Source: a virus
Taxonomy: Duplodnaviria; Caudoviricetes
DNA length: 64,000 bases
IMG/VR virus record: IMGVR_UViG_3300025875_000016
Span: 2,634 to 66,633 of that record
Reading direction: 5' to 3' (one strand)
Of the stretch, positions 1 through 64,000 are shown one piece after another (position 1 is the stretch's first letter; each line of letters begins with the position of its first letter). The position numbers and the translations under genes are program-made. The notes beneath the pieces are model-generated. The model was not told where the DNA came from. It made no database searches and worked only from the letters and a program-made list of their open reading frames with translations.

Positions 1-7
1 CCCGAAT

Positions 8-2878
8 ATGACGGGCGTGGCTCAGATGCTTCAACAGCGTCAAGCCTCGTGGGATGCTGCCTTCAGCAACCTTCAGGGTGTGCTTGGTCAGGGTCTGGCG
101 ATGCAACAAACCCGTGGAACGGGTCTGGCTGCGAATGCCATTGGAGGTATGGCTGGTCAGGGAGACGTGGCTTCCACCTTGGCTCAGCTTCAGGCTATCC
201 CGCTGAACCAACGGACTCCTGAGGTGAACGCTCAGATCGCTTCCCTTATGGATACGGGTATTGCCCGTGACCAAGGGCGTGCGGACATTGGGCTCACCGG
301 TGGTCAAACGGCTCTGGCCTATTCCTCGGCTGGTCTGAATGACCAGAACGCACGCCTCGTTGATGCCAACCGGCTCAGCGTGCTGGGTGGTGAACGTCGT
401 ACTGACGAACTCCATACTCGGGCAATCGGTCAGGAAGACTCTGCCATCGCTCTCAACGGTATCGTTGGGAATGCTATCATCAGTGGTGGTAACAACACTC
501 TGGTTGGTGGTGGTGGAGCTGCGGCAGCTCCCCAAGCTGGTGGGCTTGGTTCGCTCTCCGGGAAGTATGAAGGGTCCTATGATACTGTCGGTGGTGACGG
601 TGGTCGGGCTTACGGACGCTACCAGTTCGATGGTCCTGCTGGTGGGCTCAATACGTTCTTCCAAGCTGCTCCCCAGTATGCTCAGCAATTCGCTGGACTG
701 GAGCCGGGGACTGCTGAGTTCAACAGCCGGTGGCAACAGCTTAGCCGTACCGATCCCGGCTTTAACGCTGCTCAAGATGCGGCTGCTAGCCAGCGTTGGT
801 ATGCTCCGGCTGCTGAGACTGCGACTGGTCTTGGGTTCCAGATGAATAACCGTGGGGTACAGGAAGCTGTATTCTCCGGTTCTATTCAGCATGGTGGTAT
901 CGACAAGATTCTCCAAGCTGCTGCTCAAACTCCGGGCTTTGCTCAGATGAGCCCGCAGCAACAGATCGAGGCATTCTACAATGCCCGAGGCAACTACGTC
1001 GTAAACGAGGGTGGTCTCTCGGGTGATAGGCTTTCGGGTGTTATCAACCGGTACGATTCTGAGCGTCGTGATGCACTGAGCCTGTCGAGTGGTGCTGCTG
1101 TATCTCCTGAGCAAGGTGGTGGTACTGGCGTTGCTCAGAACGGTGCTCCTACTTCTACCGGTCCTCGTATCAATGCTCCCATGGACCTTGACTATGGGAC
1201 GATGACTCCTGCCCAGATCGCAGAGATGTGGGGCTCCGTGGGTGCGGAATCCGATCTCGCTATGGATCAGTCCATCGAGAACCAAGCGGCTTCTAATCTG
1301 GATCGACAGACGGACCAAGACTTCCTTGAACAGAGTTTGGACTTCGGTCGGACCCAGACTGAACAAGCTAGCATCGACGCTGGTACTCGTGCAGGTGCCT
1401 CTATCCCGCAACGTGCTGATGTTCTCAGTCCGGCTGATGCCGAGCGTGCGGTCATGGAGCAATTCCCTGATGACCCGATTGCTCAACAAGCTGCTCTTCA
1501 GCAGATCGGCATAGCTCCGAGTTCGGTCTATGAGGCTCCGTTCGATCCTAGCAGGAGCAGTCCTGTTCCGGGGGCTGAAGGCACTGTGGCTGCTTATGCT
1601 CAACAAGCAGAAGTCGCCCTAAGTGCTGATCCTATGGTTCAACGGTTTGACCAAGTTCAGTCCTTTGAGGGTATCTCTGGGACTGCTTTGGCTGATGCTG
1701 TCAAAGGCCAGATGCCTGAGCTTACGGATATGCCTCCGAATAGGATTCTTCGTGCTATCCAAGAGGTCATGGAGAAGACTGGTGTCTCTGAGCAGATGGC
1801 TGCTGCCTCTCTGCTAGCCTCTCCGCATGAGGTTGGTATCTGGGAAGGTATGACGACGTTTGGTGGTATCGAACGGGGTGAGATCATTCTGGACTCCGAT
1901 CGAGCTTCTGAGATTGCTCGTCAGATGGCTGATCCTGCCACGGTTCTTGCTGTGCAAGAGCGTCGTGGTCAGTCTCAGAATGCTATTGCTACTGCTCAGG
2001 CTGATCTGGCTACGCTGGCTGAAGTTACTCGTCGAAACGATCTGGCTGAGTCCCGTGGTCAAGGTCGTCCTCAACAAGCTCAGCAGGATGCTCTTACTCA
2101 GCGTATTATGGCGATTGGTAATCAAGGAGGTCTTCCGGTTGCCACTCCTACTACTGGAGCAGGAGCTGGAGCTGCTGTTCCTAGCCCGGTTAGTGCTGCT
2201 CCGGCTGCTCCCCTTGCAGGGGCTGTGCCCGCTGCTGGTGTTGGGCCTAGGCTGGCTACGGCTCAGGCTATGGGTCTGGCTCCTGCTGCCGCTCCAGTTG
2301 CACCGGCTGATGCTGAAGTAGCTGCGGCTGTGGCAGGTCTTACTGGAAGGGCTCCTGCTGCCCCCGCTCCTGAGGCTGTGGCGGCTGCTGTGGGTGCTGG
2401 AGGGGTGGATGGTGCTGCTCCCCTTACTGGGTCTCCAGCGGCTGCTCCTGTGGCTGCTAGGCCCCTTGGGGAGATTCTGGCTACTGCGGCTGCTGCTCCT
2501 CGACCGGCTCCGCCTACTCCTCCTTTGGTTCCAGCTACGGAAGGTTCGGCTGAAGCTCAGGCTGCTGCTGCCCAGAGCCAAGCCTCTCAGGTGGTAGCCA
2601 ATATCAATGGTCAGGAGATCACTGCTGGTCAGGTGGCTACGCTTCCTCCTCAAGAACAAGCTATGGTTATGGGTCTAGCTGACTTCCAAGCCTTCGCTGA
2701 GGAGAACGTGTCTCCCCCGGTTCGTCGTATGCTGGCCGATCCGGATACATCTCCGACTCGTAAGGCTCAGGCTCTATCTCGTATTCAGTCTCAGATTCTA
2801 AATGATCCGATGCTAAGAGCTGTACCTGAGCAACAGCAATCTCTCTTGATTGGGCTTCAGACTATGGCTGGCCTCTAG
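8..2878 (+). CDS. Putative internal virion/ejection protein with lysozyme-like domain (N4 gp51-like position); may be 5'-truncated by the window edge
   Basis: 956-aa ORF just upstream of vRNAP. Contains SGKYEG..GGDGGRAYGRYQF...QEAVFSGSIQHGG, a lysozyme-like segment. Ala/Pro-rich C-terminal half; no Cys seen. Confidence 0.65.
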   Translation: MTGVAQMLQQRQASWDAAFSNLQGVLGQGLAMQQTRGTGLAANAIGGMAGQGDVASTLAQLQAIPLNQRTPEVNAQIASLMDTGIARDQGRADIGLTGGQTALAYSSAGLNDQNARLVDANRLSVLGGERRTDELHTRAIGQEDSAIALNGIVGNAIISGGNNTLVGGGGAAAAPQAGGLGSLSGKYEGSYDTVGGDGGRAYGRYQFDGPAGGLNTFFQAAPQYAQQFAGLEPGTAEFNSRWQQLSRTDPGFNAAQDAAASQRWYAPAAETATGLGFQMNNRGVQEAVFSGSIQHGGIDKILQAAAQTPGFAQMSPQQQIEAFYNARGNYVVNEGGLSGDRLSGVINRYDSERRDALSLSSGAAVSPEQGGGTGVAQNGAPTSTGPRINAPMDLDYGTMTPAQIAEMWGSVGAESDLAMDQSIENQAASNLDRQTDQDFLEQSLDFGRTQTEQASIDAGTRAGASIPQRADVLSPADAERAVMEQFPDDPIAQQAALQQIGIAPSSVYEAPFDPSRSSPVPGAEGTVAAYAQQAEVALSADPMVQRFDQVQSFEGISGTALADAVKGQMPELTDMPPNRILRAIQEVMEKTGVSEQMAAASLLASPHEVGIWEGMTTFGGIERGEIILDSDRASEIARQMADPATVLAVQERRGQSQNAIATAQADLATLAEVTRRNDLAESRGQGRPQQAQQDALTQRIMAIGNQGGLPVATPTTGAGAGAAVPSPVSAAPAAPLAGAVPAAGVGPRLATAQAMGLAPAAAPVAPADAEVAAAVAGLTGRAPAAPAPEAVAAAVGAGGVDGAAPLTGSPAAAPVAARPLGEILATAAAAPRPAPPTPPLVPATEGSAEAQAAAAQSQASQVVANINGQEITAGQVATLPPQEQAMVMGLADFQAFAEENVSPPVRRMLADPDTSPTRKAQALSRIQSQILNDPMLRAVPEQQQSLLIGLQTMAGL

Positions 2879-2907
2879 CAAAATCTATGGTAGAAGTTAC
2901 GTAGCTG

Positions 2908-2934
2908 AGGCAGGGGCCACGGTCCCTGCCTTTT
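2908..2934 (+). terminator. Intrinsic terminator-like hairpin before vRNAP
   Basis: AGGCAGGG...CCCTGCCT stem followed by TTT. Confidence 0.55.
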
Positions 2935-2953
2935 CCATTCAAGGATAGTATCA

Positions 2954-5900
2954 ATGGCTGACGGTCCTCGGGTTCCTACGATCACCCTGCCCGGAGTGAG
3001 TTTTGGGAATACCGTTCCGGCTGCACCCGCCCCAGTAGCTGTTCCTGTGGTTCCTAGTGCTGCTGCCTTGGAGTTCTTGAACAGCCCTGCTCAGATGGAA
3101 GCTGCTGCTGCTGCCAGACAGAATGGCAATACAGAGTTCACTGCGGGAATGATTGATGAGCTTCGGACTCTTTCGCAACCGGAAGTCGCGGCTAAGTATG
3201 GTCCTGAGGTTGCTGCCCGTCGTCATGAGATCGTTGCGGCTGAGCAAGCCTTTCAAACCGACCTGAACTCCGAACGGGATATGGGTCAGATTGTAGGGGA
3301 TACTGCCCTTGGTGTCGCATCTTCTGGCGTGGGTATGCTTTACGGGGCTGCTGGTCTCCTTAACGGGGCATTCAGTCCAGAGGCTGGTGTCCAAGCCGTT
3401 GAGGATGGTGCAAAGGCTCAGGAGTGGATCAGGTCCTTCCAATCCCAGGAACTCACTGAACGGCGAGAAGCGACTGCACTTATGCGATCGCTCGATTATG
3501 CTGAATCAGCAGCTCAACTGGAGGACGAACGGGCTGATGGTTCCGGGGAGTTTATGTCCGGTCTGCGGAGGATTGGTCGTGACTCCCTCACCTACGCAGC
3601 TAGCATTGCGGAAGACCCAGCTCTAGCGGTTGACCTGACGGCTGAAGCAATCGGGTCGCTTCTTCCTTCGACGGGAGCCATCAAGGTTGCGAACGCTGCT
3701 GCTCGTGGGACTCGTCTTGCTGCGGCTGCGGGTCCTGCTGTCATCGGTGGTATGGAAGCTGGGGGTGCTCACTCTCAGGCTGTTCAGGCTGTTCTGGCTA
3801 TGAGCGAAGAGCAACTCATGGCTGGTAGTGAAGACTACCGGGCTCTCCGGGAGAATCCGGAGATGACCCATGAGGCTGCTCAAGCTATCATTGCTAATTC
3901 TACTGGTATGGATTCTGCTGCGACCCAGTTTCCTCTGGCTATGGCAGCCGGTATTGGTGTGGCCCGATTTGAGGCTGCTCCGCTTCGTGCTGGATCAGTT
4001 CCTGAGATAGCTCGTAACGTAGTCAGCGAGACGGCTGAGGAAGCCTTCCAAGGTGGTACTGGCCAACTCTCCTCTAACCTTGCTGTCCAACAGAATGCTG
4101 ATGTGAACCAAGGGCTCTCGGCGGGTGTGGGTGAAGCTGTGGCTGCCGGTGCCCTCGGTGGCCTCGGTATGGCTGGTACGCTTCAGACTCCTGCTCTTGC
4201 TGCTGAGACTACTCGTGCTGCTACCCAAGGAGCTGTGGCTGCTTCGCGTGCTAGGATCGCTCAGGTTAATGAAGCCATCCGTAAGACGGGTGGAGCCACG
4301 GTTGAGATTGCTCGTCAAGGGCTTGATGCTCTCGATGCTCTACGTGCCCCCTTGGAAGCTGCGGCTACCAGCCTACCTGAACCTGTGGCTGGGGTGGTGC
4401 CTCCCGCGTCGGTTGCGGGGCCTTCTGCGGTAGAAGGCACTGCTCCAGTCACTGAGGATACTGTCGGTGAGATGCTGGACCAGACTGGTCCGGAGACTCC
4501 TGCTCCTCTTACTCCTGCACCGGAACAGGTTGCGGCTTCTCGTATTCTTGAGCAGATCGCTATCCCTCAGACTGAGATTGATAGCATTCCGGAAACTATT
4601 AAGCCGATCGTTATGGCCCTCAACGAGGATGGGTCTACGAACAATAGTCGGGGCAAGATGCTCCTACAGGCTGCTGTAGGCTTGATGCAGAACCCGGATA
4701 TGCCTGCGGACCAGAAAAGGTCCACGGCTCTTTTTGCCTATGACCAAGTGGCTAAGCTCCAGAGCTTCATCCTTGAAGATACTCCGGCTGAGGTTGCTGG
4801 TCTGGCTGAAGACCATCCCACTCGTCTGGCTTATGATGAAGCCAAGATGACCTTGGAGGCTGTGACGTCTATCCCGGAGATCAAGGCTGCTATGGAAGCG
4901 GCTCTTGTGGCTGAGATGGAACCAACTGAAATCTCTGAGGTTAGCCCCGAAGGGGCTACCAATACGATTCCTATCGAACCTTCCAAGGTGCAGGAAGCGG
5001 TTCAGGTGTCCACTGCCAATCCGGTTGGTGTAGATGTTGGAACTGTAGATCGTATCCTGAACCAAGATACGAACCTCACCCCTGAGAAGATCGCTTCCCT
5101 CAAGGCTGCTCGTGCCACCAAGATTGTGGCTGATACAGTTGCGAAGGCTAAGGATGGCCTGGCCCAGAACCTTGCCAAGGTAACTGGCAAGAAGCCACGT
5201 CCCACGATGGATATCGTGAAGAAGCAAATCCATCTGGAGGGTAAGACCACTAAGGACCCGAATCGTATCCTACCGAGCCTGAATGACTTCGCTCGGTATA
5301 TCTCTACGTCTATGAGCCTTCAGGGAAACTATATCCCTGATGCCAAGGGCAATCCTACCAATGCTCAGGAAAGCTATGATCGTCTGGGTGACTTCGCCCA
5401 GCACATGATTAACAAGATCGGAGCCTTCAACAAGTCGGCTCAGCTCAACATGGATGGCAAGAGCATTGCCGACGTTCAGGTCAAGTATGATACCCTCACT
5501 GCTGATGGCTGGGTGAAAGCGTCTTCTGCTTTGGCTCGACCCGTAGGTGTGACGGTCAAATCTCCTCAGTCTCGGGCTATGGTAAAGGAAGCCTACCTTG
5601 ACGCTATGGCCTCGGTTGAACTCTACAACCAGATGGTGGACATCTACGGAGACAAGCTGGGTGGGAAGAAGCTAACGCTTCCTGCCTTGGATCAACTGAT
5701 TGGTGGTGTGGACTTCAAGCTTCCTGAGGTTCTGATCGCTGATCTTCAGTCTGGCTCGCCGTCTGATCCTAACCGTCAGGAACCCCGTAAGCTTGGGATC
5801 AAGGACCTCGACCTTGAGAACCAAGAGGCTGAGATTGAAAACCAGACTCTGGTGGATGAAGAAGCTCCCACTCCTGCTGAGGATGTGGATCGGGCTCCTA

Positions 5901-8900
5901 CGGCTGAAGAGAAGAAGATCGCTGACGCTGAAGCTGCGGCTGATGCTCTGGCGGATATCAAGAAGGTCAACACCAAGGTTACTGGTGAAGTAGGTGTTAC
6001 CCGTTCGGCTGAACCAACGGCTGAGGAAATTGCTGAAGCTGAAGCCCAGCTAGAGGCTGAAGAGGCTGCGGCAGCAGCCAAGCCCAAGGAGCGTAAGCTC
6101 CGTAAGGATGCTGTCCTCAAGAAGAAGGAAAGCCTCGTCGATCGGTCTGATGAGGAAGGAGACCAATCTCCTGCTCCTCTCGCTGAGGTCGTGGAAGAGA
6201 AAGTCCAGACGAACCTCCTGCCCAATAAGGATGGTATCTCTAGGTTCGCTAGGGCTTTCCGTGCTACGCCCGGAACGTCCCTGCTGGCTGGTCTGAAGAA
6301 CCCGCTTCAGGTGATGATCGCTACTCTGAAGAACCAGAATAGGATCAAGGTCTTTAGCAAGAACCGGATCGAGTACATGGTCCCGATGGATCAGCTCAAG
6401 GTTCTCCAAGAGACCATGGCTGTGGACGTGCCTGCCATCATCGAGAAGCTGAATGCCCGGCTGGAGACTGTGGAGTTCTCCAAGGGAAGCAAGGGCATCA
6501 TGGAAGCCTACCGTGCTGGACGGTGGGTGACGGACTTCATGGAAGGTAAGGCTGCTGCCCTGATCGACCCAGAGACTGGGAAGTATGACTCCCGTCTGGC
6601 TGAGATCGGTGTGATCGCTGGTATCCATTGGGCTCTGAATGCTCAGAAGAATAAGCCCATGGACGAAGAGGAGATCGCCAAGAGCTTCGGCTGGACCTTG
6701 GAGACCTACCAGAACAACCCTGACCTCCAGAAGCTGGCTGCCTTCGGCATGGATGATACCCAAGCCAAGGAAGGTCTGGCTCGTACTATTCAGGAGTTTA
6801 TGGGTATCCAAGCGATTGAGACTGTGACCATGAGTGATACTCGTGGAATCATTGAAGGCTTCGCCTCTGAGATTCTCAAGGCTATGGATGGGTCTTATGT
6901 AGAAATCGAAAATCTACCCTCAGTTATTGAGCAGTGGGTTGAAGACGAAAACGGTGTTGGGAAGATGGAACTTCTCAATGTGGAGAAGACTGCCGTCAAG
7001 ACCGATACCGAGAATACTAAAGAAGAGCTTAGCAAGCTGGGTGGTCTCAAGGGCCTCCTCGGAGATATGATCCTCGCGGAAGACTCCAACAAGCATCGCT
7101 ATGTGGGTGAGCCTCCCAAGTCCAAGGTCAAGGCGACCCAGCGTAAGAACCGGTTCTCCAAGCTCAGCAACACTGAGCAGAGTGTTCTGACAAACCTCCG
7201 TAAGATTGAGTTCTACAGGAACACTCCGTTCCTGGATTTCCTCAATGCTATGGGTCAGGAATCTACTGGCCAGCTTTTCGGTGATGTAAACATTGACCCG
7301 GACCTTCGGCTTTTCAACGATGAGAAGCGGGACGCTGAGCACCGTAAGAAGGGTAAGGTCAACCGGAAGCACCGGAAGACGATCGAGGGGAAGAACCTCT
7401 CGAACAAGATGAGCTGGGAAGGTGTCATGGATCATGACGCTGCCATCCGCTCGTATGCTGAAGCCAATGGTATGGCTCCTGAAGATGTGCCTACGTACTA
7501 CGACTGGTATATCACCAAGGTGGGACGCCATGGGATGGAGGGCTTCGGTCCTCAGGCTGACAAACTGGCTCGTGAGGCTTTCATCTCGACGGTGAGTGTC
7601 CTCGATCTGACCAAGCCGGAGCATATGGAGTTCTTCTGGATGACCGTGGCTCAGTCCTCGGGCATCTCCAAGACCGAGAAGGATACCCGTTCCAAGGCTA
7701 TCTCTGATACCCATGAGAAGCTTATCCAAAAGTATCCGGAGAGCCTTCGTATCCTGACGGAATGGCACGCTGCAAAACAGACGGACCCTGAAGCCCAGAT
7801 CACCTTGGATCAGCAGAATACCATCATCGCTGAGACTGGTGGAGCTGCTTCGGCCAAACTGATGCACAGCCTTCTGGCTGTGGCCCAGCTAGACTACGCC
7901 CTGAGTGTGGGTGGTCCAGCTATGGAGAACTTCGTCCATATGCTGAGCCTTGAGGCTGATGGTAAGACCGACGGTCCTATCAATGCCATGATGCACTTCA
8001 CGTCCGGTCGCTTCGAGAAGCACCAGCTTGAACTGCTCGCCAAGGGTGGGTTCTTCGTCAACGATGCTGGTGCCACTGGTGAGGGTAAGACTCTCAACGA
8101 GCACTACCTGACGGACAAGGTGGACCTGTATCAGGCTGGTGCTACTAAGATGGCTCAGCTTATGCGGGACCTGAAGAAGACGCTGGTCAAGTTCAAGTCT
8201 GGGTCCAACAACCCTGCTGAGTTCCTTACGTCTCTGGAGAGGTTCTCCTCGGTCTTTGGAGATGTCAGCTTCGACGATAAGGGTGATATCGTCATCGGTC
8301 GTAATACCATGAAGAACCCACTGACCGTGACCACTTATGGGTCCGGGATCAACGGGATCACTGGTAAGGTGGCTAACTCTCTACTGGATTCGTTCTACGA
8401 GCAGCTCTCCGGGGTTATCCAAGGGGACCAAGACAACAAGATCATGAACTACCCCGGTGGGGAGAAGACCCTTCAGGCTGACCTGAACCTGCTGTTCAAT
8501 GGGGTGGCTGTTTACTCCAAAAAGAAGAGCAGGTGGTTTGCTATCTATGACAATTCTATGGATAGCACTGACCTCAGCGATCCTTGGGACTTCGAGTTTT
8601 CTATGGACCAGCGTGCCAACTTCCTGACCAACGTCAGGAACCTCATGGTCACGCCCATGGATGAAGCCATCCAAAGCCTGATGGGTGAGACAACCAAGGC
8701 GACTAAGCGGTTCCAGCTTGCGACCCAAATCCAAGCTGCCGTCATGATGGATAAGTTCACCACCCGTATCGAGGAGGAACTGAAGAAGAAGCGTGATGCT
8801 GGTGATAAGGATTATCTGAGCCAAGCTGAGTATGACGCTATCTTCAAGGAACTGGAAATCTATGGGGCCATCGTTGAGAACAACGTCCAGACCCTGAATA

Positions 8901-11900
8901 TGGGAACCAAGGAGAAGAGCCAGTCGGATAAGCGACTTTCCTCTGCCTTGGATCGCACGATGGCTGGGACGTCTACCCTTCCGGGTCCTAGTGCTGCGGG
9001 GGTTAGGGCTGCTCCCTACCTGACGATCGCTCGTGGCGACGCGATGATGATTAACAACATCTATGCTGCCGAGGATGCGATCCTGAGGAGCCTCCCTGTC
9101 TTCGACGGTGTGGAGCTTGCAGCTGATATCATCGACAGTGCCAGCCAGCGTATTAACAAGGCTGTGGCTGATGCGTGGCTTGAGCAGAACCCGGCCATGG
9201 ATGTGGCCGAGAGCTACGCTGCGTTCCTGCGGGAGAAGCCGTTCGAGAAGCTCAGTGAAGCAGCTAAGGCTGATATCGCAGATATGATCGCAAGGTATCA
9301 ATCTGCTCAGGCTGGCAAGAAGGTCCTGCCTGATGTATCAAAATTGGACTCCAATAGTCAGTCCATCCACAAAGCTCTGCTAGATCAAGCAGATAGCATT
9401 CAGCTCCGTAAGGATACGCTGAAGGAAGTGCTCTACTCTGTGGATCACATGGCTTCGGCTGAGAGCCCGTACCTCTACAGGGGTCAAGCTCTTCGTACCG
9501 ATATCCCGCTACATCAGGCCCTGAATGAAATCTATGACGCCAAACAAGCCGAGCGTGCTGCCCAAGACAAGCAAGCGGTTGAGCGACCCAGTGCCGTTCT
9601 CACCAAAGCTATCTCGCAGGCGGGGCGTGGGCTCGGAGATGGAGTCGTGTCTCTCACGACCAAAGGACTGAAAAGCGTCCTGTCTCGCTTCAATGGAATG
9701 AGCCCGGACCAACGGCGCGTGGCTGACCTTGTTCGGAAGAACTTGCATGGGGACCTAACTTTCCTATTCGGATCGTCTGACTCGCTAACCCAGTACCGTA
9801 ACCAGAAGTTCCAAGACCGCCAAGGCGAGCCTGCTGTGGGGCTGGGTCAGATAGACCTACGTAATAAGGTTGTTTATGTAAGCAATCAAAGCGTTGAGAC
9901 CACTCTGCACGAAGCTGTTCACGCTATTACTATGCAGAAGATTTTCGACTTCTACCTTGCTCCAGGCAAACTGAAGCCGGAAGAAGCTGCTGCTGTGGAA
10001 AGGCTGGAGCTGCTCATGAATGATTTCATGGGCAGGGACTTCCTAGTGGCGACCGATGCTGCCACCAGTGAGGCTGCTCTCAAGCTTCAGGATACCATTA
10101 CCACTCTTATGAGTGAGGGTCTTGAAGATTCGAAAGCTGCTGCTGTCAGCGAGTTTGTGTCTTGGTCTCTTAGCAATGAGAACCTTATCCGGCTGAACAA
10201 GGCTACCCGGAACAAGAACCCCTTGGCTCAGATCAGCCAAGCTGTGCTCAAGGCTCTGGGCAAACTCTTTGGACGTCCCGACGGGGATGTGTTCTCTCAC
10301 ATCCTGTTCAACGCCAAGGTGCTTTCCACCATGGATCGGGAGACTACGGGCTCTGATGTGACTGCCACTAGGATTCTACACCATGGAAATCCTCGGGCTG
10401 ACACCCGCCTTCAGGAGATGTACGACAACCTTGAGAGCAAGATTCTTAGCTTCCTGAACTCTAAGCAGGGTCAAGAAGCTGATGCAATCCTAAGAGATGT
10501 GACTGTTGCCCGTGGTCTGGGTCTCCAGTCCACCGATATGTTCAAGGCGAACGGTTACGACAACTGGACTGAGCAGCAGAGGTCTCTGTTCGGTTCGGTC
10601 CAAGCTGTGATGGCTACTCAGATGGAGATCGAGCCGATCACCTTGGCTCGTACCCAGAAGCTATACCGTCACGTTCTGAGCAAGCTGACCTATACCGATC
10701 TGATGGAGAATCCCGACTCTCAGGATGTGGCTGAGATCACTCGGGGTCAGGCTCGGTTCCGGGTGCTCACCGGTGGTGAAGGCTCTCTTAGAGATGCTCA
10801 AGGTAATACTAACCTTCTGAGCAGCTTCCTTGCCTTGGTTCAGGTAGATGAGACCTTCCGTAAGGCTCTTACCAAGATCGACGTGCCTAAGGCGATCGAC
10901 GTCAACTGGAAAGGCTCCATGAATGAGAAGCTGGAGTCCTTTGGTCGGTCGATGATCGACGGGCTTAGTATTACCCTGACTAGAGAAGGTCGTTACAATT
11001 CCAATATCCAAGAGGCTCTGGATAAGCTCACCGCTTCCTTGGCTCAGATCGAGAAGGACAACTCCACCTATCTAGAGGTCCAAGCCAACTCGCTACTGGA
11101 CCATGGTGACGGTCTGGGCACTCGAATGCTGGAGGCTGCCGGAGACTGGCTGGGAGCTACCGCAGACGCCCGTAGAGGCGAGGCTAGGTCTAGGACCGCT
11201 AAGGCGATCTACGGTGGTGCTGGGCTGCTCTCTGGCTTCCTGAACGAGAACCGTGGGAAAGCCAGCATCCGGACGATCACGGGCTGGATGAACCAAACGG
11301 ATCACCTGCTCCCTATCCGGGAGATGGCTTCGGACGTCATCGGTATGACTGATGAGAACAAGGCTGTGCTCGCTCTGGTGGGTAAGGTGAAGTATGCGGT
11401 CTCTGCCATGCGGCAGGACTACCGGGAGAAGCTGCCTCAGATTTTCGAATCCAAGTTCAAGACCCTGCTCAAGGACGAGCAGCGTAAGGCCATGCACACG
11501 GTCATGGGCAAGGCTGATATCGCTGCCCTCAGGGATTCTATGAGCGTGAACCAAGTGGTGGAGTTGCTCAGGGATGATGCCAAGCTGAAGGCTGAAATCC
11601 AATCCACTGAGGCTGCCCTCAAGGCGATGAATAGCTATAACTTCCCGACGTTCGTCCGGAAGTCCAAGCAGCTCGCCAAGTTCATGGTTACTGGGGTTGC
11701 TGGTCAGAACCTGCTTACCAATGCGTATGCTATCAGCCAGCTTCTCAATGAGCCGAACCAGAAGGTGAGGGGCTCAATGGGTCTCCAAGGTGAGGCTCTG
11801 ATCGACAAGCTGACGAGCCTCTATGCTCTGCTGGAAGTTGATGACTACCAGAGGTTCTTGGTGGCTGATCTAGCTACCAATGAGACTGATGGTGTGGCCT

Positions 11901-13735
11901 TCATGACCGAGTATCTCTCGGCCTTGAGGATTGAGGAGAATAAGAAGGCTACCACTGAAGTTGCTAGGCTGAATGGTCTCAAGGGGTATATCCCCAATGA
12001 GGTCAAGGAGGGCGTGAGACTGGTTGTTGCTCGGGACGCTGACCATGCCTCCATGGTGGAGATGGGCTTCGTCCGTAAGGGTTCCCATACCGGTCCTCTG
12101 GGAGTGGGTCGCACGGGTCAGTCCTACAGCTACTACTACAGTGCTGTGGCTGGACGGAGCACATTCTCTCAAGGGGTGATGCAGACTGTTCAGACTCTTG
12201 CCAATGGGGTTGATCCCCTCAATGGTAAGGTTACGACTGGTATCACTGCTGGTGCTGTCCATGGAGGCAGCGTCAAATACTTCAACGATCGCATCCAGAA
12301 GAAGACCAGCTTCACTGAGCGGGAGAACCGTGAAGCATTCCTGCCTAGGTTCGATGAGAACGGTAAGCTCTCCTACTTCGAACGGATGATGGACCCGGCT
12401 CAGCTTGATATGCTGGCTCGTTCGGATGATCTGGGCGAGATGATGGGGGCTTGGCATGGTCGTATCACTGAGGAGCGGCTTGCTACAGAGTTCAACTCTA
12501 TCCTCGTGGACCGGCTCAAGGACGTCTGGGAGAGTGCTCAGAGGGAAGGTCAACAGGATGAGTTCATCAACCTTGCTGAGGAGCAGGAAGACCCGATCCT
12601 GAATGATATCTGGAACGTGGTTCCCTTCGCTATGAAGGAACAGATCGAGTCTGCCTTTGGCTCGAATACCTTCATGGTTCGTAGGGATATGCTACTGAAC
12701 TCCCTTGGCTCACGGAATGCCAGCGTGGCTGATGCCTTCACTGGTGAGACTCGTCTGCCTGAGGAAGCTCAAAAGGCGATCATCAATGTGACCAAGAGCT
12801 TGTTTGGCAAGGATGCCTTCAAGTTCTCGGTGATGGGGGAGCGTGCTATCCAGACGGCTGTTAGCTCTGCCAAGGATATCATCGTGATCCGATCGGTGAT
12901 CGTGCCTGCGATGAACTTCGTCTCAAACGAGCTTCAGCTCATCAGTGCTGGGGTTCCTTGGAGGAAGTCCATCATGGGCAAGCGTGCCAAGCTGATCGAG
13001 ATCGACACCCACCTGAAGAACCTCTCCCGGAGGATCGAGATCAAGGCTGAGCTTCAGGCTGCTCAGGATGATACCCTGAAGGCTAAGCTGCGGGCTGAGT
13101 TCAAGTCGATCGAAGACAGCGATCGAAAGATGAGCATCTACCCGTTGATCCAAGAAGGGATGTTCTCCACCATCTCTGAGGGTATGACGGAGCTTGACGA
13201 GTCTCTTGTAAATGGAAGGTTCCAAGATTGGGTCGAGAGCCAAGTGAACAAGTTGCCCGACGGTGTGAAGACTGCCGGAAAGTATGCTCTGATAACGAGG
13301 GACACTGCCCTCTATCAAGGTATGAGCCGGGCGGTTCAGTATGGGGACTTCCTCGCCAAGAGCACCCTGTACGACCATCTGGTCTCTCAGGGGATGGAGA
13401 AGCAAGAAGCGATTGATACGGTCAGGGAAGAGTTCATCGAATACAACTTTCTTGCTGGTCGTACCCGGTCCTATGCTGAGTCTATGGGTCTGATCTGGTT
13501 CTGGAACTTTAAGATCAGGTCCATCAAGATCGCCCTTAGAATGGCGAAACGTAACCCGGCTCGGGTTCTGCTGATGGGGTTTGGGGGGATTGTGCTTCCG
13601 GACCTTGGTATCGGTTCGCCCATCAAGGACAACTTCGTGTCTCTCTGGTGGGAAGGGAAGCTAGGTTATTCCATGGGTCCGGGGATGATGTTTAATGCCC
13701 CGCAGCTTCACCCTTGGATGAACCTCTTCAGATGA
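2954..13735 (+). CDS. Virion-encapsidated RNA polymerase (N4 gp50-like vRNAP)
   Basis: 3593 aa. T7-like motifs LEADGKTDGP (A), RNTMKNPLTVTTYG (B), PVFDG (C). No Cys found on reading, as in N4 vRNAP. Confidence 0.97.
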   Translation: MADGPRVPTITLPGVSFGNTVPAAPAPVAVPVVPSAAALEFLNSPAQMEAAAAARQNGNTEFTAGMIDELRTLSQPEVAAKYGPEVAARRHEIVAAEQAFQTDLNSERDMGQIVGDTALGVASSGVGMLYGAAGLLNGAFSPEAGVQAVEDGAKAQEWIRSFQSQELTERREATALMRSLDYAESAAQLEDERADGSGEFMSGLRRIGRDSLTYAASIAEDPALAVDLTAEAIGSLLPSTGAIKVANAAARGTRLAAAAGPAVIGGMEAGGAHSQAVQAVLAMSEEQLMAGSEDYRALRENPEMTHEAAQAIIANSTGMDSAATQFPLAMAAGIGVARFEAAPLRAGSVPEIARNVVSETAEEAFQGGTGQLSSNLAVQQNADVNQGLSAGVGEAVAAGALGGLGMAGTLQTPALAAETTRAATQGAVAASRARIAQVNEAIRKTGGATVEIARQGLDALDALRAPLEAAATSLPEPVAGVVPPASVAGPSAVEGTAPVTEDTVGEMLDQTGPETPAPLTPAPEQVAASRILEQIAIPQTEIDSIPETIKPIVMALNEDGSTNNSRGKMLLQAAVGLMQNPDMPADQKRSTALFAYDQVAKLQSFILEDTPAEVAGLAEDHPTRLAYDEAKMTLEAVTSIPEIKAAMEAALVAEMEPTEISEVSPEGATNTIPIEPSKVQEAVQVSTANPVGVDVGTVDRILNQDTNLTPEKIASLKAARATKIVADTVAKAKDGLAQNLAKVTGKKPRPTMDIVKKQIHLEGKTTKDPNRILPSLNDFARYISTSMSLQGNYIPDAKGNPTNAQESYDRLGDFAQHMINKIGAFNKSAQLNMDGKSIADVQVKYDTLTADGWVKASSALARPVGVTVKSPQSRAMVKEAYLDAMASVELYNQMVDIYGDKLGGKKLTLPALDQLIGGVDFKLPEVLIADLQSGSPSDPNRQEPRKLGIKDLDLENQEAEIENQTLVDEEAPTPAEDVDRAPTAEEKKIADAEAAADALADIKKVNTKVTGEVGVTRSAEPTAEEIAEAEAQLEAEEAAAAAKPKERKLRKDAVLKKKESLVDRSDEEGDQSPAPLAEVVEEKVQTNLLPNKDGISRFARAFRATPGTSLLAGLKNPLQVMIATLKNQNRIKVFSKNRIEYMVPMDQLKVLQETMAVDVPAIIEKLNARLETVEFSKGSKGIMEAYRAGRWVTDFMEGKAAALIDPETGKYDSRLAEIGVIAGIHWALNAQKNKPMDEEEIAKSFGWTLETYQNNPDLQKLAAFGMDDTQAKEGLARTIQEFMGIQAIETVTMSDTRGIIEGFASEILKAMDGSYVEIENLPSVIEQWVEDENGVGKMELLNVEKTAVKTDTENTKEELSKLGGLKGLLGDMILAEDSNKHRYVGEPPKSKVKATQRKNRFSKLSNTEQSVLTNLRKIEFYRNTPFLDFLNAMGQESTGQLFGDVNIDPDLRLFNDEKRDAEHRKKGKVNRKHRKTIEGKNLSNKMSWEGVMDHDAAIRSYAEANGMAPEDVPTYYDWYITKVGRHGMEGFGPQADKLAREAFISTVSVLDLTKPEHMEFFWMTVAQSSGISKTEKDTRSKAISDTHEKLIQKYPESLRILTEWHAAKQTDPEAQITLDQQNTIIAETGGAASAKLMHSLLAVAQLDYALSVGGPAMENFVHMLSLEADGKTDGPINAMMHFTSGRFEKHQLELLAKGGFFVNDAGATGEGKTLNEHYLTDKVDLYQAGATKMAQLMRDLKKTLVKFKSGSNNPAEFLTSLERFSSVFGDVSFDDKGDIVIGRNTMKNPLTVTTYGSGINGITGKVANSLLDSFYEQLSGVIQGDQDNKIMNYPGGEKTLQADLNLLFNGVAVYSKKKSRWFAIYDNSMDSTDLSDPWDFEFSMDQRANFLTNVRNLMVTPMDEAIQSLMGETTKATKRFQLATQIQAAVMMDKFTTRIEEELKKKRDAGDKDYLSQAEYDAIFKELEIYGAIVENNVQTLNMGTKEKSQSDKRLSSALDRTMAGTSTLPGPSAAGVRAAPYLTIARGDAMMINNIYAAEDAILRSLPVFDGVELAADIIDSASQRINKAVADAWLEQNPAMDVAESYAAFLREKPFEKLSEAAKADIADMIARYQSAQAGKKVLPDVSKLDSNSQSIHKALLDQADSIQLRKDTLKEVLYSVDHMASAESPYLYRGQALRTDIPLHQALNEIYDAKQAERAAQDKQAVERPSAVLTKAISQAGRGLGDGVVSLTTKGLKSVLSRFNGMSPDQRRVADLVRKNLHGDLTFLFGSSDSLTQYRNQKFQDRQGEPAVGLGQIDLRNKVVYVSNQSVETTLHEAVHAITMQKIFDFYLAPGKLKPEEAAAVERLELLMNDFMGRDFLVATDAATSEAALKLQDTITTLMSEGLEDSKAAAVSEFVSWSLSNENLIRLNKATRNKNPLAQISQAVLKALGKLFGRPDGDVFSHILFNAKVLSTMDRETTGSDVTATRILHHGNPRADTRLQEMYDNLESKILSFLNSKQGQEADAILRDVTVARGLGLQSTDMFKANGYDNWTEQQRSLFGSVQAVMATQMEIEPITLARTQKLYRHVLSKLTYTDLMENPDSQDVAEITRGQARFRVLTGGEGSLRDAQGNTNLLSSFLALVQVDETFRKALTKIDVPKAIDVNWKGSMNEKLESFGRSMIDGLSITLTREGRYNSNIQEALDKLTASLAQIEKDNSTYLEVQANSLLDHGDGLGTRMLEAAGDWLGATADARRGEARSRTAKAIYGGAGLLSGFLNENRGKASIRTITGWMNQTDHLLPIREMASDVIGMTDENKAVLALVGKVKYAVSAMRQDYREKLPQIFESKFKTLLKDEQRKAMHTVMGKADIAALRDSMSVNQVVELLRDDAKLKAEIQSTEAALKAMNSYNFPTFVRKSKQLAKFMVTGVAGQNLLTNAYAISQLLNEPNQKVRGSMGLQGEALIDKLTSLYALLEVDDYQRFLVADLATNETDGVAFMTEYLSALRIEENKKATTEVARLNGLKGYIPNEVKEGVRLVVARDADHASMVEMGFVRKGSHTGPLGVGRTGQSYSYYYSAVAGRSTFSQGVMQTVQTLANGVDPLNGKVTTGITAGAVHGGSVKYFNDRIQKKTSFTERENREAFLPRFDENGKLSYFERMMDPAQLDMLARSDDLGEMMGAWHGRITEERLATEFNSILVDRLKDVWESAQREGQQDEFINLAEEQEDPILNDIWNVVPFAMKEQIESAFGSNTFMVRRDMLLNSLGSRNASVADAFTGETRLPEEAQKAIINVTKSLFGKDAFKFSVMGERAIQTAVSSAKDIIVIRSVIVPAMNFVSNELQLISAGVPWRKSIMGKRAKLIEIDTHLKNLSRRIEIKAELQAAQDDTLKAKLRAEFKSIEDSDRKMSIYPLIQEGMFSTISEGMTELDESLVNGRFQDWVESQVNKLPDGVKTAGKYALITRDTALYQGMSRAVQYGDFLAKSTLYDHLVSQGMEKQEAIDTVREEFIEYNFLAGRTRSYAESMGLIWFWNFKIRSIKIALRMAKRNPARVLLMGFGGIVLPDLGIGSPIKDNFVSLWWEGKLGYSMGPGMMFNAPQLHPWMNLFR

Positions 13736-13765
13736 TTATAGTATCAATGCGACTCTGGTGAACTC

Positions 13766-13798
13766 AAAACCCCCCGTAGAAATACGGGGGGCTTTTTT
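13766..13798. terminator. Bidirectional intrinsic terminator between convergent late and middle blocks
   Basis: AAAA-CCCCCCGTA-GAAA-TACGGGGGG-C-TTTTTT between converging ORFs. Confidence 0.85.
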
Positions 13799-13827
13799 AT
13801 GGGATTGATGGTCCCAGTAATGGAAGC

Positions 13828-14016
13828 TCAGTCTTCCTCAGGTGGGTCGGAACCCTGAGGTTCATCTTCAGACTGAAGCATCCTGATGATGAGGTACAAG
13901 ATGCCCACAGGTATCGCTAGTCCAAGGAAAGCCCCCACAACCGCTATGGCTATGGGGGCTGCCGCGACCACGAAGACTAGCAACAGTGCTAGACCTAGGG
14001 CCTTGAGCTTCTTCAA
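13828..14016 (-). CDS. Small membrane protein
   Basis: 62 aa with long hydrophobic stretch and acidic tail; TTG start with AGGA upstream. Confidence 0.6.
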   Translation of the reverse strand: MKKLKALGLALLLVFVVAAAPIAIAVVGAFLGLAIPVGILYLIIRMLQSEDEPQGSDPPEED

Positions 14017-14018
14017 GC

Positions 14019-15200
14019 TCAGTCCTTGCTGCCGCCGAAGTTGAAGACTTTCTTCTTGCGGGGCTGCTCAGCCGGAGCTTCCTCTGCCTTGGCCGTCTCC
14101 TTGGCAGGTTCGTCCTGCTGGGTGGAGGCTTCGGCAGTCTCGACGCGGGCACCTTGCTCGGCTTCAGCCGAGGAGCCTTCGTCTTCGTCCTCGGATTCTT
14201 CCCCATAGGGATTTTCCGAGTTCGCCGTATTGACGACCACTTGACCTTCCGGACCACGCTGCGGGGCAGCATCTTCCGGGACTTCCACACTACGAACGAA
14301 GTTCGGAGCGGGAGTAGTCGGCACCGTGGTAGCAACCGGCTTGGGCGAATCACCTTGGATCAGAGCCGGTCCAGCACCTGAGTCCGGGGTGACAGTAACT
14401 TCACGCTCGACCGCACCGGGAGTGACCGGGGGGACGGGCTCAGGATTGTCGCCGGTATTGGGCGAATCCTCGACGGTAACGCTCTGACCTTCGTTGGTCG
14501 GGACGTTGCCCGGAACCGTGACAGCGTTGGCCGTCGCCGGTTGTTCAGCGGGCTTGGGCTGGTTCTCAAGCGAACCAGCGTCGGGCTGGATGGGATGACG
14601 CGGCATGGGAGTTCCTTGCGTTGTGTTCCCCTTCTGAACAGTCAGGAGGGCAGAGCCATCCGGTTGGATAGCTACGCCATACCTATTGCCCGGCTTGAGA
14701 ACATCAAGCTGTTCGACATAGGCAGTGAGGGCTGCCTGCACAGCCTCGGCGGGAAGTTTGAACTGAAGCATCTGCTCTTCTTCTTTCTCTGGTGGCATAA
14801 GATCAGAGAATCTATTCTCATCTTCGAGGTCTTCGATAAGAACGTCAACTCTAGGGTTCGTCTTGTCTACGGCACCGAACCTATACGTGACCTCAGGCAG
14901 GTGTTCGTAGTCGTCGTCTTCTAGAATCCCGTAATCTACGAGGCAGTCGGAGAAAAACTTATCCACAATGGAGCAAACATTTGCCACATCGCTACGTCTC
15001 CTAGTGCGAGGATAGAGCGTGTAGATAAGCTTGATCCTCTTCATCGGGGACAGCACCTTGACCAAGTGGCTTACCTCGTCACCGAAGATCACCTTTGCTT
15101 GGTTCAACTGGAAGAAGTGCGTGTTCCGATAAGTGTTGAGGTTCAGGGAGAGACTCTTCTCCTCCGACAGCTCGACGACTATAGGTAGGCTCAAGAGCAT
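14019..15200 (-). CDS. RusA-like Holliday junction resolvase fused to a long acidic/Pro-rich C-terminal extension
   Basis: SLNLNTYRN, RRSDVANVCSIVDKFFSDCLV and ILEDDD resemble the RusA-like protein found next to SSB in N4-like phages. Confidence 0.7.
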   Translation of the reverse strand: MLLSLPIVVELSEEKSLSLNLNTYRNTHFFQLNQAKVIFGDEVSHLVKVLSPMKRIKLIYTLYPRTRRRSDVANVCSIVDKFFSDCLVDYGILEDDDYEHLPEVTYRFGAVDKTNPRVDVLIEDLEDENRFSDLMPPEKEEEQMLQFKLPAEAVQAALTAYVEQLDVLKPGNRYGVAIQPDGSALLTVQKGNTTQGTPMPRHPIQPDAGSLENQPKPAEQPATANAVTVPGNVPTNEGQSVTVEDSPNTGDNPEPVPPVTPGAVEREVTVTPDSGAGPALIQGDSPKPVATTVPTTPAPNFVRSVEVPEDAAPQRGPEGQVVVNTANSENPYGEESEDEDEGSSAEAEQGARVETAEASTQQDEPAKETAKAEEAPAEQPRKKKVFNFGGSKD

Positions 15201-15243
15201 GGAGGCGGGACCCTAGCTAGTGCTAGAGTCCCACATAGTATCC

Positions 15244-16029
15244 TTACTTCTTGTTGAACAGGCTGCTACGGGGCTTATCACCCCGAGCACTGGCCGGAGC
15301 ACCACCCTTCGGGCTGCCTGTTCCAGCACCCGCAGCCGGGCCACTGGTCTTGATGGAGCGACGATCACGAGCTTCCTTGCCCGTGTTCTTCTCGGCCCAC
15401 CGGGGGATGTAGACAGCTTCCTCGATCCCCTCACGAGTCTCGGTCAGAGTCCGTCCCGTCTCCGGGTCGAACATCTTCTCGATGGAGTTCTTCTCACGGT
15501 CCTTCCCGGCAACGTCGGCATACTTGCCTTCGCTATCCTTCTCTTGACCGTTGTGAAGCTCCTTGACGATGGCGAGGCCGATCTGCTTGCCTACCACATC
15601 CACCATCGTGTCCTTCTCCGTGGGCATCTCCTTCTTCTCATCGAAGTTGTAGATGTTCCACGTCCGGGGTTCGAACTCCTGTTCCTTCAGGCCCATGCCT
15701 GTGGTGAGGAAGCAGAGAGCATCGGCCATGGCCATGCCGGGGATCGGATGGAACTTCCCCTTCTCCCTCTTGTCCTCATAGGAGTTGTCGCCGTTGCGGT
15801 TCTTGACCCAGAAGGTCTCACGATACTCCTGAGTGGAGCCGTCAGGCTTCTCGATCTCGAATGAGCAGACGATACCCATCGACTTGCTCGAACGGGACTG
15901 CTCGGCGTAGGCATACTTCACTGTGGCCGGATAGATACCGGTTTCAAGGATGAAGCCACCACCGCCCATGCGGTCTTGTTGTTCCTCAAGGTTATCGGTC
16001 TTGAGATCACCGAAGAGTTTGTTAGCCAT
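15244..16029 (-). CDS. ssb: Single-stranded DNA-binding protein (N4 gp45-like)
   Basis: 261 aa; N4-type synteny; YRETFWV segment and C-terminal ...SSLFNKK. Confidence 0.8.
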   Translation of the reverse strand: MANKLFGDLKTDNLEEQQDRMGGGGFILETGIYPATVKYAYAEQSRSSKSMGIVCSFEIEKPDGSTQEYRETFWVKNRNGDNSYEDKREKGKFHPIPGMAMADALCFLTTGMGLKEQEFEPRTWNIYNFDEKKEMPTEKDTMVDVVGKQIGLAIVKELHNGQEKDSEGKYADVAGKDREKNSIEKMFDPETGRTLTETREGIEEAVYIPRWAEKNTGKEARDRRSIKTSGPAAGAGTGSPKGGAPASARGDKPRSSLFNKK

Positions 16030-16069
16030 TTTGGGCTAGTATCCTGTTGCTGTTACTCTGGTAGATTCC

Positions 16070-16835
16070 TCAGGCGTAGTATTCCCTGAGGTGATCCAAG
16101 AGGAGTTGGGCGTTGTTGTCCATATAGAGCTGGTTCATCTCGAACATCCCCAGCGGACCACGAATCCTCTCCCCTACGGTCTCCTTAGTGATCTGGGTCT
16201 GGAAGACGTGCTTGAATCCCCGAGCCTGATCCTGCGGAGTGATGTGAAGAAGCTTCTCATCGTACCCCTTGGGGAGGTCTTTGAGTTCAATCTTCTTCGT
16301 AGCTACGACAGTCGAGAAGTAAGCCTCGATGCCTTGGTTCTTCAAAGCCCCCTTTACGGGGACCCGAGTAAACCATTTCCCGGACTTCTCATCTAGCTCA
16401 CGAACAGTGTGTGCTAGAATTACAACCTGAAGCCCTGAAGGGGCCACATACTTCTGCATTAGATTCTTGAAGTATTGGTTGTAATTAGCCCATCCCTTCA
16501 TGGTGTCCGATGACCCAACAATGTATTGGGATTCATACATATCCATGAGGAATGTAAGCGTGTCGATAATCACCGACTTGTAACCATTAGCAACGGCGTA
16601 GTCGAATGCCTCGTACACTTGGAGCGGGTCCGTCACCTTCTCGGTGTGGAACTTGTTCTTGAACGGGAGCCGCTTACCAGCTTCACAGTTCAGATAGAGA
16701 CTCTCTTCTTGGTCTCGCATCTCGAACAAACTCAAGGACTTACCAGTCCCAGACTCTCCACCGATCAGAACCAGTTGGTCGTTGACTGCGGTGAGGTCGA
16801 TGTCATCATCTTCGTTGTCTGCCATACTCTCTTCC
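16070..16835 (-). CDS. AAA ATPase, Sak4-like (N4 gp44-like)
   Basis: Walker A GGESGTGKS, Walker B VIIDT. Start reassigned to MADNEDD, which has GGAAGAGAGT upstream. Confidence 0.85.
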
Positions 16836-16925
16836 ATGAATGTAAGAGGCGGTTGGGAGGCCAACCAATACCCGAAAAACGGGCTCAGTCAGCCTCCCAT
16901 TACTACATGAAACCACCCCAGATGT

Positions 16926-19067
16926 CTAGACGATCTTCTTCGCCACGGTCTGCATGATGGTATTCTTGATCTCATCCACGGGCAGTCCATTAGCCAGCTT
17001 GGAGTTAAAGCTGAGAACTGTAGATTCGATCTGAGAGTAGGTCATCTTGCTATCAACCAGAGCTAGAGCGAACTTAATCATCTCATTGTTCCGGTTGCCG
17101 TTCTGCATCCGCTGGGCGAACCAACGCTCCAAGTTATCGAGAGACCCCAGCTCCAGCATTTCTGCTTGGTGGCGTTCGTTACCACTCGTCTTGGGGATGA
17201 ACGGCAGAACGTCGAAGAGGGCTTCTCCGTCATGCAGGTGGAAGGTGCCGTTGGCAAAGGTCTCCCACTTCTTCTCTCGTCCGTTGGCTCCCTCATCGCT
17301 GGCGAAGGGCATCCACTCCATGATGCTGTTCATGAAGGTCTTATAGTCGTCCCGATCCAGATGAAGTATGTAGTTCGTGGGTAGAAGAACCCGGAACCTG
17401 TTGACCTCATCTGTGTGGCGTTTGGTGGTATAGGTTGCGAACTTGTAGCCTTGCAGCAAGTCCTGAACCACATGAAGCGGGACGTCACCATCGCAGTCCA
17501 GCACTACCATGTTAAAGCCGGGGATAGTATCTTCCCCACTCCTATGGCCGTTCTGGAACCAGTGGTTGCACCAGTGAAGTCCATCGGACGTCACAAGCTG
17601 TTCGATCTGATTGAACGGTGCTTCTTCTGGCTCGTAATCATCTGCGAAGTGGTCGGACCATGAGAGCCTGATCTTGTTGAGGTCAGTCTCATGAAGGGTT
17701 TCCCCGGTGAAGAACTCGATACCAGCATCGAAGGTCTTCCGGATAACCCCATGGTTCTTGTAGGCATGAGCCATGGCGAGAGTCATCAGCTCGGTACGTC
17801 TGGGTCCCGAGACAGGATAGAATGGGAGCTGCTCCACAAGATCAGCGTGGGTAAGCTCCAGCCCAGAGGTAGTGATATACCGAGCCAGCTTCACGTAGGC
17901 CCTCTCACGCTTCATGATGCGTTGGAAGGCGATACCAGACTCCTCCACCAGCTTCATGGCAGAGTGGAGATGGTCGATCGTGATCTCGCTGGATTCGTCG
18001 ATAAAGGCGAACGTGCCAGCCAGCTTGAGAGCCTTGAAGTACCGGTGAGCCATCTCGGCTTTACGGATAGCTTCGTGCTGTGGATAGGACCTTGCCAGCT
18101 TCTCGCAGTGCCGCTTGTAGCGGAGCACTTCGATACCGATGATCCGGTCGCTGGTCATCTCCCATCCATACTTGCTCTCATCTGCTAGCATCGTGAAATG
18201 CTGAGCCAACTGGATGATCGTATGGGTGTTCGCCTTAGAGGTCAGCTTGTCGTAGGCTACCTCCACGTCGTCTTCTTCCTCCTCCGTCGGGGTTTCACCC
18301 CAAGCGAATAGAGACCTACGGGCGAACCCGGTCTCAAGGAAGCTGAAGAAGGCGTCCTCAGTAGGACCACCATCCAACAACTTGATGTTCGTACCGAAGC
18401 CTAGGAAGTTGGCGGGAGTCTTACCTTCAACCTCTTGGCTCCTCGTGTTGTCGGCTGTGTTCTTGGTCAGCTTCTGCTTCACAAGACCTTGGTCGAACAA
18501 CTCAAGGAAGACGTTCATGACCTCGGTGTTGCCCACCAAGTTTGAACCGATCTCATCCATCTGGAAGTTGATGGAGCCAATCGCTGAGAGCAGAAGCTTC
18601 TGGCGAAGCTGCTTAACGGCAGGTGCAGTCCCAGAATCGAACGTAAAGGCAAGAGCCCCTGCTTGCAGGAACTCCTTGTCGAGTCGCTTCTTCTCATCAT
18701 CTTCATCTTTGCCGGAGATGGCTGCTCGTTCAAGAGCCAGATGCCAGAGGTTCTGTTCGGCCTTCACCGTGAAGGTGTCTTCGGAGAACCTACGACGGAA
18801 TCCTGAAGTAAACTTATCCTCCAGAATATGAACAGAGTGTCCTTTGCCGAAGCCGGACTCTGCCAGAGCAATGACGTAGTTGTTCACGGGGATAGGACCG
18901 CGATCCTCAGTGATGATGGTGGCCCGCATAGAGCTGGCCATCTTACCGAGGAAGTATGCAACCACTGGCCTGAAGAACTCTCGGTTGTTGTTCTGGGTCT
19001 GGTTACAGATCACGTCCACGATCTTCTCCATGATCGGGTAGTGCTCTACAGTTGCGAAATCAAGCAT
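16926..19067 (-). CDS. DNA primase (N4 gp43-like)
   Basis: About 713 aa; ALAESGFGKG P-loop; C-terminal prim-pol-like LDCDG/RFRVLLP and GNRNNEM; synteny. ATG overlaps the upstream stop (TGATG). Confidence 0.85.
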   Translation of the reverse strand: MLDFATVEHYPIMEKIVDVICNQTQNNNREFFRPVVAYFLGKMASSMRATIITEDRGPIPVNNYVIALAESGFGKGHSVHILEDKFTSGFRRRFSEDTFTVKAEQNLWHLALERAAISGKDEDDEKKRLDKEFLQAGALAFTFDSGTAPAVKQLRQKLLLSAIGSINFQMDEIGSNLVGNTEVMNVFLELFDQGLVKQKLTKNTADNTRSQEVEGKTPANFLGFGTNIKLLDGGPTEDAFFSFLETGFARRSLFAWGETPTEEEEDDVEVAYDKLTSKANTHTIIQLAQHFTMLADESKYGWEMTSDRIIGIEVLRYKRHCEKLARSYPQHEAIRKAEMAHRYFKALKLAGTFAFIDESSEITIDHLHSAMKLVEESGIAFQRIMKRERAYVKLARYITTSGLELTHADLVEQLPFYPVSGPRRTELMTLAMAHAYKNHGVIRKTFDAGIEFFTGETLHETDLNKIRLSWSDHFADDYEPEEAPFNQIEQLVTSDGLHWCNHWFQNGHRSGEDTIPGFNMVVLDCDGDVPLHVVQDLLQGYKFATYTTKRHTDEVNRFRVLLPTNYILHLDRDDYKTFMNSIMEWMPFASDEGANGREKKWETFANGTFHLHDGEALFDVLPFIPKTSGNERHQAEMLELGSLDNLERWFAQRMQNGNRNNEMIKFALALVDSKMTYSQIESTVLSFNSKLANGLPVDEIKNTIMQTVAKKIV

Positions 19068-19228
19068 CACTTCATATCCTCATAGTCTAGGAAGAAGTGC
19101 TCTCCGCAACGTTTACAATCATAACGTTCGCCTTCAAAGCCTCCTCCAGTTTCCTGAATGTACGGGCAGTCTGTACCGCTTGTGCATTCAGGAGGTTTCT
19201 TGTCTGGATTACCTTTACGATCAGCCAT
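19067..19228 (-). CDS. Small Cys-rich zinc-ribbon-like protein (not in ORF track)
   Basis: Manual translation: MADRKGNPDKKPPECTSGTDCPYIQETGGGFEGERYDCKRCGEHFFLDYEDMK. Fills the gap between nuclease and primase with overlapping start/stop at both ends. Confidence 0.65.
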   Translation of the reverse strand: MADRKGNPDKKPPECTSGTDCPYIQETGGGFEGERYDCKRCGEHFFLDYEDMK

Positions 19229-20231
19229 GGGTGTATTGGTCCTTCTGTGAGCAGATGGGGAAAGCCCGGCAGTAGCCGCACGCTTTCACGACGCCGGGGA
19301 CAGTCTTGAGGGTGCCCTTCCCGGCTTCCTTCAGATGAAGGACCGCCTGCTGGTAATCGGTGAAGTTCTTGGTGGACCTAGCTCCGGGAGTATGTGCCTT
19401 CGTAGCGTCGGCGTAATACTTGTACTGGGTCTCGGTCTTCCAAAGGTCCTTGTCCGGGCAAGGGATCATCTCGTCTTCTTCGAGGTCGATGTTGTCCCGG
19501 ATATCCTTGAGACGCTGGAGTATCCAACGCTCAGTCTCCTGTAGGCTCATCAATTCTATCTTCAGTTCCTTGACCCTAGATTGCGGGTAGCTTGGGTCCT
19601 GACGTGCCTTGAGAGCAGACCAGTCAGTGAAGACGTGTTGGATGTAGCCGATGTCCGACGTGATCCAGTCGGGGCTGATCCAACGGTAGATGCTCATCTG
19701 GAGACGGTAGTAGTCTTCGTTGCTCCCATTGATCCAAGTGTAGACCGAGGTCGTCTTGGTATCGTTGATCTCTCCGTTGATGCAGAGGTCGAGCTGACCA
19801 GTGATGCGAACCCCGTCGATGACTTTGGAGCGACGTTGCTCCACATAGACTGGGACATAGTAGTCCATCTCAAGGTCGGCTTGAGAAGGGTTCACCTTCA
19901 TCTTCTGGATAAGCTTCTCGGGGTAGCCGAGGTCCCTCATGGCTTGCTTGTAGCCGCCATTCAGCCAGACGTTCTCGATGCCGGAGTGAATAGCCTGACC
20001 ATATGCAGCAGCTTGGTTGTCAGCCACATCAGGGATGATGGCTTTCTCCTTGGGCACCCTCTGGTGGAGGATGAACTGCCGGATAGGTTTGATGAGGGTA
20101 GTGACAGATACCACTTCGATATCTGGATCGTCCACGTAGTCCTTCTGGGACTCACTGTTGTAAGGATCATGGGCGAGCCAGACCGCCATGGCTAGGCTCA
20201 GACCCATCTTGTTTGTTAGGCGAGCTGCCAT
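19221..20231 (-). CDS. PD-(D/E)XK / Cas4-like exonuclease (N4 gp42-like)
   Basis: ITGQLDL...NDTKTTS nuclease motif; C-terminal CGYC..C. Confidence 0.8.
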   Translation of the reverse strand: MAARLTNKMGLSLAMAVWLAHDPYNSESQKDYVDDPDIEVVSVTTLIKPIRQFILHQRVPKEKAIIPDVADNQAAAYGQAIHSGIENVWLNGGYKQAMRDLGYPEKLIQKMKVNPSQADLEMDYYVPVYVEQRRSKVIDGVRITGQLDLCINGEINDTKTTSVYTWINGSNEDYYRLQMSIYRWISPDWITSDIGYIQHVFTDWSALKARQDPSYPQSRVKELKIELMSLQETERWILQRLKDIRDNIDLEEDEMIPCPDKDLWKTETQYKYYADATKAHTPGARSTKNFTDYQQAVLHLKEAGKGTLKTVPGVVKACGYCRAFPICSQKDQYTHG

Positions 20232-20240
20232 GGCGTTCGC

Positions 20241-20408
20241 TTAGCTCCCTGAGGCTGTGGCTGGAGGTTTGGGTTCCATTGGAAGATACCAGTAGAACTC
20301 CACTTTCTTCTCCGGGTTAGCTTCAGCTTCTGCCAACCGCTCCCGGAGAAACTCTGCTGTCATCACCAGCTTTCGGCGGGTGAAACCTACTCGGTTCGGA
20401 TTGCTCAT
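20241..20408 (-). CDS. Hypothetical protein, 55 aa (not in ORF track)
   Basis: Manual translation: MSNPNRVGFTRRKLVMTAEFLRERLAEAEANPEKKVEFYWYLPMEPKPPATASGS. ATGA overlap with upstream gene. Confidence 0.55.
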   Translation of the reverse strand: MSNPNRVGFTRRKLVMTAEFLRERLAEAEANPEKKVEFYWYLPMEPKPPATASGS

Positions 20409-20746
20409 TGGATCGTCTTCTGAGCCTCAGGCTCATCCTTGACGTCGTTGAACTCTTCCTCGCTCATGAGCCCAAGATAGCTCGTGCCTAGGAACACGAT
20501 GTCTAGCAGGTGCTCCGGAGCTATATGGAACTCGTTGTTCAGACGGATGAGGCACCCCTTCCTTGCTTGGTTCAGCACGGAGTAGGAGATGACCTTCTTG
20601 TTGTTGGTGAAGACCACGTTCATCCGCTTGGCTTTGAGAGCAGGCTCTTCGCCTTCCTCTTCGACCCGGAGGTAGGTCGCCTCGATCGTCCCCATCCAGT
20701 AGTGGGACTTGGATACGTCCCGGACTTGGTTGCGACTCGAACTCAT
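20405..20746 (-). CDS. Hypothetical protein (N4 gp41-like position)
   Basis: 113 aa; overlaps the polymerase stop; synteny. Confidence 0.65.
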   Translation of the reverse strand: MSSSRNQVRDVSKSHYWMGTIEATYLRVEEEGEEPALKAKRMNVVFTNNKKVISYSVLNQARKGCLIRLNNEFHIAPEHLLDIVFLGTSYLGLMSEEEFNDVKDEPEAQKTIQ

Positions 20747-23373
20747 TCTGTCTTTTCCTTTGGGTTCATGTGGGCCTCAGCGAGAGCCACGATCTCGTCT
20801 TCGGTCGCCCCATTGGGGATGACCAACTCGTCTGCCCAAGTGGGCCAGAAGATGCTTAGCTCTCCTTCGAGCTTCACATCAGGGTGGGTGATAGCTGGAT
20901 GATGCTGCCAGCCAACAGCACGAACCAGAAGCTCATTTACGTAGGCAATGACCTCTGCGTCGTTCCGGATGATGTAGTAGGAGGCATCGTGGATTTGAGC
21001 ACAAGGCTTGATGTCCAGTCGGAACTTGCCCATCCGGACTTGAGCCATGAACTCTGAGGCTGCCCGAGTGTTCAGCAAGCACCAACTTTGACCCAAGGCG
21101 TTACCTGCTGATCGTCCCTCTGCCTCTGCTTCGAACGGGGTCTTCCTCGTACCAAGAATGGTTTGGCGAAGCAACGGAGTTCTGAGCTTGAGACCGAATG
21201 CGACGGTCACAAAGCCATCCTTCCCAGCCTGTTTGAGCTGGTCAGCAACCCAGTCGTCAGAGACCTTGTAGAGTTCGTGGTACGCCTTCTCGATCTGCTT
21301 GGCCAACTCCTCGCTGAAGCCGTTGTTGTTCATCAGAGTGATGTACGTACCCTGATAAGTGAGGGCAAACGTCGGCGTCTTGGATAGCTGGCGAAGCTCT
21401 GGGTAAAGCTTCTTGATCGAGTTCACGCTCTTCGGGTCTGTCGGGTCGATCGGATGGGTGATTCGGTTCCCGAAGTAGAACAGAGCCCTCAGGCAGTGCC
21501 CATCGAAGCCGTCTGTGTAGACCTTCAGCTTCATGGGGTCCTTGGTGGTCAACGCACTGATACGATCTTCCAGAGCGTTAAAATCCAGCCCTCCGAAGAG
21601 CCAATCGTCGAAGGCCCGGAAGCACTTCTTGATAAGCTTAGCGTAGCGGGAGCCAGTGGCTGGGAGGTTCTGAAGGTTAGGTCCGTTAGAGGACAACCTA
21701 CAGCTTACTGTGCCACCAAGGTTGAAGAATCCGCAAAGGTAGTAGTGGCCATCCTCTGCCATCGGTGCCCGCTTGAAGGCGGGGATGAAGGTGGACAGGA
21801 TGATCGCTACAGCTTTGTAATCTATCAAGGCTTGGAGGAACTCCTTGATAGCTGGATCGCCCGTATGGTTGATGAGCTTCTCCAAGGTATCCTTGCCAGT
21901 GGCCGGGAGCTTGGAGTCGGTGTAGTCTAGGACCGGAAGGTCTAGGAAGTCTTCGTCGTATAGAAGCTCCTGAAGCTGAGGAGCTGAGTTGGGATTGAAG
22001 TCTACGTTCTCATCTACCTCCGGGTCGTTGAGAGTGATCCGCTTCTTCTTGAGCTTGTGGTTCCGCTTGTCCACGTACTTGAGCTTCAGTTCGTAGATGT
22101 AGGACTGAACCACGGAGGTCTGCATCATGACGTCGATGGCGTCTTGAGCATCCTTCTCAAGAATCTTCTCGGCTCTGAGAACCTCATCCATATCCAAAGG
22201 CAAGCCAGTGAGCTGCATCTGGATGATGTCTGGGACGGCTGGCCTGAGGATGTCGTCGTAGAACTCCTCCTGCCCGTCGTCGATCATGGTCTGCCAGTGC
22301 TTCTCCAGCACGAACCAAGTGGCGAGACCGTCGATGAGGTTGTATTCGAGTAGCTTATCCAAGGGTATCTTGCGGACGTCTGCGATCTCTTCGACCGCAT
22401 AGTCCCCGGTGAACTCTTGGCTCTGGTGCTTGAGTCCTAGCTTGTTACCAGCCATGGTGTTAGTGGCTAGGTAGGTAATAAGCTTGGTGTCCTCCCAGTT
22501 CTTTAGGAGAACTTCGAGCCCATATAGTAGACCTGCGGTATCTAGCAGACCTTCCATGAAGAGCTGGTAAACCAGCACATACACATCATAGGTTATGTTG
22601 TGGTAAACAAACTTAATGTCCCGGCGAGCAGCCTCTTCGAAGAACCAGCGAAGGAGGTCCCTACGCTCTTGGTTCACGGTTTGCTGTCCGTAGAATCCCT
22701 CTGGAGACCTCTCCCCGAAGGGTTCGTAGTCTACAGGGAATGCGATCCCCTCATGCTTAGTCCAGCAAAAGGTGATTGTCGCTATGCCTGCATCGTAGTG
22801 CTTGAGAGCGAAGCCCTCGATATCACACGTCAGGACTTTGTGGTTGTCGAGTAGGTGCTGAAGCCAGCCCCTGATATCTTCCAGCTCAGTAGGATAGGAA
22901 GCCTTATGGATAACCCCTTGGCCGGGATCAGTGTACGTCCCATCCATATGCGTTCTCAGAGCGTAGAATGCCTGAGTGATTTTGACCTTCACCTTGTCCG
23001 GGTCGTAGAATATCTGCTGGAAGTTGGGGCAGTAGATGACCTTGAAGTCGCCAACGCCATCAAGGACATACCCGGCGTGGTTGTCTACCGTAGACTGCCT
23101 TGTGATAGTCTTGAAGTAGTCCCCGTCGCATACGATGAGGTATTTCACTCCGAGGTCCATCAGAGTCGGTAGTAGCTCTTCGAGATACTCCTTCTGATGG
23201 GCCACGGAGGTCTTCTTGCCGGTCTTATCCAGCGAGTAAGCAATCACCTTGTCGGCTATGTCGGAGACGTAAGGTAGGTAGTGCCGTTCGATCTCATGAC
23301 GGACGAGACGAGGCACCAAGATGGCGACCTCATACTCGGTCGGCATGGGTTCTACGAAGGTGAGATAGTGCAT
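20743..23373 (-). CDS. DNA polymerase, family A (N4 gp39-like)
   Basis: Exo motif CDIEG; GLDFNALEDR (A), RQLSKTPTFALTYQG (B), QIHDA (C). Start MHYLTF has a GAGGG RBS. Confidence 0.95.
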   Translation of the reverse strand: MHYLTFVEPMPTEYEVAILVPRLVRHEIERHYLPYVSDIADKVIAYSLDKTGKKTSVAHQKEYLEELLPTLMDLGVKYLIVCDGDYFKTITRQSTVDNHAGYVLDGVGDFKVIYCPNFQQIFYDPDKVKVKITQAFYALRTHMDGTYTDPGQGVIHKASYPTELEDIRGWLQHLLDNHKVLTCDIEGFALKHYDAGIATITFCWTKHEGIAFPVDYEPFGERSPEGFYGQQTVNQERRDLLRWFFEEAARRDIKFVYHNITYDVYVLVYQLFMEGLLDTAGLLYGLEVLLKNWEDTKLITYLATNTMAGNKLGLKHQSQEFTGDYAVEEIADVRKIPLDKLLEYNLIDGLATWFVLEKHWQTMIDDGQEEFYDDILRPAVPDIIQMQLTGLPLDMDEVLRAEKILEKDAQDAIDVMMQTSVVQSYIYELKLKYVDKRNHKLKKKRITLNDPEVDENVDFNPNSAPQLQELLYDEDFLDLPVLDYTDSKLPATGKDTLEKLINHTGDPAIKEFLQALIDYKAVAIILSTFIPAFKRAPMAEDGHYYLCGFFNLGGTVSCRLSSNGPNLQNLPATGSRYAKLIKKCFRAFDDWLFGGLDFNALEDRISALTTKDPMKLKVYTDGFDGHCLRALFYFGNRITHPIDPTDPKSVNSIKKLYPELRQLSKTPTFALTYQGTYITLMNNNGFSEELAKQIEKAYHELYKVSDDWVADQLKQAGKDGFVTVAFGLKLRTPLLRQTILGTRKTPFEAEAEGRSAGNALGQSWCLLNTRAASEFMAQVRMGKFRLDIKPCAQIHDASYYIIRNDAEVIAYVNELLVRAVGWQHHPAITHPDVKLEGELSIFWPTWADELVIPNGATEDEIVALAEAHMNPKEKTE

Positions 23374-23380
23374 GAGTCCC

Positions 23381-23890
23381 TCAGAAGATGAGCTTGTTGA
23401 CCGTGTAGTAGTCAGCAATCTCCATCGCCTTCATGAACTGAGGCTTCAGCATCGGATATTCTTCCAAGATGAAGCCGGGCTCACGGAGACGCTCCAGTGC
23501 CCGTAGCTGGGGCACCTCACGGATGAAGATTTCGGGGAGCACATCCCTCACTTCTTGGAGGGTGTTGCACTTTGGGACCACTACAGAGAGGGATTGTCGG
23601 AGCTTCTGCTCGTCGTGCTCGACCTTCCTAATCTCTTCGTACAGTTCAGAGGCTTCTTCATTAAGGGCCGGGAGGACGTAGGGCAAGGTCTGTCCGTTCT
23701 GGAATCGTTGGTCAGCTATGCTAAACCTCATATCCAGATAATAGAAACCTAGCTCCTCGCCCCCTAACCCATGGTTCTTCTTGACTAATTCGGCCTTGGC
23801 CTTCTTCAGTCGGTTCTTCTCGACCCCCATGAGAGACTCCATGAGGGGTGGGATAAGGGGTAGGTAGGGATGGATGGGTGATCTACCCAT
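23381..23890 (-). CDS. Hypothetical protein (N4 gp38-like position)
   Basis: Start reassigned to MGRSPIHP behind AAGGAGG; lies between helicase and polymerase. Confidence 0.7.
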   Translation of the reverse strand: MGRSPIHPYLPLIPPLMESLMGVEKNRLKKAKAELVKKNHGLGGEELGFYYLDMRFSIADQRFQNGQTLPYVLPALNEEASELYEEIRKVEHDEQKLRQSLSVVVPKCNTLQEVRDVLPEIFIREVPQLRALERLREPGFILEEYPMLKPQFMKAMEIADYYTVNKLIF

Positions 23891-23901
23891 TGGGTCCTCC
23901 T

Positions 23902-25200
23902 TTAGCTGCGGTTGAACTTCCCGGTCAGCCTCCCGTAGAGGTACAGTCGGGTGGTGGGTCGTGAAGCAGCCACGTAAACCATCCGAGCTACCTGATCCGC
24001 ATCGAAGCACTTTGCGTCGATGTTGGCCAGATCGCAGATGACCCATTCGTATGTAGAACCTTGGGCCTTATAGACGGTAGCTGCGTCCTTCTGACGAAGG
24101 TCGGGGTAGTTCTTCTTCAGATGCCAGAAGGTATCCCACTCTCTTCGGCTCGCATAATACTTGCAGAGCCTCGTGTAGTGGGCTGGGTCGGTGGGGATGG
24201 AGACGACTAGCTCGAAGTATTCGCTGCCACCTGTGGCCCGGATACGGATGTCGTAGACCTCCATGGTGGTGCCACTGGGTTTGTCGATCTCCTTGTCGTA
24301 GGGCTGCTTGACAATCTCCATGACGCGGAACTGCTGTTCCACTCGCATCATGATCTTGCCGAACTCGATTCCGTTGTTGTTGACGAGAATCTCCCCCGGC
24401 TGGAAGACGTCTGGATAGCCTCGGACCTCACGGATGTACTCGTTATATTCTTGCACCCTAGCATTGGTGTAGCAAAGAATACGAGCGTTGATGTCCTCGT
24501 CTACAAACTGATTGTCTAGTAGGTCTTTTAGCTCTACATCTCCGATGTAGTCGATGACCCCCGGCACTTCGATGATAGGTTTGAAGATGCCAGTCTCGAC
24601 CGTAGCTCGAAGCTGGTTGCAGAGAGCCATGAGAGCTGGCTGTCCTGCGTTACGCACCGGCTGGGTGAGAGCAACGAAGTGTCTTGGGTTCTGGTAGATG
24701 GGAGAGATTATCTCCCCTACAGGAGCCATCTGGCAATGGTCGCCCACGTAGATGATCTTGCAGGTATCATCCATGAACTTGTCGATGAAGCCCTTGAGGA
24801 TCGTGTCGATCATGGATGACTCATCCACGAACAGAACGACCCCAGTATGAATCACTGAGGCTCCAGTAGTCTCCAGCTTGTAGGTCCCCTTCTTGAAGTC
24901 CTCGCGTACCTTGAGACCAAGATACGAGTGGACCGTCATAACATCCTCACCTGTAGAGTTCCGGAGGACTTCGGCTGCCTTGTTGGTAGTGGCAGTGAAC
25001 TGGAACTTGTTCAGCCTGATGGGGATACCCAGAAGCCTACATCCATTCCGGTACTGTTCCATGATGTTGTCAGCGATGTGCTGCATCATGAAAGTCTTGC
25101 CGACGCCAGCAGGACCGGTAAGGATAAACTCCTTATCTTCACTCAGTAGAAATTGAAAAACAGCCTGAGCGGCTGCTTCTTGACCTTCGTTAAGTTGCAT
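23902..25200 (-). CDS. Dda/RecD-like SF1 DNA helicase (N4 gp37-like)
   Basis: GPAGVGKT, VDESSM, VGDHCQMAPV, TVYKAQGST, YVAASR. Confidence 0.92.
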   Translation of the reverse strand: MQLNEGQEAAAQAVFQFLLSEDKEFILTGPAGVGKTFMMQHIADNIMEQYRNGCRLLGIPIRLNKFQFTATTNKAAEVLRNSTGEDVMTVHSYLGLKVREDFKKGTYKLETTGASVIHTGVVLFVDESSMIDTILKGFIDKFMDDTCKIIYVGDHCQMAPVGEIISPIYQNPRHFVALTQPVRNAGQPALMALCNQLRATVETGIFKPIIEVPGVIDYIGDVELKDLLDNQFVDEDINARILCYTNARVQEYNEYIREVRGYPDVFQPGEILVNNNGIEFGKIMMRVEQQFRVMEIVKQPYDKEIDKPSGTTMEVYDIRIRATGGSEYFELVVSIPTDPAHYTRLCKYYASRREWDTFWHLKKNYPDLRQKDAATVYKAQGSTYEWVICDLANIDAKCFDADQVARMVYVAASRPTTRLYLYGRLTGKFNRS

Positions 25201-25262
25201 CTCTGGTTCTCTTTGTTGAGGGTATCATCCACTGGCCTAGCCTTGGTGGAGTCTCCCTTGGT

Positions 25263-25454
25263 TCAGCGTACCCGCTTGAGCTTACGCTCGTGGTCCTCGC
25301 GGCAAGACGAGTCGCAGTAGCGACCCTTCTCGATTGGTTCATTGCAAGAAAGGCATGAGCCTGAGAACGGGATTGGTTGCTGGGCAGCTTGGCGAGCTAG
25401 TGCTCGACTGAGAAACATCTCCTGCTTCTCGTTAGCCTCGTCAATTATATCCAT
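25263..25454 (-). CDS. TraR/DksA-like C4 zinc-finger protein
   Basis: From MDIIDEA (DxxDxA) with CLSC...CDSSC; 63 aa. Confidence 0.7.
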   Translation of the reverse strand: MDIIDEANEKQEMFLSRALARQAAQQPIPFSGSCLSCNEPIEKGRYCDSSCREDHERKLKRVR

Positions 25455-25507
25455 AGCTTCTCTCTGAGGTTTAGTGGACGAGGAGTCGTACCCCATACTC
25501 TCCAAGT

Positions 25508-25538
25508 AAAAAAGCCCCCAGCTTTCGCTGGGAGCTTT
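25508..25538 (-). terminator. Intrinsic terminator after rIIB
   Basis: + strand AAAAAA-GC..CCCAGC-TTTC-GCTGGG. Confidence 0.7.
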
Positions 25539-25596
25539 AACCGCCCGCATCAGTCCTCGACCGGAGGGAGAGGACACGCGAAGCGGGGAGGGCGAA

Positions 25597-27336
25597 CTAC
25601 TTCTTCTTGGCGTGGCCGAGCTTCTCTAGAGCGTTCTCGATCTCATTGATCTCGCCCGTCTTGAAGCCCAGCACGTCCCAGCCCTTCTTGGCTCCACGCT
25701 TGAAGTCATAGAGGTTCTTCAGGTCTCCCGGAAGCTGGCCCTTGTGCCAGCGATCGTAGAGGACCCGAGCCTGCTCCTTCTTGGAAGGTTTGACGTTGGC
25801 TTGAACACCAAGGTCAGAACCCTTCTTCACTGGGGCAGGCTTGGCCAGTTCTTGATCTGGAGTCTGCACCACAGGTTGCACAGTTTCCGCAGCAGGCCCG
25901 GCTTCTTGGGGCTCGCCGTTCTCAGCAGTTGCTTGGCTGCCCGTCTCTTGCTCAGTCGGCTCATTGGCCGCCTCCTCATTTCCTGATTGGGTGTCTTCGG
26001 CAACGATGGTGCTCAGGCGAGCACGAATCTCTGCGGGAGTAACCTTCTCAACTTCGGTCTGAGCATCTTGGAGGGTGCCAAGGGGCTCATGATCCATTAC
26101 CTTCACCGGGGCAGATTCGGTCGGCTCGGAAGCCTTCACGTTGTTCTGCTTGGTGGGGATGATGGTGGTCTTGTCGGCTGCCTGATCCAGAAGGGTAACG
26201 GTCTCAGTGACGGGGACGTGGTTCCCGGCGAGGATGTCACCCAGAAGCTGAGCCATCGCAGTAATCGTGGTCATCGGCTTGCCGCTACGGACAAGCTGCT
26301 CAGCTTCCTTGGGAAGCTCAGCAACGATGTGGTAGCCGCAGACTCGGACCTTGCTTGCATAGCCCGAAGGCACAGCGATAAAGTCTTCAGGACGAATCCG
26401 ACAGAGGACGATGACGTCTCCACCGAAGTTGCCCATGTAGTCGCGGCGTCCAATATGGAGACCATAACTACAGTCGCGGTTCCTAGAGGGGTCCACCAGC
26501 TTGGGGTCCATCTGAACCATGGAGCCAATGGTCTGGGAGACCCGACCCGAGTGGACGTCAGCGTAACGTCCGTCAGGCCGCTTCTTCAGGGCCTTGTAGC
26601 CGATAACATCCCCATTGCTAGCAATGGGAAGGTCGCCTTTCTCAAGGAAGCTGAGGAGGTCCTGAACGGTGTGGCCACGCTGGTCGATGATCGCCCCGAG
26701 ACGACGCAGGAAGTTCTGCATCCCCTCTACAGAATCATTCTTTACGGCATGGGCAAACTGGGTCTCCAGTTTTTCCATCTCGGGAATGATCTTGGTCTGA
26801 CGTTCCATCACCTTCTGCACGTCAGCGATGACGGCTTCAGGTTGAGGCTGGGGCACCGGCTTGTTCACAACCGGCGAGGAGATACCACTGGTAAGTACCT
26901 GCTTCTCAGCCTCTTGGATAAGAGCCTCAGGACTTGGCATATCCACGAGAGCCACGATAGTCTCAGTAGGATGGACATTTAGAGTGGAGGTCTGTTGACC
27001 ATACTGCTCGATGTCCTCGACCGTTGGGTTCTTCGCCCCCTCTTGGGGGGCAAAGATGTTGGCGACAAGGCTCTTGGCCACGCGGAAGAAGCGGGTCAGT
27101 CGTCCCGTCTTCTGCTCGAACTCCCGGTGAGCTTGGAAGCTGCCGAGGTCGATGATGGAATCACGATGGCGAGCCACGTCCGGAGTGATCTGGTCAATGA
27201 TCTCGCGGGTCCGGAAGTGGGTGTTCTGGAGAACGTAGGTGTTCCCCTTCGTATCGTAGAGGGTGATGTTGTGCTCATTCACGATGTAGGCGCGGATGGC
27301 GACTTTCCCCTCGGGGATTTGGTCACTCTGGTTCAT
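25597..27336 (-). CDS. rIIB: rIIB-like protein
   Basis: LPIASNGDVIGYK...CSYGLHIG...KVRVCGY; adjacent to rIIA. Confidence 0.85.
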   Translation of the reverse strand: MNQSDQIPEGKVAIRAYIVNEHNITLYDTKGNTYVLQNTHFRTREIIDQITPDVARHRDSIIDLGSFQAHREFEQKTGRLTRFFRVAKSLVANIFAPQEGAKNPTVEDIEQYGQQTSTLNVHPTETIVALVDMPSPEALIQEAEKQVLTSGISSPVVNKPVPQPQPEAVIADVQKVMERQTKIIPEMEKLETQFAHAVKNDSVEGMQNFLRRLGAIIDQRGHTVQDLLSFLEKGDLPIASNGDVIGYKALKKRPDGRYADVHSGRVSQTIGSMVQMDPKLVDPSRNRDCSYGLHIGRRDYMGNFGGDVIVLCRIRPEDFIAVPSGYASKVRVCGYHIVAELPKEAEQLVRSGKPMTTITAMAQLLGDILAGNHVPVTETVTLLDQAADKTTIIPTKQNNVKASEPTESAPVKVMDHEPLGTLQDAQTEVEKVTPAEIRARLSTIVAEDTQSGNEEAANEPTEQETGSQATAENGEPQEAGPAAETVQPVVQTPDQELAKPAPVKKGSDLGVQANVKPSKKEQARVLYDRWHKGQLPGDLKNLYDFKRGAKKGWDVLGFKTGEINEIENALEKLGHAKKK

Positions 27337-27338
27337 GC

Positions 27339-29705
27339 TCAGCCTTTCAAAGCTTCAAGCAGTAGCTTCTTCGCTACCTTAGATGCGGGCAACTTAGACT
27401 TGATAACCTCATGGATAGTAGCGAGGTCCAAAAAGCCCAAGGCAGGGTTCTTCTCAACCTTCTCGATGATCTTCGACTTCGCTTGGTATTCTTCCACTAC
27501 CTTATGTGCCTTCTGGTAGAGATTCCTAGCCATATGAGAGAACCCATAGTTCATCCAGAGGGTGAGGACGTTGGCGGCTGCGATTGTCTTCGGATCGTTG
27601 ACGTAGCTGATGCCGACGAGTGCTCCGATCTCAGGATCAAGTTCACCAATCTTGCTGAGTAGGCTGATGTCGGAGGAGAAGGTAGGACTCTGGTAGGCCA
27701 GATACTCTACCAACTTTGAGGTAGGATCGTCCAGCATAGTTTCCACTGTCTCTACCAAGAAAGGCAGAGCCAGTTGAGTCTTGTACTTGTCCCTAAGGGT
27801 GAGGTATGTCCTCTCGGATGACACCACTACAATATCTGGTACAAGTTCGAGAGCAGCCTCCAAGTTGTAGTTCCGCCAGCCATCAAGAGTCCGCTGGTGA
27901 TCCCTAGTTGCCTCATGGAAGCAGACCGTAGGATGTAGAACCCTCTTCTTTCCCGTTTGGCTCAAGTGGCCCGGCTCGTAGCACCCATACTTGTCCAGAG
28001 ATTCTGAGAGCAGGAGGTAGCCCTTGTCCTTTTTGACGACTGGCGTCGTCTTCTTTGGCATCAGCACTGTGCGACTAGTGCCGTCATAGACACTATAACC
28101 AGCACGCTCCAGAGCGTTGATGATCCGCTCCTTCTGGCCCTTCTTCCGGGGCTGGTAGACCCCAATGAAGGGGCCTTCTCGCCCGTGGGCACGAGCCTCT
28201 GCAAGCAGATCATCTTGGTTCATAGCGACCACGATGAAGCTGTCGTTAATGGGACCTGAGTGAGTCTCCATGTTGAAGTCTGCAAAGGGAGTGAACTGGC
28301 TACGCCCATAAGACCTAGGTTTAACGTATCGAAGTTTCTCGGCATCCTCCTTGCGAAGGAGGTTCTCAATGGTGGTCAAACGGTAGTGGTTCAGTGCCCA
28401 GTAGAGCATATCCCCACGATTGTAGTACCGCCAACCCACATCTTTCACTCTGCGGAGCATCCTGATCTCAGTAAGACGCTTCTTATTGGGAGCGTATCTA
28501 GCCAAGGCTTCGAAGATAGCTGCTCGCTGGATGGTTGGATTGATGTAGGTAGGGCCACGGAAGTCGGTGGTCTTGGCCATCAGGAACCGCTTGATATCAT
28601 AGAAACTGGTACTGTAGTGGCCAAGGGTATCTACGAGTCTACCAATGTTATGGAAGCTCAGATTGTATGCGAGCTGTGCCCAAGTATTGTCGTTGATGTT
28701 GGACTTGCTCACCTCCCGACCTGCCAAGTCGGCTAGATCGTAGAAGATGTGAGTAGAGTTTACAGCTTTATACTTGTTGAGAGCTTCCTCCATGATGGTC
28801 TTACAGGTGTTCTTGGTCATCTCCGTCATGGACAGAGACTCTCGGCTGGGAGTTACGCTGATCTTGTTGGGGGGAGCCTGAAGCACCAAGATGTACTTGT
28901 TGTTCAGGGTTAGTCCCTTGAGAGAATTGTAGACTCTGGAATAGTATTCCTCGTCCGGCACCGGATAGATAACCGTACCATAGCGGACCCAGATACCTTC
29001 CGGTCCAAGCTGGAATTGTCCCATATCCGGGCTTTCCCGAGAGATGAGCATCGCCCCGTCAGGGGCCGAAGAGAAGGGAAGACGAGGAAGAGGCATTCCG
29101 TTCAGCTTGACGTTCATATCCCCGAAGAGCGTGATCTGATGGATCAGCCTCTTGAAGACGAGGACGTCTTGAGGATGCTTGATGGGGATAACCACCTCAA
29201 GCCCAGAGTCCTTGGTGGGAACACTAACCACCGTCCGGAAGTCTGGCTTTCCTTGGGTCTCTACGGAGCCCCGAGAGATAGCATAGACCGTTTTCACGCC
29301 CTGATGCTGAGATGTGACCGTGAAGTGGTCGGTGTAGGCGAAGGGTGCCTTCGAACCAAGGCCGAAGCCTCCGTTCTCTTCTCCGTTGTGAGACTTGGTG
29401 CTGTTCCCATAGACGCAGTAGATCGGGCCAATTACCGCATCATGGATACCAAAACCATGGTCCTTGAAGACCAGCTTCTGGTCATCGAGCATGATCTCGA
29501 CGGGGATATCAGTCCGCATGGAAGCGATGTGAGCATCCCAAGCGTTGCAGAGGACTTCCCGAACCACGGCCATACGCTTATTAGAATACAAAGCGTTAGA
29601 CAGAAGCTCGAAGAACTCAGCGGTATCACTCATGCCGAACGCTCTCACGTTCTGGCCTCCCACAACAACGTGGGACTTAGCTTCTTCGATATGAGTAACT
29701 TGCAT
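27339..29705 (-). CDS. rIIA: rIIA-like protein (GHKL ATPase N-terminus)
   Basis: LSNALYSNK..AVVREVLCNAWDAH, DHGFGI, GGFGLGSKAPFAY. Confidence 0.9.
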   Translation of the reverse strand: MQVTHIEEAKSHVVVGGQNVRAFGMSDTAEFFELLSNALYSNKRMAVVREVLCNAWDAHIASMRTDIPVEIMLDDQKLVFKDHGFGIHDAVIGPIYCVYGNSTKSHNGEENGGFGLGSKAPFAYTDHFTVTSQHQGVKTVYAISRGSVETQGKPDFRTVVSVPTKDSGLEVVIPIKHPQDVLVFKRLIHQITLFGDMNVKLNGMPLPRLPFSSAPDGAMLISRESPDMGQFQLGPEGIWVRYGTVIYPVPDEEYYSRVYNSLKGLTLNNKYILVLQAPPNKISVTPSRESLSMTEMTKNTCKTIMEEALNKYKAVNSTHIFYDLADLAGREVSKSNINDNTWAQLAYNLSFHNIGRLVDTLGHYSTSFYDIKRFLMAKTTDFRGPTYINPTIQRAAIFEALARYAPNKKRLTEIRMLRRVKDVGWRYYNRGDMLYWALNHYRLTTIENLLRKEDAEKLRYVKPRSYGRSQFTPFADFNMETHSGPINDSFIVVAMNQDDLLAEARAHGREGPFIGVYQPRKKGQKERIINALERAGYSVYDGTSRTVLMPKKTTPVVKKDKGYLLLSESLDKYGCYEPGHLSQTGKKRVLHPTVCFHEATRDHQRTLDGWRNYNLEAALELVPDIVVVSSERTYLTLRDKYKTQLALPFLVETVETMLDDPTSKLVEYLAYQSPTFSSDISLLSKIGELDPEIGALVGISYVNDPKTIAAANVLTLWMNYGFSHMARNLYQKAHKVVEEYQAKSKIIEKVEKNPALGFLDLATIHEVIKSKLPASKVAKKLLLEALKG

Positions 29706-29733
29706 TCTTGATTCCTAGATTTGGACGCTCGGG

Positions 29734-29931
29734 TTACTCTGCGAACCCGGCTTCATCCATGAAACGGTTCTTGTCGAAGTGGCTGTTACCATCGTGGCAG
29801 TAGTCAGCGACGTTGGAAGCAGCGATCTTCAGGGTGAGGTACGCTGGCTTGTCAGTGGCTTCCGAGAGGTGATCTGTTACTTCTCGGAAGCACTTGGCCA
29901 AGGCGTTATAGTCCTTGACTCTGAGGGGCAT
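29734..29931 (-). CDS. Hypothetical protein, 65 aa
   Basis: Start reassigned to MPLRVKDY (GGAG RBS, follows the upstream stop). Confidence 0.55.
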   Translation of the reverse strand: MPLRVKDYNALAKCFREVTDHLSEATDKPAYLTLKIAASNVADYCHDGNSHFDKNRFMDEAGFAE

Positions 29932-29932
29932 T

Positions 29933-30391
29933 TCACTCCGACCTTTGGGATGGTGGGTTGAAGGTTTCCTTATAGGCACGAGGAGGTTCTACCCTGCGTC
30001 CGTCCTCTAGGTTCCAGTGGACGTTGTGGCAGAGGGTTACAGCATTCCATAGGATGTGATCCGTATGGAGTAGACCGGTTTCACGGTCTCGATCCTCTCC
30101 CCTAAGATACGCGAACGTATGTCGGAGGAGAGAACCAAGGAGCTGGACTCTAGGGAGTCCTTTCGACCAGTTCCAAGCGTCATACTTCTTGGCTCCAAAC
30201 TCAGCTACCCGAGCATATGAGTCAGTAAGTTCTTGGAATGGAATGAGGTCATACGGGAGGACGTTGAGCTTCTCCCGTTTGGCTCCAGACTGAGCTTCCG
30301 GCTGCGAGAATTTTGTATTATCCAGAGTAGATGCTGATTTCCGAGGGAACGCTGGTCCTCCCAGAACCTCGTCATCGAACTGTCCCATCAT
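29933..30391 (-). CDS. dATP/dGTP diphosphohydrolase-like protein (DUF5664)
   Basis: FGAKKYDAWNWSKG...SLLRH...GEDRDRETGLLHTDHILWNA pattern. Confidence 0.7.
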   Translation of the reverse strand: MMGQFDDEVLGGPAFPRKSASTLDNTKFSQPEAQSGAKREKLNVLPYDLIPFQELTDSYARVAEFGAKKYDAWNWSKGLPRVQLLGSLLRHTFAYLRGEDRDRETGLLHTDHILWNAVTLCHNVHWNLEDGRRVEPPRAYKETFNPPSQRSE

Positions 30392-31329
30392 AGCCCCGCG
30401 TGCTTGTTAAGAATTGCGAGCTTCTCGTAGAACTCCTTCAGCTCACCACCCTTGAGACCGATGCTCTCCGGGTGGAATGGTACACCTTGAAGCATACCAG
30501 CCAGCATCTTAGCCTGACGCTCGCTGAAGTTCAGGTTGTTGATGTGGTGGTTCTGGAAGCTCTTCATAGCGAACGGCACCCAGTCCATGAGTATGGACGC
30601 GATAAGGTCCGCATAAACTCTGATCTCGTATTGAGCGTGGGGATCAGAGCGAAGCTTGACGAAGTTCAGGACGTTCCGCAGGTTCGACTTCCAATACCAT
30701 TGGGTATAGATATTGGTCGGGAGAACCATACGGGAGAGTTCCCGAGCGAGCTTCGGGCTATCTGTCCGCCAATCTTCCGGCTCGAAGTCATCTCCTCCTA
30801 GAAGCCACTCGTAGAGGGAGTAGGATTCCATTGAATGGTCTTGGATAGCGTCTTGGGCCTCCTCAGCCTTATTAGCCTCCAGAGCCTCTCCACGACCCTG
30901 TGCGTTGATGGCGGATTGAAGTGCCAGCACGCTGGTCTCAGGGATATAGAACTCCTTCTCCAGCACCGAGTAGCGAGCACTATATTCGTTGATGCTAGCA
31001 GTCCGGTGACGGACCCAGTGGCGAGCCACGAAGATGGGAAGCTTAACGTGAAGCTTCAGCTCGCACATTTCGAACGGCGTCCAGTGGTCATGCCGCAGGA
31101 GGTAGTCAATCAATCCTTCGTTGGATCGGGCTTCCTTGGTGCCGGAGCCATAGGAGACCCGAGCAGCCTGAACGATAGACTCATCGTTTCCCATATAGTC
31201 AACGACCCTAACGAATCCTTTGTCAAGAACGGGTAGTTCCCAACCAAGAATCTCATCAAGCTGAGGAACACTGACACGAGTAAGTGCGTGATCTTTGATG
31301 ATTTCACGCTTGTTATCAAGGAGAAGCAT
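30388..31329 (-). CDS. thyX: Flavin-dependent thymidylate synthase
   Basis: HWTPFE, RHRTASINEYSARY (RHRx7SxR), HAQYEIR. Confidence 0.95.
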   Translation of the reverse strand: MLLLDNKREIIKDHALTRVSVPQLDEILGWELPVLDKGFVRVVDYMGNDESIVQAARVSYGSGTKEARSNEGLIDYLLRHDHWTPFEMCELKLHVKLPIFVARHWVRHRTASINEYSARYSVLEKEFYIPETSVLALQSAINAQGRGEALEANKAEEAQDAIQDHSMESYSLYEWLLGGDDFEPEDWRTDSPKLARELSRMVLPTNIYTQWYWKSNLRNVLNFVKLRSDPHAQYEIRVYADLIASILMDWVPFAMKSFQNHHINNLNFSERQAKMLAGMLQGVPFHPESIGLKGGELKEFYEKLAILNKHAGL

Positions 31330-31341
31330 TGGTCTCTCTTT

Positions 31342-31629
31342 CTATGTGCCGAAGAATACGGCATCTGCACTCAGGATGATGATTGGCATCTCGTACCCTA
31401 CGTAGTGAGGGTCTTCGGGATTGGTGGCTCGGGCGATGTCTGCGATGACATCTGCATCGGTCATACCAACGACGAAGGGTTGTTCGGCCCTAATGCACAT
31501 GACGATTAGTTCTTGTGGGGAGGTCCCGGCTACAGTTCCGGGAAGCTCAGTGAGATTGAAGTCTCCGCTGATCCTCCAGAGGCAGTAAAGCCGGGGTTCC
31601 CCCCGGCTCATAGGCGTTACAGTGCCCAT
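31342..31629 (-). CDS. Hypothetical protein, 95 aa
   Basis: Fills the gap between dcd and thyX. Confidence 0.6.
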   Translation of the reverse strand: MGTVTPMSRGEPRLYCLWRISGDFNLTELPGTVAGTSPQELIVMCIRAEQPFVVGMTDADVIADIARATNPEDPHYVGYEMPIIILSADAVFFGT

Positions 31630-31635
31630 CTCTAG

Positions 31636-32184
31636 TTAGTCCTTTTCGTGGATTGCCTCGACAGGACGATCGGGCTGGGCTCGGTACTTGCCGTCGTAGA
31701 CAGCAGTCTCTTCGAGAACCTCAAAGAGAACCTGTGCGATCCCACATCCTGCCGGAATGTGGAGTTTGTCCGGTCCATGGTAGACCAGTTCAAGGGTAAG
31801 GAAACATTCTGCGAGACGTCCCCAACCCGGTTCAATCACGGTGTTAAACACCGAGAGACCCCTTCGAGCCCACGTCGATTTGTCCTTCACGAGACCCACT
31901 AGATCGGTGGGCATGAAGAACTGCTCGACAGAGGATGCGATGGTAAAGCGCCCCTTCTTTACCTTGCCGTCCACAAGAATGAGGTCGTGGTCAGCCACTT
32001 GGGTCGATCGAAACGGAGGAACGGAGTAGTATTCGCCAGCAGGAACGAAGACGATATCCTGCTTGATTCTGATATCGTAACCAGCTTCTGCTAGGCCATG
32101 GGAGACCCCATGAAGTTTCTGTTTATGGTCAAGCATGGGCTCTACTGGGCGAGCCAAGTAGAGAGCCTTACCGTTTCGGATCAT
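31636..32184 (-). CDS. dcd: dCTP deaminase / trimeric dUTPase family
   Basis: AGYDIRI, KSTWARRGL, VIEPGW, GIAQVLF, YDGKY. Confidence 0.85.
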   Translation of the reverse strand: MIRNGKALYLARPVEPMLDHKQKLHGVSHGLAEAGYDIRIKQDIVFVPAGEYYSVPPFRSTQVADHDLILVDGKVKKGRFTIASSVEQFFMPTDLVGLVKDKSTWARRGLSVFNTVIEPGWGRLAECFLTLELVYHGPDKLHIPAGCGIAQVLFEVLEETAVYDGKYRAQPDRPVEAIHEKD

Positions 32185-32254
32185 TCTGCCATTCTCCGTA
32201 TGTGGGCCGCCACCAATCGACGGGACCCCAATAGTGTGGTTCGACGAGCTTCAT
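32168..32254 (-). CDS. Trp-rich micropeptide, 28 aa (not in ORF track)
   Basis: AAGGAGG RBS; MKLVEPHYWGPVDWWRPTYGEWQNDPKR; overlaps the dcd start. Confidence 0.45.
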   Translation of the reverse strand: MKLVEPHYWGPVDWWRPTYGEWQNDPKR

Positions 32255-32282
32255 GACGGCCCTCCTTGGTGGGCGGGTTGTA

Positions 32283-33488
32283 TTACTTCGAGGAGACCTC
32301 GACTAGCTTTCCATAGGGGACTTCGGCCCCCTTACGGTCTACGGCGATCCAAAGGATTGGGCACTTCGGTTCATCCGGAGGAATCTCCACATAAAGGTCA
32401 GTGAAGATGACAGCGGCTGTGGGCCGCTCTTTCTCAATCATCTCAAAGACCATGTAGAGGTCTGTGCCACCACGACCTGTGATCTCCAGCTTCTCAAACG
32501 GTTCATCGTTCTCGATGATGATGATGTTCTGGATTTCAGTATCGAAGGTGCAGAGGGTCAGCTTCTTCGGTCGATAGGTATCGAAGATGTACTTAACTTC
32601 TGAATTGGAGCGTAGCATCTGGTCATCAGAGATCGAACCAGATACATCTACAAAGTATAGTATATGCTCCAAACCATTCTCGTCCTCATTCTGGCTCGGC
32701 ATGATAGGGTCATCATACCTACGATGAGGTCTCCGGTAGCTCCTTTCTGGATCAGCTATCTCACTCATCCAGTTGGTCAGCAGCACATCCCAAGGAAGCT
32801 TCGGATTGAGGAAGCGGTCGATGACGACGCTTACCTCCCCCGGTACAGTACCAGCCTGACCAGTGATACGGGCTGTGTTGATGCCGGAGACGACTTTGTG
32901 GATGAGCCGGTTGAGACCCTGCTTGTCCTTTGGATCGAGGTATATAATGTCTCCGCCACCAACAGGTCCCTGTTCATTTTCGCCTCCATCTGACGGATCG
33001 CCAGCACCACCAAATCCGAAAGGAGGTGGAGGAGGATTCTCTTGGTAGAGTATGTCATATACTTCCTCCGTACTCATGCCCCTGAACCTAGGGTCCATGT
33101 ACCAAGCAAAGCCGCCCATGTAGTAGCCATGGTCCTGAAGCATCAGGTTGATGACGTGATCGGCAGCGATGTTGTAGATTTCTGGGTCCCGGTCCCCACG
33201 TCGGCCCATGTGGAGAAAGGCAACGTGCCAAATCTCGTGAGCCAACATGGTGACGCGAGTCCGAAGCTCCAGACCTTGGTACTGGGTGGGGTTCCAATAG
33301 ATACCCTTACCATCTGTAGCAGCGGTAGGGATTCGATCTGTCCACCGGAAGAAGAGCGTGCCCATCAAGCCCCCAATGAAACCTGATCCTTGTGAAAAGA
33401 ATAGGTCCATCTTGGTCTTGTTGAGCATCTCCTCAAGCTTAGCCTCGGTGATTGGATCGAGAGGTAGCTCAGGGATATCCACCATCAC
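32283..33488 (-). CDS. Metallopeptidase-vWA protein (N4 gp25-like, DUF2201)
   Basis: AHEIWHV (HExxH); vWA MIDAS DVSGS; GRGGTD. Confidence 0.85.
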   Translation of the reverse strand: MMVDIPELPLDPITEAKLEEMLNKTKMDLFFSQGSGFIGGLMGTLFFRWTDRIPTAATDGKGIYWNPTQYQGLELRTRVTMLAHEIWHVAFLHMGRRGDRDPEIYNIAADHVINLMLQDHGYYMGGFAWYMDPRFRGMSTEEVYDILYQENPPPPPFGFGGAGDPSDGGENEQGPVGGGDIIYLDPKDKQGLNRLIHKVVSGINTARITGQAGTVPGEVSVVIDRFLNPKLPWDVLLTNWMSEIADPERSYRRPHRRYDDPIMPSQNEDENGLEHILYFVDVSGSISDDQMLRSNSEVKYIFDTYRPKKLTLCTFDTEIQNIIIIENDEPFEKLEITGRGGTDLYMVFEMIEKERPTAAVIFTDLYVEIPPDEPKCPILWIAVDRKGAEVPYGKLVEVSSK

Positions 33489-34564
33489 AGGTATCTCACC
33501 ATAGTCTTGAGGTATTCCCCGAAGTCCGTGTTACGGGCACGGAGCTTGGGATTCCTCACGTTGACACCACGCATGAAGATGACTTGGAACTCCACCGAGA
33601 ACTTCTTCACGAAGTCGATCAGAGGCTTGATGTTGTTCTCATCGTGGCGAGAGATCATCATGCCGACGATGGCATACTTGGTGCTGGCTTCCATACCCCG
33701 AACGTCGATGGAGTTGGGATTGTCGATGATCTGGGTCATCGTCGGGAGCTTCTCCCAAGCCTCACAGAAGGAGATAAACTCGGTAGCAGCCCCTGAGCCA
33801 ATGGTGCCAGCAACGCGGGCCATCATGGGAAAGTGCTTGGTGTCTACCGGTCTGCCCTTAATCATGCGGCTCAGGAAGTGCCAAGTCCGGGGGCAGGCAA
33901 ACGTCCGATCAGTGTGATCGGGCTTGAAGTTCATCAGCAGATCAGGCTGGAAAGCCATAAAACTGACGATCCTATCGTCGATTTCACCTTCATTGATAGC
34001 CCACTCGATCCAGTCGGGAACGCCGACTTTCATCTCGTAGTGGATCATCCGAGACTGCAAGGCAGTGCTCATCTTGACCGTTACGGCCTTGTCAGAGTCC
34101 TTGTTACCAGCCGCAATGATAGCGACTGAAGGATGGAGAGGATGGTCCCCAACAAAGCGATCGAGGATCAGCTTGTAGGAAGAAGCCTGAACCGGCTTGG
34201 AGGCAGAGCTAAGCTCATCAAGGAAGAGCAACCAGCCTGCGTAACCATCAGGAACCTCATCCCCTACAACGGGGAAGGTAGAGAATGGGATGAAGCCTGC
34301 CTTGATACGGTTTTGGGCGTTGGGGGGCAGCTTCATGGGGAAGCCATTTATGTCCTCAGGGTTATACCCTGAGAGACGGCAGTCGATCAGCTTGAGCTTC
34401 TCGCCATGGTAGTTGCGAGCGATCTTATGACCGATGGCTGACTTCGCAATGCCAGGAGAGCCTTGCACATAGGGGACGATACCTTCGTCCATGCAAGCAA
34501 GAAGCTCTTCCTCGATCTGCTTCGGGGTAAGAGCATAGTTAATCGCAGCGTTAGCTTCGCTCAT
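33485..34564 (-). CDS. MoxR-like AAA+ ATPase (N4 gp24-like)
   Basis: GSPGIAKS, LFLDE, AAGN, PRTW; adjacent to the vWA gene. Confidence 0.85.
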   Translation of the reverse strand: MSEANAAINYALTPKQIEEELLACMDEGIVPYVQGSPGIAKSAIGHKIARNYHGEKLKLIDCRLSGYNPEDINGFPMKLPPNAQNRIKAGFIPFSTFPVVGDEVPDGYAGWLLFLDELSSASKPVQASSYKLILDRFVGDHPLHPSVAIIAAGNKDSDKAVTVKMSTALQSRMIHYEMKVGVPDWIEWAINEGEIDDRIVSFMAFQPDLLMNFKPDHTDRTFACPRTWHFLSRMIKGRPVDTKHFPMMARVAGTIGSGAATEFISFCEAWEKLPTMTQIIDNPNSIDVRGMEASTKYAIVGMMISRHDENNIKPLIDFVKKFSVEFQVIFMRGVNVRNPKLRARNTDFGEYLKTMVRYL

Positions 34565-34586
34565 AGGATTCTCTTCTCTGGTGAAA

Positions 34587-34620
34587 GGAAGCCCTCCTCG
34601 TTGGTTCGGGAGGGCTTTCC
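34587..34620. terminator. Strong intergenic hairpin, possible terminator
   Basis: GGAAGCCCTCC...GGAGGGCTTTCC. Confidence 0.45.
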
Positions 34621-34622
34621 AG

Positions 34623-35072
34623 TTACTTAGGAGTGATGCTGCTCAGGAGGACCTTTACAGCCCCCTCAACGTCCTTGGAGTAGGTCAGGAGCTGAAGGGC
34701 AGACCGGATATCATCCGGGTCTACGGTGCTCGTAAAGTGCATCTGGGCACTGGTAAACCGCACCGGGGGTGGGAATACCACTTCAGGCTCTTCGGGCTGG
34801 TGGACGGGCTCTACGGGCTCGTCTTGAGCCTCTTCCTCTTGGAGGGGAAGCTCTTGTTGAGCCGGGACTTGAACCACGGTCTGAACCCCAAAGAGGTCAG
34901 CCACTTCGTTCACCTTGTCCCGGAGGGTCTCGATGATCTCGTCGGCTTCGTCTTGGGTATTCTCGTAGTTGTTGCTGGAGAGCTGGCCGACCAGACGAAG
35001 GTCTTCCAGCGTCTTGCCAACACGGGCTTCGGCAAGTCGAAGAAACTTGTCGTGCTTGGTCTCGGTCGCCAT
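34623..35072 (-). CDS. Hypothetical protein, 149 aa
   Basis: GGAG RBS; helical N-terminus ETKHDKFLRLAEARV. Confidence 0.7.
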   Translation of the reverse strand: MATETKHDKFLRLAEARVGKTLEDLRLVGQLSSNNYENTQDEADEIIETLRDKVNEVADLFGVQTVVQVPAQQELPLQEEEAQDEPVEPVHQPEEPEVVFPPPVRFTSAQMHFTSTVDPDDIRSALQLLTYSKDVEGAVKVLLSSITPK

Positions 35073-35095
35073 AAAAGGCTCCTCTTGAGAGAGTG

Positions 35096-35122
35096 AAAAC
35101 CCCCCCGCTTGTGCGGAGGGGC
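35096..35122 (-). terminator. Terminator after nrdJ
   Basis: + strand AAAA-CCCCCCCGC-TTGT-GCGGAGGGG. Confidence 0.55.
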
Positions 35123-35154
35123 TAGGTAGGGTTGTAAACTGTAGCTAGGCTAAG

Positions 35155-37443
35155 TCAACCGCATTTGCTATATCCACAGTCTTTACAGACTGGGCAGCCA
35201 CCTGACGTCTCTAGGTTGAATCCGCCGCAGCTTGGGCAGGAGTCCGGAGCCTGAGTGTTGAGGAGGGTTACTTCTTCGAGTGGTGCTTCCTCGGTGGCAA
35301 CGAGGTTAGATTCAGTGAATCCAATCTCTTGCATGAAGCGTTCAATGGTCCGGCCTATGGCTGCCACGATGCTCGGAGTGTACTGGCCCTTCCAGAAGCC
35401 ACCACCCTTTGGATCGAAGACGCTCTTCAGCTCTTCCACGATGAACGCACTATCCTCGCTAGAAAGCCGGAAGATAGCACTAATCATCCGGGTGAGTGCA
35501 ACTACCCAGACGTAGTGGTTCATGTTCTTGCTGTTGATGAAGATTTCGAAGGGCTTCTTATTGCCCGCCTCATCGACGATGTAGGTGAGCGTCACGTACA
35601 TGGCGTGCGGATCACCGGGGAACTTGATCTTGTAGGTATGACCCTCAAGGTCTTCGGGTCGAGATACCAACCCCCCGAGGAGAGGAGCAGGGATAGGCTC
35701 AGCCTTTGGCTCTTGAATCACACTGAGAACCGAACCCGTCACATCGTTGGGTCGATACGTAGTGCAGCCCTTACAGCCGTAGTCATAGGCCAGCCGGTAG
35801 ACTTCTTCGAAGTCATGGAAGGGAATGTCTTCTGGAACGTTGACCGTCTTAGAGATAGAGCTGTCGATCCAAGGCTGGGCAGCAGCTTGCATCACCACAT
35901 GGTCCGACGGGCTCAGAGTCTGAGCCGTTACAAAGTGACCGGGTAGAACTTCCGGATCACAGGCCATCCCTTGTTCTTCGCAGAACTTGAGATACTCGGC
36001 CAGCGCGTAGTCCTGAACGACTTCCACCTTCTTGGTTCCATCAGGCTGAAGCACCTTCCGCTCATAGTTGAAAGCGAAGACGGGCTCGATGCCTCCTGAG
36101 ACATTACCACCGTATAGAGAGATGGTGCCGGTCGGGGCAATGGAGGTCAGGTGGGAGTTACGAATGCCATGCTCGTAAACAGCATCACGAACGTCGTCGT
36201 CCATGTTCTGCATGTAGCCAGAGGCAAGATACTTGTCTCGATCGAAGAGTGGAAAGGGTCCCTTCTCCTTGGCGATGTCCACGCTGGCCATGTAGGCAGA
36301 CCGAGCAACGAATCGCATTATCTTGCGGGTCGTGTTCTGAGCGTGCTGGGACCCATAGCGGGAACCAAGCATGATGAGAGCATCAGCCAGACCAGTAACC
36401 CCGAGTCCAAGCCTACGTTTGGCACTGGCTTCGAACTGCTGTTGATCCAAGGGGAAGAGGCTGACGTCCACTACGTTGTCCATCATCCGGACGGCAGCAA
36501 AGACGGTCTTCTCCAGTAGCTTCCAGTCCATCTTAGCTTCTGGATGGAAGGCGTTCTTGACCATCTTGGCGAGGTTAATCGAACCAAGGAGGCAAGCACC
36601 ATACGGAGGCAGAGGCTGTTCCCCGCAAGGGTTGGTGGCCGAGATTTCCTCAACGTAGTAGAGGTTGTTGGCCTTGTTGATCCGGTCGATGAAGATGAGA
36701 CCGGGCTCAGCATACTCGTAGGTAGACTTCATGATTGTATCCCAGAGGTCTTTCGCTGGGATCGTGGCGTAGACCTTGGTCACACCATGCTTGTCGGTGA
36801 ACTTGAGGTCCCACGGCTTGTTAGCCGCGACTGCTTCCATGAAGGGGTCGGTAACTAGGACGCTAAGGTTGAACATCCTAAGACGCCGAGCATCATGCTT
36901 GGCAGTCACGAAGTCAATGATGTCGGGGTGGTCACACCGCATGGTTGCCATCATGGCTCCCCTACGGCTTCCTGCACTCATGATCGTCCGGCACATAGAG
37001 TCCCAAACGTCCATGAAGCTCAGGGGGCCGGAGGCATCAGCAGCGACACCTTCGACAAGAGCATTCTTGGGTCGGAGAGTGGAGAAGTCGTAGCCAATTC
37101 CACCCCCTTGTTGCATCGTGAGGGCAGCTTCCTTGAGGGCATCAAAGATTCCACCCATGGAATCGAGGATTGTACCCATGACGTAGCAGTTGAACAGAGT
37201 GACTTGTCGCCCTGTTCCAGCGCCAGCGATGATGCGGCCAGCAGGCAAAAAGCGGAAATCTTCAAGAGCGTCATAGAAGACCTGTTCCCACAGTTGTGAA
37301 TCCTTCTCGGGAACCGATAGCGCCTTTGCGATTCGTCGCCAAGTATCTTCTACCGTCAAATCTATGGGAGTACCGTCTGCTTGTTTCATGCGGTACTTGA
37401 GGTCCCAGATGCCTTCAGCGATCGGGGCAGAGAAACGGCTCAT
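35155..37443 (-). CDS. nrdJ: Class II (adenosylcobalamin-dependent) ribonucleotide reductase
   Basis: FLPAGRI, LFNCY, GGGIG, ATNPCGEQPL, CLLGS, SIAPTGTIS, C-terminal Zn ribbon; no beta-subunit gene seen. Confidence 0.93.
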   Translation of the reverse strand: MSRFSAPIAEGIWDLKYRMKQADGTPIDLTVEDTWRRIAKALSVPEKDSQLWEQVFYDALEDFRFLPAGRIIAGAGTGRQVTLFNCYVMGTILDSMGGIFDALKEAALTMQQGGGIGYDFSTLRPKNALVEGVAADASGPLSFMDVWDSMCRTIMSAGSRRGAMMATMRCDHPDIIDFVTAKHDARRLRMFNLSVLVTDPFMEAVAANKPWDLKFTDKHGVTKVYATIPAKDLWDTIMKSTYEYAEPGLIFIDRINKANNLYYVEEISATNPCGEQPLPPYGACLLGSINLAKMVKNAFHPEAKMDWKLLEKTVFAAVRMMDNVVDVSLFPLDQQQFEASAKRRLGLGVTGLADALIMLGSRYGSQHAQNTTRKIMRFVARSAYMASVDIAKEKGPFPLFDRDKYLASGYMQNMDDDVRDAVYEHGIRNSHLTSIAPTGTISLYGGNVSGGIEPVFAFNYERKVLQPDGTKKVEVVQDYALAEYLKFCEEQGMACDPEVLPGHFVTAQTLSPSDHVVMQAAAQPWIDSSISKTVNVPEDIPFHDFEEVYRLAYDYGCKGCTTYRPNDVTGSVLSVIQEPKAEPIPAPLLGGLVSRPEDLEGHTYKIKFPGDPHAMYVTLTYIVDEAGNKKPFEIFINSKNMNHYVWVVALTRMISAIFRLSSEDSAFIVEELKSVFDPKGGGFWKGQYTPSIVAAIGRTIERFMQEIGFTESNLVATEEAPLEEVTLLNTQAPDSCPSCGGFNLETSGGCPVCKDCGYSKCG

Positions 37444-37473
37444 ATGAGAGCATCCTTGTTGATTGTATCCAAT

Positions 37474-37507
37474 AAAAAAAGCCCCTACCCCCAGAGGGAT
37501 AGAGGCT
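37474..37507 (-). terminator. Intrinsic terminator
   Basis: + strand A7 followed by a GC hairpin. Confidence 0.65.
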
Positions 37508-37514
37508 GTGGGGA

Positions 37515-37946
37515 TTACTCCCCTTCGAGTTCGGCCAGACGAGCCTTGATCTCAGACTCGCTCATCGCAGCGACCTTGGCCTCGTCCTTGGAAGCCAGAG
37601 CTTCCTTGAGACGAGTGACTTCGGCCTTACGAGCAGCGGCCTGACGGGCTTCTTTGGCCTCTTCCTGCTTCACGCCGATGATGTGCTTGAGCACTTCGAC
37701 ACGAAGCTCAGCCTCGTCCTTGCCTTGGCTCGGCTTGGGATTCACCAGCGAGACGCTGTTGGTGTACATCCCAAGCTCTTGGAGAGCCACGGCAGAGATA
37801 CCGTCGAGGTCCATCGGGGCTGCCCCCGGACGGGTCTTTACGACGCTCAGCGGGAGGTCCCAGAGGTCCTCCACACTGATCCGGCCCACGGGAGCCGAGA
37901 AACGAAGCTTCCGACGCGAAGCCAGTTCGAAGATGTTCTTGGTCAC
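37515..37946 (-). CDS. Conserved phage hypothetical protein, coiled-coil C-terminus
   Basis: NIFELASRRKLRF...ISVEDLWDLPL; partner of the 688-aa gene. Confidence 0.75.
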   Translation of the reverse strand: MTKNIFELASRRKLRFSAPVGRISVEDLWDLPLSVVKTRPGAAPMDLDGISAVALQELGMYTNSVSLVNPKPSQGKDEAELRVEVLKHIIGVKQEEAKEARQAAARKAEVTRLKEALASKDEAKVAAMSESEIKARLAELEGE

Positions 37947-37969
37947 GGTGTACCTTTCTCTGGTGTAGT

Positions 37970-40036
37970 TCAGCCGAACAGAATCCGGACGGGACGCTTA
38001 CGGCCTAGCATCTCGATAAGCAAGCTTACCGCTTTGTCCTTGGTGGAGGAGAACCCCACCCCGGAAAGCTGCTCACTTGCAGGGTCGATCTTGGTCCGGG
38101 AACCAAGGACTTCGAAGACCTTCCGATGAGGGGTAAGCTCTGCGGAAAGGAACTCGTTGTAGAATCCCCGGATAGGCTCGGGGTTCAACGCACCTTCAAG
38201 GATGAAGATGTTATGCTGGTTGCCGATCTCCTGTCCATCCCAGAAGTTGGGGGACAGAAGGAAGGTGTTCACTTTCACCAAGGTATCGGTCTGGAGACCC
38301 CAGACCTCTTGGCTCAGGTTGCCACCAACGGTCATATCGAGGAGAGATTTGATCTCGGAGATGATACCATTCTTGAGGGTAATCTCCAAGGCAGGTAGAC
38401 CACGGCTCATGAAGCCATAGCCACCATCGGCACCCTTGACCGGCTTACGATAGCCGTACTGGATCGTCCGACCATCGCATTCGACTTCGAGGTCGAACCC
38501 GAAGTCTTGGTTCTCCCGAGGCGAGTAGTTGTTGACCACCACCTTGTAGACGCCATCACGAGGAGCCTGCATCCAGCTACAGTTCTCCACGGGCTGACGA
38601 GTGGTGCCCTTACCGGCGTTCATATCCACGTCGAGGATGCCCATGCGGTTGTTGAACGCAATGTGGGTGCCGTTCGGCGTGAAGATATGGAGGTCGAGAT
38701 CATCAAGGTTGAACCAAGCTAGCGAGATTCGGAGCTTGGCTCCTTGGACCCGACCACCGGCTGCCTTGACTCGCTCAGCGATCCCAGAGTCAGCAAGCTC
38801 ACCCTTATAGGACCAAGCGAAGTCGTTGTTCCACTTGAACAGGCGTCCAGTGGAGCCGTGCTGAGGAGCTGTAAGGCTCACCAGATTGGGGATCAGGCTG
38901 TTCTCCATGAGCAGACTCATAGAGGTGATCTCCGGCAGGAGGTCCATGAACTCGTCAATCGCAAGGATCGGAGCTTTCTGGAAGTCCGGAGCCTTATCAG
39001 CCTTGACGGCAGAGGCTCCTTGCAGGAGAGTATGGATAGCTGAGCCCGCATCCTTCATGACGCTGCGAGCTTCGGAGTCCACCCACAACACGTTGTTCAC
39101 GCTAATATCCGCGAGGGTAGCATGACGACGGTTGAGCGTCTCTTCCAAGCCTAGCTCTTTGATATGAGCCGCAGCTTGGTCGATCTGCTTCTTGGTGATG
39201 ACGGACTTCGGACGCTTGTAGTTCAGCGGGTCAAGCTTCCGACCAAAGGCTTCAGCAGCCTTTTCAGTGTCCATCCCTTCCGACAGGTCCACGGCAAGAG
39301 TGCCGATGGCAGTATTTCGGAACCTAGCAGCGTGATTCCTATGATTGATCCAAAGGAACCGGTCCTGAGCCATAGTGTCGTTGAGCTTGCGGTACTCGTC
39401 GTACATGGCCTTGAAGTCTTGGACGGGTCGCTTGAACTCGGCCCCACGATACAGTCCGTTGTTCTCAATGAGTTCGAGGATTGTATCGAGGCTATCTTCG
39501 GTTAGCTCGGTGAGCCCACGACGAAGCACCTGCACCGAGGACTGAGCTTCAGCTTGGAGCTTGGCAGCATCAGGAGTCACCCACTTCTTGGGAACATCCA
39601 CGCTGAAGTGGTGCCACTTGTGGGCCTTACCGTCGATCATCTCAACGGTGAAGGGAGCCCCATACTTGGCCTGAGCCGTCCGGTAGATTCCACCGATGAA
39701 GAGGTTGCTGACGATCTGCTCAAGGGCTTGAGCGACCGTCGCGTAGGGCTCGGGGAGCTTATGGCCGTTGTCCCAGACGGTGTAGGGAACACCGCCTTTG
39801 ACCACCACCATGGCTCCGACGTTCTTGATGAAGTTCCGGCAGCACGAGCAAGTATGCTCAGTGGCCTTGCGGAAAAACGGATCGGTCCCCGCAGGGAACG
39901 AGTCCAGATAGTTCTGCCAGAGTTCGTCGCCACTGATCGTGACGAAGAAGGGCTCTGAGTTCCGCTCCATCTCGGAAAGCATCAGCGATACATTCTGAGA
40001 TACGAGGGCGGCAAACTTCGGGAAGTCGGTGCTCAT
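37970..40036 (-). CDS. Large conserved hypothetical protein with YfaP/DUF2135-like segment
   Basis: 688 aa; LRISLAWFNLDDLDLHI...LDVDMN...PVEN. Confidence 0.75.
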   Translation of the reverse strand: MSTDFPKFAALVSQNVSLMLSEMERNSEPFFVTISGDELWQNYLDSFPAGTDPFFRKATEHTCSCCRNFIKNVGAMVVVKGGVPYTVWDNGHKLPEPYATVAQALEQIVSNLFIGGIYRTAQAKYGAPFTVEMIDGKAHKWHHFSVDVPKKWVTPDAAKLQAEAQSSVQVLRRGLTELTEDSLDTILELIENNGLYRGAEFKRPVQDFKAMYDEYRKLNDTMAQDRFLWINHRNHAARFRNTAIGTLAVDLSEGMDTEKAAEAFGRKLDPLNYKRPKSVITKKQIDQAAAHIKELGLEETLNRRHATLADISVNNVLWVDSEARSVMKDAGSAIHTLLQGASAVKADKAPDFQKAPILAIDEFMDLLPEITSMSLLMENSLIPNLVSLTAPQHGSTGRLFKWNNDFAWSYKGELADSGIAERVKAAGGRVQGAKLRISLAWFNLDDLDLHIFTPNGTHIAFNNRMGILDVDMNAGKGTTRQPVENCSWMQAPRDGVYKVVVNNYSPRENQDFGFDLEVECDGRTIQYGYRKPVKGADGGYGFMSRGLPALEITLKNGIISEIKSLLDMTVGGNLSQEVWGLQTDTLVKVNTFLLSPNFWDGQEIGNQHNIFILEGALNPEPIRGFYNEFLSAELTPHRKVFEVLGSRTKIDPASEQLSGVGFSSTKDKAVSLLIEMLGRKRPVRILFG

Positions 40037-40061
40037 GGTGATGATCTCTTGTTATCGGGTA

Positions 40062-40454
40062 TTAGCCCGGTTGGGGTTCGCCACTGTAGTCCTTCAGCAT
40101 CTCTCGGTAGCGTTCGAGAGTGAAGGTAGAGTGGGTGCTGTCAGCACCGTTGTACCAAGTCTCGAAGAAGCCCCGTTGGGAGCCTTCTTCAATCTCGATA
40201 TCTAGTTCATCGAGCGCCTCGAAGAACGTAGGAGGATTCCCCGGAACCGAGAAGATGAGGCCGTAAACGTCCTCTTCCTGATGGCTCCAGATGATGAGAG
40301 TCCCCTCATTGTTGACCGAGAGCACATACTCTTGAGAGTTGTACTGGTCGATCTTGGCGTCCCAGCGATCTTCGTTGAACTGGTCACGCTCTTCTTGGGA
40401 CATAGGCGTCACGAGGATTGCCATAGTCCCTTTGGTCATGACGGTTTCACTCAC
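40062..40454 (-). CDS. Hypothetical acidic protein, 130 aa
   Basis: ORF with phage-like codon usage overlapping the upstream stop. Confidence 0.6.
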   Translation of the reverse strand: MSETVMTKGTMAILVTPMSQEERDQFNEDRWDAKIDQYNSQEYVLSVNNEGTLIIWSHQEEDVYGLIFSVPGNPPTFFEALDELDIEIEEGSQRGFFETWYNGADSTHSTFTLERYREMLKDYSGEPQPG

Positions 40455-40914
40455 CCTGCATCATCCCAGCTTGACCGTCTCCCAGCGAGGGATTCGGGTT
40501 GGTGATGAGTTCTTGGACATCGCCTTGGAAGTCGATATCCGGGAGAACAGTCTGCGGACGCCAGACCACACGGGTGTGGAACGTGGACACGTCCTCAGCA
40601 TCGACCTGTTCTGCGAAGTAGGTCACATTGTCCGATCGACCCAAGAAGTGCTTTCGGAAGCCGTCAGCATCCTTGCAGGTGATCGTGATCTGGGTGGATG
40701 TGTTGTCGTTGCCTAGACTACAGAAGCCTGTGACTTCGAGGATGTAGGCGTCGGTGATGCCGTTGTAGAAAACGACTCGACGCATGATCTCGAAGTTATC
40801 CGCAGCTTCCGATAGATTCTTGGAAGCTACGTCAGCAGCTCGCTCACAAGCAGCCAGCAGAGAGAGTCCGATAGTGGCGACAAGGGCTGCCACAAAGCCA
40901 AGAGTGCGACGCAT
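40447..40914 (-). CDS. Putative lipoprotein
   Basis: MRR + hydrophobic core + LAAC lipobox; AADVASKNLSEAADNFEIMRRVVFYNGIT. Confidence 0.75.
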   Translation of the reverse strand: MRRTLGFVAALVATIGLSLLAACERAADVASKNLSEAADNFEIMRRVVFYNGITDAYILEVTGFCSLGNDNTSTQITITCKDADGFRKHFLGRSDNVTYFAEQVDAEDVSTFHTRVVWRPQTVLPDIDFQGDVQELITNPNPSLGDGQAGMMQGE

Positions 40915-40981
40915 TGCTATCCTCTGAAAAGCTAGGGGCCTGCCGGGATGGCAGACCCCAAAAAAAGAGATGTAGATGAGG

Positions 40982-41368
40982 TCAGGCTTCAGCAGCGAGC
41001 CAAAGCGGATAGAATGACTTCACGATCCCTTGGAAAAGAGAGTCCTTGACTCTCTGGTTCACAGGAAGCTCGTCGTAGGGAACCATGCAAGGATGCTCCT
41101 TGCGTTCTACGTCCTTCTTTGGGCCGTAAACCCATCCGGTAGCGAGTTTCTCACCATACCAAGATTGGTGACTGGCAGAAGGATCAGCACCGGGGTTCTG
41201 GAAGGTGAAGAGAACTCCATGGATGGCGGATTCTTGCTGCCAATCAGGAGCCGAATGCCAAGGCATCTGGCTGTAGTCCTCGTTCATCTCACACCACGCC
41301 TTGTTGGCTTCATGAGCCATCATAGCTGCGGTTAGAACGATAGAGCCTTTGTTTGTAAGATCAGCTTT
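40982..41368 (-). CDS. RyR-domain protein
   Basis: AHEANKAWC...SHQSW...GWVYGPKKDVERKEHPCMVPYDELP..QRVKD. Likely start MKADLT, overlapping the upstream stop. Confidence 0.75.
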   Translation of the reverse strand, partial: KADLTNKGSIVLTAAMMAHEANKAWCEMNEDYSQMPWHSAPDWQQESAIHGVLFTFQNPGADPSASHQSWYGEKLATGWVYGPKKDVERKEHPCMVPYDELPVNQRVKDSLFQGIVKSFYPLWLAAEA

Positions 41369-41613
41369 CATTTGGTGATGTCCTTCACGGCCCACATAAC
41401 TGCTTGCTCCAAGTTGGTCTTAGCCAGTGAAAGCTCACGGCTCGAACCAATGGAATCAAGGTAATCAAGGAACTCTTGCCCCATATCCTTGATATGGACC
41501 ATCTGGTCCTTCTCTTCTTGGTTCAGCACTCGGTATTGATGACGCACTATGTTGTTTACTGTGCGAGCATCACTCTCCGAGGCTACCTTCTTCAGTTCGT
41601 CGATCGGTGCCAT
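41368..41613 (-). CDS. Acb2/Tad1-like helical-hairpin protein (candidate nucleotide sponge)
   Basis: HQYRVLNQEEKDQM..IKD.G...SRELSLAKTNLEQAVMWAVK. Confidence 0.6.
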   Translation of the reverse strand: MAPIDELKKVASESDARTVNNIVRHQYRVLNQEEKDQMVHIKDMGQEFLDYLDSIGSSRELSLAKTNLEQAVMWAVKDITK

Positions 41614-41621
41614 CTGGTGTC

Positions 41622-41804
41622 CTACACTACATCCAAGGGCTCTAGGTCGGCCCTCAATAGTAAGGTAGGTCGGTTTGAATCTGCACCAATAACCGAGAAC
41701 GGGTTATTGGGAAACTTGTATTTGGCAATATGGTAGAAGAAATCTCTGGGCATATCCGGGATGACTGTGCCATCCGGGAATCTGACCATGTATTCTTCAA
41801 ACAT
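41622..41804 (-). CDS. Hypothetical protein, 60 aa
   Basis: Start reassigned to MFEEYMV (GAGG RBS just past the HNH stop). Confidence 0.5.
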   Translation of the reverse strand: MFEEYMVRFPDGTVIPDMPRDFFYHIAKYKFPNNPFSVIGADSNRPTLLLRADLEPLDVV

Positions 41805-41811
41805 CTTGCCT

Positions 41812-42174
41812 CTACGCCGCCAGTGGGAGTTTAATACCTTCTTTGGCACGACGGGCTCTCCGTTTCTGATTCTCTTTATGTGAGACCAGCTCAAGGTGAA
41901 GAGGATTGCAGCAACGACGATTGTTGCAAATATGGTCAACCTGCTTGCGTCCGGGGATGAACCCATAAAAATGAGTATAAACAACAAGATGCACAGCACA
42001 AGTAGTACCATTGATCGAAACCCGTCCATAGCCGCCTCCCTTACCATCGCCAGAATCTGGACCGAGCCAGAGCCAGCATCCTGAAATGGGGTCTATATAG
42101 ACCCGGCTCATAATTTTGCCGATTATGTCTTCTCGCCTAGTAGTCGGCAAATCTACTTCGGGTATTTGTATCAC
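41812..42174 (-). CDS. HNH endonuclease-family protein (N4 gp22-like)
   Basis: GCWLW..GYG...H..Y...QVDHICNNRRCCNPLHLELV...EN. Confidence 0.85.
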   Translation of the reverse strand: MIQIPEVDLPTTRREDIIGKIMSRVYIDPISGCWLWLGPDSGDGKGGGYGRVSINGTTCAVHLVVYTHFYGFIPGRKQVDHICNNRRCCNPLHLELVSHKENQKRRARRAKEGIKLPLAA

Positions 42175-42235
42175 ATTACTTCCTCCTTGGCTCAGCGTTA
42201 CGCTTAACCCGAAAAGGAGATGTTGATACTCTGTA

Positions 42236-42273
42236 ATAAAAAAAGGGACCCAGAGCCTAAGCCCTGAGTCCCT
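42236..42273 (-). terminator. Intrinsic terminator
   Basis: + strand A-run then AGGGAC...GTCCCT hairpin. Confidence 0.6.
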
Positions 42274-42280
42274 AATCCGC

Positions 42281-43225
42281 TTAGTTGCGGAGTTCGTAGT
42301 AGAAGTCTTCGATCAGCTCATCGACGGTCCCATCATCGTTGTTGGGGTAGTCGTTCATCACCAAAGTTGGCTCGTGAAACAGCTCCATGACCTCCTTGAA
42401 GGTCAGCTTGATGATGTTGCGAGCGTCGGTGATGATCCAGAACTGAGCTTCTCCCGACAGGTAGTCGAACACGATGTCGAAGATGACCCCGTTGCCAGTC
42501 CGACGACCGTCCTTGGTGCAAAGCTGGGTCATACGTTCCAGATGGCGTTCACTGGCTTTGCACTCAGCCCATTCAGGGAGCTGCTCCTCTTCCATATTAA
42601 GGCCGAGGAGCCAGTTGATGAACGGGTCTTCAACTTCATTGTAGGCAGCCTTCTGAGCCTCTGGAGAAGCTCGGAAGTCGTCCTCGTCGTGGCAGGGGCA
42701 CTCAGGATCGTCACACTGCTCAGAGAGATCAGGCTGAGCTTTACCCATATCATCGCTGAAGCGATTGATGACACTGTAGTCACCATTGATGATAGCATTC
42801 ACAATGGTAGCAGCTTCCTGCGTCAGCTCACCAGTCTTCGGATCGAGCTTGAGGTCGAAGCTCCCATCGGGAATCTTCATGCCACGATCCATGGCACGAC
42901 CAAGGACCTCAGCGACCTCGTAGGAGACTTCTATGGCTCGGGCCTTGGCAGCCTCAGAAGGGGCTTCTTCTTGTTCTTCTTGCTTCTCCTCGGTCTTGGA
43001 AGAGAAGTTACCGAAGAACTCGTTGTAAGCCCGGCGAACACGGTCCTGTTCGCTGTCCGAAGGAGCAGGAATAGTGTCCTCAGGGAAGAGGCCATCCACT
43101 GTCTGTTCGACAGTGCGACCCGTATTGAGAGCCGTATAGACAATCAGGTTGAGCACACTCGGTTCGATGTTGCTGGACTCACCACGGAGGTTGGCAGCGA
43201 CATTGCGGGCGATCTGAGAAGTCAT
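42281..43225 (-). CDS. Hypothetical acidic protein, 314 aa
   Basis: Long ORF with typical codon usage; no family recognised. Confidence 0.7.
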   Translation of the reverse strand: MTSQIARNVAANLRGESSNIEPSVLNLIVYTALNTGRTVEQTVDGLFPEDTIPAPSDSEQDRVRRAYNEFFGNFSSKTEEKQEEQEEAPSEAAKARAIEVSYEVAEVLGRAMDRGMKIPDGSFDLKLDPKTGELTQEAATIVNAIINGDYSVINRFSDDMGKAQPDLSEQCDDPECPCHDEDDFRASPEAQKAAYNEVEDPFINWLLGLNMEEEQLPEWAECKASERHLERMTQLCTKDGRRTGNGVIFDIVFDYLSGEAQFWIITDARNIIKLTFKEVMELFHEPTLVMNDYPNNDDGTVDELIEDFYYELRN

Positions 43226-43288
43226 TGTTGTAAGCTTTCTCTGGTTGGTTTGGAGATGGTAACAGCCCCATAAGGGGCTGTCATAAGC

Positions 43289-44524
43289 TCAGCTAAGAGC
43301 GTAGTCGGCGTGGAGAATCTTGTCCGCGATAGAGCCAAGCTTTGTAACGGTGAGGTTCTTGTCTCCAGTGATCTGACGGGCGATGAACTGGAGGAGGTTG
43401 GACTTGGCAATCTCGTAGAGAACTTGATTGTACTGCCGACGTAGATCGTTGGCGTAGTTCGGCAAGCACCGGAAGCAGTCGTGGATGGTCATAAGTTGGA
43501 AGGGAGCATCCGGCATCGACTGGATCAGCTTGGCTATGACCAGTGGGTCCACCAAGCCGAAGTTCTCTGCACAGAGATGATCCAAGATGCGAGCCGAGAG
43601 GAAGCCCGAATCCTTGTAGTGCTTCCAGAGGATGGCCACCATCTTGTCGTCGTCGGTTTCGTGGCGGATACCCTTCTGACCAGTCTGAATGTTCAGCAGA
43701 ATATCTATCAGCTTCTCCGGGTTGAACCCGCAGCGTGCTACCATCTCTCGTACTACCATCCCATCAACCGAGTGGATGACGTTCGGAGAGATCGACCGTC
43801 CTTCCTTGGTTCCCTTGTTGACCTTCACCCATACAGTGATGGGTTGGTCCATGAACTGGACCGTATGGTCTTCGAGGTCTTCGACCTTGACGTGGACGTG
43901 GAAGTTGTCCGGCAGCACCCAGTCGTGGCTGGGGGCGTAGGGTTGCCAAAGCTGCTGAAGGTCCTTGTTGAGTTCCCACGCTCCGGGAGCGAGGTCCTCC
44001 ATCACTTCGTAGAAGGTCCTGAGCTGTTCACCCAGTCCGAAGACCTTCTTTGGGATAGCAGTAGAGCTGTAGAGGGCCGTCATGATGGCTTGCTTGCAGT
44101 CAGCCCTCGTGATCTTGGCCTTCAGTCCCAGTCGCTCACACATCTCAAGGTAGATGATCGTGTAAGCGTCTGCTCGGTGGCCTATGGAGACTACGCCGCA
44201 GAGCTTAGCGGATTTCTCGCATTCCAAGAGACACGAAAGCAGTTGAAGTCCCGATGAGCAAGCGTCCAGACTGATAGGATATCCAGATGGCTCTCCGCGC
44301 AGAGCATCGCGGTATGCGGTAATTCCAGCGTAGAAAAGAGCGGGTTCATCAGCATCAGTGAGGAGTTGCGGGATGGGGTCTTTTTCTGGGTCAAGGCTGA
44401 GGATGTCCTTCTCGTTAAGCTTGAACCAAGCGATACGCTCGTCCCAGTCTTTCTTGTCGAGGCCATAGTTGTTGGCCACGTCGATCATGAGATACTCGAT
44501 AGGTGTGAACTCAGTGATGGGCAT
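43289..44524 (-). CDS. RNA polymerase II catalytic subunit (N4 gp16-like)
   Basis: LDACSSGLQ (A), [13 protein letters not shown] (B), IHDCF (C). Confidence 0.93.
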
Positions 44525-44545
44525 TGGCGACTCCTATGGTGGATT

Positions 44546-44731
44546 CTATCCAGTTATCCTGAGGAAGTAGTTGTACATATCCTCGAAGAGCTGGCTTTGT
44601 GCTGCTCTCGCGGCAGCTTCGCGGTCCTCATAGTATTCTCTGACCATGGCCCTGAAGGCCATGATCTGGGATTTGGAGCGGATGTGGACTACCGGCCTCC
44701 GAATCTTGTTCCTCATTGGGGACTTCTTCAT
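44546..44731 (-). CDS. Small basic protein between the RNAP II subunits
   Basis: 61 aa, GGAG RBS. Confidence 0.6.
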   Translation of the reverse strand: MKKSPMRNKIRRPVVHIRSKSQIMAFRAMVREYYEDREAAARAAQSQLFEDMYNYFLRITG

Positions 44732-44746
44732 TTTTGGCTCCTAGTA

Positions 44747-45622
44747 TCAGGAGGTCTTGACGACCTCCTTGTGGGCGAACTCGACCGTGGCCTTGTTCCA
44801 AGGGTTCCCTTGCGGGTTCACATGGTATCCTTGGGTGTAGGATCGGCCTCTCTTGTCGTATCGTGTGGTGATGTGGAAGCGGTTGCCGTGGAGAACCAAG
44901 TGGTCAATGACGTCCCTTGAGACCTCATCGTACTTGGCGAAGGCTTTGACGCGGGCTTGATAGTCCTTCTTGTCCTCACCCGGCTGCTGCTTGTCGAGGT
45001 TCTTCCACTTGTTCTGGATCAGCCTGACCACCTCGGTATTCAGACTGTAGGTCACTTCGTTCTGGCGGTTCAAGTGGGCCAGATAGACATCATCCTCGGT
45101 ATGGTTGTTCCTAAGGATCACGCTCTTGGAGAACGTGTAGTAGCCACTGTCGGTGTTCTTCTTTACCTCTAGTGGGACCACCAGCATGGGAAGTGGGTAC
45201 TGGTAGCGGTCGAGGTCTTGGTACACATCCTCGCTGACGTCGATACGAATGATGAAGGTAGGTTGACACTCCCTCTTCATCGTAGCGAAGTCCATCTTAT
45301 AGACCTCTTCGAAGTCTACGAAGTCCTCTTCGGCTGCTTTAAGCAGTGCATCGGCACACGCTTGGAATGGGTCTTTATGTTCCTCGAAATAGCGATGGAG
45401 GATGCCGATAAGGATATCGACTGTAGCCCGTTTGTGCAGGACCATCTGGCAGAGGAGGTCCACGAGGAATCCCTCTGGTGCTTGGCCTTCCAGTTCCAGC
45501 CCCAGTATCCTCTCCCGTACTTCTTCATCTGCGTTGAACTCCTCTCGTAGTCGGCTCATCACTTGGTTCTTGTTATAGAGATGCTCGAAGTCGATCTGGG
45601 ATTGGACGTCGGGTGTGGTCAT
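44747..45622 (-). CDS. RNA polymerase II subunit 1 (N4 gp15-like)
   Basis: YPLPMLVVP, YDKRGRSYTQGYHVNPQG. Confidence 0.9.
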   Translation of the reverse strand: MTTPDVQSQIDFEHLYNKNQVMSRLREEFNADEEVRERILGLELEGQAPEGFLVDLLCQMVLHKRATVDILIGILHRYFEEHKDPFQACADALLKAAEEDFVDFEEVYKMDFATMKRECQPTFIIRIDVSEDVYQDLDRYQYPLPMLVVPLEVKKNTDSGYYTFSKSVILRNNHTEDDVYLAHLNRQNEVTYSLNTEVVRLIQNKWKNLDKQQPGEDKKDYQARVKAFAKYDEVSRDVIDHLVLHGNRFHITTRYDKRGRSYTQGYHVNPQGNPWNKATVEFAHKEVVKTS

Positions 45623-45625
45623 AGA

Positions 45626-45949
45626 TCAGACTCCTTTGATGATGATAGGATGCCAGAGCCTCAGCCCATGGGATTTGGGTAGATGTTTGTTGCGAATGAT
45701 TTCGATAATCCAGTAGTAGTCTTCCTCTTGGTAGGGCCATTGTGGTGATCGGAATCGGGCTCCAAGCTCTATCTTTTCGAGCCTTAGAGGGAGAGCATTG
45801 AACTCGCTCTCTTTGATCCAGAGCACTGGGTACTGGAAGCTGAGGAAGCTGAATCCATGGTTCGCATGGTCTGGGCCGGGATTTTCATCCCGACCATCAC
45901 TCATGGAGCCATAGTTAAGGGCATGGTAGCCCGCATCTGTCTTCTTCAC
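45626..45949 (-). CDS. Hypothetical protein, 107 aa
   Basis: GTG start overlapping the upstream stop. Confidence 0.5.
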   Translation of the reverse strand: MKKTDAGYHALNYGSMSDGRDENPGPDHANHGFSFLSFQYPVLWIKESEFNALPLRLEKIELGARFRSPQWPYQEEDYYWIIEIIRNKHLPKSHGLRLWHPIIIKGV

Positions 45950-46323
45950 TTGCGTCTCCTCGCGTTACGCTTGTGTCCGTTCTCGATGTGGTAGGGGCTG
46001 TGACCGTGGGGTGGTGGTTTGTCCATGAAGGTCATGGCTTCGTCCACAGCAATGATCTGATCGGCTAGATCGTCGAAGATGGATTCGTAGTAGCCCTCAT
46101 TGAGCACGATCTCTCCACCTTGGTCAGAGGTTTTGGTGGAGCGACCATATTCATGGAACATGGCTCGGACTTCAGTGGGCGTGTAGTCCACGGCTTCGTC
46201 CAAGACTACTAGGCTGATGTCTACATCTTGTTGCTTGAGGGCCGCATCAAGACGCTTCATCATCTCTGCGTCCATCATATGGACCAGAAGCACACTGTTC
46301 GGAACTCCACGGGTCATTCTCAT
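45946..46323 (-). CDS. Hypothetical protein, about 125 aa
   Basis: GAGG RBS; start uncertain because of overlap with the upstream ORF. Confidence 0.55.
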   Translation of the reverse strand: MRMTRGVPNSVLLVHMMDAEMMKRLDAALKQQDVDISLVVLDEAVDYTPTEVRAMFHEYGRSTKTSDQGGEIVLNEGYYESIFDDLADQIIAVDEAMTFMDKPPPHGHSPYHIENGHKRNARRRK

Positions 46324-46678
46324 CCATCCTCAGTTGTTGGAGCTTGTAGACTCCAGTTGCGTTGCACTCATCACAGTCTTCTACTTCATTTCCGTATCCT
46401 AGAACCAAACCACCGTGGCAGTTTTGGCATACCCAGTCGTCTGGTTCTAGGAGTTCAGATAGTAGCATCTCTCGGGCTTGCTTGAATCTTTGAGCTATCT
46501 TACGAAGCTGGAGAAGCCTACCAGCTACGTATTTATCAATGTCCTTGTTGTGCTCTTGGTCATTGAGATAGCTAAGCTCATGGAGGTCCGTTAGGACATC
46601 TGACTCTACGATGTCCATGATCCCCTCTATGAAGTCATAGAAGGTGAATGGTGCGTCAGAAGGTGCCCCAGTATTCAT
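46247..46678 (-). CDS. Hypothetical protein with CxxC..CxxC (DnaJ-like Zn finger)
   Basis: CQNCHGG...CDECNATG. Confidence 0.6.
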   Translation of the reverse strand: MNTGAPSDAPFTFYDFIEGIMDIVESDVLTDLHELSYLNDQEHNKDIDKYVAGRLLQLRKIAQRFKQAREMLLSELLEPDDWVCQNCHGGLVLGYGNEVEDCDECNATGVYKLQQLRMDENDPWSSEQCASGPYDGRRDDEAS

Positions 46679-47111
46679 AGTCGTCTCCCAGCCATTGCTG
46701 CCAAGCTGTATCGAAGAAGCAGTTCTTGGAGCTACCTAGGAACATACGGGCCATGGTCTCATCGTCGTGGATGCGAGCGAGTCCGCATCCCACTTGGGTC
46801 ACGATGAACTTAAACTCCTGATGGACCTTCGCGTAGAACTTGAAGGTGTCCACGTATGGGATGATGTAAGCGGTAGGAATAGGTGCGAATCTGTGGCCTA
46901 CCGTGGGGATCGCATAGCTGCGTCCGTGGTGGCCTGCCATGCCTCGGGGACCAAAGAGCGCTCCCCACTGTTCTGCCGCTGTGCGGGCCGCTCCGGCTCC
47001 GTGGTAGCCATCGTAGTTGGAGCCAAAGACGAAGACTAGGCTGGGGTCCATATCTGGAGTGATGATGGTCCGTTGGGGGCGACGGCTTGGGCTGTAGTTG
47101 AAGATGCTCAT
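46656..47111 (-). CDS. Macro-domain-like protein (A1S_2505-type phage family)
   Basis: VFVFGSN..G.HGAGAA...GRSYAIPT...VTQVGCGLA. Start MSIFNY has an AAGGAG RBS. Confidence 0.65.
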   Translation of the reverse strand: MSIFNYSPSRRPQRTIITPDMDPSLVFVFGSNYDGYHGAGAARTAAEQWGALFGPRGMAGHHGRSYAIPTVGHRFAPIPTAYIIPYVDTFKFYAKVHQEFKFIVTQVGCGLARIHDDETMARMFLGSSKNCFFDTAWQQWLGDDYEYWGTF

Positions 47112-47278
47112 TGGGCGGTCTCCTTGGTTGTGCAGGTAACTGCGAGGTCTTTGCACCAAGGGAACTTCCCTCGGGCTAGGCTCAGAGCCTCATGGTTGAA
47201 GTGTGCCTTTATGGCTCCGAGGTAGACTCTCTTGCCGTTCTTGGTCCCATGGACCTTGTAGAGATGCTTGTCTCGCAT
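47108..47278 (-). CDS. Small basic early protein, 56 aa
   Basis: MRDKHLYK start with CAGGAG RBS. Confidence 0.6.
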   Translation of the reverse strand: MRDKHLYKVHGTKNGKRVYLGAIKAHFNHEALSLARGKFPWCKDLAVTCTTKETAQ

Positions 47279-47350
47279 TGTGGTCTCCTGTTGTTGATCC
47301 AAGGGAAGGGCGAAAGGGAGGCGAGGCACGAGACCCCGCCAGCCAAAGGC

Positions 47351-47370
47351 CCGAAGGCGCGTGAGCGCCT
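47351..47370 (-). promoter_or_regulatory. Putative vRNAP hairpin promoter (template = + strand)
   Basis: C-CGAA-GGCGC-GTGA-GCGCC. Confidence 0.75.
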
Positions 47371-47590
47371 ATGTGCGTGGATAGTCTACAGCATGAGCCT
47401 TGAGGGCATCAGCAGCATAGCCCATGGCTCCTAAAGCCCTGAGGGTTGGTTCTCCAAGGTCGATGTACTCGCCACCTTTCTGGAGAACGAGCCTTTGGGT
47501 ATCGCCTACATTGGCAATTCCTAAGTCCCAGTTCTGAGTGAGTGAGACGAAAATGCCGCCATGGACTTCGTTTTGATTGAAGGTTTTCAT
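47369..47590 (-). CDS. Hypothetical protein, 73 aa
   Basis: ATGA overlap with upstream stop. Confidence 0.6.
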   Translation of the reverse strand: MKTFNQNEVHGGIFVSLTQNWDLGIANVGDTQRLVLQKGGEYIDLGEPTLRALGAMGYAADALKAHAVDYPRT

Positions 47591-48096
47591 CGTACAGTCC
47601 TTGTGATTTTGTTGATGCCTGCAAAGACGTCAGCCACACTCATGGAGCCAAAGTTGAAGATGGGAATACCCTCTTCCTCGGCTATCCTGATGGCTGTAGC
47701 TGTGCCATTGACGGTCTTACCGCCTTCAGTCCAGCAGACCATGAACTCGCTGGGATCATCGAGATCAGGTCCACCAAGCTGATGAACGTTGCGAGCATGA
47801 AGCTTCTGGGCTCCTTGGCTCAGCTTATGCCACGCAGGGTGGAACATCTGGGCTATCTCGAAAGCCTGAGCACTAGGCTTTGTGTAGTAGTCATTGCCGA
47901 AGCGACCTTCGAATCCAGCCCAAGGTAGAAAGATTTGCTTATGCTTGGCTCCTAGCTCGAAAGCTGTATCAGCACCCTCAGCAGCGCCTGAGCGTAAGCA
48001 CCAGTTCTGCTCTCCTAGACAGAGAGCGAGCTGTATCATCTGAGCTTGTATCATCTTGGGAGTTTTGCGTGATCCGACGCCAGTGTAGTATCGCAT
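47587..48096 (-). CDS. SLOG-superfamily (DprA/YspA-like) protein
   Basis: YYTGVGSRKTP...LRSGAAEGADTAFE...HARNVHQ..G...GGKT..GTATAIR. Confidence 0.75.
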   Translation of the reverse strand: MRYYTGVGSRKTPKMIQAQMIQLALCLGEQNWCLRSGAAEGADTAFELGAKHKQIFLPWAGFEGRFGNDYYTKPSAQAFEIAQMFHPAWHKLSQGAQKLHARNVHQLGGPDLDDPSEFMVCWTEGGKTVNGTATAIRIAEEEGIPIFNFGSMSVADVFAGINKITRTVR

Positions 48097-48113
48097 ATTG
48101 TATGCCCCCATAT

Positions 48114-48143
48114 AAAAAAAGGGAGGAGCTTTTGCTCCCCCCT
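48114..48143 (-). terminator. Intrinsic terminator
   Basis: + strand A-run + GGAGC-TTTT-GCTCC. Confidence 0.65.
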
Positions 48144-48164
48144 TATAGGTATACCAGCTCTAGC

Positions 48165-48488
48165 TTAGCAGATGCCGATACAGTTGTCGTTTTGAGATGG
48201 TTGGGCGGGAGAGGTTCGATCACTGTAAGCGTAGGTCACGTTACCGCTTTTGTCCTTCACGATGTACGTACCACTGGGATAGATTCGCCCATTCCAATAG
48301 ACTGGTCGAGAGACCGGACGAGTCACTGGATGACCATTGCGATCGGTCTGGACACCACCGGGGTTGTTGGTGGGGTTGTTGTTCCCCGCTTGGGTCGTGG
48401 TCTTGTGGTCAGCATGAACCATGGGAACCATGGTCAGCAGCATAGCCACCGTCAGGATGAGGGAGCTGAGGATTTGCGAGAGTCGCAT
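48165..48488 (-). CDS. Putative exported protein with signal peptide
   Basis: MRLSQILSSLILTVAMLLTMVPMVHA/D, AxA-like cleavage site. Confidence 0.6.
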   Translation of the reverse strand: MRLSQILSSLILTVAMLLTMVPMVHADHKTTTQAGNNNPTNNPGGVQTDRNGHPVTRPVSRPVYWNGRIYPSGTYIVKDKSGNVTYAYSDRTSPAQPSQNDNCIGIC

Positions 48489-48520
48489 AGTGGGTAATCT
48501 CCAAGTTGATGGCGTTAGCT

Positions 48521-49198
48521 TTAACGCCGAAGAGCACGATCGAGGATGTCTCCAAGAGTTTGTCCTTCGTCACCGAAGTTGTCTCGATAGTAGTCCTTCA
48601 TGGTATATCCCTGAACCTCATGCCTAAGTACCACATCATGAGGAATCGTGAGAACATCTTCAAGACGAGGCTTGAGCTTGAGAGTGTTCAGCTCTTTCTC
48701 CGCAGCGATGAGCTTGTCATACTCATACTGGGAGATGGTCACGCTGGGAGCGTGGTAGCTGTAGTCGTAGTCGTAAGGATCGGAATCGTAGTAGTCGTCG
48801 TAACCATCCTCATACGAATAGTCCTTGAAGAACTCCCGCTCTTCGTCTTCTAGGCTCTTTTCGTATTCAGCCATTTCGGCATCATACCAGAGCTTGAAGT
48901 CCTCTTCGGAGAGGTTCTCCTCAGCAGCTTGAGCCATGGAGATATCGTCACGCAGGCATTCCTGCATATGACGAATGGAAGCCTGACGCTTACGCTTGAC
49001 GGTTAGCTTCTTGATGAACTTGCGACCGTCTCCGGGTTGATGACCTTGGATTCCCCATCCAGCGTGTCCACCAGCGCGATCGCGGTTCTTATGGTCGATT
49101 TCCACATTCTCATAATGGGAGAATGTATAATAGCTGGAGGGATTACGACGCATCATGAAGTCAGAGAACTCACGGACGATGGTAAGACGCTTCTGCAT
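48521..49198 (-). CDS. Hypothetical protein with Tyr/Asp-rich tract
   Basis: 225 aa; GGAG RBS. Confidence 0.7.
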   Translation of the reverse strand: MQKRLTIVREFSDFMMRRNPSSYYTFSHYENVEIDHKNRDRAGGHAGWGIQGHQPGDGRKFIKKLTVKRKRQASIRHMQECLRDDISMAQAAEENLSEEDFKLWYDAEMAEYEKSLEDEEREFFKDYSYEDGYDDYYDSDPYDYDYSYHAPSVTISQYEYDKLIAAEKELNTLKLKPRLEDVLTIPHDVVLRHEVQGYTMKDYYRDNFGDEGQTLGDILDRALRR

Positions 49199-49225
49199 TT
49201 GCGACTCCTATTAGTCTTGATTGGC

Positions 49226-49501
49226 TTACGCCGGGAAAGGTCTCTGGGTAGCACGACGCTCTAGTTCGTCGTTCAGCTCTTTGAGCTTTCTAGGATTGTT
49301 ATCCTTACGCTCTAGGAACCTGATCGTATTGGTCAGGTGGTAATAACTCATCTCTTGGAGCTTCCACACCTTTCCGTTGTGGTCCATCCAGAGGCCCTTG
49401 GGTATCTTCTTGGGTCTCGGAGGCTTGGCTGTCTCAGATACATACTGGTCCCAAGAGAGGTCCATGTACTGGTTGATGATGTCGTCAGCTATCTCGCCCA
49501 T
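49226..49501 (-). CDS. Hypothetical protein, 91 aa
   Basis: Start reassigned to MGEIADD (TGATG coupling with the upstream micro-ORF). Confidence 0.6.
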   Translation of the reverse strand: MGEIADDIINQYMDLSWDQYVSETAKPPRPKKIPKGLWMDHNGKVWKLQEMSYYHLTNTIRFLERKDNNPRKLKELNDELERRATQRPFPA

Positions 49502-49638
49502 CAGAGAATGGCCTCGCACCTGTAGATGATGCCCGGTTGTTGGGTCATAAGTTCCAACTTTGTATGGCACTCACCATGGTTGAAACCACCATCAATGATG
49601 AAGCCGAAGCCATTCATGATGACTACGATGACATACAT
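49501..49638 (-). CDS. Hypothetical protein, 45 aa (not in ORF track)
   Basis: GGAGG RBS; MYVIVVIMNGFGFIIDGGFNHGECHTKLELMTQQPGIIYRCEAIL. Confidence 0.5.
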   Translation of the reverse strand: MYVIVVIMNGFGFIIDGGFNHGECHTKLELMTQQPGIIYRCEAIL

Positions 49639-49794
49639 TTTCGCCTCCTATGGCATAGGTGTGGTTTAGCGGTTGGGGCTATCTTTTTGAACTTTAGGAT
49701 TTAGGTGCCCAACTTTAGGTCCAACTCTAGAGTTGACCATCGTATCCAATTTTTTACCCCTCCAGCTTGCGCCAGAGGGGTAAAGTAGGTGTGC

Positions 49795-50205
49795 TTACGC
49801 CACCTTCAGGCCAGCGGCAGCGAGGGCTGCCATCAGCGGGTTCTCGTCGGCGCTCGGCTCGCTCTGGGCGGTGTTGCGACGGTAGACCTGGATTTCCAGA
49901 CCTTCGATCAACTCGCCTTCGCCAGCCTCAAGCCCGGTGCCGACTTCCTGAAGGAACTTCAGGATGGCGTTCTTCACCGCGACTTGGTTCGCCCAAGCCT
50001 TGCTGTTGCCCCGGACGGGCATGGGCTCGGTCGTGTCCAGCGGGATGCCCACCGGCAGGGAGATGAACGTCGGCTTCATCGTGCCGTCGGGCTGCTCCAC
50101 GGGGAGCGTCTTGCCGATGTTGACCCACACTTGGGCCTGCGGGCGCTCGTCGCGGTCGGACGAACGGTTGGAACGCTGGGTTTCCTTGGAACCGAAAACG
50201 GCCAT
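49795..50205 (-). CDS. N4 gp2-like ssDNA-binding activator of RNAP II
   Basis: PQAQVWVNIG...FISLPVGIPLD pattern; early-region position. Confidence 0.75.
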   Translation of the reverse strand: MAVFGSKETQRSNRSSDRDERPQAQVWVNIGKTLPVEQPDGTMKPTFISLPVGIPLDTTEPMPVRGNSKAWANQVAVKNAILKFLQEVGTGLEAGEGELIEGLEIQVYRRNTAQSEPSADENPLMAALAAAGLKVA

Positions 50206-50248
50206 GGTAGACTCCTCGGGTTAGAGCGTGGGCACAACGCCAGACGCT

Positions 50249-50267
50249 CGTCAGGCGCGTGAGCGCC
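50249..50267 (-). promoter_or_regulatory. Putative vRNAP hairpin promoter
   Basis: C-GTCA-GGCGC-GTGA-GCGCC; 44 nt from the gp2-like ATG. Confidence 0.8.
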
Positions 50268-50371
50268 CCTTGCGACAGTGGGGAAGGCGACGGACTATGA
50301 GTTAGGACGCCCAAGTGTATTGGGACGAGAGCCCCCCCAGCAGAGCTGGGAGGGACAGGAGAATCAAGGAC

Positions 50372-50776
50372 TTAGAAGTCCCGGAAGCTCATAGAGCGAG
50401 CATCCTTTTCTCCATAGAAGCACTTGTGCATCTCATGGAGCTTGACCTTGACCTTGTGCATGGCACCGTTGACGCAGCACATACCGTAGAAGCCGTAGTC
50501 ACCGGCGTTCTCACCCACGATCACGGTCCCTTTGGGGATGATCGGGAGCTGGTCTGTGTGATAGTCGTTGCCGACGTCCTCCAGCACGGTGATGTGGAGA
50601 CCCTCAATGGCACGGGATTCCGTGACGTTGAGGTAGGTTTGGAACATCGCGGGGACGATGTGACTCATGGATTCTCTCCTGACTTGGGGTGTGGGATTGG
50701 CGAGTTCGCGGGCAAGGATGGAACCAAGGGATTCAGCTTGGGCCTTGCCAAAGAGTTTATCTACGTCGATCGGCAT
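50372..50776 (-). CDS. Hypothetical early protein, 134 aa
   Basis: ORF directly after the upstream stop. Confidence 0.6.
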   Translation of the reverse strand: MPIDVDKLFGKAQAESLGSILARELANPTPQVRRESMSHIVPAMFQTYLNVTESRAIEGLHITVLEDVGNDYHTDQLPIIPKGTVIVGENAGDYGFYGMCCVNGAMHKVKVKLHEMHKCFYGEKDARSMSFRDF

Positions 50777-50779
50777 GGT

Positions 50780-50959
50780 TCAGCACTCTCTGTTGGAGAT
50801 GAGTTGATACTGGAGCTTGACTCCAGCATGAGGGATGGTGAGCTTGGCCTCTTTGGCCAGATGAGTGAGGATAAGCGTATCCTCTTGGACCTCATCTACC
50901 CTTGCCATCCCTGAGTTAGGGGACAGCAATGTAACGTAGTCTCCGGGCTTGATAGCCAT
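50780..50959 (-). CDS. Small early protein, 59 aa
   Basis: MAIKPGDY start with AGGAGG RBS. Confidence 0.65.
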   Translation of the reverse strand: MAIKPGDYVTLLSPNSGMARVDEVQEDTLILTHLAKEAKLTIPHAGVKLQYQLISNREC

Positions 50960-51000
50960 GCTATCCTCCTGAAATGAATAGGGGATACCCTTTCGGATAT

Positions 51001-51019
51001 CCCCAAAGGCGTGAGCCTT
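51001..51019 (-). promoter_or_regulatory. Putative vRNAP hairpin promoter
   Basis: C-CCCA-AAGGC-GTGA-GCCTT; 42 nt from the ATG. Confidence 0.75.
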
Positions 51020-51338
51020 ACTTGGCCTTGTTGCCCTTGCCACCCTCGGGCTTGTAGCCCTTGGTGGACTGAGGAAGGCTCCTCATCTTGGGCTTGGCCA
51101 CGGGCTGCTTGTGGGCCTTCTTGGGCTCCACGGAGATGCCAAGGTGGGCACGAGCCATATTCAGGCTCGGATGGTCGTTGACAGCACCGATGTTGGTGCC
51201 GTCGTAGTCCTTCGGCAGCGTCAGGTAGCAGTCAAGCTCACCCTTGTGGTTGGTGATCTTGGCGATCGAGAACGCCACGTCCTGCGGGCCAGCGGAGCCG
51301 ACGGTGGGAACGATGTGCGATTCGAGGATGCGGAGCAT
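51018..51338 (-). CDS. Basic early protein, 106 aa
   Basis: ORF with Lys-rich tail. Confidence 0.6.
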   Translation of the reverse strand: MLRILESHIVPTVGSAGPQDVAFSIAKITNHKGELDCYLTLPKDYDGTNIGAVNDHPSLNMARAHLGISVEPKKAHKQPVAKPKMRSLPQSTKGYKPEGGKGNKAK

Positions 51339-51412
51339 AGAGGTATCCTATCTATCTGAGGACAAAGGAAAAGAGAGAGCCCTAAGGCTCCCCCTTGTTT
51401 GGTTCAGCGGGT

Positions 51413-51571
51413 TCAGTTCTGGGTGTTGACGACGGGCGTCAGAGCCACCTTGAACTGAGTGTCGAGCCGAGCACACGCCTCATCGAACGACTCGATGTTG
51501 GAGCGGAGCAGTTGAAGCTCGGGATGAGCTTGCGGGCGACGGACGACTTGAGCGAGGGATTGCGTTTGCAT
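51413..51571 (-). CDS. Small early protein, 52 aa (not in ORF track)
   Basis: GGAGTCTAC RBS; MQTQSLAQVVRRPQAHPELQLLRSNIESFDEACARLDTQFKVALTPVVNTQN. Confidence 0.6.
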   Translation of the reverse strand: MQTQSLAQVVRRPQAHPELQLLRSNIESFDEACARLDTQFKVALTPVVNTQN

Positions 51572-51616
51572 TTGTAGACTCCGGATGCTGATGGAGTGGA
51601 GACCTAGGAACTAGGC

Positions 51617-51636
51617 CACTAGCCGCGTGAGCGGCT
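51617..51636 (-). promoter_or_regulatory. Putative vRNAP hairpin promoter
   Basis: C-ACTA-GCCGC-GTGA-GCGGC; 46 nt from the ATG. Confidence 0.8.
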
Positions 51637-51795
51637 CTTCTTCTTACGGGGTATGGCTTGGTTCAGGTATTTGTCGTTCTGGGCCAACCACTTAGCATTG
51701 TCGAGGGTATAACCCTGACGACGATAGCGGTTGATCCGCTGGCGATCTTGGAAGGACTCCAAGGCTCTAGCGATATCTCGGATGAGCTGGATCAT
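51619..51795 (-). CDS. Small basic early protein, 58 aa (not in ORF track)
   Basis: GAGG RBS; MIQLIRDIARALESFQDRQRINRYRRQGY... Confidence 0.55.
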   Translation of the reverse strand: MIQLIRDIARALESFQDRQRINRYRRQGYTLDNAKWLAQNDKYLNQAIPRKKKSRSRG

Positions 51796-51959
51796 CTTGG
51801 TTCCTCTAGGTTGACCGGTTGTATGAGAAAGGCTTGATCGCCTTTCATGATCTCCCGAATGAGCAGTATGCGAACTGCTTTTTTGCGGGCCTCTAGAACA
51901 GCCTCCAAAGACTGATAGTCAATGGAGCCGTCCTTCTTAACTACGCCCATGGGTCTCAC
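51792..51959 (-). CDS. Small early protein, 55 aa (GTG start; not in ORF track)
   Basis: GGAG RBS; ATGA overlap with the next gene. Confidence 0.5.
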   Translation of the reverse strand: MRPMGVVKKDGSIDYQSLEAVLEARKKAVRILLIREIMKGDQAFLIQPVNLEEPR

Positions 51960-51968
51960 GGGATACTC

Positions 51969-52145
51969 CTAGTGCTCGTTGTGGATGGACCTCCACGAGT
52001 AGTAGAGGATGGGAGCGAAGCCAATCACGATGAAGAGCACCGCGATAGCATACAGTCCCAGATGGGGAACTTCACCACCATTGGCGTGAGCCAAGATGAT
52101 GAAGATGAAGGCCATGAAGTGGCTGAGGGTAACTAGGAAGAACAT
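51969..52145 (-). CDS. Small two-TM membrane protein, 58 aa (not in ORF track)
   Basis: GGAG RBS; MFFLVTLSHFMAFIFIILAHANGGEVPHLGLYAIAVLFIVIGFAPILYYSWRSIHNEH. Confidence 0.55.
   Translation of the reverse strand: MFFLVTLSHFMAFIFIILAHANGGEVPHLGLYAIAVLFIVIGFAPILYYSWRSIHNEH
52076..52094 (-). promoter_or_regulatory. Putative vRNAP hairpin promoter, inside a CDS
   Basis: C-ACCA-TTGGC-GTGA-GCCAA. Confidence 0.6.
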
Positions 52146-52249
52146 TAGAATCTCCGATTCTAGTTTGAGTTGCGGGGAATAAGCTATCGGATAGGAAAGC
52201 TATCCTTAGCTCTTGGTTCCCCCAGCCCGTAGGCTGAGGGAAGATGAGT

Positions 52250-52651
52250 TTAGGACTCGGTTTCTGTTTGCTCCTGCGTATTCTTCGGAGCGTCGGGGTC
52301 GATGGGAGCGACCTTGATGCCGTTGACCGGATCGTAGGTTTCGCCGCGACGGGCGAGGTCAGCGACATAGAGTGCCATTAGGCGAGGGTTCTTGTTGAGC
52401 TGGTCTTGGAGTTCCAGCATGGAGGAGTGGTGCTCGATGTCCTTGGTAGCGTTGTGCCTGATGATGGCACGTTCTTTGTCACGCTCGATACCGAGAGTGA
52501 CCTTTGCATTCCAGGCTTCTGCCTGGTGAGCGAGGGTGTCCACGATGGAGCCGACGCCTTGGACAGAGCGTGCGGTAGTGGACGAGGTAGTGCGGACGAC
52601 GTTGAGCAGGTCAACGAGGGTGGCACGACCAGTGGTGATGACTCCAGTCAT
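52250..52651 (-). CDS. N4 gp1-like first early protein
   Basis: Start MTGVITT with GGAGTCTAC RBS; amphipathic helical sequence; first gene after the outermost hairpin promoter. Confidence 0.6.
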   Translation of the reverse strand: MTGVITTGRATLVDLLNVVRTTSSTTARSVQGVGSIVDTLAHQAEAWNAKVTLGIERDKERAIIRHNATKDIEHHSSMLELQDQLNKNPRLMALYVADLARRGETYDPVNGIKVAPIDPDAPKNTQEQTETES

Positions 52652-52697
52652 AGTGGTAGACTCCAAAGGTTGAGGTTGATGTGATGATCCACACAAC

Positions 52698-52717
52698 CAA
52701 TAGGGGCGTGAGCCCCT
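52698..52717 (-). promoter_or_regulatory. Putative vRNAP hairpin promoter (outermost, Pe1-like)
   Basis: C-AATA-GGGGC-GTGA-GCCCC; 47 nt from the ATG. Confidence 0.82.
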
Positions 52718-52836
52718 GTGTATGGGTTGATAGGGGGGGGTGGTTTGGAGTTGAGAGACTGGAGGTCTAATACAACCTCAGGAGGTACATGAGATTTTGT
52801 ACTCCCCTAAAATATATATTAGAAAATCCTATTCCC

Positions 52837-53061
52837 CTAATCATCTGGTAGTAGGGAACTTACCTTCTGCATGACCTTCGCTTGGATATGAGATGCGGGA
52901 ATCTCTCCAAGAATTGCGTCGATCAGGACTTCATTGACCATCTCCTCAGCCATACGGGCGACTACTCGGGGGGAGATACGGTCGATCTTAGAATCAGGAA
53001 TTGTAGCGTAGAACATTTCCCCAACGCGGAGAACAAGTTCATCTTTGCGAGACTGGTCCAT
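52837..53061 (-). CDS. Hypothetical protein, 74 aa
   Basis: Purine-rich RBS; helical composition. Confidence 0.55.
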   Translation of the reverse strand: MDQSRKDELVLRVGEMFYATIPDSKIDRISPRVVARMAEEMVNEVLIDAILGEIPASHIQAKVMQKVSSLLPDD

Positions 53062-53308
53062 TGATTCTCTTTCTTATTGGTTCAGGGAGTCTCTCCCCTG
53101 TGTCACGCACGGTCTTCGCACTATTGCTTGGCCCGCCCGGTAGAAAGAACCTACGGGGAATGGGGACCTCATGCTGGGAAGGTACGTTTGCCCGCTGCTT
53201 GAATAGGTTTGTGGAGTCTCAGCCCGGAGTCGATAAGCTTCTCTCCACTGTGGGTGATTGGGACATCAATGACTATAGTCCCGCCTCCGCCCACTGAGCT
53301 ATAGGATT

Positions 53309-53521
53309 CTATTCTGTAAGAGCCTTATGGAGAGCGGCTCCATCGAACTCTAGGTTCGGGGGCATACTATCCAATGAAACTCTATGGAAGTGCTGATACC
53401 CTCTTCCTTGGATCGGAATGAGGTGATCCCACTGCCAGTCACTTCCATCCGTACTCAGACCTTTGCCGGTATAGATGGAGCCGTCGGGTTGTTCTTCGAA
53501 GTAGCCATACTTCTGGGCCAT
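53309..53521 (-). CDS. Hypothetical protein, 70 aa
   Basis: TGATG coupling to the upstream ORF. Confidence 0.55.
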   Translation of the reverse strand: MAQKYGYFEEQPDGSIYTGKGLSTDGSDWQWDHLIPIQGRGYQHFHRVSLDSMPPNLEFDGAALHKALTE

Positions 53522-53736
53522 CAGAGAGGAACCGCATGTAGAGTGGAATCAAGAGGGTAAAACTTGAACCTCTTCAGCAGAGCCTCCGTCAGAAGTAAAG
53601 CCTCCTGATCCAGCTCGAAGGTATCCCAGTCCGCATGGGTCGTCTGGTTCCTCTTCTCTAAATGGTCGCGGCAAACGTTGAAGAGCTGATCTCTTGGCTG
53701 CATCTGCTGGGTCCCAACGCAAAGGGATATGGTCAT
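53521..53736 (-). CDS. Hypothetical protein, 71 aa
   Basis: Coupled to the downstream gene; competing overlapping ORF 53549-53905. Confidence 0.45.
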   Translation of the reverse strand: MTISLCVGTQQMQPRDQLFNVCRDHLEKRNQTTHADWDTFELDQEALLLTEALLKRFKFYPLDSTLHAVPL

Positions 53737-53987
53737 CCAGTAGGATGAACCACTCTATATCCTTGAGAGGTCTGACGTATTCGGGGGGAGGGGGAAGCTT
53801 GGGTTCAACTGGTTCCTCTGGGAAGAGGTCAGTGAACTTCCGTCTTAGAGGAGGATTGGATGGCTCGCCCATCCGTCTGATATAAGACAGAACTGTAGCA
53901 AGCAAAGCCCCCTGCCGGATTGGCTACCGGTGGGACGATCTTATGGCGACGAGAAACCTCGTCAAGAGTGGTTTAGAAAATAAAGAC

Positions 53988-54149
53988 TCACTGTGATATT
54001 TTTGCAACAGTGGTGGAAGAACCCTCAAGTTCTTGTTCTTCCTTACGTTCCTTGTGTGTTCTCCACATAGATTCGATGAGAGCCACCATGAAGAGACCGG
54101 CTGTATAACCGACTGCGAACATGGTGTAGTCCTGAGGCTCAGTTAGCAT
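53988..54149 (-). CDS. Small membrane protein, 53 aa
   Basis: Start MLTEPQD with AGGAG RBS; one TM segment. Confidence 0.55.
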   Translation of the reverse strand: MLTEPQDYTMFAVGYTAGLFMVALIESMWRTHKERKEEQELEGSSTTVAKISQ

Positions 54150-54302
54150 TTCAACTCCTATACCATAGTGTCGTATGACCACCTCTCACCAGAGAGTCCA
54201 CCTCCAATATGCCATGGCCATAAAGGAGGTCTCCGATTTGAACGGGTGTTGACGCTACCACGCGCTCGGTCAGCGAGGCCGAGTTGAACGGCCCTTATAG
54301 GG

Positions 54303-54383
54303 TACAGTGCAGGTCGAGCCGACTTGTCCCGATTCTTGAGGGCAGTTACTCCCTCTCACGAGTGAGCTGATAGCCCGCACTGT
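54303..54383 (-). ncRNA. Highly diverged tRNA-like cloverleaf
   Basis: 7-bp ACAGTGC/GCACTGT stem + ACC; internal hairpins GAGGG-AGTAACTG-CCCTC and GTCG-GCT-CGAC; begins right after the upstream tRNA-like element. Confidence 0.3.
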
Positions 54384-54384
54384 A

Positions 54385-54464
54385 TGGGTTTCCTAGGAGG
54401 GACTCGAACCCACTACCCCGCCCTTGTATGGTGGGCGTGCTCTAACCTTTGAGCTACTAGGAAC
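54385..54464 (-). tRNA. tRNA-like gene with aberrant 9-nt anticodon loop (Val-UAC-like; possibly a pseudogene)
   Basis: Acceptor TTCCTAG/CTAGGAA, D-arm GCTC/GAGC, anticodon stem CGCCC/GGGCG, T-loop TTCGAGT; loop ACCATACAA lacks U33. Confidence 0.65.
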
Positions 54465-54476
54465 TGTGACCCTATC

Positions 54477-54689
54477 TTACTGGAAGATAGGGGAATCAAC
54501 GACGGGATCGAGCGGACCCACTCCCTTGACGAGAAGGATCGGCTTCATATCCGCTAGACTGAGATTGATGCGCTTAAACACAGTCATTGCTTTGAAGTGA
54601 GCAAGAGCCTGAGCTTGTGCATCTTCCCGGCTTGGTGCCTCGTGCTCGAAGTCATAGCCACCGTAGTGCGTCGTATAGCAATTCATCAT
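54477..54689 (-). CDS. Hypothetical protein, 70 aa
   Basis: Start MMNCY with GAGG RBS. Confidence 0.55.
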   Translation of the reverse strand: MMNCYTTHYGGYDFEHEAPSREDAQAQALAHFKAMTVFKRINLSLADMKPILLVKGVGPLDPVVDSPIFQ

Positions 54690-54917
54690 TGATCCTCTGG
54701 ATTGGGGAGTTCTTATGGACTCCACGGTGAGAAGGTTGTGATCCCTAACGCCGGGGAAATCAAGTGGTCGTGTAGAAGCCGTGAGCTAGTAGTGGCCTAG
54801 CTGCATCGCGGCGATAATACGAGGATCGTAACCCCCCGAAGGCGGGTTCAAGATTTTTCCCTTGGTTCCAGTAGGATCAGGGTATATGTGCAGGATGTAT
54901 AACCTAAGGGCTAATCC

Positions 54918-55604
54918 ATGCTAACCATAGAAGAAGTAGAGGCAGCGATCCCCTCGAACCTAAACGTTCATGTGGATCAGGACCTTGTGGATCAGCTCAA
55001 CAACTTGAGCCAAGACCCTATCGCTGCGGCGAATATCCGGGAGCACTTCCTAGGATTCTCGATCGTATTGCGAGAGGGGAAGTTCAAGCTCGATGACTAC
55101 GTGAATGCAGTAGCCTACTCCAGCTACAAGCTGATGGGCTACTCCAATCGGGATGCTTATGATCGGGCTTTCCCCGATCGGATCAGACGTCTTAAAGCCG
55201 AAGGCAAGAACGACCAAACGATCAGTGCCTACGTCGCTGGCTACCATAAGAACAAGCTGGTCCAGAAGATTCTGGAACGGGCATATGTTCCTGTCTGGCT
55301 CGTGAACCAAGACGCTGTGCAGGATGCGATCAACGTCCAGCGAGAGATCATGAACGATAAGTTGGTCAACGCCCGTGAGCGTGTGGCTGCGGCGAACAGC
55401 CTACTAGCGAACTTGAAAGCTCCTGAGAAACGAGAGGTGTCTCTGTCGATCGGAATCGACGAGAACCGTGGTATGGCTGATATGAAGAAGGCCATTCGGG
55501 AACTGGCTCAACAACAGGTGTCTGCTATTGAAGGGGGTGCGAGAACCAAGGATATTGCACATGCTCGGATTATCGACGCCGAGGTTATCCGGGACGATGA
55601 GTAA
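54918..55604 (+). CDS. N4 gp69-like protein (candidate terminase small subunit)
   Basis: 228 aa; coupled to terL (TAATG); EGKFKLDDYVNAVAYSSYKLMG pattern. Confidence 0.7.
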   Translation: MLTIEEVEAAIPSNLNVHVDQDLVDQLNNLSQDPIAAANIREHFLGFSIVLREGKFKLDDYVNAVAYSSYKLMGYSNRDAYDRAFPDRIRRLKAEGKNDQTISAYVAGYHKNKLVQKILERAYVPVWLVNQDAVQDAINVQREIMNDKLVNARERVAAANSLLANLKAPEKREVSLSIGIDENRGMADMKKAIRELAQQQVSAIEGGARTKDIAHARIIDAEVIRDDE

Positions 55605-57211
55605 TGGCTGAGGTAGTCCTCACTCCGATAGAGAAGCGAACTGTAGACGAATGGCTAGACCTCGTAGATTATGAGGACCTAGAGTTCTACGTGCCTACAG
55701 AGTTCGCTCTGATGTTCATGAACTTCATCAAGCTCGTCAATGGGGATGAGGGTGAAGAGAACAAGACTCCCGTCGTGCATCTCAAGATGCTCGACAAGAT
55801 CGGAGGGAAGAAGCAGCGGGTAGCAAACCTGTGCTTCCGTGGTGCTGCGAAGACCACTCTGATGTTTGAATACCTAATCCTATTCATTGCCTTCTTCGGG
55901 TACATCCCCGGCTTCGGCAAAGTGGAAGGTATGATCTACGTCTCGGACTCCATGGACAACGGGGTGAAGTCAGCCCGAAAAAATATCGAGTTCCGCTACC
56001 ATAAGTCAGACTTCCTGCAAGAGAACATTCCCGGCCACCACTTCACTGACAACTATATCGAGTTCAACAACCTCGAAGGGCATCGACTTGGCTGCAAGAT
56101 GTTCGGTGCCAAGACTGGTATCCGGGGTACGAAGATTTTCGGTAAGCGTCCTGTGCTCGCGGTACTTGATGACCTCGTAAGCGATGAGGATGCGAAGTCT
56201 GCTGCGGCGATGAATGCGATTAACGATACAGTCTATAATGGTATTGACTACGCTCTTCATCCTACCCGCCGTAAGATCATCTTCAATGGGACGCCGTTCA
56301 ACAAAGGGGATATCCTTTACTCTGCCGTGGAATCTGGCTCGTGGGATGTGAACGTCTGGCCTGTATGCGAGAGGTTCCCTTGTGAACCTGAAGAGTTTCG
56401 TGGTGCGTGGGACGATCGCTTCACGTATGAGTTCGTTAAGCGAATGTATGAAGATGCTGTCCTAGACGGGAGGCTGGCTTCCTTCAATCAGGAGATGATG
56501 CTGCGAATCAGCTCGGCTGAGGAACGGCTGATCCAAGATAGCGAGATCAAGTGGTATGAACGAGCTTCCCTCCTGAAGAACAAAGGTAGGTTCAACTTCT
56601 ATATCACAACCGACTTCGCTACCTCCGACAAGGAGACTGCTGACCTTAACGTCATCAGCGTTTGGGCGGTGAACTCCAATGGTGACTACTTCTGGGTAGA
56701 CGGCATCGCTAAGCGTCAGACTATGGAGAAGACGATCCACGACCTCTTCCGTTTGGTTCAGGAATACCGGGTGAACCTGATGAGTGTGGGAATCGAGATT
56801 ACTGGTCAGCAGAATGCTTTCATCCAGTGGATTCAGAAAGAGCAGATGGACCGGAACATCTGGTTCAACTTTGCCATGGAGAAAGGTAAGCCGGGCATTC
56901 GGCCCGTCGTGAACAAACTCAGCCGATTCAACATGGTTGTCCCTTGGTTCAAGGCTGGAAAGATGTACTTCCCTGAGGAGATGAAGAAGTCTCAGATCAT
57001 GGGAGTCTTCATGAGCCAAATCCAACTGGCTACGATCAATGGCCTCAAGGGTAAGGATGACGCTCTCGATACGATCTCTATGCTACAAAACATGAATGTA
57101 ATCCGTCCGAGCGAAGACTCCTCTATGGTCAAATCCGATGACAGTGACCGGTGGGATTTCGATGAGGATGATGGTACGGAAGACTCAGGTCTAAGCTCAT
57201 ACATCGTCTAA
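55604..57211 (+). CDS. terL: Terminase large subunit (N4 gp68-like)
   Basis: CFRGAAKTT Walker A, VLDDL Walker B, GTP, ITTDFA nuclease, DDALD. Confidence 0.93.
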   Translation: MAEVVLTPIEKRTVDEWLDLVDYEDLEFYVPTEFALMFMNFIKLVNGDEGEENKTPVVHLKMLDKIGGKKQRVANLCFRGAAKTTLMFEYLILFIAFFGYIPGFGKVEGMIYVSDSMDNGVKSARKNIEFRYHKSDFLQENIPGHHFTDNYIEFNNLEGHRLGCKMFGAKTGIRGTKIFGKRPVLAVLDDLVSDEDAKSAAAMNAINDTVYNGIDYALHPTRRKIIFNGTPFNKGDILYSAVESGSWDVNVWPVCERFPCEPEEFRGAWDDRFTYEFVKRMYEDAVLDGRLASFNQEMMLRISSAEERLIQDSEIKWYERASLLKNKGRFNFYITTDFATSDKETADLNVISVWAVNSNGDYFWVDGIAKRQTMEKTIHDLFRLVQEYRVNLMSVGIEITGQQNAFIQWIQKEQMDRNIWFNFAMEKGKPGIRPVVNKLSRFNMVVPWFKAGKMYFPEEMKKSQIMGVFMSQIQLATINGLKGKDDALDTISMLQNMNVIRPSEDSSMVKSDDSDRWDFDEDDGTEDSGLSSYIV

Positions 57212-57221
57212 GAGGAAACCC

Positions 57222-57932
57222 ATGGCACTGACTTTTGGTGAGCTGACGATCCGTCTGGCTCAAGGTGAACTCAAATCTACGAACTTCGTGGACAAAGAAG
57301 ACAAAACCTCCATTAAGGAGGAAGAACGTTCCACGATTGCTCGGTATGTGAACCAAGGATTGGGAGCCCTCCACTCCAAGTTCATCTTGAGTGAGAAGGA
57401 GCTAATGCTCCGAACCATTAGGGGTGCTGCCTTCTACTTCCTGCGGCCTGAGTTCGCTTGGTCGAATCCGGCTACCGTTCCTCGAAAGTATATCGACGAT
57501 ACTGTGCTTCCTAGGTTCACCGGGGATATCATCAAGATTCTCAAGGTGATGGATGCTGCTTGGCGTGAGTTGCCACGAGACAACGAAGAGATTCCTAACT
57601 GCTCTCTCTATACTCCTGCTTATGATACACTTCAGGTACTTCCCCCGCTTCAGGGATATACGTATAGTGTGATCTATCAAGCTGAGCATCCGAAGATTGT
57701 CGCTGACAACCCGGTTCAGCCGATACGACTTCCAGTCTTCTTAGAGGAAGCACTTCAGCTCTTTGTGGCTAGCAAAGCTCTGGGCCATATGAATGGACAG
57801 GAGCAGGCTGCTAAGAGTCAAGAATATATGACCAACTATCTAGCCATCCTTGCAGAGACTGAAGCTAAAGACTTGTCCAGCACTAGCTATGTGCGTGAAG
57901 GTGGTAAACTATACCAAAGGGGCTTCGTATAA
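57222..57932 (+). CDS. N4 gp67-like virion/head-tail protein
   Basis: LAQGELKS start and GFV end; synteny after terL. Confidence 0.7.
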
Positions 57933-60145
57933 TGGCTGATGATAGTCCCCGCTGGGGCGACATTACTCAAACTCAGGAGGGGGATACTCCTTCGTGGGGC
58001 AATGAGCAGGGTTCTGGCGTAACCTTGGTTCCCGGTCCTATTGGACCTCAGGGTCCATATGGACCTCAGGGACCCGTGGGTCCCGTTGGTCCTCCCGGTC
58101 CTATTGGTCCCGAGGGTCCGATTGGCCCTATTGGGCCGATAGGTCCTATTGGTCCTCAAGGCCCTCAAGGGGTGAAGGGGGATCAGGGTTTTAAGGGGGA
58201 TGTTGGTCTTCAAGGTATCGCTGGCCCAAAGGGTGACAAAGGAGACAAAGGTGATCCGGGAGCTGTAGGTCCAGAAGGACCTGAAGGCCCTGCTGGTGTG
58301 GATGGTACAGCTCTACCCGGTGAACCGGGTGAGAATGGTGCGTCTGCCTTTGAGGTAGCTCAGGCGGCTGGATACGTGGGTAGTGAGGTTGACTGGATCG
58401 CCTCTCTCAAGGGACCCAAAGGTGATCCCGGTGATGACGGTGAGGTTGGTCCAGCAGGTCCTCAAGGTATCCGTGGTATTCAAGGTCTTCAGGGTCCTGC
58501 TGGTCCCAGCGGGAGTAATGGGGTTGATGGGGCTAATGGGGCTCAAGGGCCTGTTGGTCCGGTTGGTCCTATTGGACCCAAAGGAGATAAGGGCGATCCA
58601 GGCACCAATGGTGTTGATGGAACCAACGGGATCGACGGTCTCCGAGGGGAAGAAGGACCTATGGGTCCTAGGGGTTACGATGGTATCCAAGGCGTCCAAG
58701 GTATGCCGGGTCCTGCGGGTCCAGTTGGACCGCAAGGTCCGATCGGTGAAACCGGTGGAGTACCCGATGGTGGCTTAGCTGGTCAGATTCTTGGTAAGGT
58801 TTCAGATGCTGACCAAGATACTGGCTGGATCGACTATACTGGTGGTGGTGGTGCAGGGTCTGTTGGTCCTGCTGGCGAAGATGGTCTCTCCGCTTATGAA
58901 CTCGCCGTTTCTACTGGTTATGGTAGCGACCTTACTTCTTGGCTCGCTAGTCTGGTTGGACCACAAGGTCCCCAAGGAGATGTTGGACCTGAGGGTCCTC
59001 AAGGTCCTGTAGGCCCTACCGGTGCTGCATCTACTGTTGCTGGTCCTCAAGGACCGGCTGGTCCAGTTGGCCCTGCTGGTACTACCACTTGGGGTGGTAT
59101 CACTGATAAGCCTGCGACCTTCCCTGCTACTGCCCATAGTCACATCTGGGATGAGATTACTGGCAAGCCTACTCAGTTCAGTCCTTCGGCTCACACCCAC
59201 ACGACTGCTGATATCTCGAACGCTTCGGCCAACGGTCGGACGTTCATGGCTTCGTCTAGCTATACTGCTATGCGGAACCTACTGAACCTTACGCCTCTCG
59301 CTACCCTTGCGTACCCTAGTGTAAACCAGACCACTACTTTCCTTAGAGGAGATGGTACTTGGACAGCCGGTGTGGCTGGGCCAAAGGGTGATACTGGGGA
59401 CACTGGACCTCAGGGTCCGATCGGTCTTACTGGACCGGCTGGTGCTGATTCCACTGTAGCTGGTCCCAAAGGGGATACTGGTGCTGTCGGTCCTCAAGGT
59501 CCCGAAGGTCCTCAAGGACCCATTGGTCCGATTGGTCTCACTGGTCCTGTCGGGGCTGATGGAGCAGTAGGCCCGCAAGGACCTAAAGGAGATACTGGAG
59601 ATACTGGAGCCCAAGGCATCCAAGGTATCCAAGGTGTCAAAGGGGACACTGGCGATCAAGGTATTCAGGGTCTGAAGGGAGACAAGGGAGATAAAGGTGA
59701 CACCGGTGCGACTGGTGCTGCTGGCACGACCTCCTGGAATGGGATCACTGACAAGCCTGCTACCTTCACTCCAAGTGCTCACACCCATCCTATCTCGGCA
59801 GTAGATGGGCTTCAGGCTGCTCTTGATGCCAAGGCTTCGAAGACCAACAACATCACCATCTGGACAGATAATACTATTGTTTCAGATGCTGATCTTGCTG
59901 GTGAACAGCTTCGTATCGTTGATGACCCTATCGACATCACAATCAATACTGGTCTCACTGGTAAGCGAGAGCTTACGATGATCCAGTCGGTTGCGAACCA
60001 ACGGTTCACGATTAAGGCTGGTGCTGGTGTAACCATCGTGTCTGCTGATGGCTATATGAAGTCCAGAACGCTAGGGAGCGCCGTTACCTTGGTTCCGGGT
60101 GAAACAGCCAACAAGTATTACCTGATTGGGGACCTCGCAGCATGA
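57932..60145 (+). CDS. Collagen-like tail fibre/appendage protein
   Basis: Long Gly-X-Y runs; two SA(F/Y)E.A...G...W.ASL.G repeats; W..ITDKP.TF...AH.H repeats; C-terminal ...YYLIGDL domain. Confidence 0.85.
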
Positions 60146-60915
60146 GGGGTCTCCTCTTGGGTGGTGTGGCCAGTTCCGTCTTCATCGCTCCTATAGTGGT
60201 GGGCGGACCGGCTACTATTCAACTTGTAGGAAAGCAGGATGTAGACCTAGGAAGCGTTGGGGCTACTGAGAGCCTGACGTATGCTCTTACTGATGGTGAA
60301 GTAGGATTCGCCAATGCAGTTCCTCAAGCTGGGGACTATGTGCTCATCTACGTCACTGTGGCTACCAACGCCGACAAGCTTATCACTCCCATTACTCCGG
60401 GGTTTACGACCCATGAGTACGGGTATGTGAACGTGAACGCTGACCAGACTGTCTGGTGTGGTGGTAAGTTTATGGGTAGTACCCCAGATACTACCTTCGA
60501 GTTTTCTACTACTTCTAGCTCCACAGCACACTCCATTGGAGCTTCAGTGCTAGTCTTTAGAAATGTAGACCCTATCACTCCTGTAGAAGCTTCTGAGATT
60601 TCTCTAACTACTGCCAGTGCTCCTGTTGACCCTCCTGCCGTAACTTCGGCTGGAGAAGGTAGAGTAGCTGTTCTTTTTGGCTCTCTTGCCTATGTGACGG
60701 CTGGTGGCGTCTATGCGTTTACTCCGGGAGATACTCTCCTAAACTTTACTCAGTTCTTGGCCCTTACAGGTACGACTTTCCGGGTTCTCATTGGTTCAGG
60801 ATGGATGCGAAGAGATGCTGGAGTCTTTGATCCAGCGATATGGGCTGAGACTCGAAACGCTGCTGGTGATACAGAATCAGCGATTACTCTCTTACTGAAA
60901 CCTAAGAGTTTATGA
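60142..60915 (+). CDS. Putative tail/appendage tip protein
   Basis: 257 aa, beta-rich, ATGA overlap with the fibre gene. Confidence 0.6.
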
Positions 60916-60916
60916 T

Positions 60917-60947
60917 TTGACTACCCTCCGTAGCATGGCATATGCTA
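60917..60947 (+). promoter_or_regulatory. Candidate host sigma70-type late promoter with overlapping inverted repeat
   Basis: TTGACT-N18-TATGCT; TAGCAT-N5-ATGCTA. Confidence 0.45.
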
Positions 60948-60993
60948 TCGAGGTCCCAACCATAGATTACTCATCAAAGGACGCATGAGCTAA

Positions 60994-63747
60994 ATGGCTG
61001 ACATCGTACAAGATATTGTGGTTGGGGGGATGCCAGTTGCGTCTGTCTCCATCTGTATCCGGGAAGCTCTGCCGGGTCCCACCACCCCGACGAATCCGAC
61101 TGGACCGACGCCTCCTATCGTTGTCCCTCCTGTCGAACCTATCGAACCGGTGGAGCCGGAGATCATTCCTCCGCCCATCCAGCCCAATGCACCGAGCATC
61201 ATCTCGAATGTGACTGCTCCGTATATGAAGGCTATGACGGACGACCAGACTCCCATCAAGGGCTTCGTGTCTGGGGTCTATGAGACTTCGGCTCCCGGTG
61301 GCAGCATCGTCACTCGGACTGTTCAGTTCAAGGTTAATGGCACGACTCGTAACGGAGCCTGGGACCTTGTGGCTGGCGATGTGGTTCTGGCCAATGAAAC
61401 GGTGACTGATTCCACCGGTGAGGTTGCTGTCTTCACGACTGCTCCTGTCACGGTGACTGAACTCACTGCTCCTGTTACGCCTCCTGTGGTAGTCAATCCT
61501 CCGGTCACTACAGCTAAGACTGTGACCTACTTCTCGGCCTCTTGCTCTAACAAGGGTCAGAATGCTCCGGTCTGGGATTGGGTCCTGCCTCGCGTTCGTA
61601 ACGGTGAGCTGGTGGATCGAGTCATTTTCCATGGTGACACGAACTACTACAACACGACTTCTATCGCCTCTCTTGAGTCTGTGTTCCAAGGGAAGCAAGG
61701 TGATGTGGTCCGTGAATCCAGGGCCATGGTTACTCCTTCGGACCATGACTGGCTGGGTAACGACTCTCAAGCTAGCACGACCTCGCGTATTACTACACTG
61801 GCTCCGGAACCCCAGACTCGTGATCCGGCTGTTCGTCTCTGGCGGGAATACTTCGACTACCTGCCGTGGGCTCTGCCGAATGATACTGATCCGCTGTACT
61901 ACAAGCGTGATGATGCGGTCATTCCGCTCCGTACCCTTATTACTGATTGCCGGACTCGCAAGGTCAACTACTCGGTCATGTGGGGAACGCAGCAGCTTGA
62001 TTGGATCAAGGCTCAGTTCCTTGATGCCAAGAGTAAGGGTCTGTTCGTCCGTCTGGTGATTGACGTTCCCCCGCGTGGTGGTGAAGCTTCCAAAGCTGAG
62101 CTTGATAAGCTGGGTGCCTATATCCTGTCGATTGGTATGGAGAACCAGTTCGAACTGCTCTCTGGCGACCAGCACTGTATCGGTTTTGACTCCGGTGCGA
62201 ACAACGTCTTCGGTGGTTGTAAGTTTCCCTTCGTCTCGGGTGGTACGGTTCGTAGCTCCCAGTCGGTTAAGCAAAGCCCGCACGATGGTGGGACTTACTG
62301 GGCTCCTTCAGGAGATAACGCTTATTCTCAGGGTATCTTCTCGAAGATGACTTGGGATGGTGCTAACGGTCTTCGGATCGAGCATACGGCCTTTGCTGGT
62401 CTGGCGGTTAAGGACCCGGCTACCGGTCAGAATACTATGCGTATCCTGAAAGTCTATGAGCGGAACCTGACCCGTAACTACAACGGGACGACCACTCCTA
62501 CTGTGCCGGGTACTCCGACGACTCCGACTTCTCCTGTTCCGGTGACGATCGAGGCGTTCGACAGTGACCTTCTGGTTAGCCAGATGGGCATCTGTATGCA
62601 CCTGTTCCAAGGTGAGTTCTGGGGTCTGACTACCGCTTGGGAGCAATACCTCTACGAACTTGGTATCCGTAATGTTCGTACTGCTATCGGTACTAGCCTA
62701 GACCAAAAGACTCAGCTTCTGCGTATTCTCCAGACTGGAAATATGAAGGCTCTGATCCGTACTGGTCTAGCTACGGGTATTCCGCAGTCGGTGGCTGCAA
62801 CTGAGTATCTCCAGAACGCTGACTTCACTGGGCGTCTTCTGGGTATCGAAGGCATGAATGAACCGAACTTCGGTTCGCCTAATTATGACGATCCTAACTG
62901 GGTAGCCAATACTCGGAATACCCAGATCGCTATCAAGAACGAGGCTGACTCTCACCCGCTCACTGATACCCTTCCTGTTGTGGGTCCCTCGCTGTGGAAA
63001 CGGGATCAGAGTGACATCAACCTTCTGGGCAACTTGGCTCCCTACTCGGAAGTCAATAGCATCCACTACTATACGAATGGTCGTCAGCCCATTGACGGCT
63101 CTCTCGGTGACGTGGGCATCACTCCGATGCAGAACGTTATCGCTGCTCTCAGCAAGACTGCTCCGGGTGCCCCTGCTTGGGTGACTGAGTGTGGTTACAA
63201 CGTCAGTGGTATTGGGGCTCCTGTTGGGACTCCCGGCACGATTACCCCTGATCTTGCTGCTATCTACCTGCTCCGTGAAATCATGCTGTTCTTCATGTAT
63301 GGTGTGGAGAAGGTGTTCCCTTACGCTCTTGTGGATAGTGAGACTACGGGGAATCGTTATGGCTTGGTTGAGCTGATTGGTGCGGGAGCTACTGCTACCT
63401 TCCGTCCGCGTCCTGCCTTCTATGCTCTGCAACGGATGATCCAACGGTTTGCGAATACGGGTCCGGTTCTTATCCCCAGTGGGGTTGAGTTCTCCATCCC
63501 GAATAAGCCGAGCACGATCCAAACGGTTCAGCTCCAAAAGAAGGACCGGAGCCGTATCATTGCGATCTGGAACGAAGTAGAAGTTGGTGCGGCCAATCCG
63601 CCGAAAGCGATCACTCTGAACTTCCCGGTGGATCGCACCGTTACGGTTTTCGAACCTAACGTCAGCGGAACTGGTCGTCTTGCTGGACGGGGTAAGTCGT
63701 TCGCACTGAACGTCCCGACCAACATGATGCTCCTCGAAGTCATCTGA
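60994..63747 (+). CDS. Multidomain enzyme: PhoD-like metallophosphoesterase + clan-A glycoside hydrolase (putative tail-associated depolymerase)
   Basis: HGDTNYY, SDHDW, LSGDQH; GIEGMNEPN (acid/base), WVTECGY (nucleophile); Pro/Thr linkers. Confidence 0.7.
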   Translation: MADIVQDIVVGGMPVASVSICIREALPGPTTPTNPTGPTPPIVVPPVEPIEPVEPEIIPPPIQPNAPSIISNVTAPYMKAMTDDQTPIKGFVSGVYETSAPGGSIVTRTVQFKVNGTTRNGAWDLVAGDVVLANETVTDSTGEVAVFTTAPVTVTELTAPVTPPVVVNPPVTTAKTVTYFSASCSNKGQNAPVWDWVLPRVRNGELVDRVIFHGDTNYYNTTSIASLESVFQGKQGDVVRESRAMVTPSDHDWLGNDSQASTTSRITTLAPEPQTRDPAVRLWREYFDYLPWALPNDTDPLYYKRDDAVIPLRTLITDCRTRKVNYSVMWGTQQLDWIKAQFLDAKSKGLFVRLVIDVPPRGGEASKAELDKLGAYILSIGMENQFELLSGDQHCIGFDSGANNVFGGCKFPFVSGGTVRSSQSVKQSPHDGGTYWAPSGDNAYSQGIFSKMTWDGANGLRIEHTAFAGLAVKDPATGQNTMRILKVYERNLTRNYNGTTTPTVPGTPTTPTSPVPVTIEAFDSDLLVSQMGICMHLFQGEFWGLTTAWEQYLYELGIRNVRTAIGTSLDQKTQLLRILQTGNMKALIRTGLATGIPQSVAATEYLQNADFTGRLLGIEGMNEPNFGSPNYDDPNWVANTRNTQIAIKNEADSHPLTDTLPVVGPSLWKRDQSDINLLGNLAPYSEVNSIHYYTNGRQPIDGSLGDVGITPMQNVIAALSKTAPGAPAWVTECGYNVSGIGAPVGTPGTITPDLAAIYLLREIMLFFMYGVEKVFPYALVDSETTGNRYGLVELIGAGATATFRPRPAFYALQRMIQRFANTGPVLIPSGVEFSIPNKPSTIQTVQLQKKDRSRIIAIWNEVEVGAANPPKAITLNFPVDRTVTVFEPNVSGTGRLAGRGKSFALNVPTNMMLLEVI

Positions 63748-63766
63748 TAGGTAAGGAAAACCTACT

Positions 63767-64000
63767 GTGCCCATTATGCCTCAAGACACTCTGTACGATC
63801 AAGCTGGGGCTCCGGGTCCGGCAGGTCCGATGGGTCCCCAAGGTCCGGAAGGGCCTATGGGGCCTCCGGGTCCAAAAGGTGACAAAGGTGATACTGGCAA
63901 TACCGGTCCTGCGGGACCTCAAGGTGTTGCTGGTCCTGCTGGCTCTACTGGTGCTCAGGGACCTATGGGTCCTCCGGGCACTGGTGGGGGTAGTGGTGGG
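63767..64000 (+). CDS. Second collagen-like protein (runs off the window; not in ORF track)
   Basis: GTG/ATG start after AAGGA; [31 protein letters not shown]... open to the window end. Confidence 0.75.

What the first reader, a model, noticed from the sequence alone, without database searches (positions are those of the whole stretch)
47351..52717. Six N4-geometry hairpin promoters with a GTGA tetraloop instead of a triloop
Seen: GC-GTGA-GC occurs at 47359, 50257, 51009, 51625, 52084 and 52706, always on the + strand, the template for these genes. Each copy has a perfect 5-bp stem whose outer bases differ, so pairing is conserved rather than sequence. Each is preceded by C-N3-A: C-CGAA-GGCGC, C-GTCA-GGCGC, C-CCCA-AAGGC, C-ACTA-GCCGC, C-ACCA-TTGGC, C-AATA-GGGGC. 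I saw no other copy in the window by eye. Four predicted +1 sites lie 42-47 nt before an ATG. Established: N4 vRNAP promoters are template hairpins with a 5-bp stem, a 3-nt loop and +1 C four nt from the stem (P2: TCC-AAAA-GAAGC-GGA-GCTTC). Inference: this vRNAP reads a new 4-nt-loop promoter class and uses twice N4's three early promoters, making it a candidate orthogonal ssDNA-hairpin polymerase/promoter pair.
Basis: partly seen in the sequence, partly recalled or inferred. Interest (0 to 1): 0.85.

Follow-up and report, generated by a model that had tools for sequence, protein, structure and literature searches.

The report
Tetraloop hairpin promoters, N4-like phage
An uncultured N4-type phage has six small DNA hairpins with a four-base loop (N4 uses three) in its first-expressed gene block, almost certainly start signals for the RNA polymerase it injects. 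This is a real variant of a known mechanism, and it recurs in other phages of the family.

Summary
GCGTGAGC occurs six times in the 66.6-kb virus record, all on the + strand and all within 47.3-52.7 kb. Every copy has a perfect 5-bp stem and the flank C-N3-A. Chance predicts about 0.003 such sites.

The genome is an N4-like schitovirus. It has a 3593-aa vRNAP, the two RNAPII subunits and an N4 gp2 homologue. The hairpins lie on the template strand of the early genes, upstream of gp2 and RNAPII. They keep N4's -8G, -9C, loop G...A, 4-nt spacer and +1 C.

The closest relative found is a 13-kb metagenome contig. It has five GC-GTGA-GC copies at matching positions, with compensatory stem changes. 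So these are very probably vRNAP early promoters with a G-N-N-A tetraloop.

- The tetraloop is not unique. Similar tetraloop hairpins sit before gp1 and gp2 in Erwinia phages Frozen and Ea9-2, and before gp2 homologues in Erwinia phage S6 and a Rhizobium phage. They also occur in several uncultured genomes, scattered among triloop relatives. This scan also noted them earlier on other DNA.
- Six promoters is not unusual. LUZ7 has nine early starts.
- Orthogonality is untested.

I found no paper describing tetraloop vRNAP promoters.

The parts
52698..52716 (+). Promoter 6, the leftmost in phage orientation. Predicted +1 C at 52698, 4-nt spacer, and hairpin 52703-52716 (5-bp stem, GTGA loop) on the template strand. 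It drives - strand transcription of the first early gene (52651..52250, 133 aa), 47 nt downstream.
   Evidence: The orthologous copy, with identical stem and upstream flank, lies at L012:29 before the 76%-identical first gene.
52076..52094 (+). Promoter-like copy 5. +1 C at 52076, hairpin 52081-52094. It has the weakest stem and lies inside the 58-aa ORF 51969..52145 (-). The next start is GTG 51959, 117 nt away.
   Evidence: DNA fold -4.7 kcal/mol. There is no counterpart in L012. It matches the full consensus.
51617..51635 (+). Promoter 4. +1 C at 51617, hairpin 51622-51635. It overlaps the last codons of ORF 51619..51795 (-) and lies 46 nt before ATG 51571.
   Evidence: The orthologous copy at L012:1274 sits in the 3' end of the homologous 60-aa gene, with one base pair flipped.
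51001..51019 (+). Promoter 3. +1 C at 51001, hairpin 51006-51019. It overlaps the stop codon of ORF 51018..51338 (-) and lies 42 nt before ATG 50959.
50249..50267 (+). Promoter 2. +1 C at 50249, hairpin 50254-50267. It lies 44 nt before the ATG of the N4 gp2 homologue.
   Evidence: The orthologous copy at L012:2844 has two base pairs flipped, and a tandem copy sits at L012:2776.
47351..47369 (+). Promoter 1. +1 C at 47351, hairpin 47356-47369. It lies 73 nt before ATG 47278 and heads the block that runs into the RNAPII genes.
   Evidence: No - strand terminator-like site was found between it and the RNAPII genes.
49795..50205 (-). Homologue of N4 gp2, the ssDNA-binding cofactor of RNAPII. It is an early gene.
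   Evidence: phrog_4099. tblastn hits to N4-like 'ssDNA-binding protein' genes. PF26984 Phage_N4_Gp2 on its relatives. N4 gp2 aligns at 34% identity, E 2e-15.
44747..45622 (-). RNAPII small subunit (N4 gp15-like).
   Evidence: phrog_2166, E 4e-87.
43289..44524 (-). RNAPII large subunit (N4 gp16-like).
   Evidence: phrog_2051, E 9e-157; PF00940.
2954..13735 (+). Virion RNA polymerase (3593 aa), the enzyme proposed to read the hairpins.
   Evidence: ORF. The central 1300 aa match N4 mini-vRNAP structures 3c2p/2po4 at E 5.5e-82.
51371..51396 (-). Intrinsic-terminator-like hairpin with a T-rich tail, ending the unit started at promoter 4.
48119..48144 (-). Classic intrinsic-terminator-like hairpin (11-bp stem, T run) after ORF 48165..48488.

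Best explanation
The six hairpins are early promoters for the phage's injected virion RNA polymerase (vRNAP), and they work as in coliphage N4.

Proposed mechanism, inferred by analogy with N4:
1. After the left end of the genome enters the cell, negative supercoiling extrudes each inverted repeat.
2. The template-strand arm folds into a 5-bp hairpin closed by C:G.
3. The loop's first G and last A can form a sheared pair, leaving two bases exposed where N4 has one.
4. The vRNAP binds this hairpin. It reads the conserved G and C in the promoter-proximal arm (N4 positions -8 and -9) and the loop.
5. It starts RNA with GTP opposite the invariant C, four bases from the stem foot.

Shown here: the motif, its strand and position, the covariation, the conservation in a relative, and the presence of an N4-like vRNAP. 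Inferred: hairpin extrusion, vRNAP binding and the exact start base.

The promoters would switch on the first genes, the gp2-like cofactor and the RNAPII subunits.
For: - The motif is far beyond chance: six copies against about 0.003 expected. All six are on the template strand within 5.4 kb at the early end of the genome.
- The geometry equals N4 P1-P3, recovered by the same scan as a control: +1 C, a 4-nt spacer ending in A, and a 5-bp stem whose inner pairs are G:C then C:G. N4's conserved heptamer GC-G(R)A-GC becomes GC-GTGA-GC here. The published determinants are -11R, -10G, -8G and +1C, with a sheared -10G:-12A pair (PMC4496689).
- The genome encodes a vRNAP homologous to N4 mini-vRNAP (E 5.5e-82).
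- The hairpins precede a gp2 homologue and the RNAPII genes, which must be expressed before RNAPII exists.
- The closest relative, L012 (gp2 72%, RNAPII large subunit 81% identical), has five GC-GTGA-GC hairpins on its template strand, all with C-N3-A. Three sit at syntenic positions with zero, one and two compensatory base-pair flips.
- Across the 11 copies, 55 of 55 stem cells pair. All three outer pairs show double-sided changes, and 0 of 500 shuffles reach the covariation score.
- Other relatives carry triloop versions (GGA, GAA, GTA, AGA, GCA, AAG) with the same strand and C-N3-A spacing, often just upstream of gp2.
- Predicted RNAs start GG (four copies) or GA (two). G is the start base in N4 and LUZ7.
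Against: - There are no transcript data.
- The 3-nt loop with a central purine, a defining N4 feature read by R119 and W129, is not met.
- In the pairwise alignment the residue at N4 R119 is G, and the specificity-loop R904 position is A. Recognition chemistry therefore cannot simply be copied from N4.
- Copy 5 lies inside an ORF, has the weakest stem and has no counterpart in L012.
- Copy 6 is weakly flagged as terminator-like on the - strand.
Confidence: 0.85

Rival explanations
1. They are middle promoters read by the phage's two-subunit RNAPII, like the GC-rich hairpin middle promoters mapped in Pseudomonas phage LUZ7.
For: LUZ7 middle promoters are GC-rich hairpins with 3-4 nt loops about 15 nt upstream of a G start (PMC9163698). 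A 4-nt loop therefore has a precedent there.
Against: All six copies lie upstream of the RNAPII genes and the gp2 cofactor, and one precedes the very first early gene. None lies in the 14-43 kb replication (middle) block. LUZ7 middle hairpins have stems of at least 6 bp. The spacing and the conserved -8G, -9C and +1C match the vRNAP promoters of N4, and the triloop relatives carry them at the same sites.
Confidence: 0.05
2. They act in the RNA rather than the DNA, as weak terminators, RNase processing sites or mRNA-stabilising stem-loops between early genes.
For: Several copies abut or overlap the stop codon of the upstream gene (copies 3 and 4). One copy is flagged by the simple terminator scan on the - strand.
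Against: On the - strand the loop reads TCAC. Five of the six copies were not flagged as terminator-like on the - strand, whereas genuine intrinsic terminators with T runs occur nearby (48144-48119, 51396-51371). The invariant bases lie on the side that would be downstream in the RNA, at a fixed C-N3-A offset. That offset has no meaning for a terminator but equals N4's +1 and spacer. Four copies sit 42-47 nt before a start codon. In L012 the first copy is 29 nt from the contig end, before the first gene.
Confidence: 0.05
3. They are binding sites for some other protein (a phage or host regulator, or an origin or packaging factor), or a short repeat spread without function.
For: A conserved 8-mer core could be a protein recognition site in duplex DNA.
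Against: The outer stem bases covary instead of being conserved, which indicates a folded strand and not a duplex site. Strict single-strand polarity and a fixed offset to start codons fit a promoter. The element is exchangeable with N4-type triloop promoters in relatives.
Confidence: 0.04

Closest known systems
Coliphage N4 early promoters P1, P2, P3 (vRNAP template-strand hairpin promoters)
   Same: Both lie on the template strand in the early, left-end region, before gp1/gp2 and RNAPII. Both have a 5-bp stem with variable outer and fixed inner pairs (G at -8, C at -9), a C:G loop-closing pair, a loop that begins with G and ends with A, a 4-nt spacer and +1 C. Both genomes encode a giant vRNAP.
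   Different: The loop has four bases (GTGA) instead of three (GGA or GAA), so there is no single central -11 purine. There are six copies instead of three. N4's R119 and R904 are not conserved at the aligned positions of this vRNAP.
Pseudomonas phage LUZ7 early promoters (ONT-cappable-seq)
   Same: Both have many early starts (nine in LUZ7), some inside coding regions, and G as the first base. LUZ7 has tandem promoters before its main RNAPII cofactor gene. L012 has tandem copies before gp2.
   Different: LUZ7 early hairpins have a conserved 3-nt loop.
Unreported tetraloop hairpins in cultured schitoviruses (Erwinia phages Frozen and Ea9-2; Erwinia phage S6; Rhizobium phage RHph_X3_15)
   Same: All are template-strand 5-bp hairpins with a G-N-N-A loop, a C five bases from the stem and a C:G closing pair. 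They sit 39-60 nt before the gp1 or gp2 homologues.
   Different: The loops are GTAA, GGAA or GTTA, not GTGA. Only one or two copies were detected per genome with my strict filter. S6 and RHph_X3_15 have a CC/GG inner stem instead of GC/GC.
LUZ7 middle (RNAPII) hairpin promoters
   Same: Both are GC-rich hairpins, and a 3-4 nt loop is allowed.
   Different: Those lie in the middle region, have stems of at least 6 bp and depend on RNAPII and Drc. The copies here precede the RNAPII genes.

Membership tests
N4-type vRNAP hairpin promoter | Inverted repeat on the template strand of early genes, near the genome end that enters first | tested here: met
   All six copies are on the + strand while the genes run on the - strand. 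They cluster at 47.3-52.7 kb, upstream of gp2 and RNAPII.
N4-type vRNAP hairpin promoter | 5-7 bp stem whose outer bases are free as long as they pair, with conserved inner bases (-8G, -9C) and a C:G closing pair | tested here: met
   55 of 55 cells pair, three outer pairs covary and two inner pairs are invariant in 11 copies.
N4-type vRNAP hairpin promoter | 3-nt loop with a central purine (-11) | tested here: not met
   The loop is GTGA in 6 of 6 copies here and 5 of 5 in L012.
N4-type vRNAP hairpin promoter | Loop 5' G and 3' A able to form a sheared pair | tested here: inconclusive
   The first loop base is G and the last is A in all copies. The pair itself cannot be shown from sequence, and the fold program has no term for it.
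N4-type vRNAP hairpin promoter | +1 C on the template four bases from the stem foot (8 nt from -8G) | tested here: met
   C is invariant at that position in 11 of 11 copies. This shows sequence conservation only. The start site itself is not mapped.
N4-type vRNAP hairpin promoter | Genome encodes a vRNAP with an N4 mini-vRNAP-like polymerase domain | tested here: met
   3593-aa ORF, E 5.5e-82 to PDB 3c2p/2po4.
N4-type vRNAP hairpin promoter | Rifampicin-resistant, gyrase- and SSB-dependent initiation; vRNAP binding to the ssDNA hairpin | not testable with these tools
   The phage is uncultured and no RNA data were available.
Intrinsic (rho-independent) terminator | GC-rich stem followed directly by a U run on the transcribed strand | tested here: not met
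   Only copy 6 is weakly flagged on the - strand. True terminator-like sites lie elsewhere.
LUZ7-type RNAPII middle promoter | Located in and driving the middle (replication) gene block, after RNAPII is made | tested here: not met
   No copy lies in 14-43 kb. All lie upstream of the RNAPII genes.

The most novel reading that the evidence does not exclude
Loop length is a specificity switch. On this reading, this vRNAP (and those of the other tetraloop phages) requires a G-N-N-A tetraloop and rejects N4-type triloops, while N4 vRNAP does the reverse. Schitoviruses would then have flipped several times between two mutually orthogonal ssDNA-hairpin promoter codes, with matching changes in the loop-reading '-11 recognition element'. 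That would give a natural set of orthogonal single-subunit polymerase and hairpin-promoter pairs.
Probability: 0.3. Interest if true: 0.65.

Novelty: new variant of a known kind. Interest (0 to 1): 0.45.

Why it matters
N4 vRNAP is the only well-studied RNA polymerase that reads a folded single-stranded DNA hairpin. Its structures show tight, base-specific reading of a 3-nt loop. A lineage that uses only 4-nt loops, plus scattered tetraloop users next to triloop relatives, suggests that the loop-reading module is evolutionarily plastic. It also points to cultured phages (Erwinia phages Frozen, Ea9-2 and S6) in which this can be tested at the bench.

If loop size proves discriminating, it offers orthogonal ssDNA promoter and polymerase pairs for in vitro transcription from single-stranded templates.

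It also matters for annotation. Searches for vRNAP promoters in N4-like genomes that insist on a triloop will miss these sites, or they may be labelled as terminators.

Tried and rejected
- Nucleotide searches of GenBank phages with the early region, near and distant modes, found nothing.
- Single-protein searches of IMG/VR found no close relative with gp2 and only relatives about 50% identical with RNAPII.
- A DNA pattern for the first promoter plus its conserved upstream flank found no further IMG/VR copy.
- The one metagenome scan (gp2 profile) returned 12 loci. All promoter-like hairpins found upstream of gp2 had triloops, and there were no further GTGA genomes.
- I looked for a vRNAP residue signature separating tetraloop from triloop phages in a 14-genome alignment. 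The -11 recognition element and the specificity loop are too variable to align reliably, and no consistent signature emerged. The window's apparent 4-residue insertion after the W129 equivalent is not shared by the other tetraloop phages.
- The gene before promoter 3 is not an N4 gp1 homologue, and no gp1 homologue was detected in the early region.
- The two key N4 promoter papers (Davydova 2007, Gleghorn 2008) are not held. I could not check whether loop-size mutants of N4 promoters were ever tested.
- The careful tree search did not finish, so only the quick tree is reported.


Full report
WHAT THE WINDOW IS. The window is bases 2634-66633 of a 66,633-bp linear IMG/VR virus record, estimated about 90% complete. 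It encodes a 3593-aa protein (2954..13735, +) whose central 1300 residues match the crystal and cryo-EM structures of the coliphage N4 virion RNA polymerase (vRNAP) at E 5.5e-82. It also encodes both subunits of an N4-type RNAPII (44747..45622 and 43289..44524, -) and a homologue of N4 gp2, the ssDNA-binding RNAPII cofactor (49795..50205, -). It is therefore an N4-like phage (Schitoviridae). No GenBank phage matches at nucleotide level, and the best RNAPII protein identity is about 53%. The small - strand genes between about 47 and 52.7 kb form the early block. They sit upstream of the RNAPII genes, as in N4.

THE OBSERVATION. GCGTGAGC occurs six times, only on the + strand, at exactly the stated coordinates. 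It occurs nowhere else in the record. Each copy is the core of a perfect 5-bp stem with a GTGA loop, and the three outer pairs differ among copies. All six also have C five bases and A one base 5' of the stem. Markov simulations give 0.04 hairpins and 0.003 full motifs per window, against six observed. A relaxed scan (any G...A loop of 3-4 nt, one mismatch allowed) finds only scattered, unrelated background hits. It finds no N4-type triloop in the early region.

POSITION RELATIVE TO GENES. Genes here are on the - strand, so + is the template strand. On the template written 5' to 3', the transcribed side lies to the left of each hairpin. The invariant C therefore sits where N4 has +1. From that C the next start codon with a Shine-Dalgarno site is 47 nt away (copy 6, first early gene), 46 nt (copy 4), 42 nt (copy 3), 44 nt (copy 2, gp2 homologue) and 73 nt (copy 1). 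Copy 5 lies inside a 58-aa ORF, 117 nt from the next start. Copies 3 and 4 overlap the end of the preceding gene. Predicted RNAs begin GG (four copies) or GA (two). Two good intrinsic-terminator-like sites on the - strand (48144-48119 and 51396-51371) divide the region into units. Only copy 6 is weakly flagged as terminator-like.

COMPARISON WITH N4. The review of N4 polymerases (PMC4496689) gives these promoter features:
- A conserved GC-rich heptamer centred at -11, flanked by inverted repeats.
- vRNAP reads -11 purine, -10G, -8G and +1C.
- -10G and -12A form a sheared pair.
- The C:G closing pair is required.
- The four spacer bases act as a ruler, so that initiation occurs eight bases from -8.

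My scan recovers N4 P1, P2 and P3 in NC_008720 with exactly this layout. The element in the window is N4's heptamer with one extra loop base. It keeps the proximal-arm G and C, the loop's first G and last A, the distal G and C, the 4-nt spacer ending in A, and the +1 C. Everything except loop length matches.

RELATIVES. A search of the large protein collection with the gp2 homologue found a 72%-identical protein on a 13-kb metagenome contig, L012. Its RNAPII large subunit is 81% identical. L012 has five GC-GTGA-GC hairpins, all on the template strand and all with C-N3-A. Synteny pairs three of them with window copies:
- The first promoter has an identical stem and an identical upstream flank.
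- The copy embedded in the 3' end of a homologous roughly 60-aa gene has one base pair flipped.
- The gp2 promoter has two base pairs flipped. L012 also has a second copy 68 nt upstream of it.

Across all 11 copies, 55 of 55 stem positions pair. All three outer pairs show double-sided changes, and no shuffle of 500 reaches the covariation score. The next-nearest contigs (RNAPII 62% identical) and about 25 other schitovirus loci carry triloop hairpins (GGA, GAA, GTA, GCA, AGA, AAG). These have the same strand and the same C-N3-A/G spacing, often directly before gp2. The tetraloop element thus occupies the slot that N4-type promoters occupy in relatives.

NOT UNIQUE. The same scan finds tetraloop hairpins elsewhere:
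- Erwinia phages Frozen and Ea9-2 have GTAA before gp1 and GGAA before gp2.
- Erwinia phage S6 has GTTA 39 nt before its gp2 homologue.
- Rhizobium phage RHph_X3_15 has GTAA before its gp2 homologue.
- Three IMG/VR genomes have GTAA, GCAA or GTCA.

On a quick vRNAP tree the four tetraloop genomes included are scattered. Three of them pair directly with a triloop genome and one branches alone, so loop length probably changed several times. Long branches make the details unsafe. Earlier notes of this scan also list tetraloop candidates in at least five other N4-like genomes. GTGA itself was seen only in the window and L012.

LITERATURE. Every paper I could read describes 3-nt loops: N4, LUZ7/LIT1/PEV2, the LUZ7 cappable-seq study and Pectobacterium CB1-like phages. 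Three full-text searches found no report of tetraloop vRNAP promoters. LUZ7 has nine early starts, and one metagenome relative has eight triloop copies. Six copies is therefore ordinary.

THE POLYMERASE. In the pairwise alignment with N4 mini-vRNAP, the equivalents of K114 and W129 are kept. R119, which bonds -11G, aligns with G, and four residues are inserted after the W. In the specificity loop, N4 D901 and R904 align with R and A. A 14-genome alignment shows both elements to be highly variable across the family, with no signature separating tetraloop from triloop phages. This fits a diverged loop-reading surface, but it is weak evidence.

RIVALS. RNAPII middle promoters of the LUZ7 type can have 4-nt loops. 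However, the copies here precede the RNAPII and gp2 genes and are absent from the middle block. Terminator or RNA stem-loop readings fail for three reasons: no - strand terminator call for five of six copies, the conserved bases at N4's +1 and spacer offset, and the fixed distance to start codons. A duplex protein-binding site is contradicted by the covarying stems.

VERDICT. The promoter reading is very likely (about 0.85). The tetraloop is a real variant of the N4 promoter and is apparently undescribed in print, but it is recurrent in the family and is not a new class peculiar to this phage. Orthogonality remains an open and testable idea.

Noticed in passing
window 54389-54463 (-): This tRNA gene scores 46 bits in Rfam. 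ARAGORN calls it tRNA-Tyr with anticodon ATA. By eye the anticodon stem seems to enclose about nine bases instead of seven, so its decoding identity is unclear.
   Followed up: partly
window 63777-64000 (+), running off the window: This gene starts with a long collagen-like Gly-X-Y repeat (many GGNCC words). It is probably a tail-fibre-type protein. The repeat produces spurious hairpin hits in relaxed scans at 58-64 kb.
   Followed up: partly
window 52717-52728; L012:1-28; N4 (L028) about 75-89; Frozen (L032) about 85-96; L008, L033, L075: The leftmost promoter hairpin in many schitoviruses is followed on its upstream side by a short GTGTA-containing motif within about 10 bases. The hairpin sits about 75-100 nt from the physical left end in records that start at the terminus. 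This may be a conserved end-proximal element.
   Followed up: no
window 52651-52670, 51571-51590, 50205-50222: Three of the six leaders share a near-identical ribosome-binding segment (GGAGTCTAC followed by 1-4 bases and ATG). This suggests duplicated promoter-leader modules.
   Followed up: no
window 50981-51004 (-): A 10-bp terminator-like hairpin with a GAAA loop and a T-rich tail starts three bases upstream of the predicted +1 of promoter 3. It may stop read-through from the upstream gene, or form a 5' stem in the new transcript.
   Followed up: no
window 47587-48111 (-): A DprA-like DNA recombination-mediator gene (phrog_768, E 2e-53) lies inside the early block. Stenotrophomonas phage Pokken has one in its early region too.
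   Followed up: no
L012:9850-10086 and L013:9024-9518: Relatives carry genes with Acb2/Tad1-hairpin (PF24729) and Tad2-like (PF11195) domains just after the RNAPII genes. These are likely anti-defence sponge proteins.
   Followed up: no
L076:3177-5831: A metagenome schitovirus contig has eight template-strand hairpins with a GTA triloop and C-N3-A spacing within 2.7 kb. This is the densest promoter array seen in the survey.
   Followed up: no
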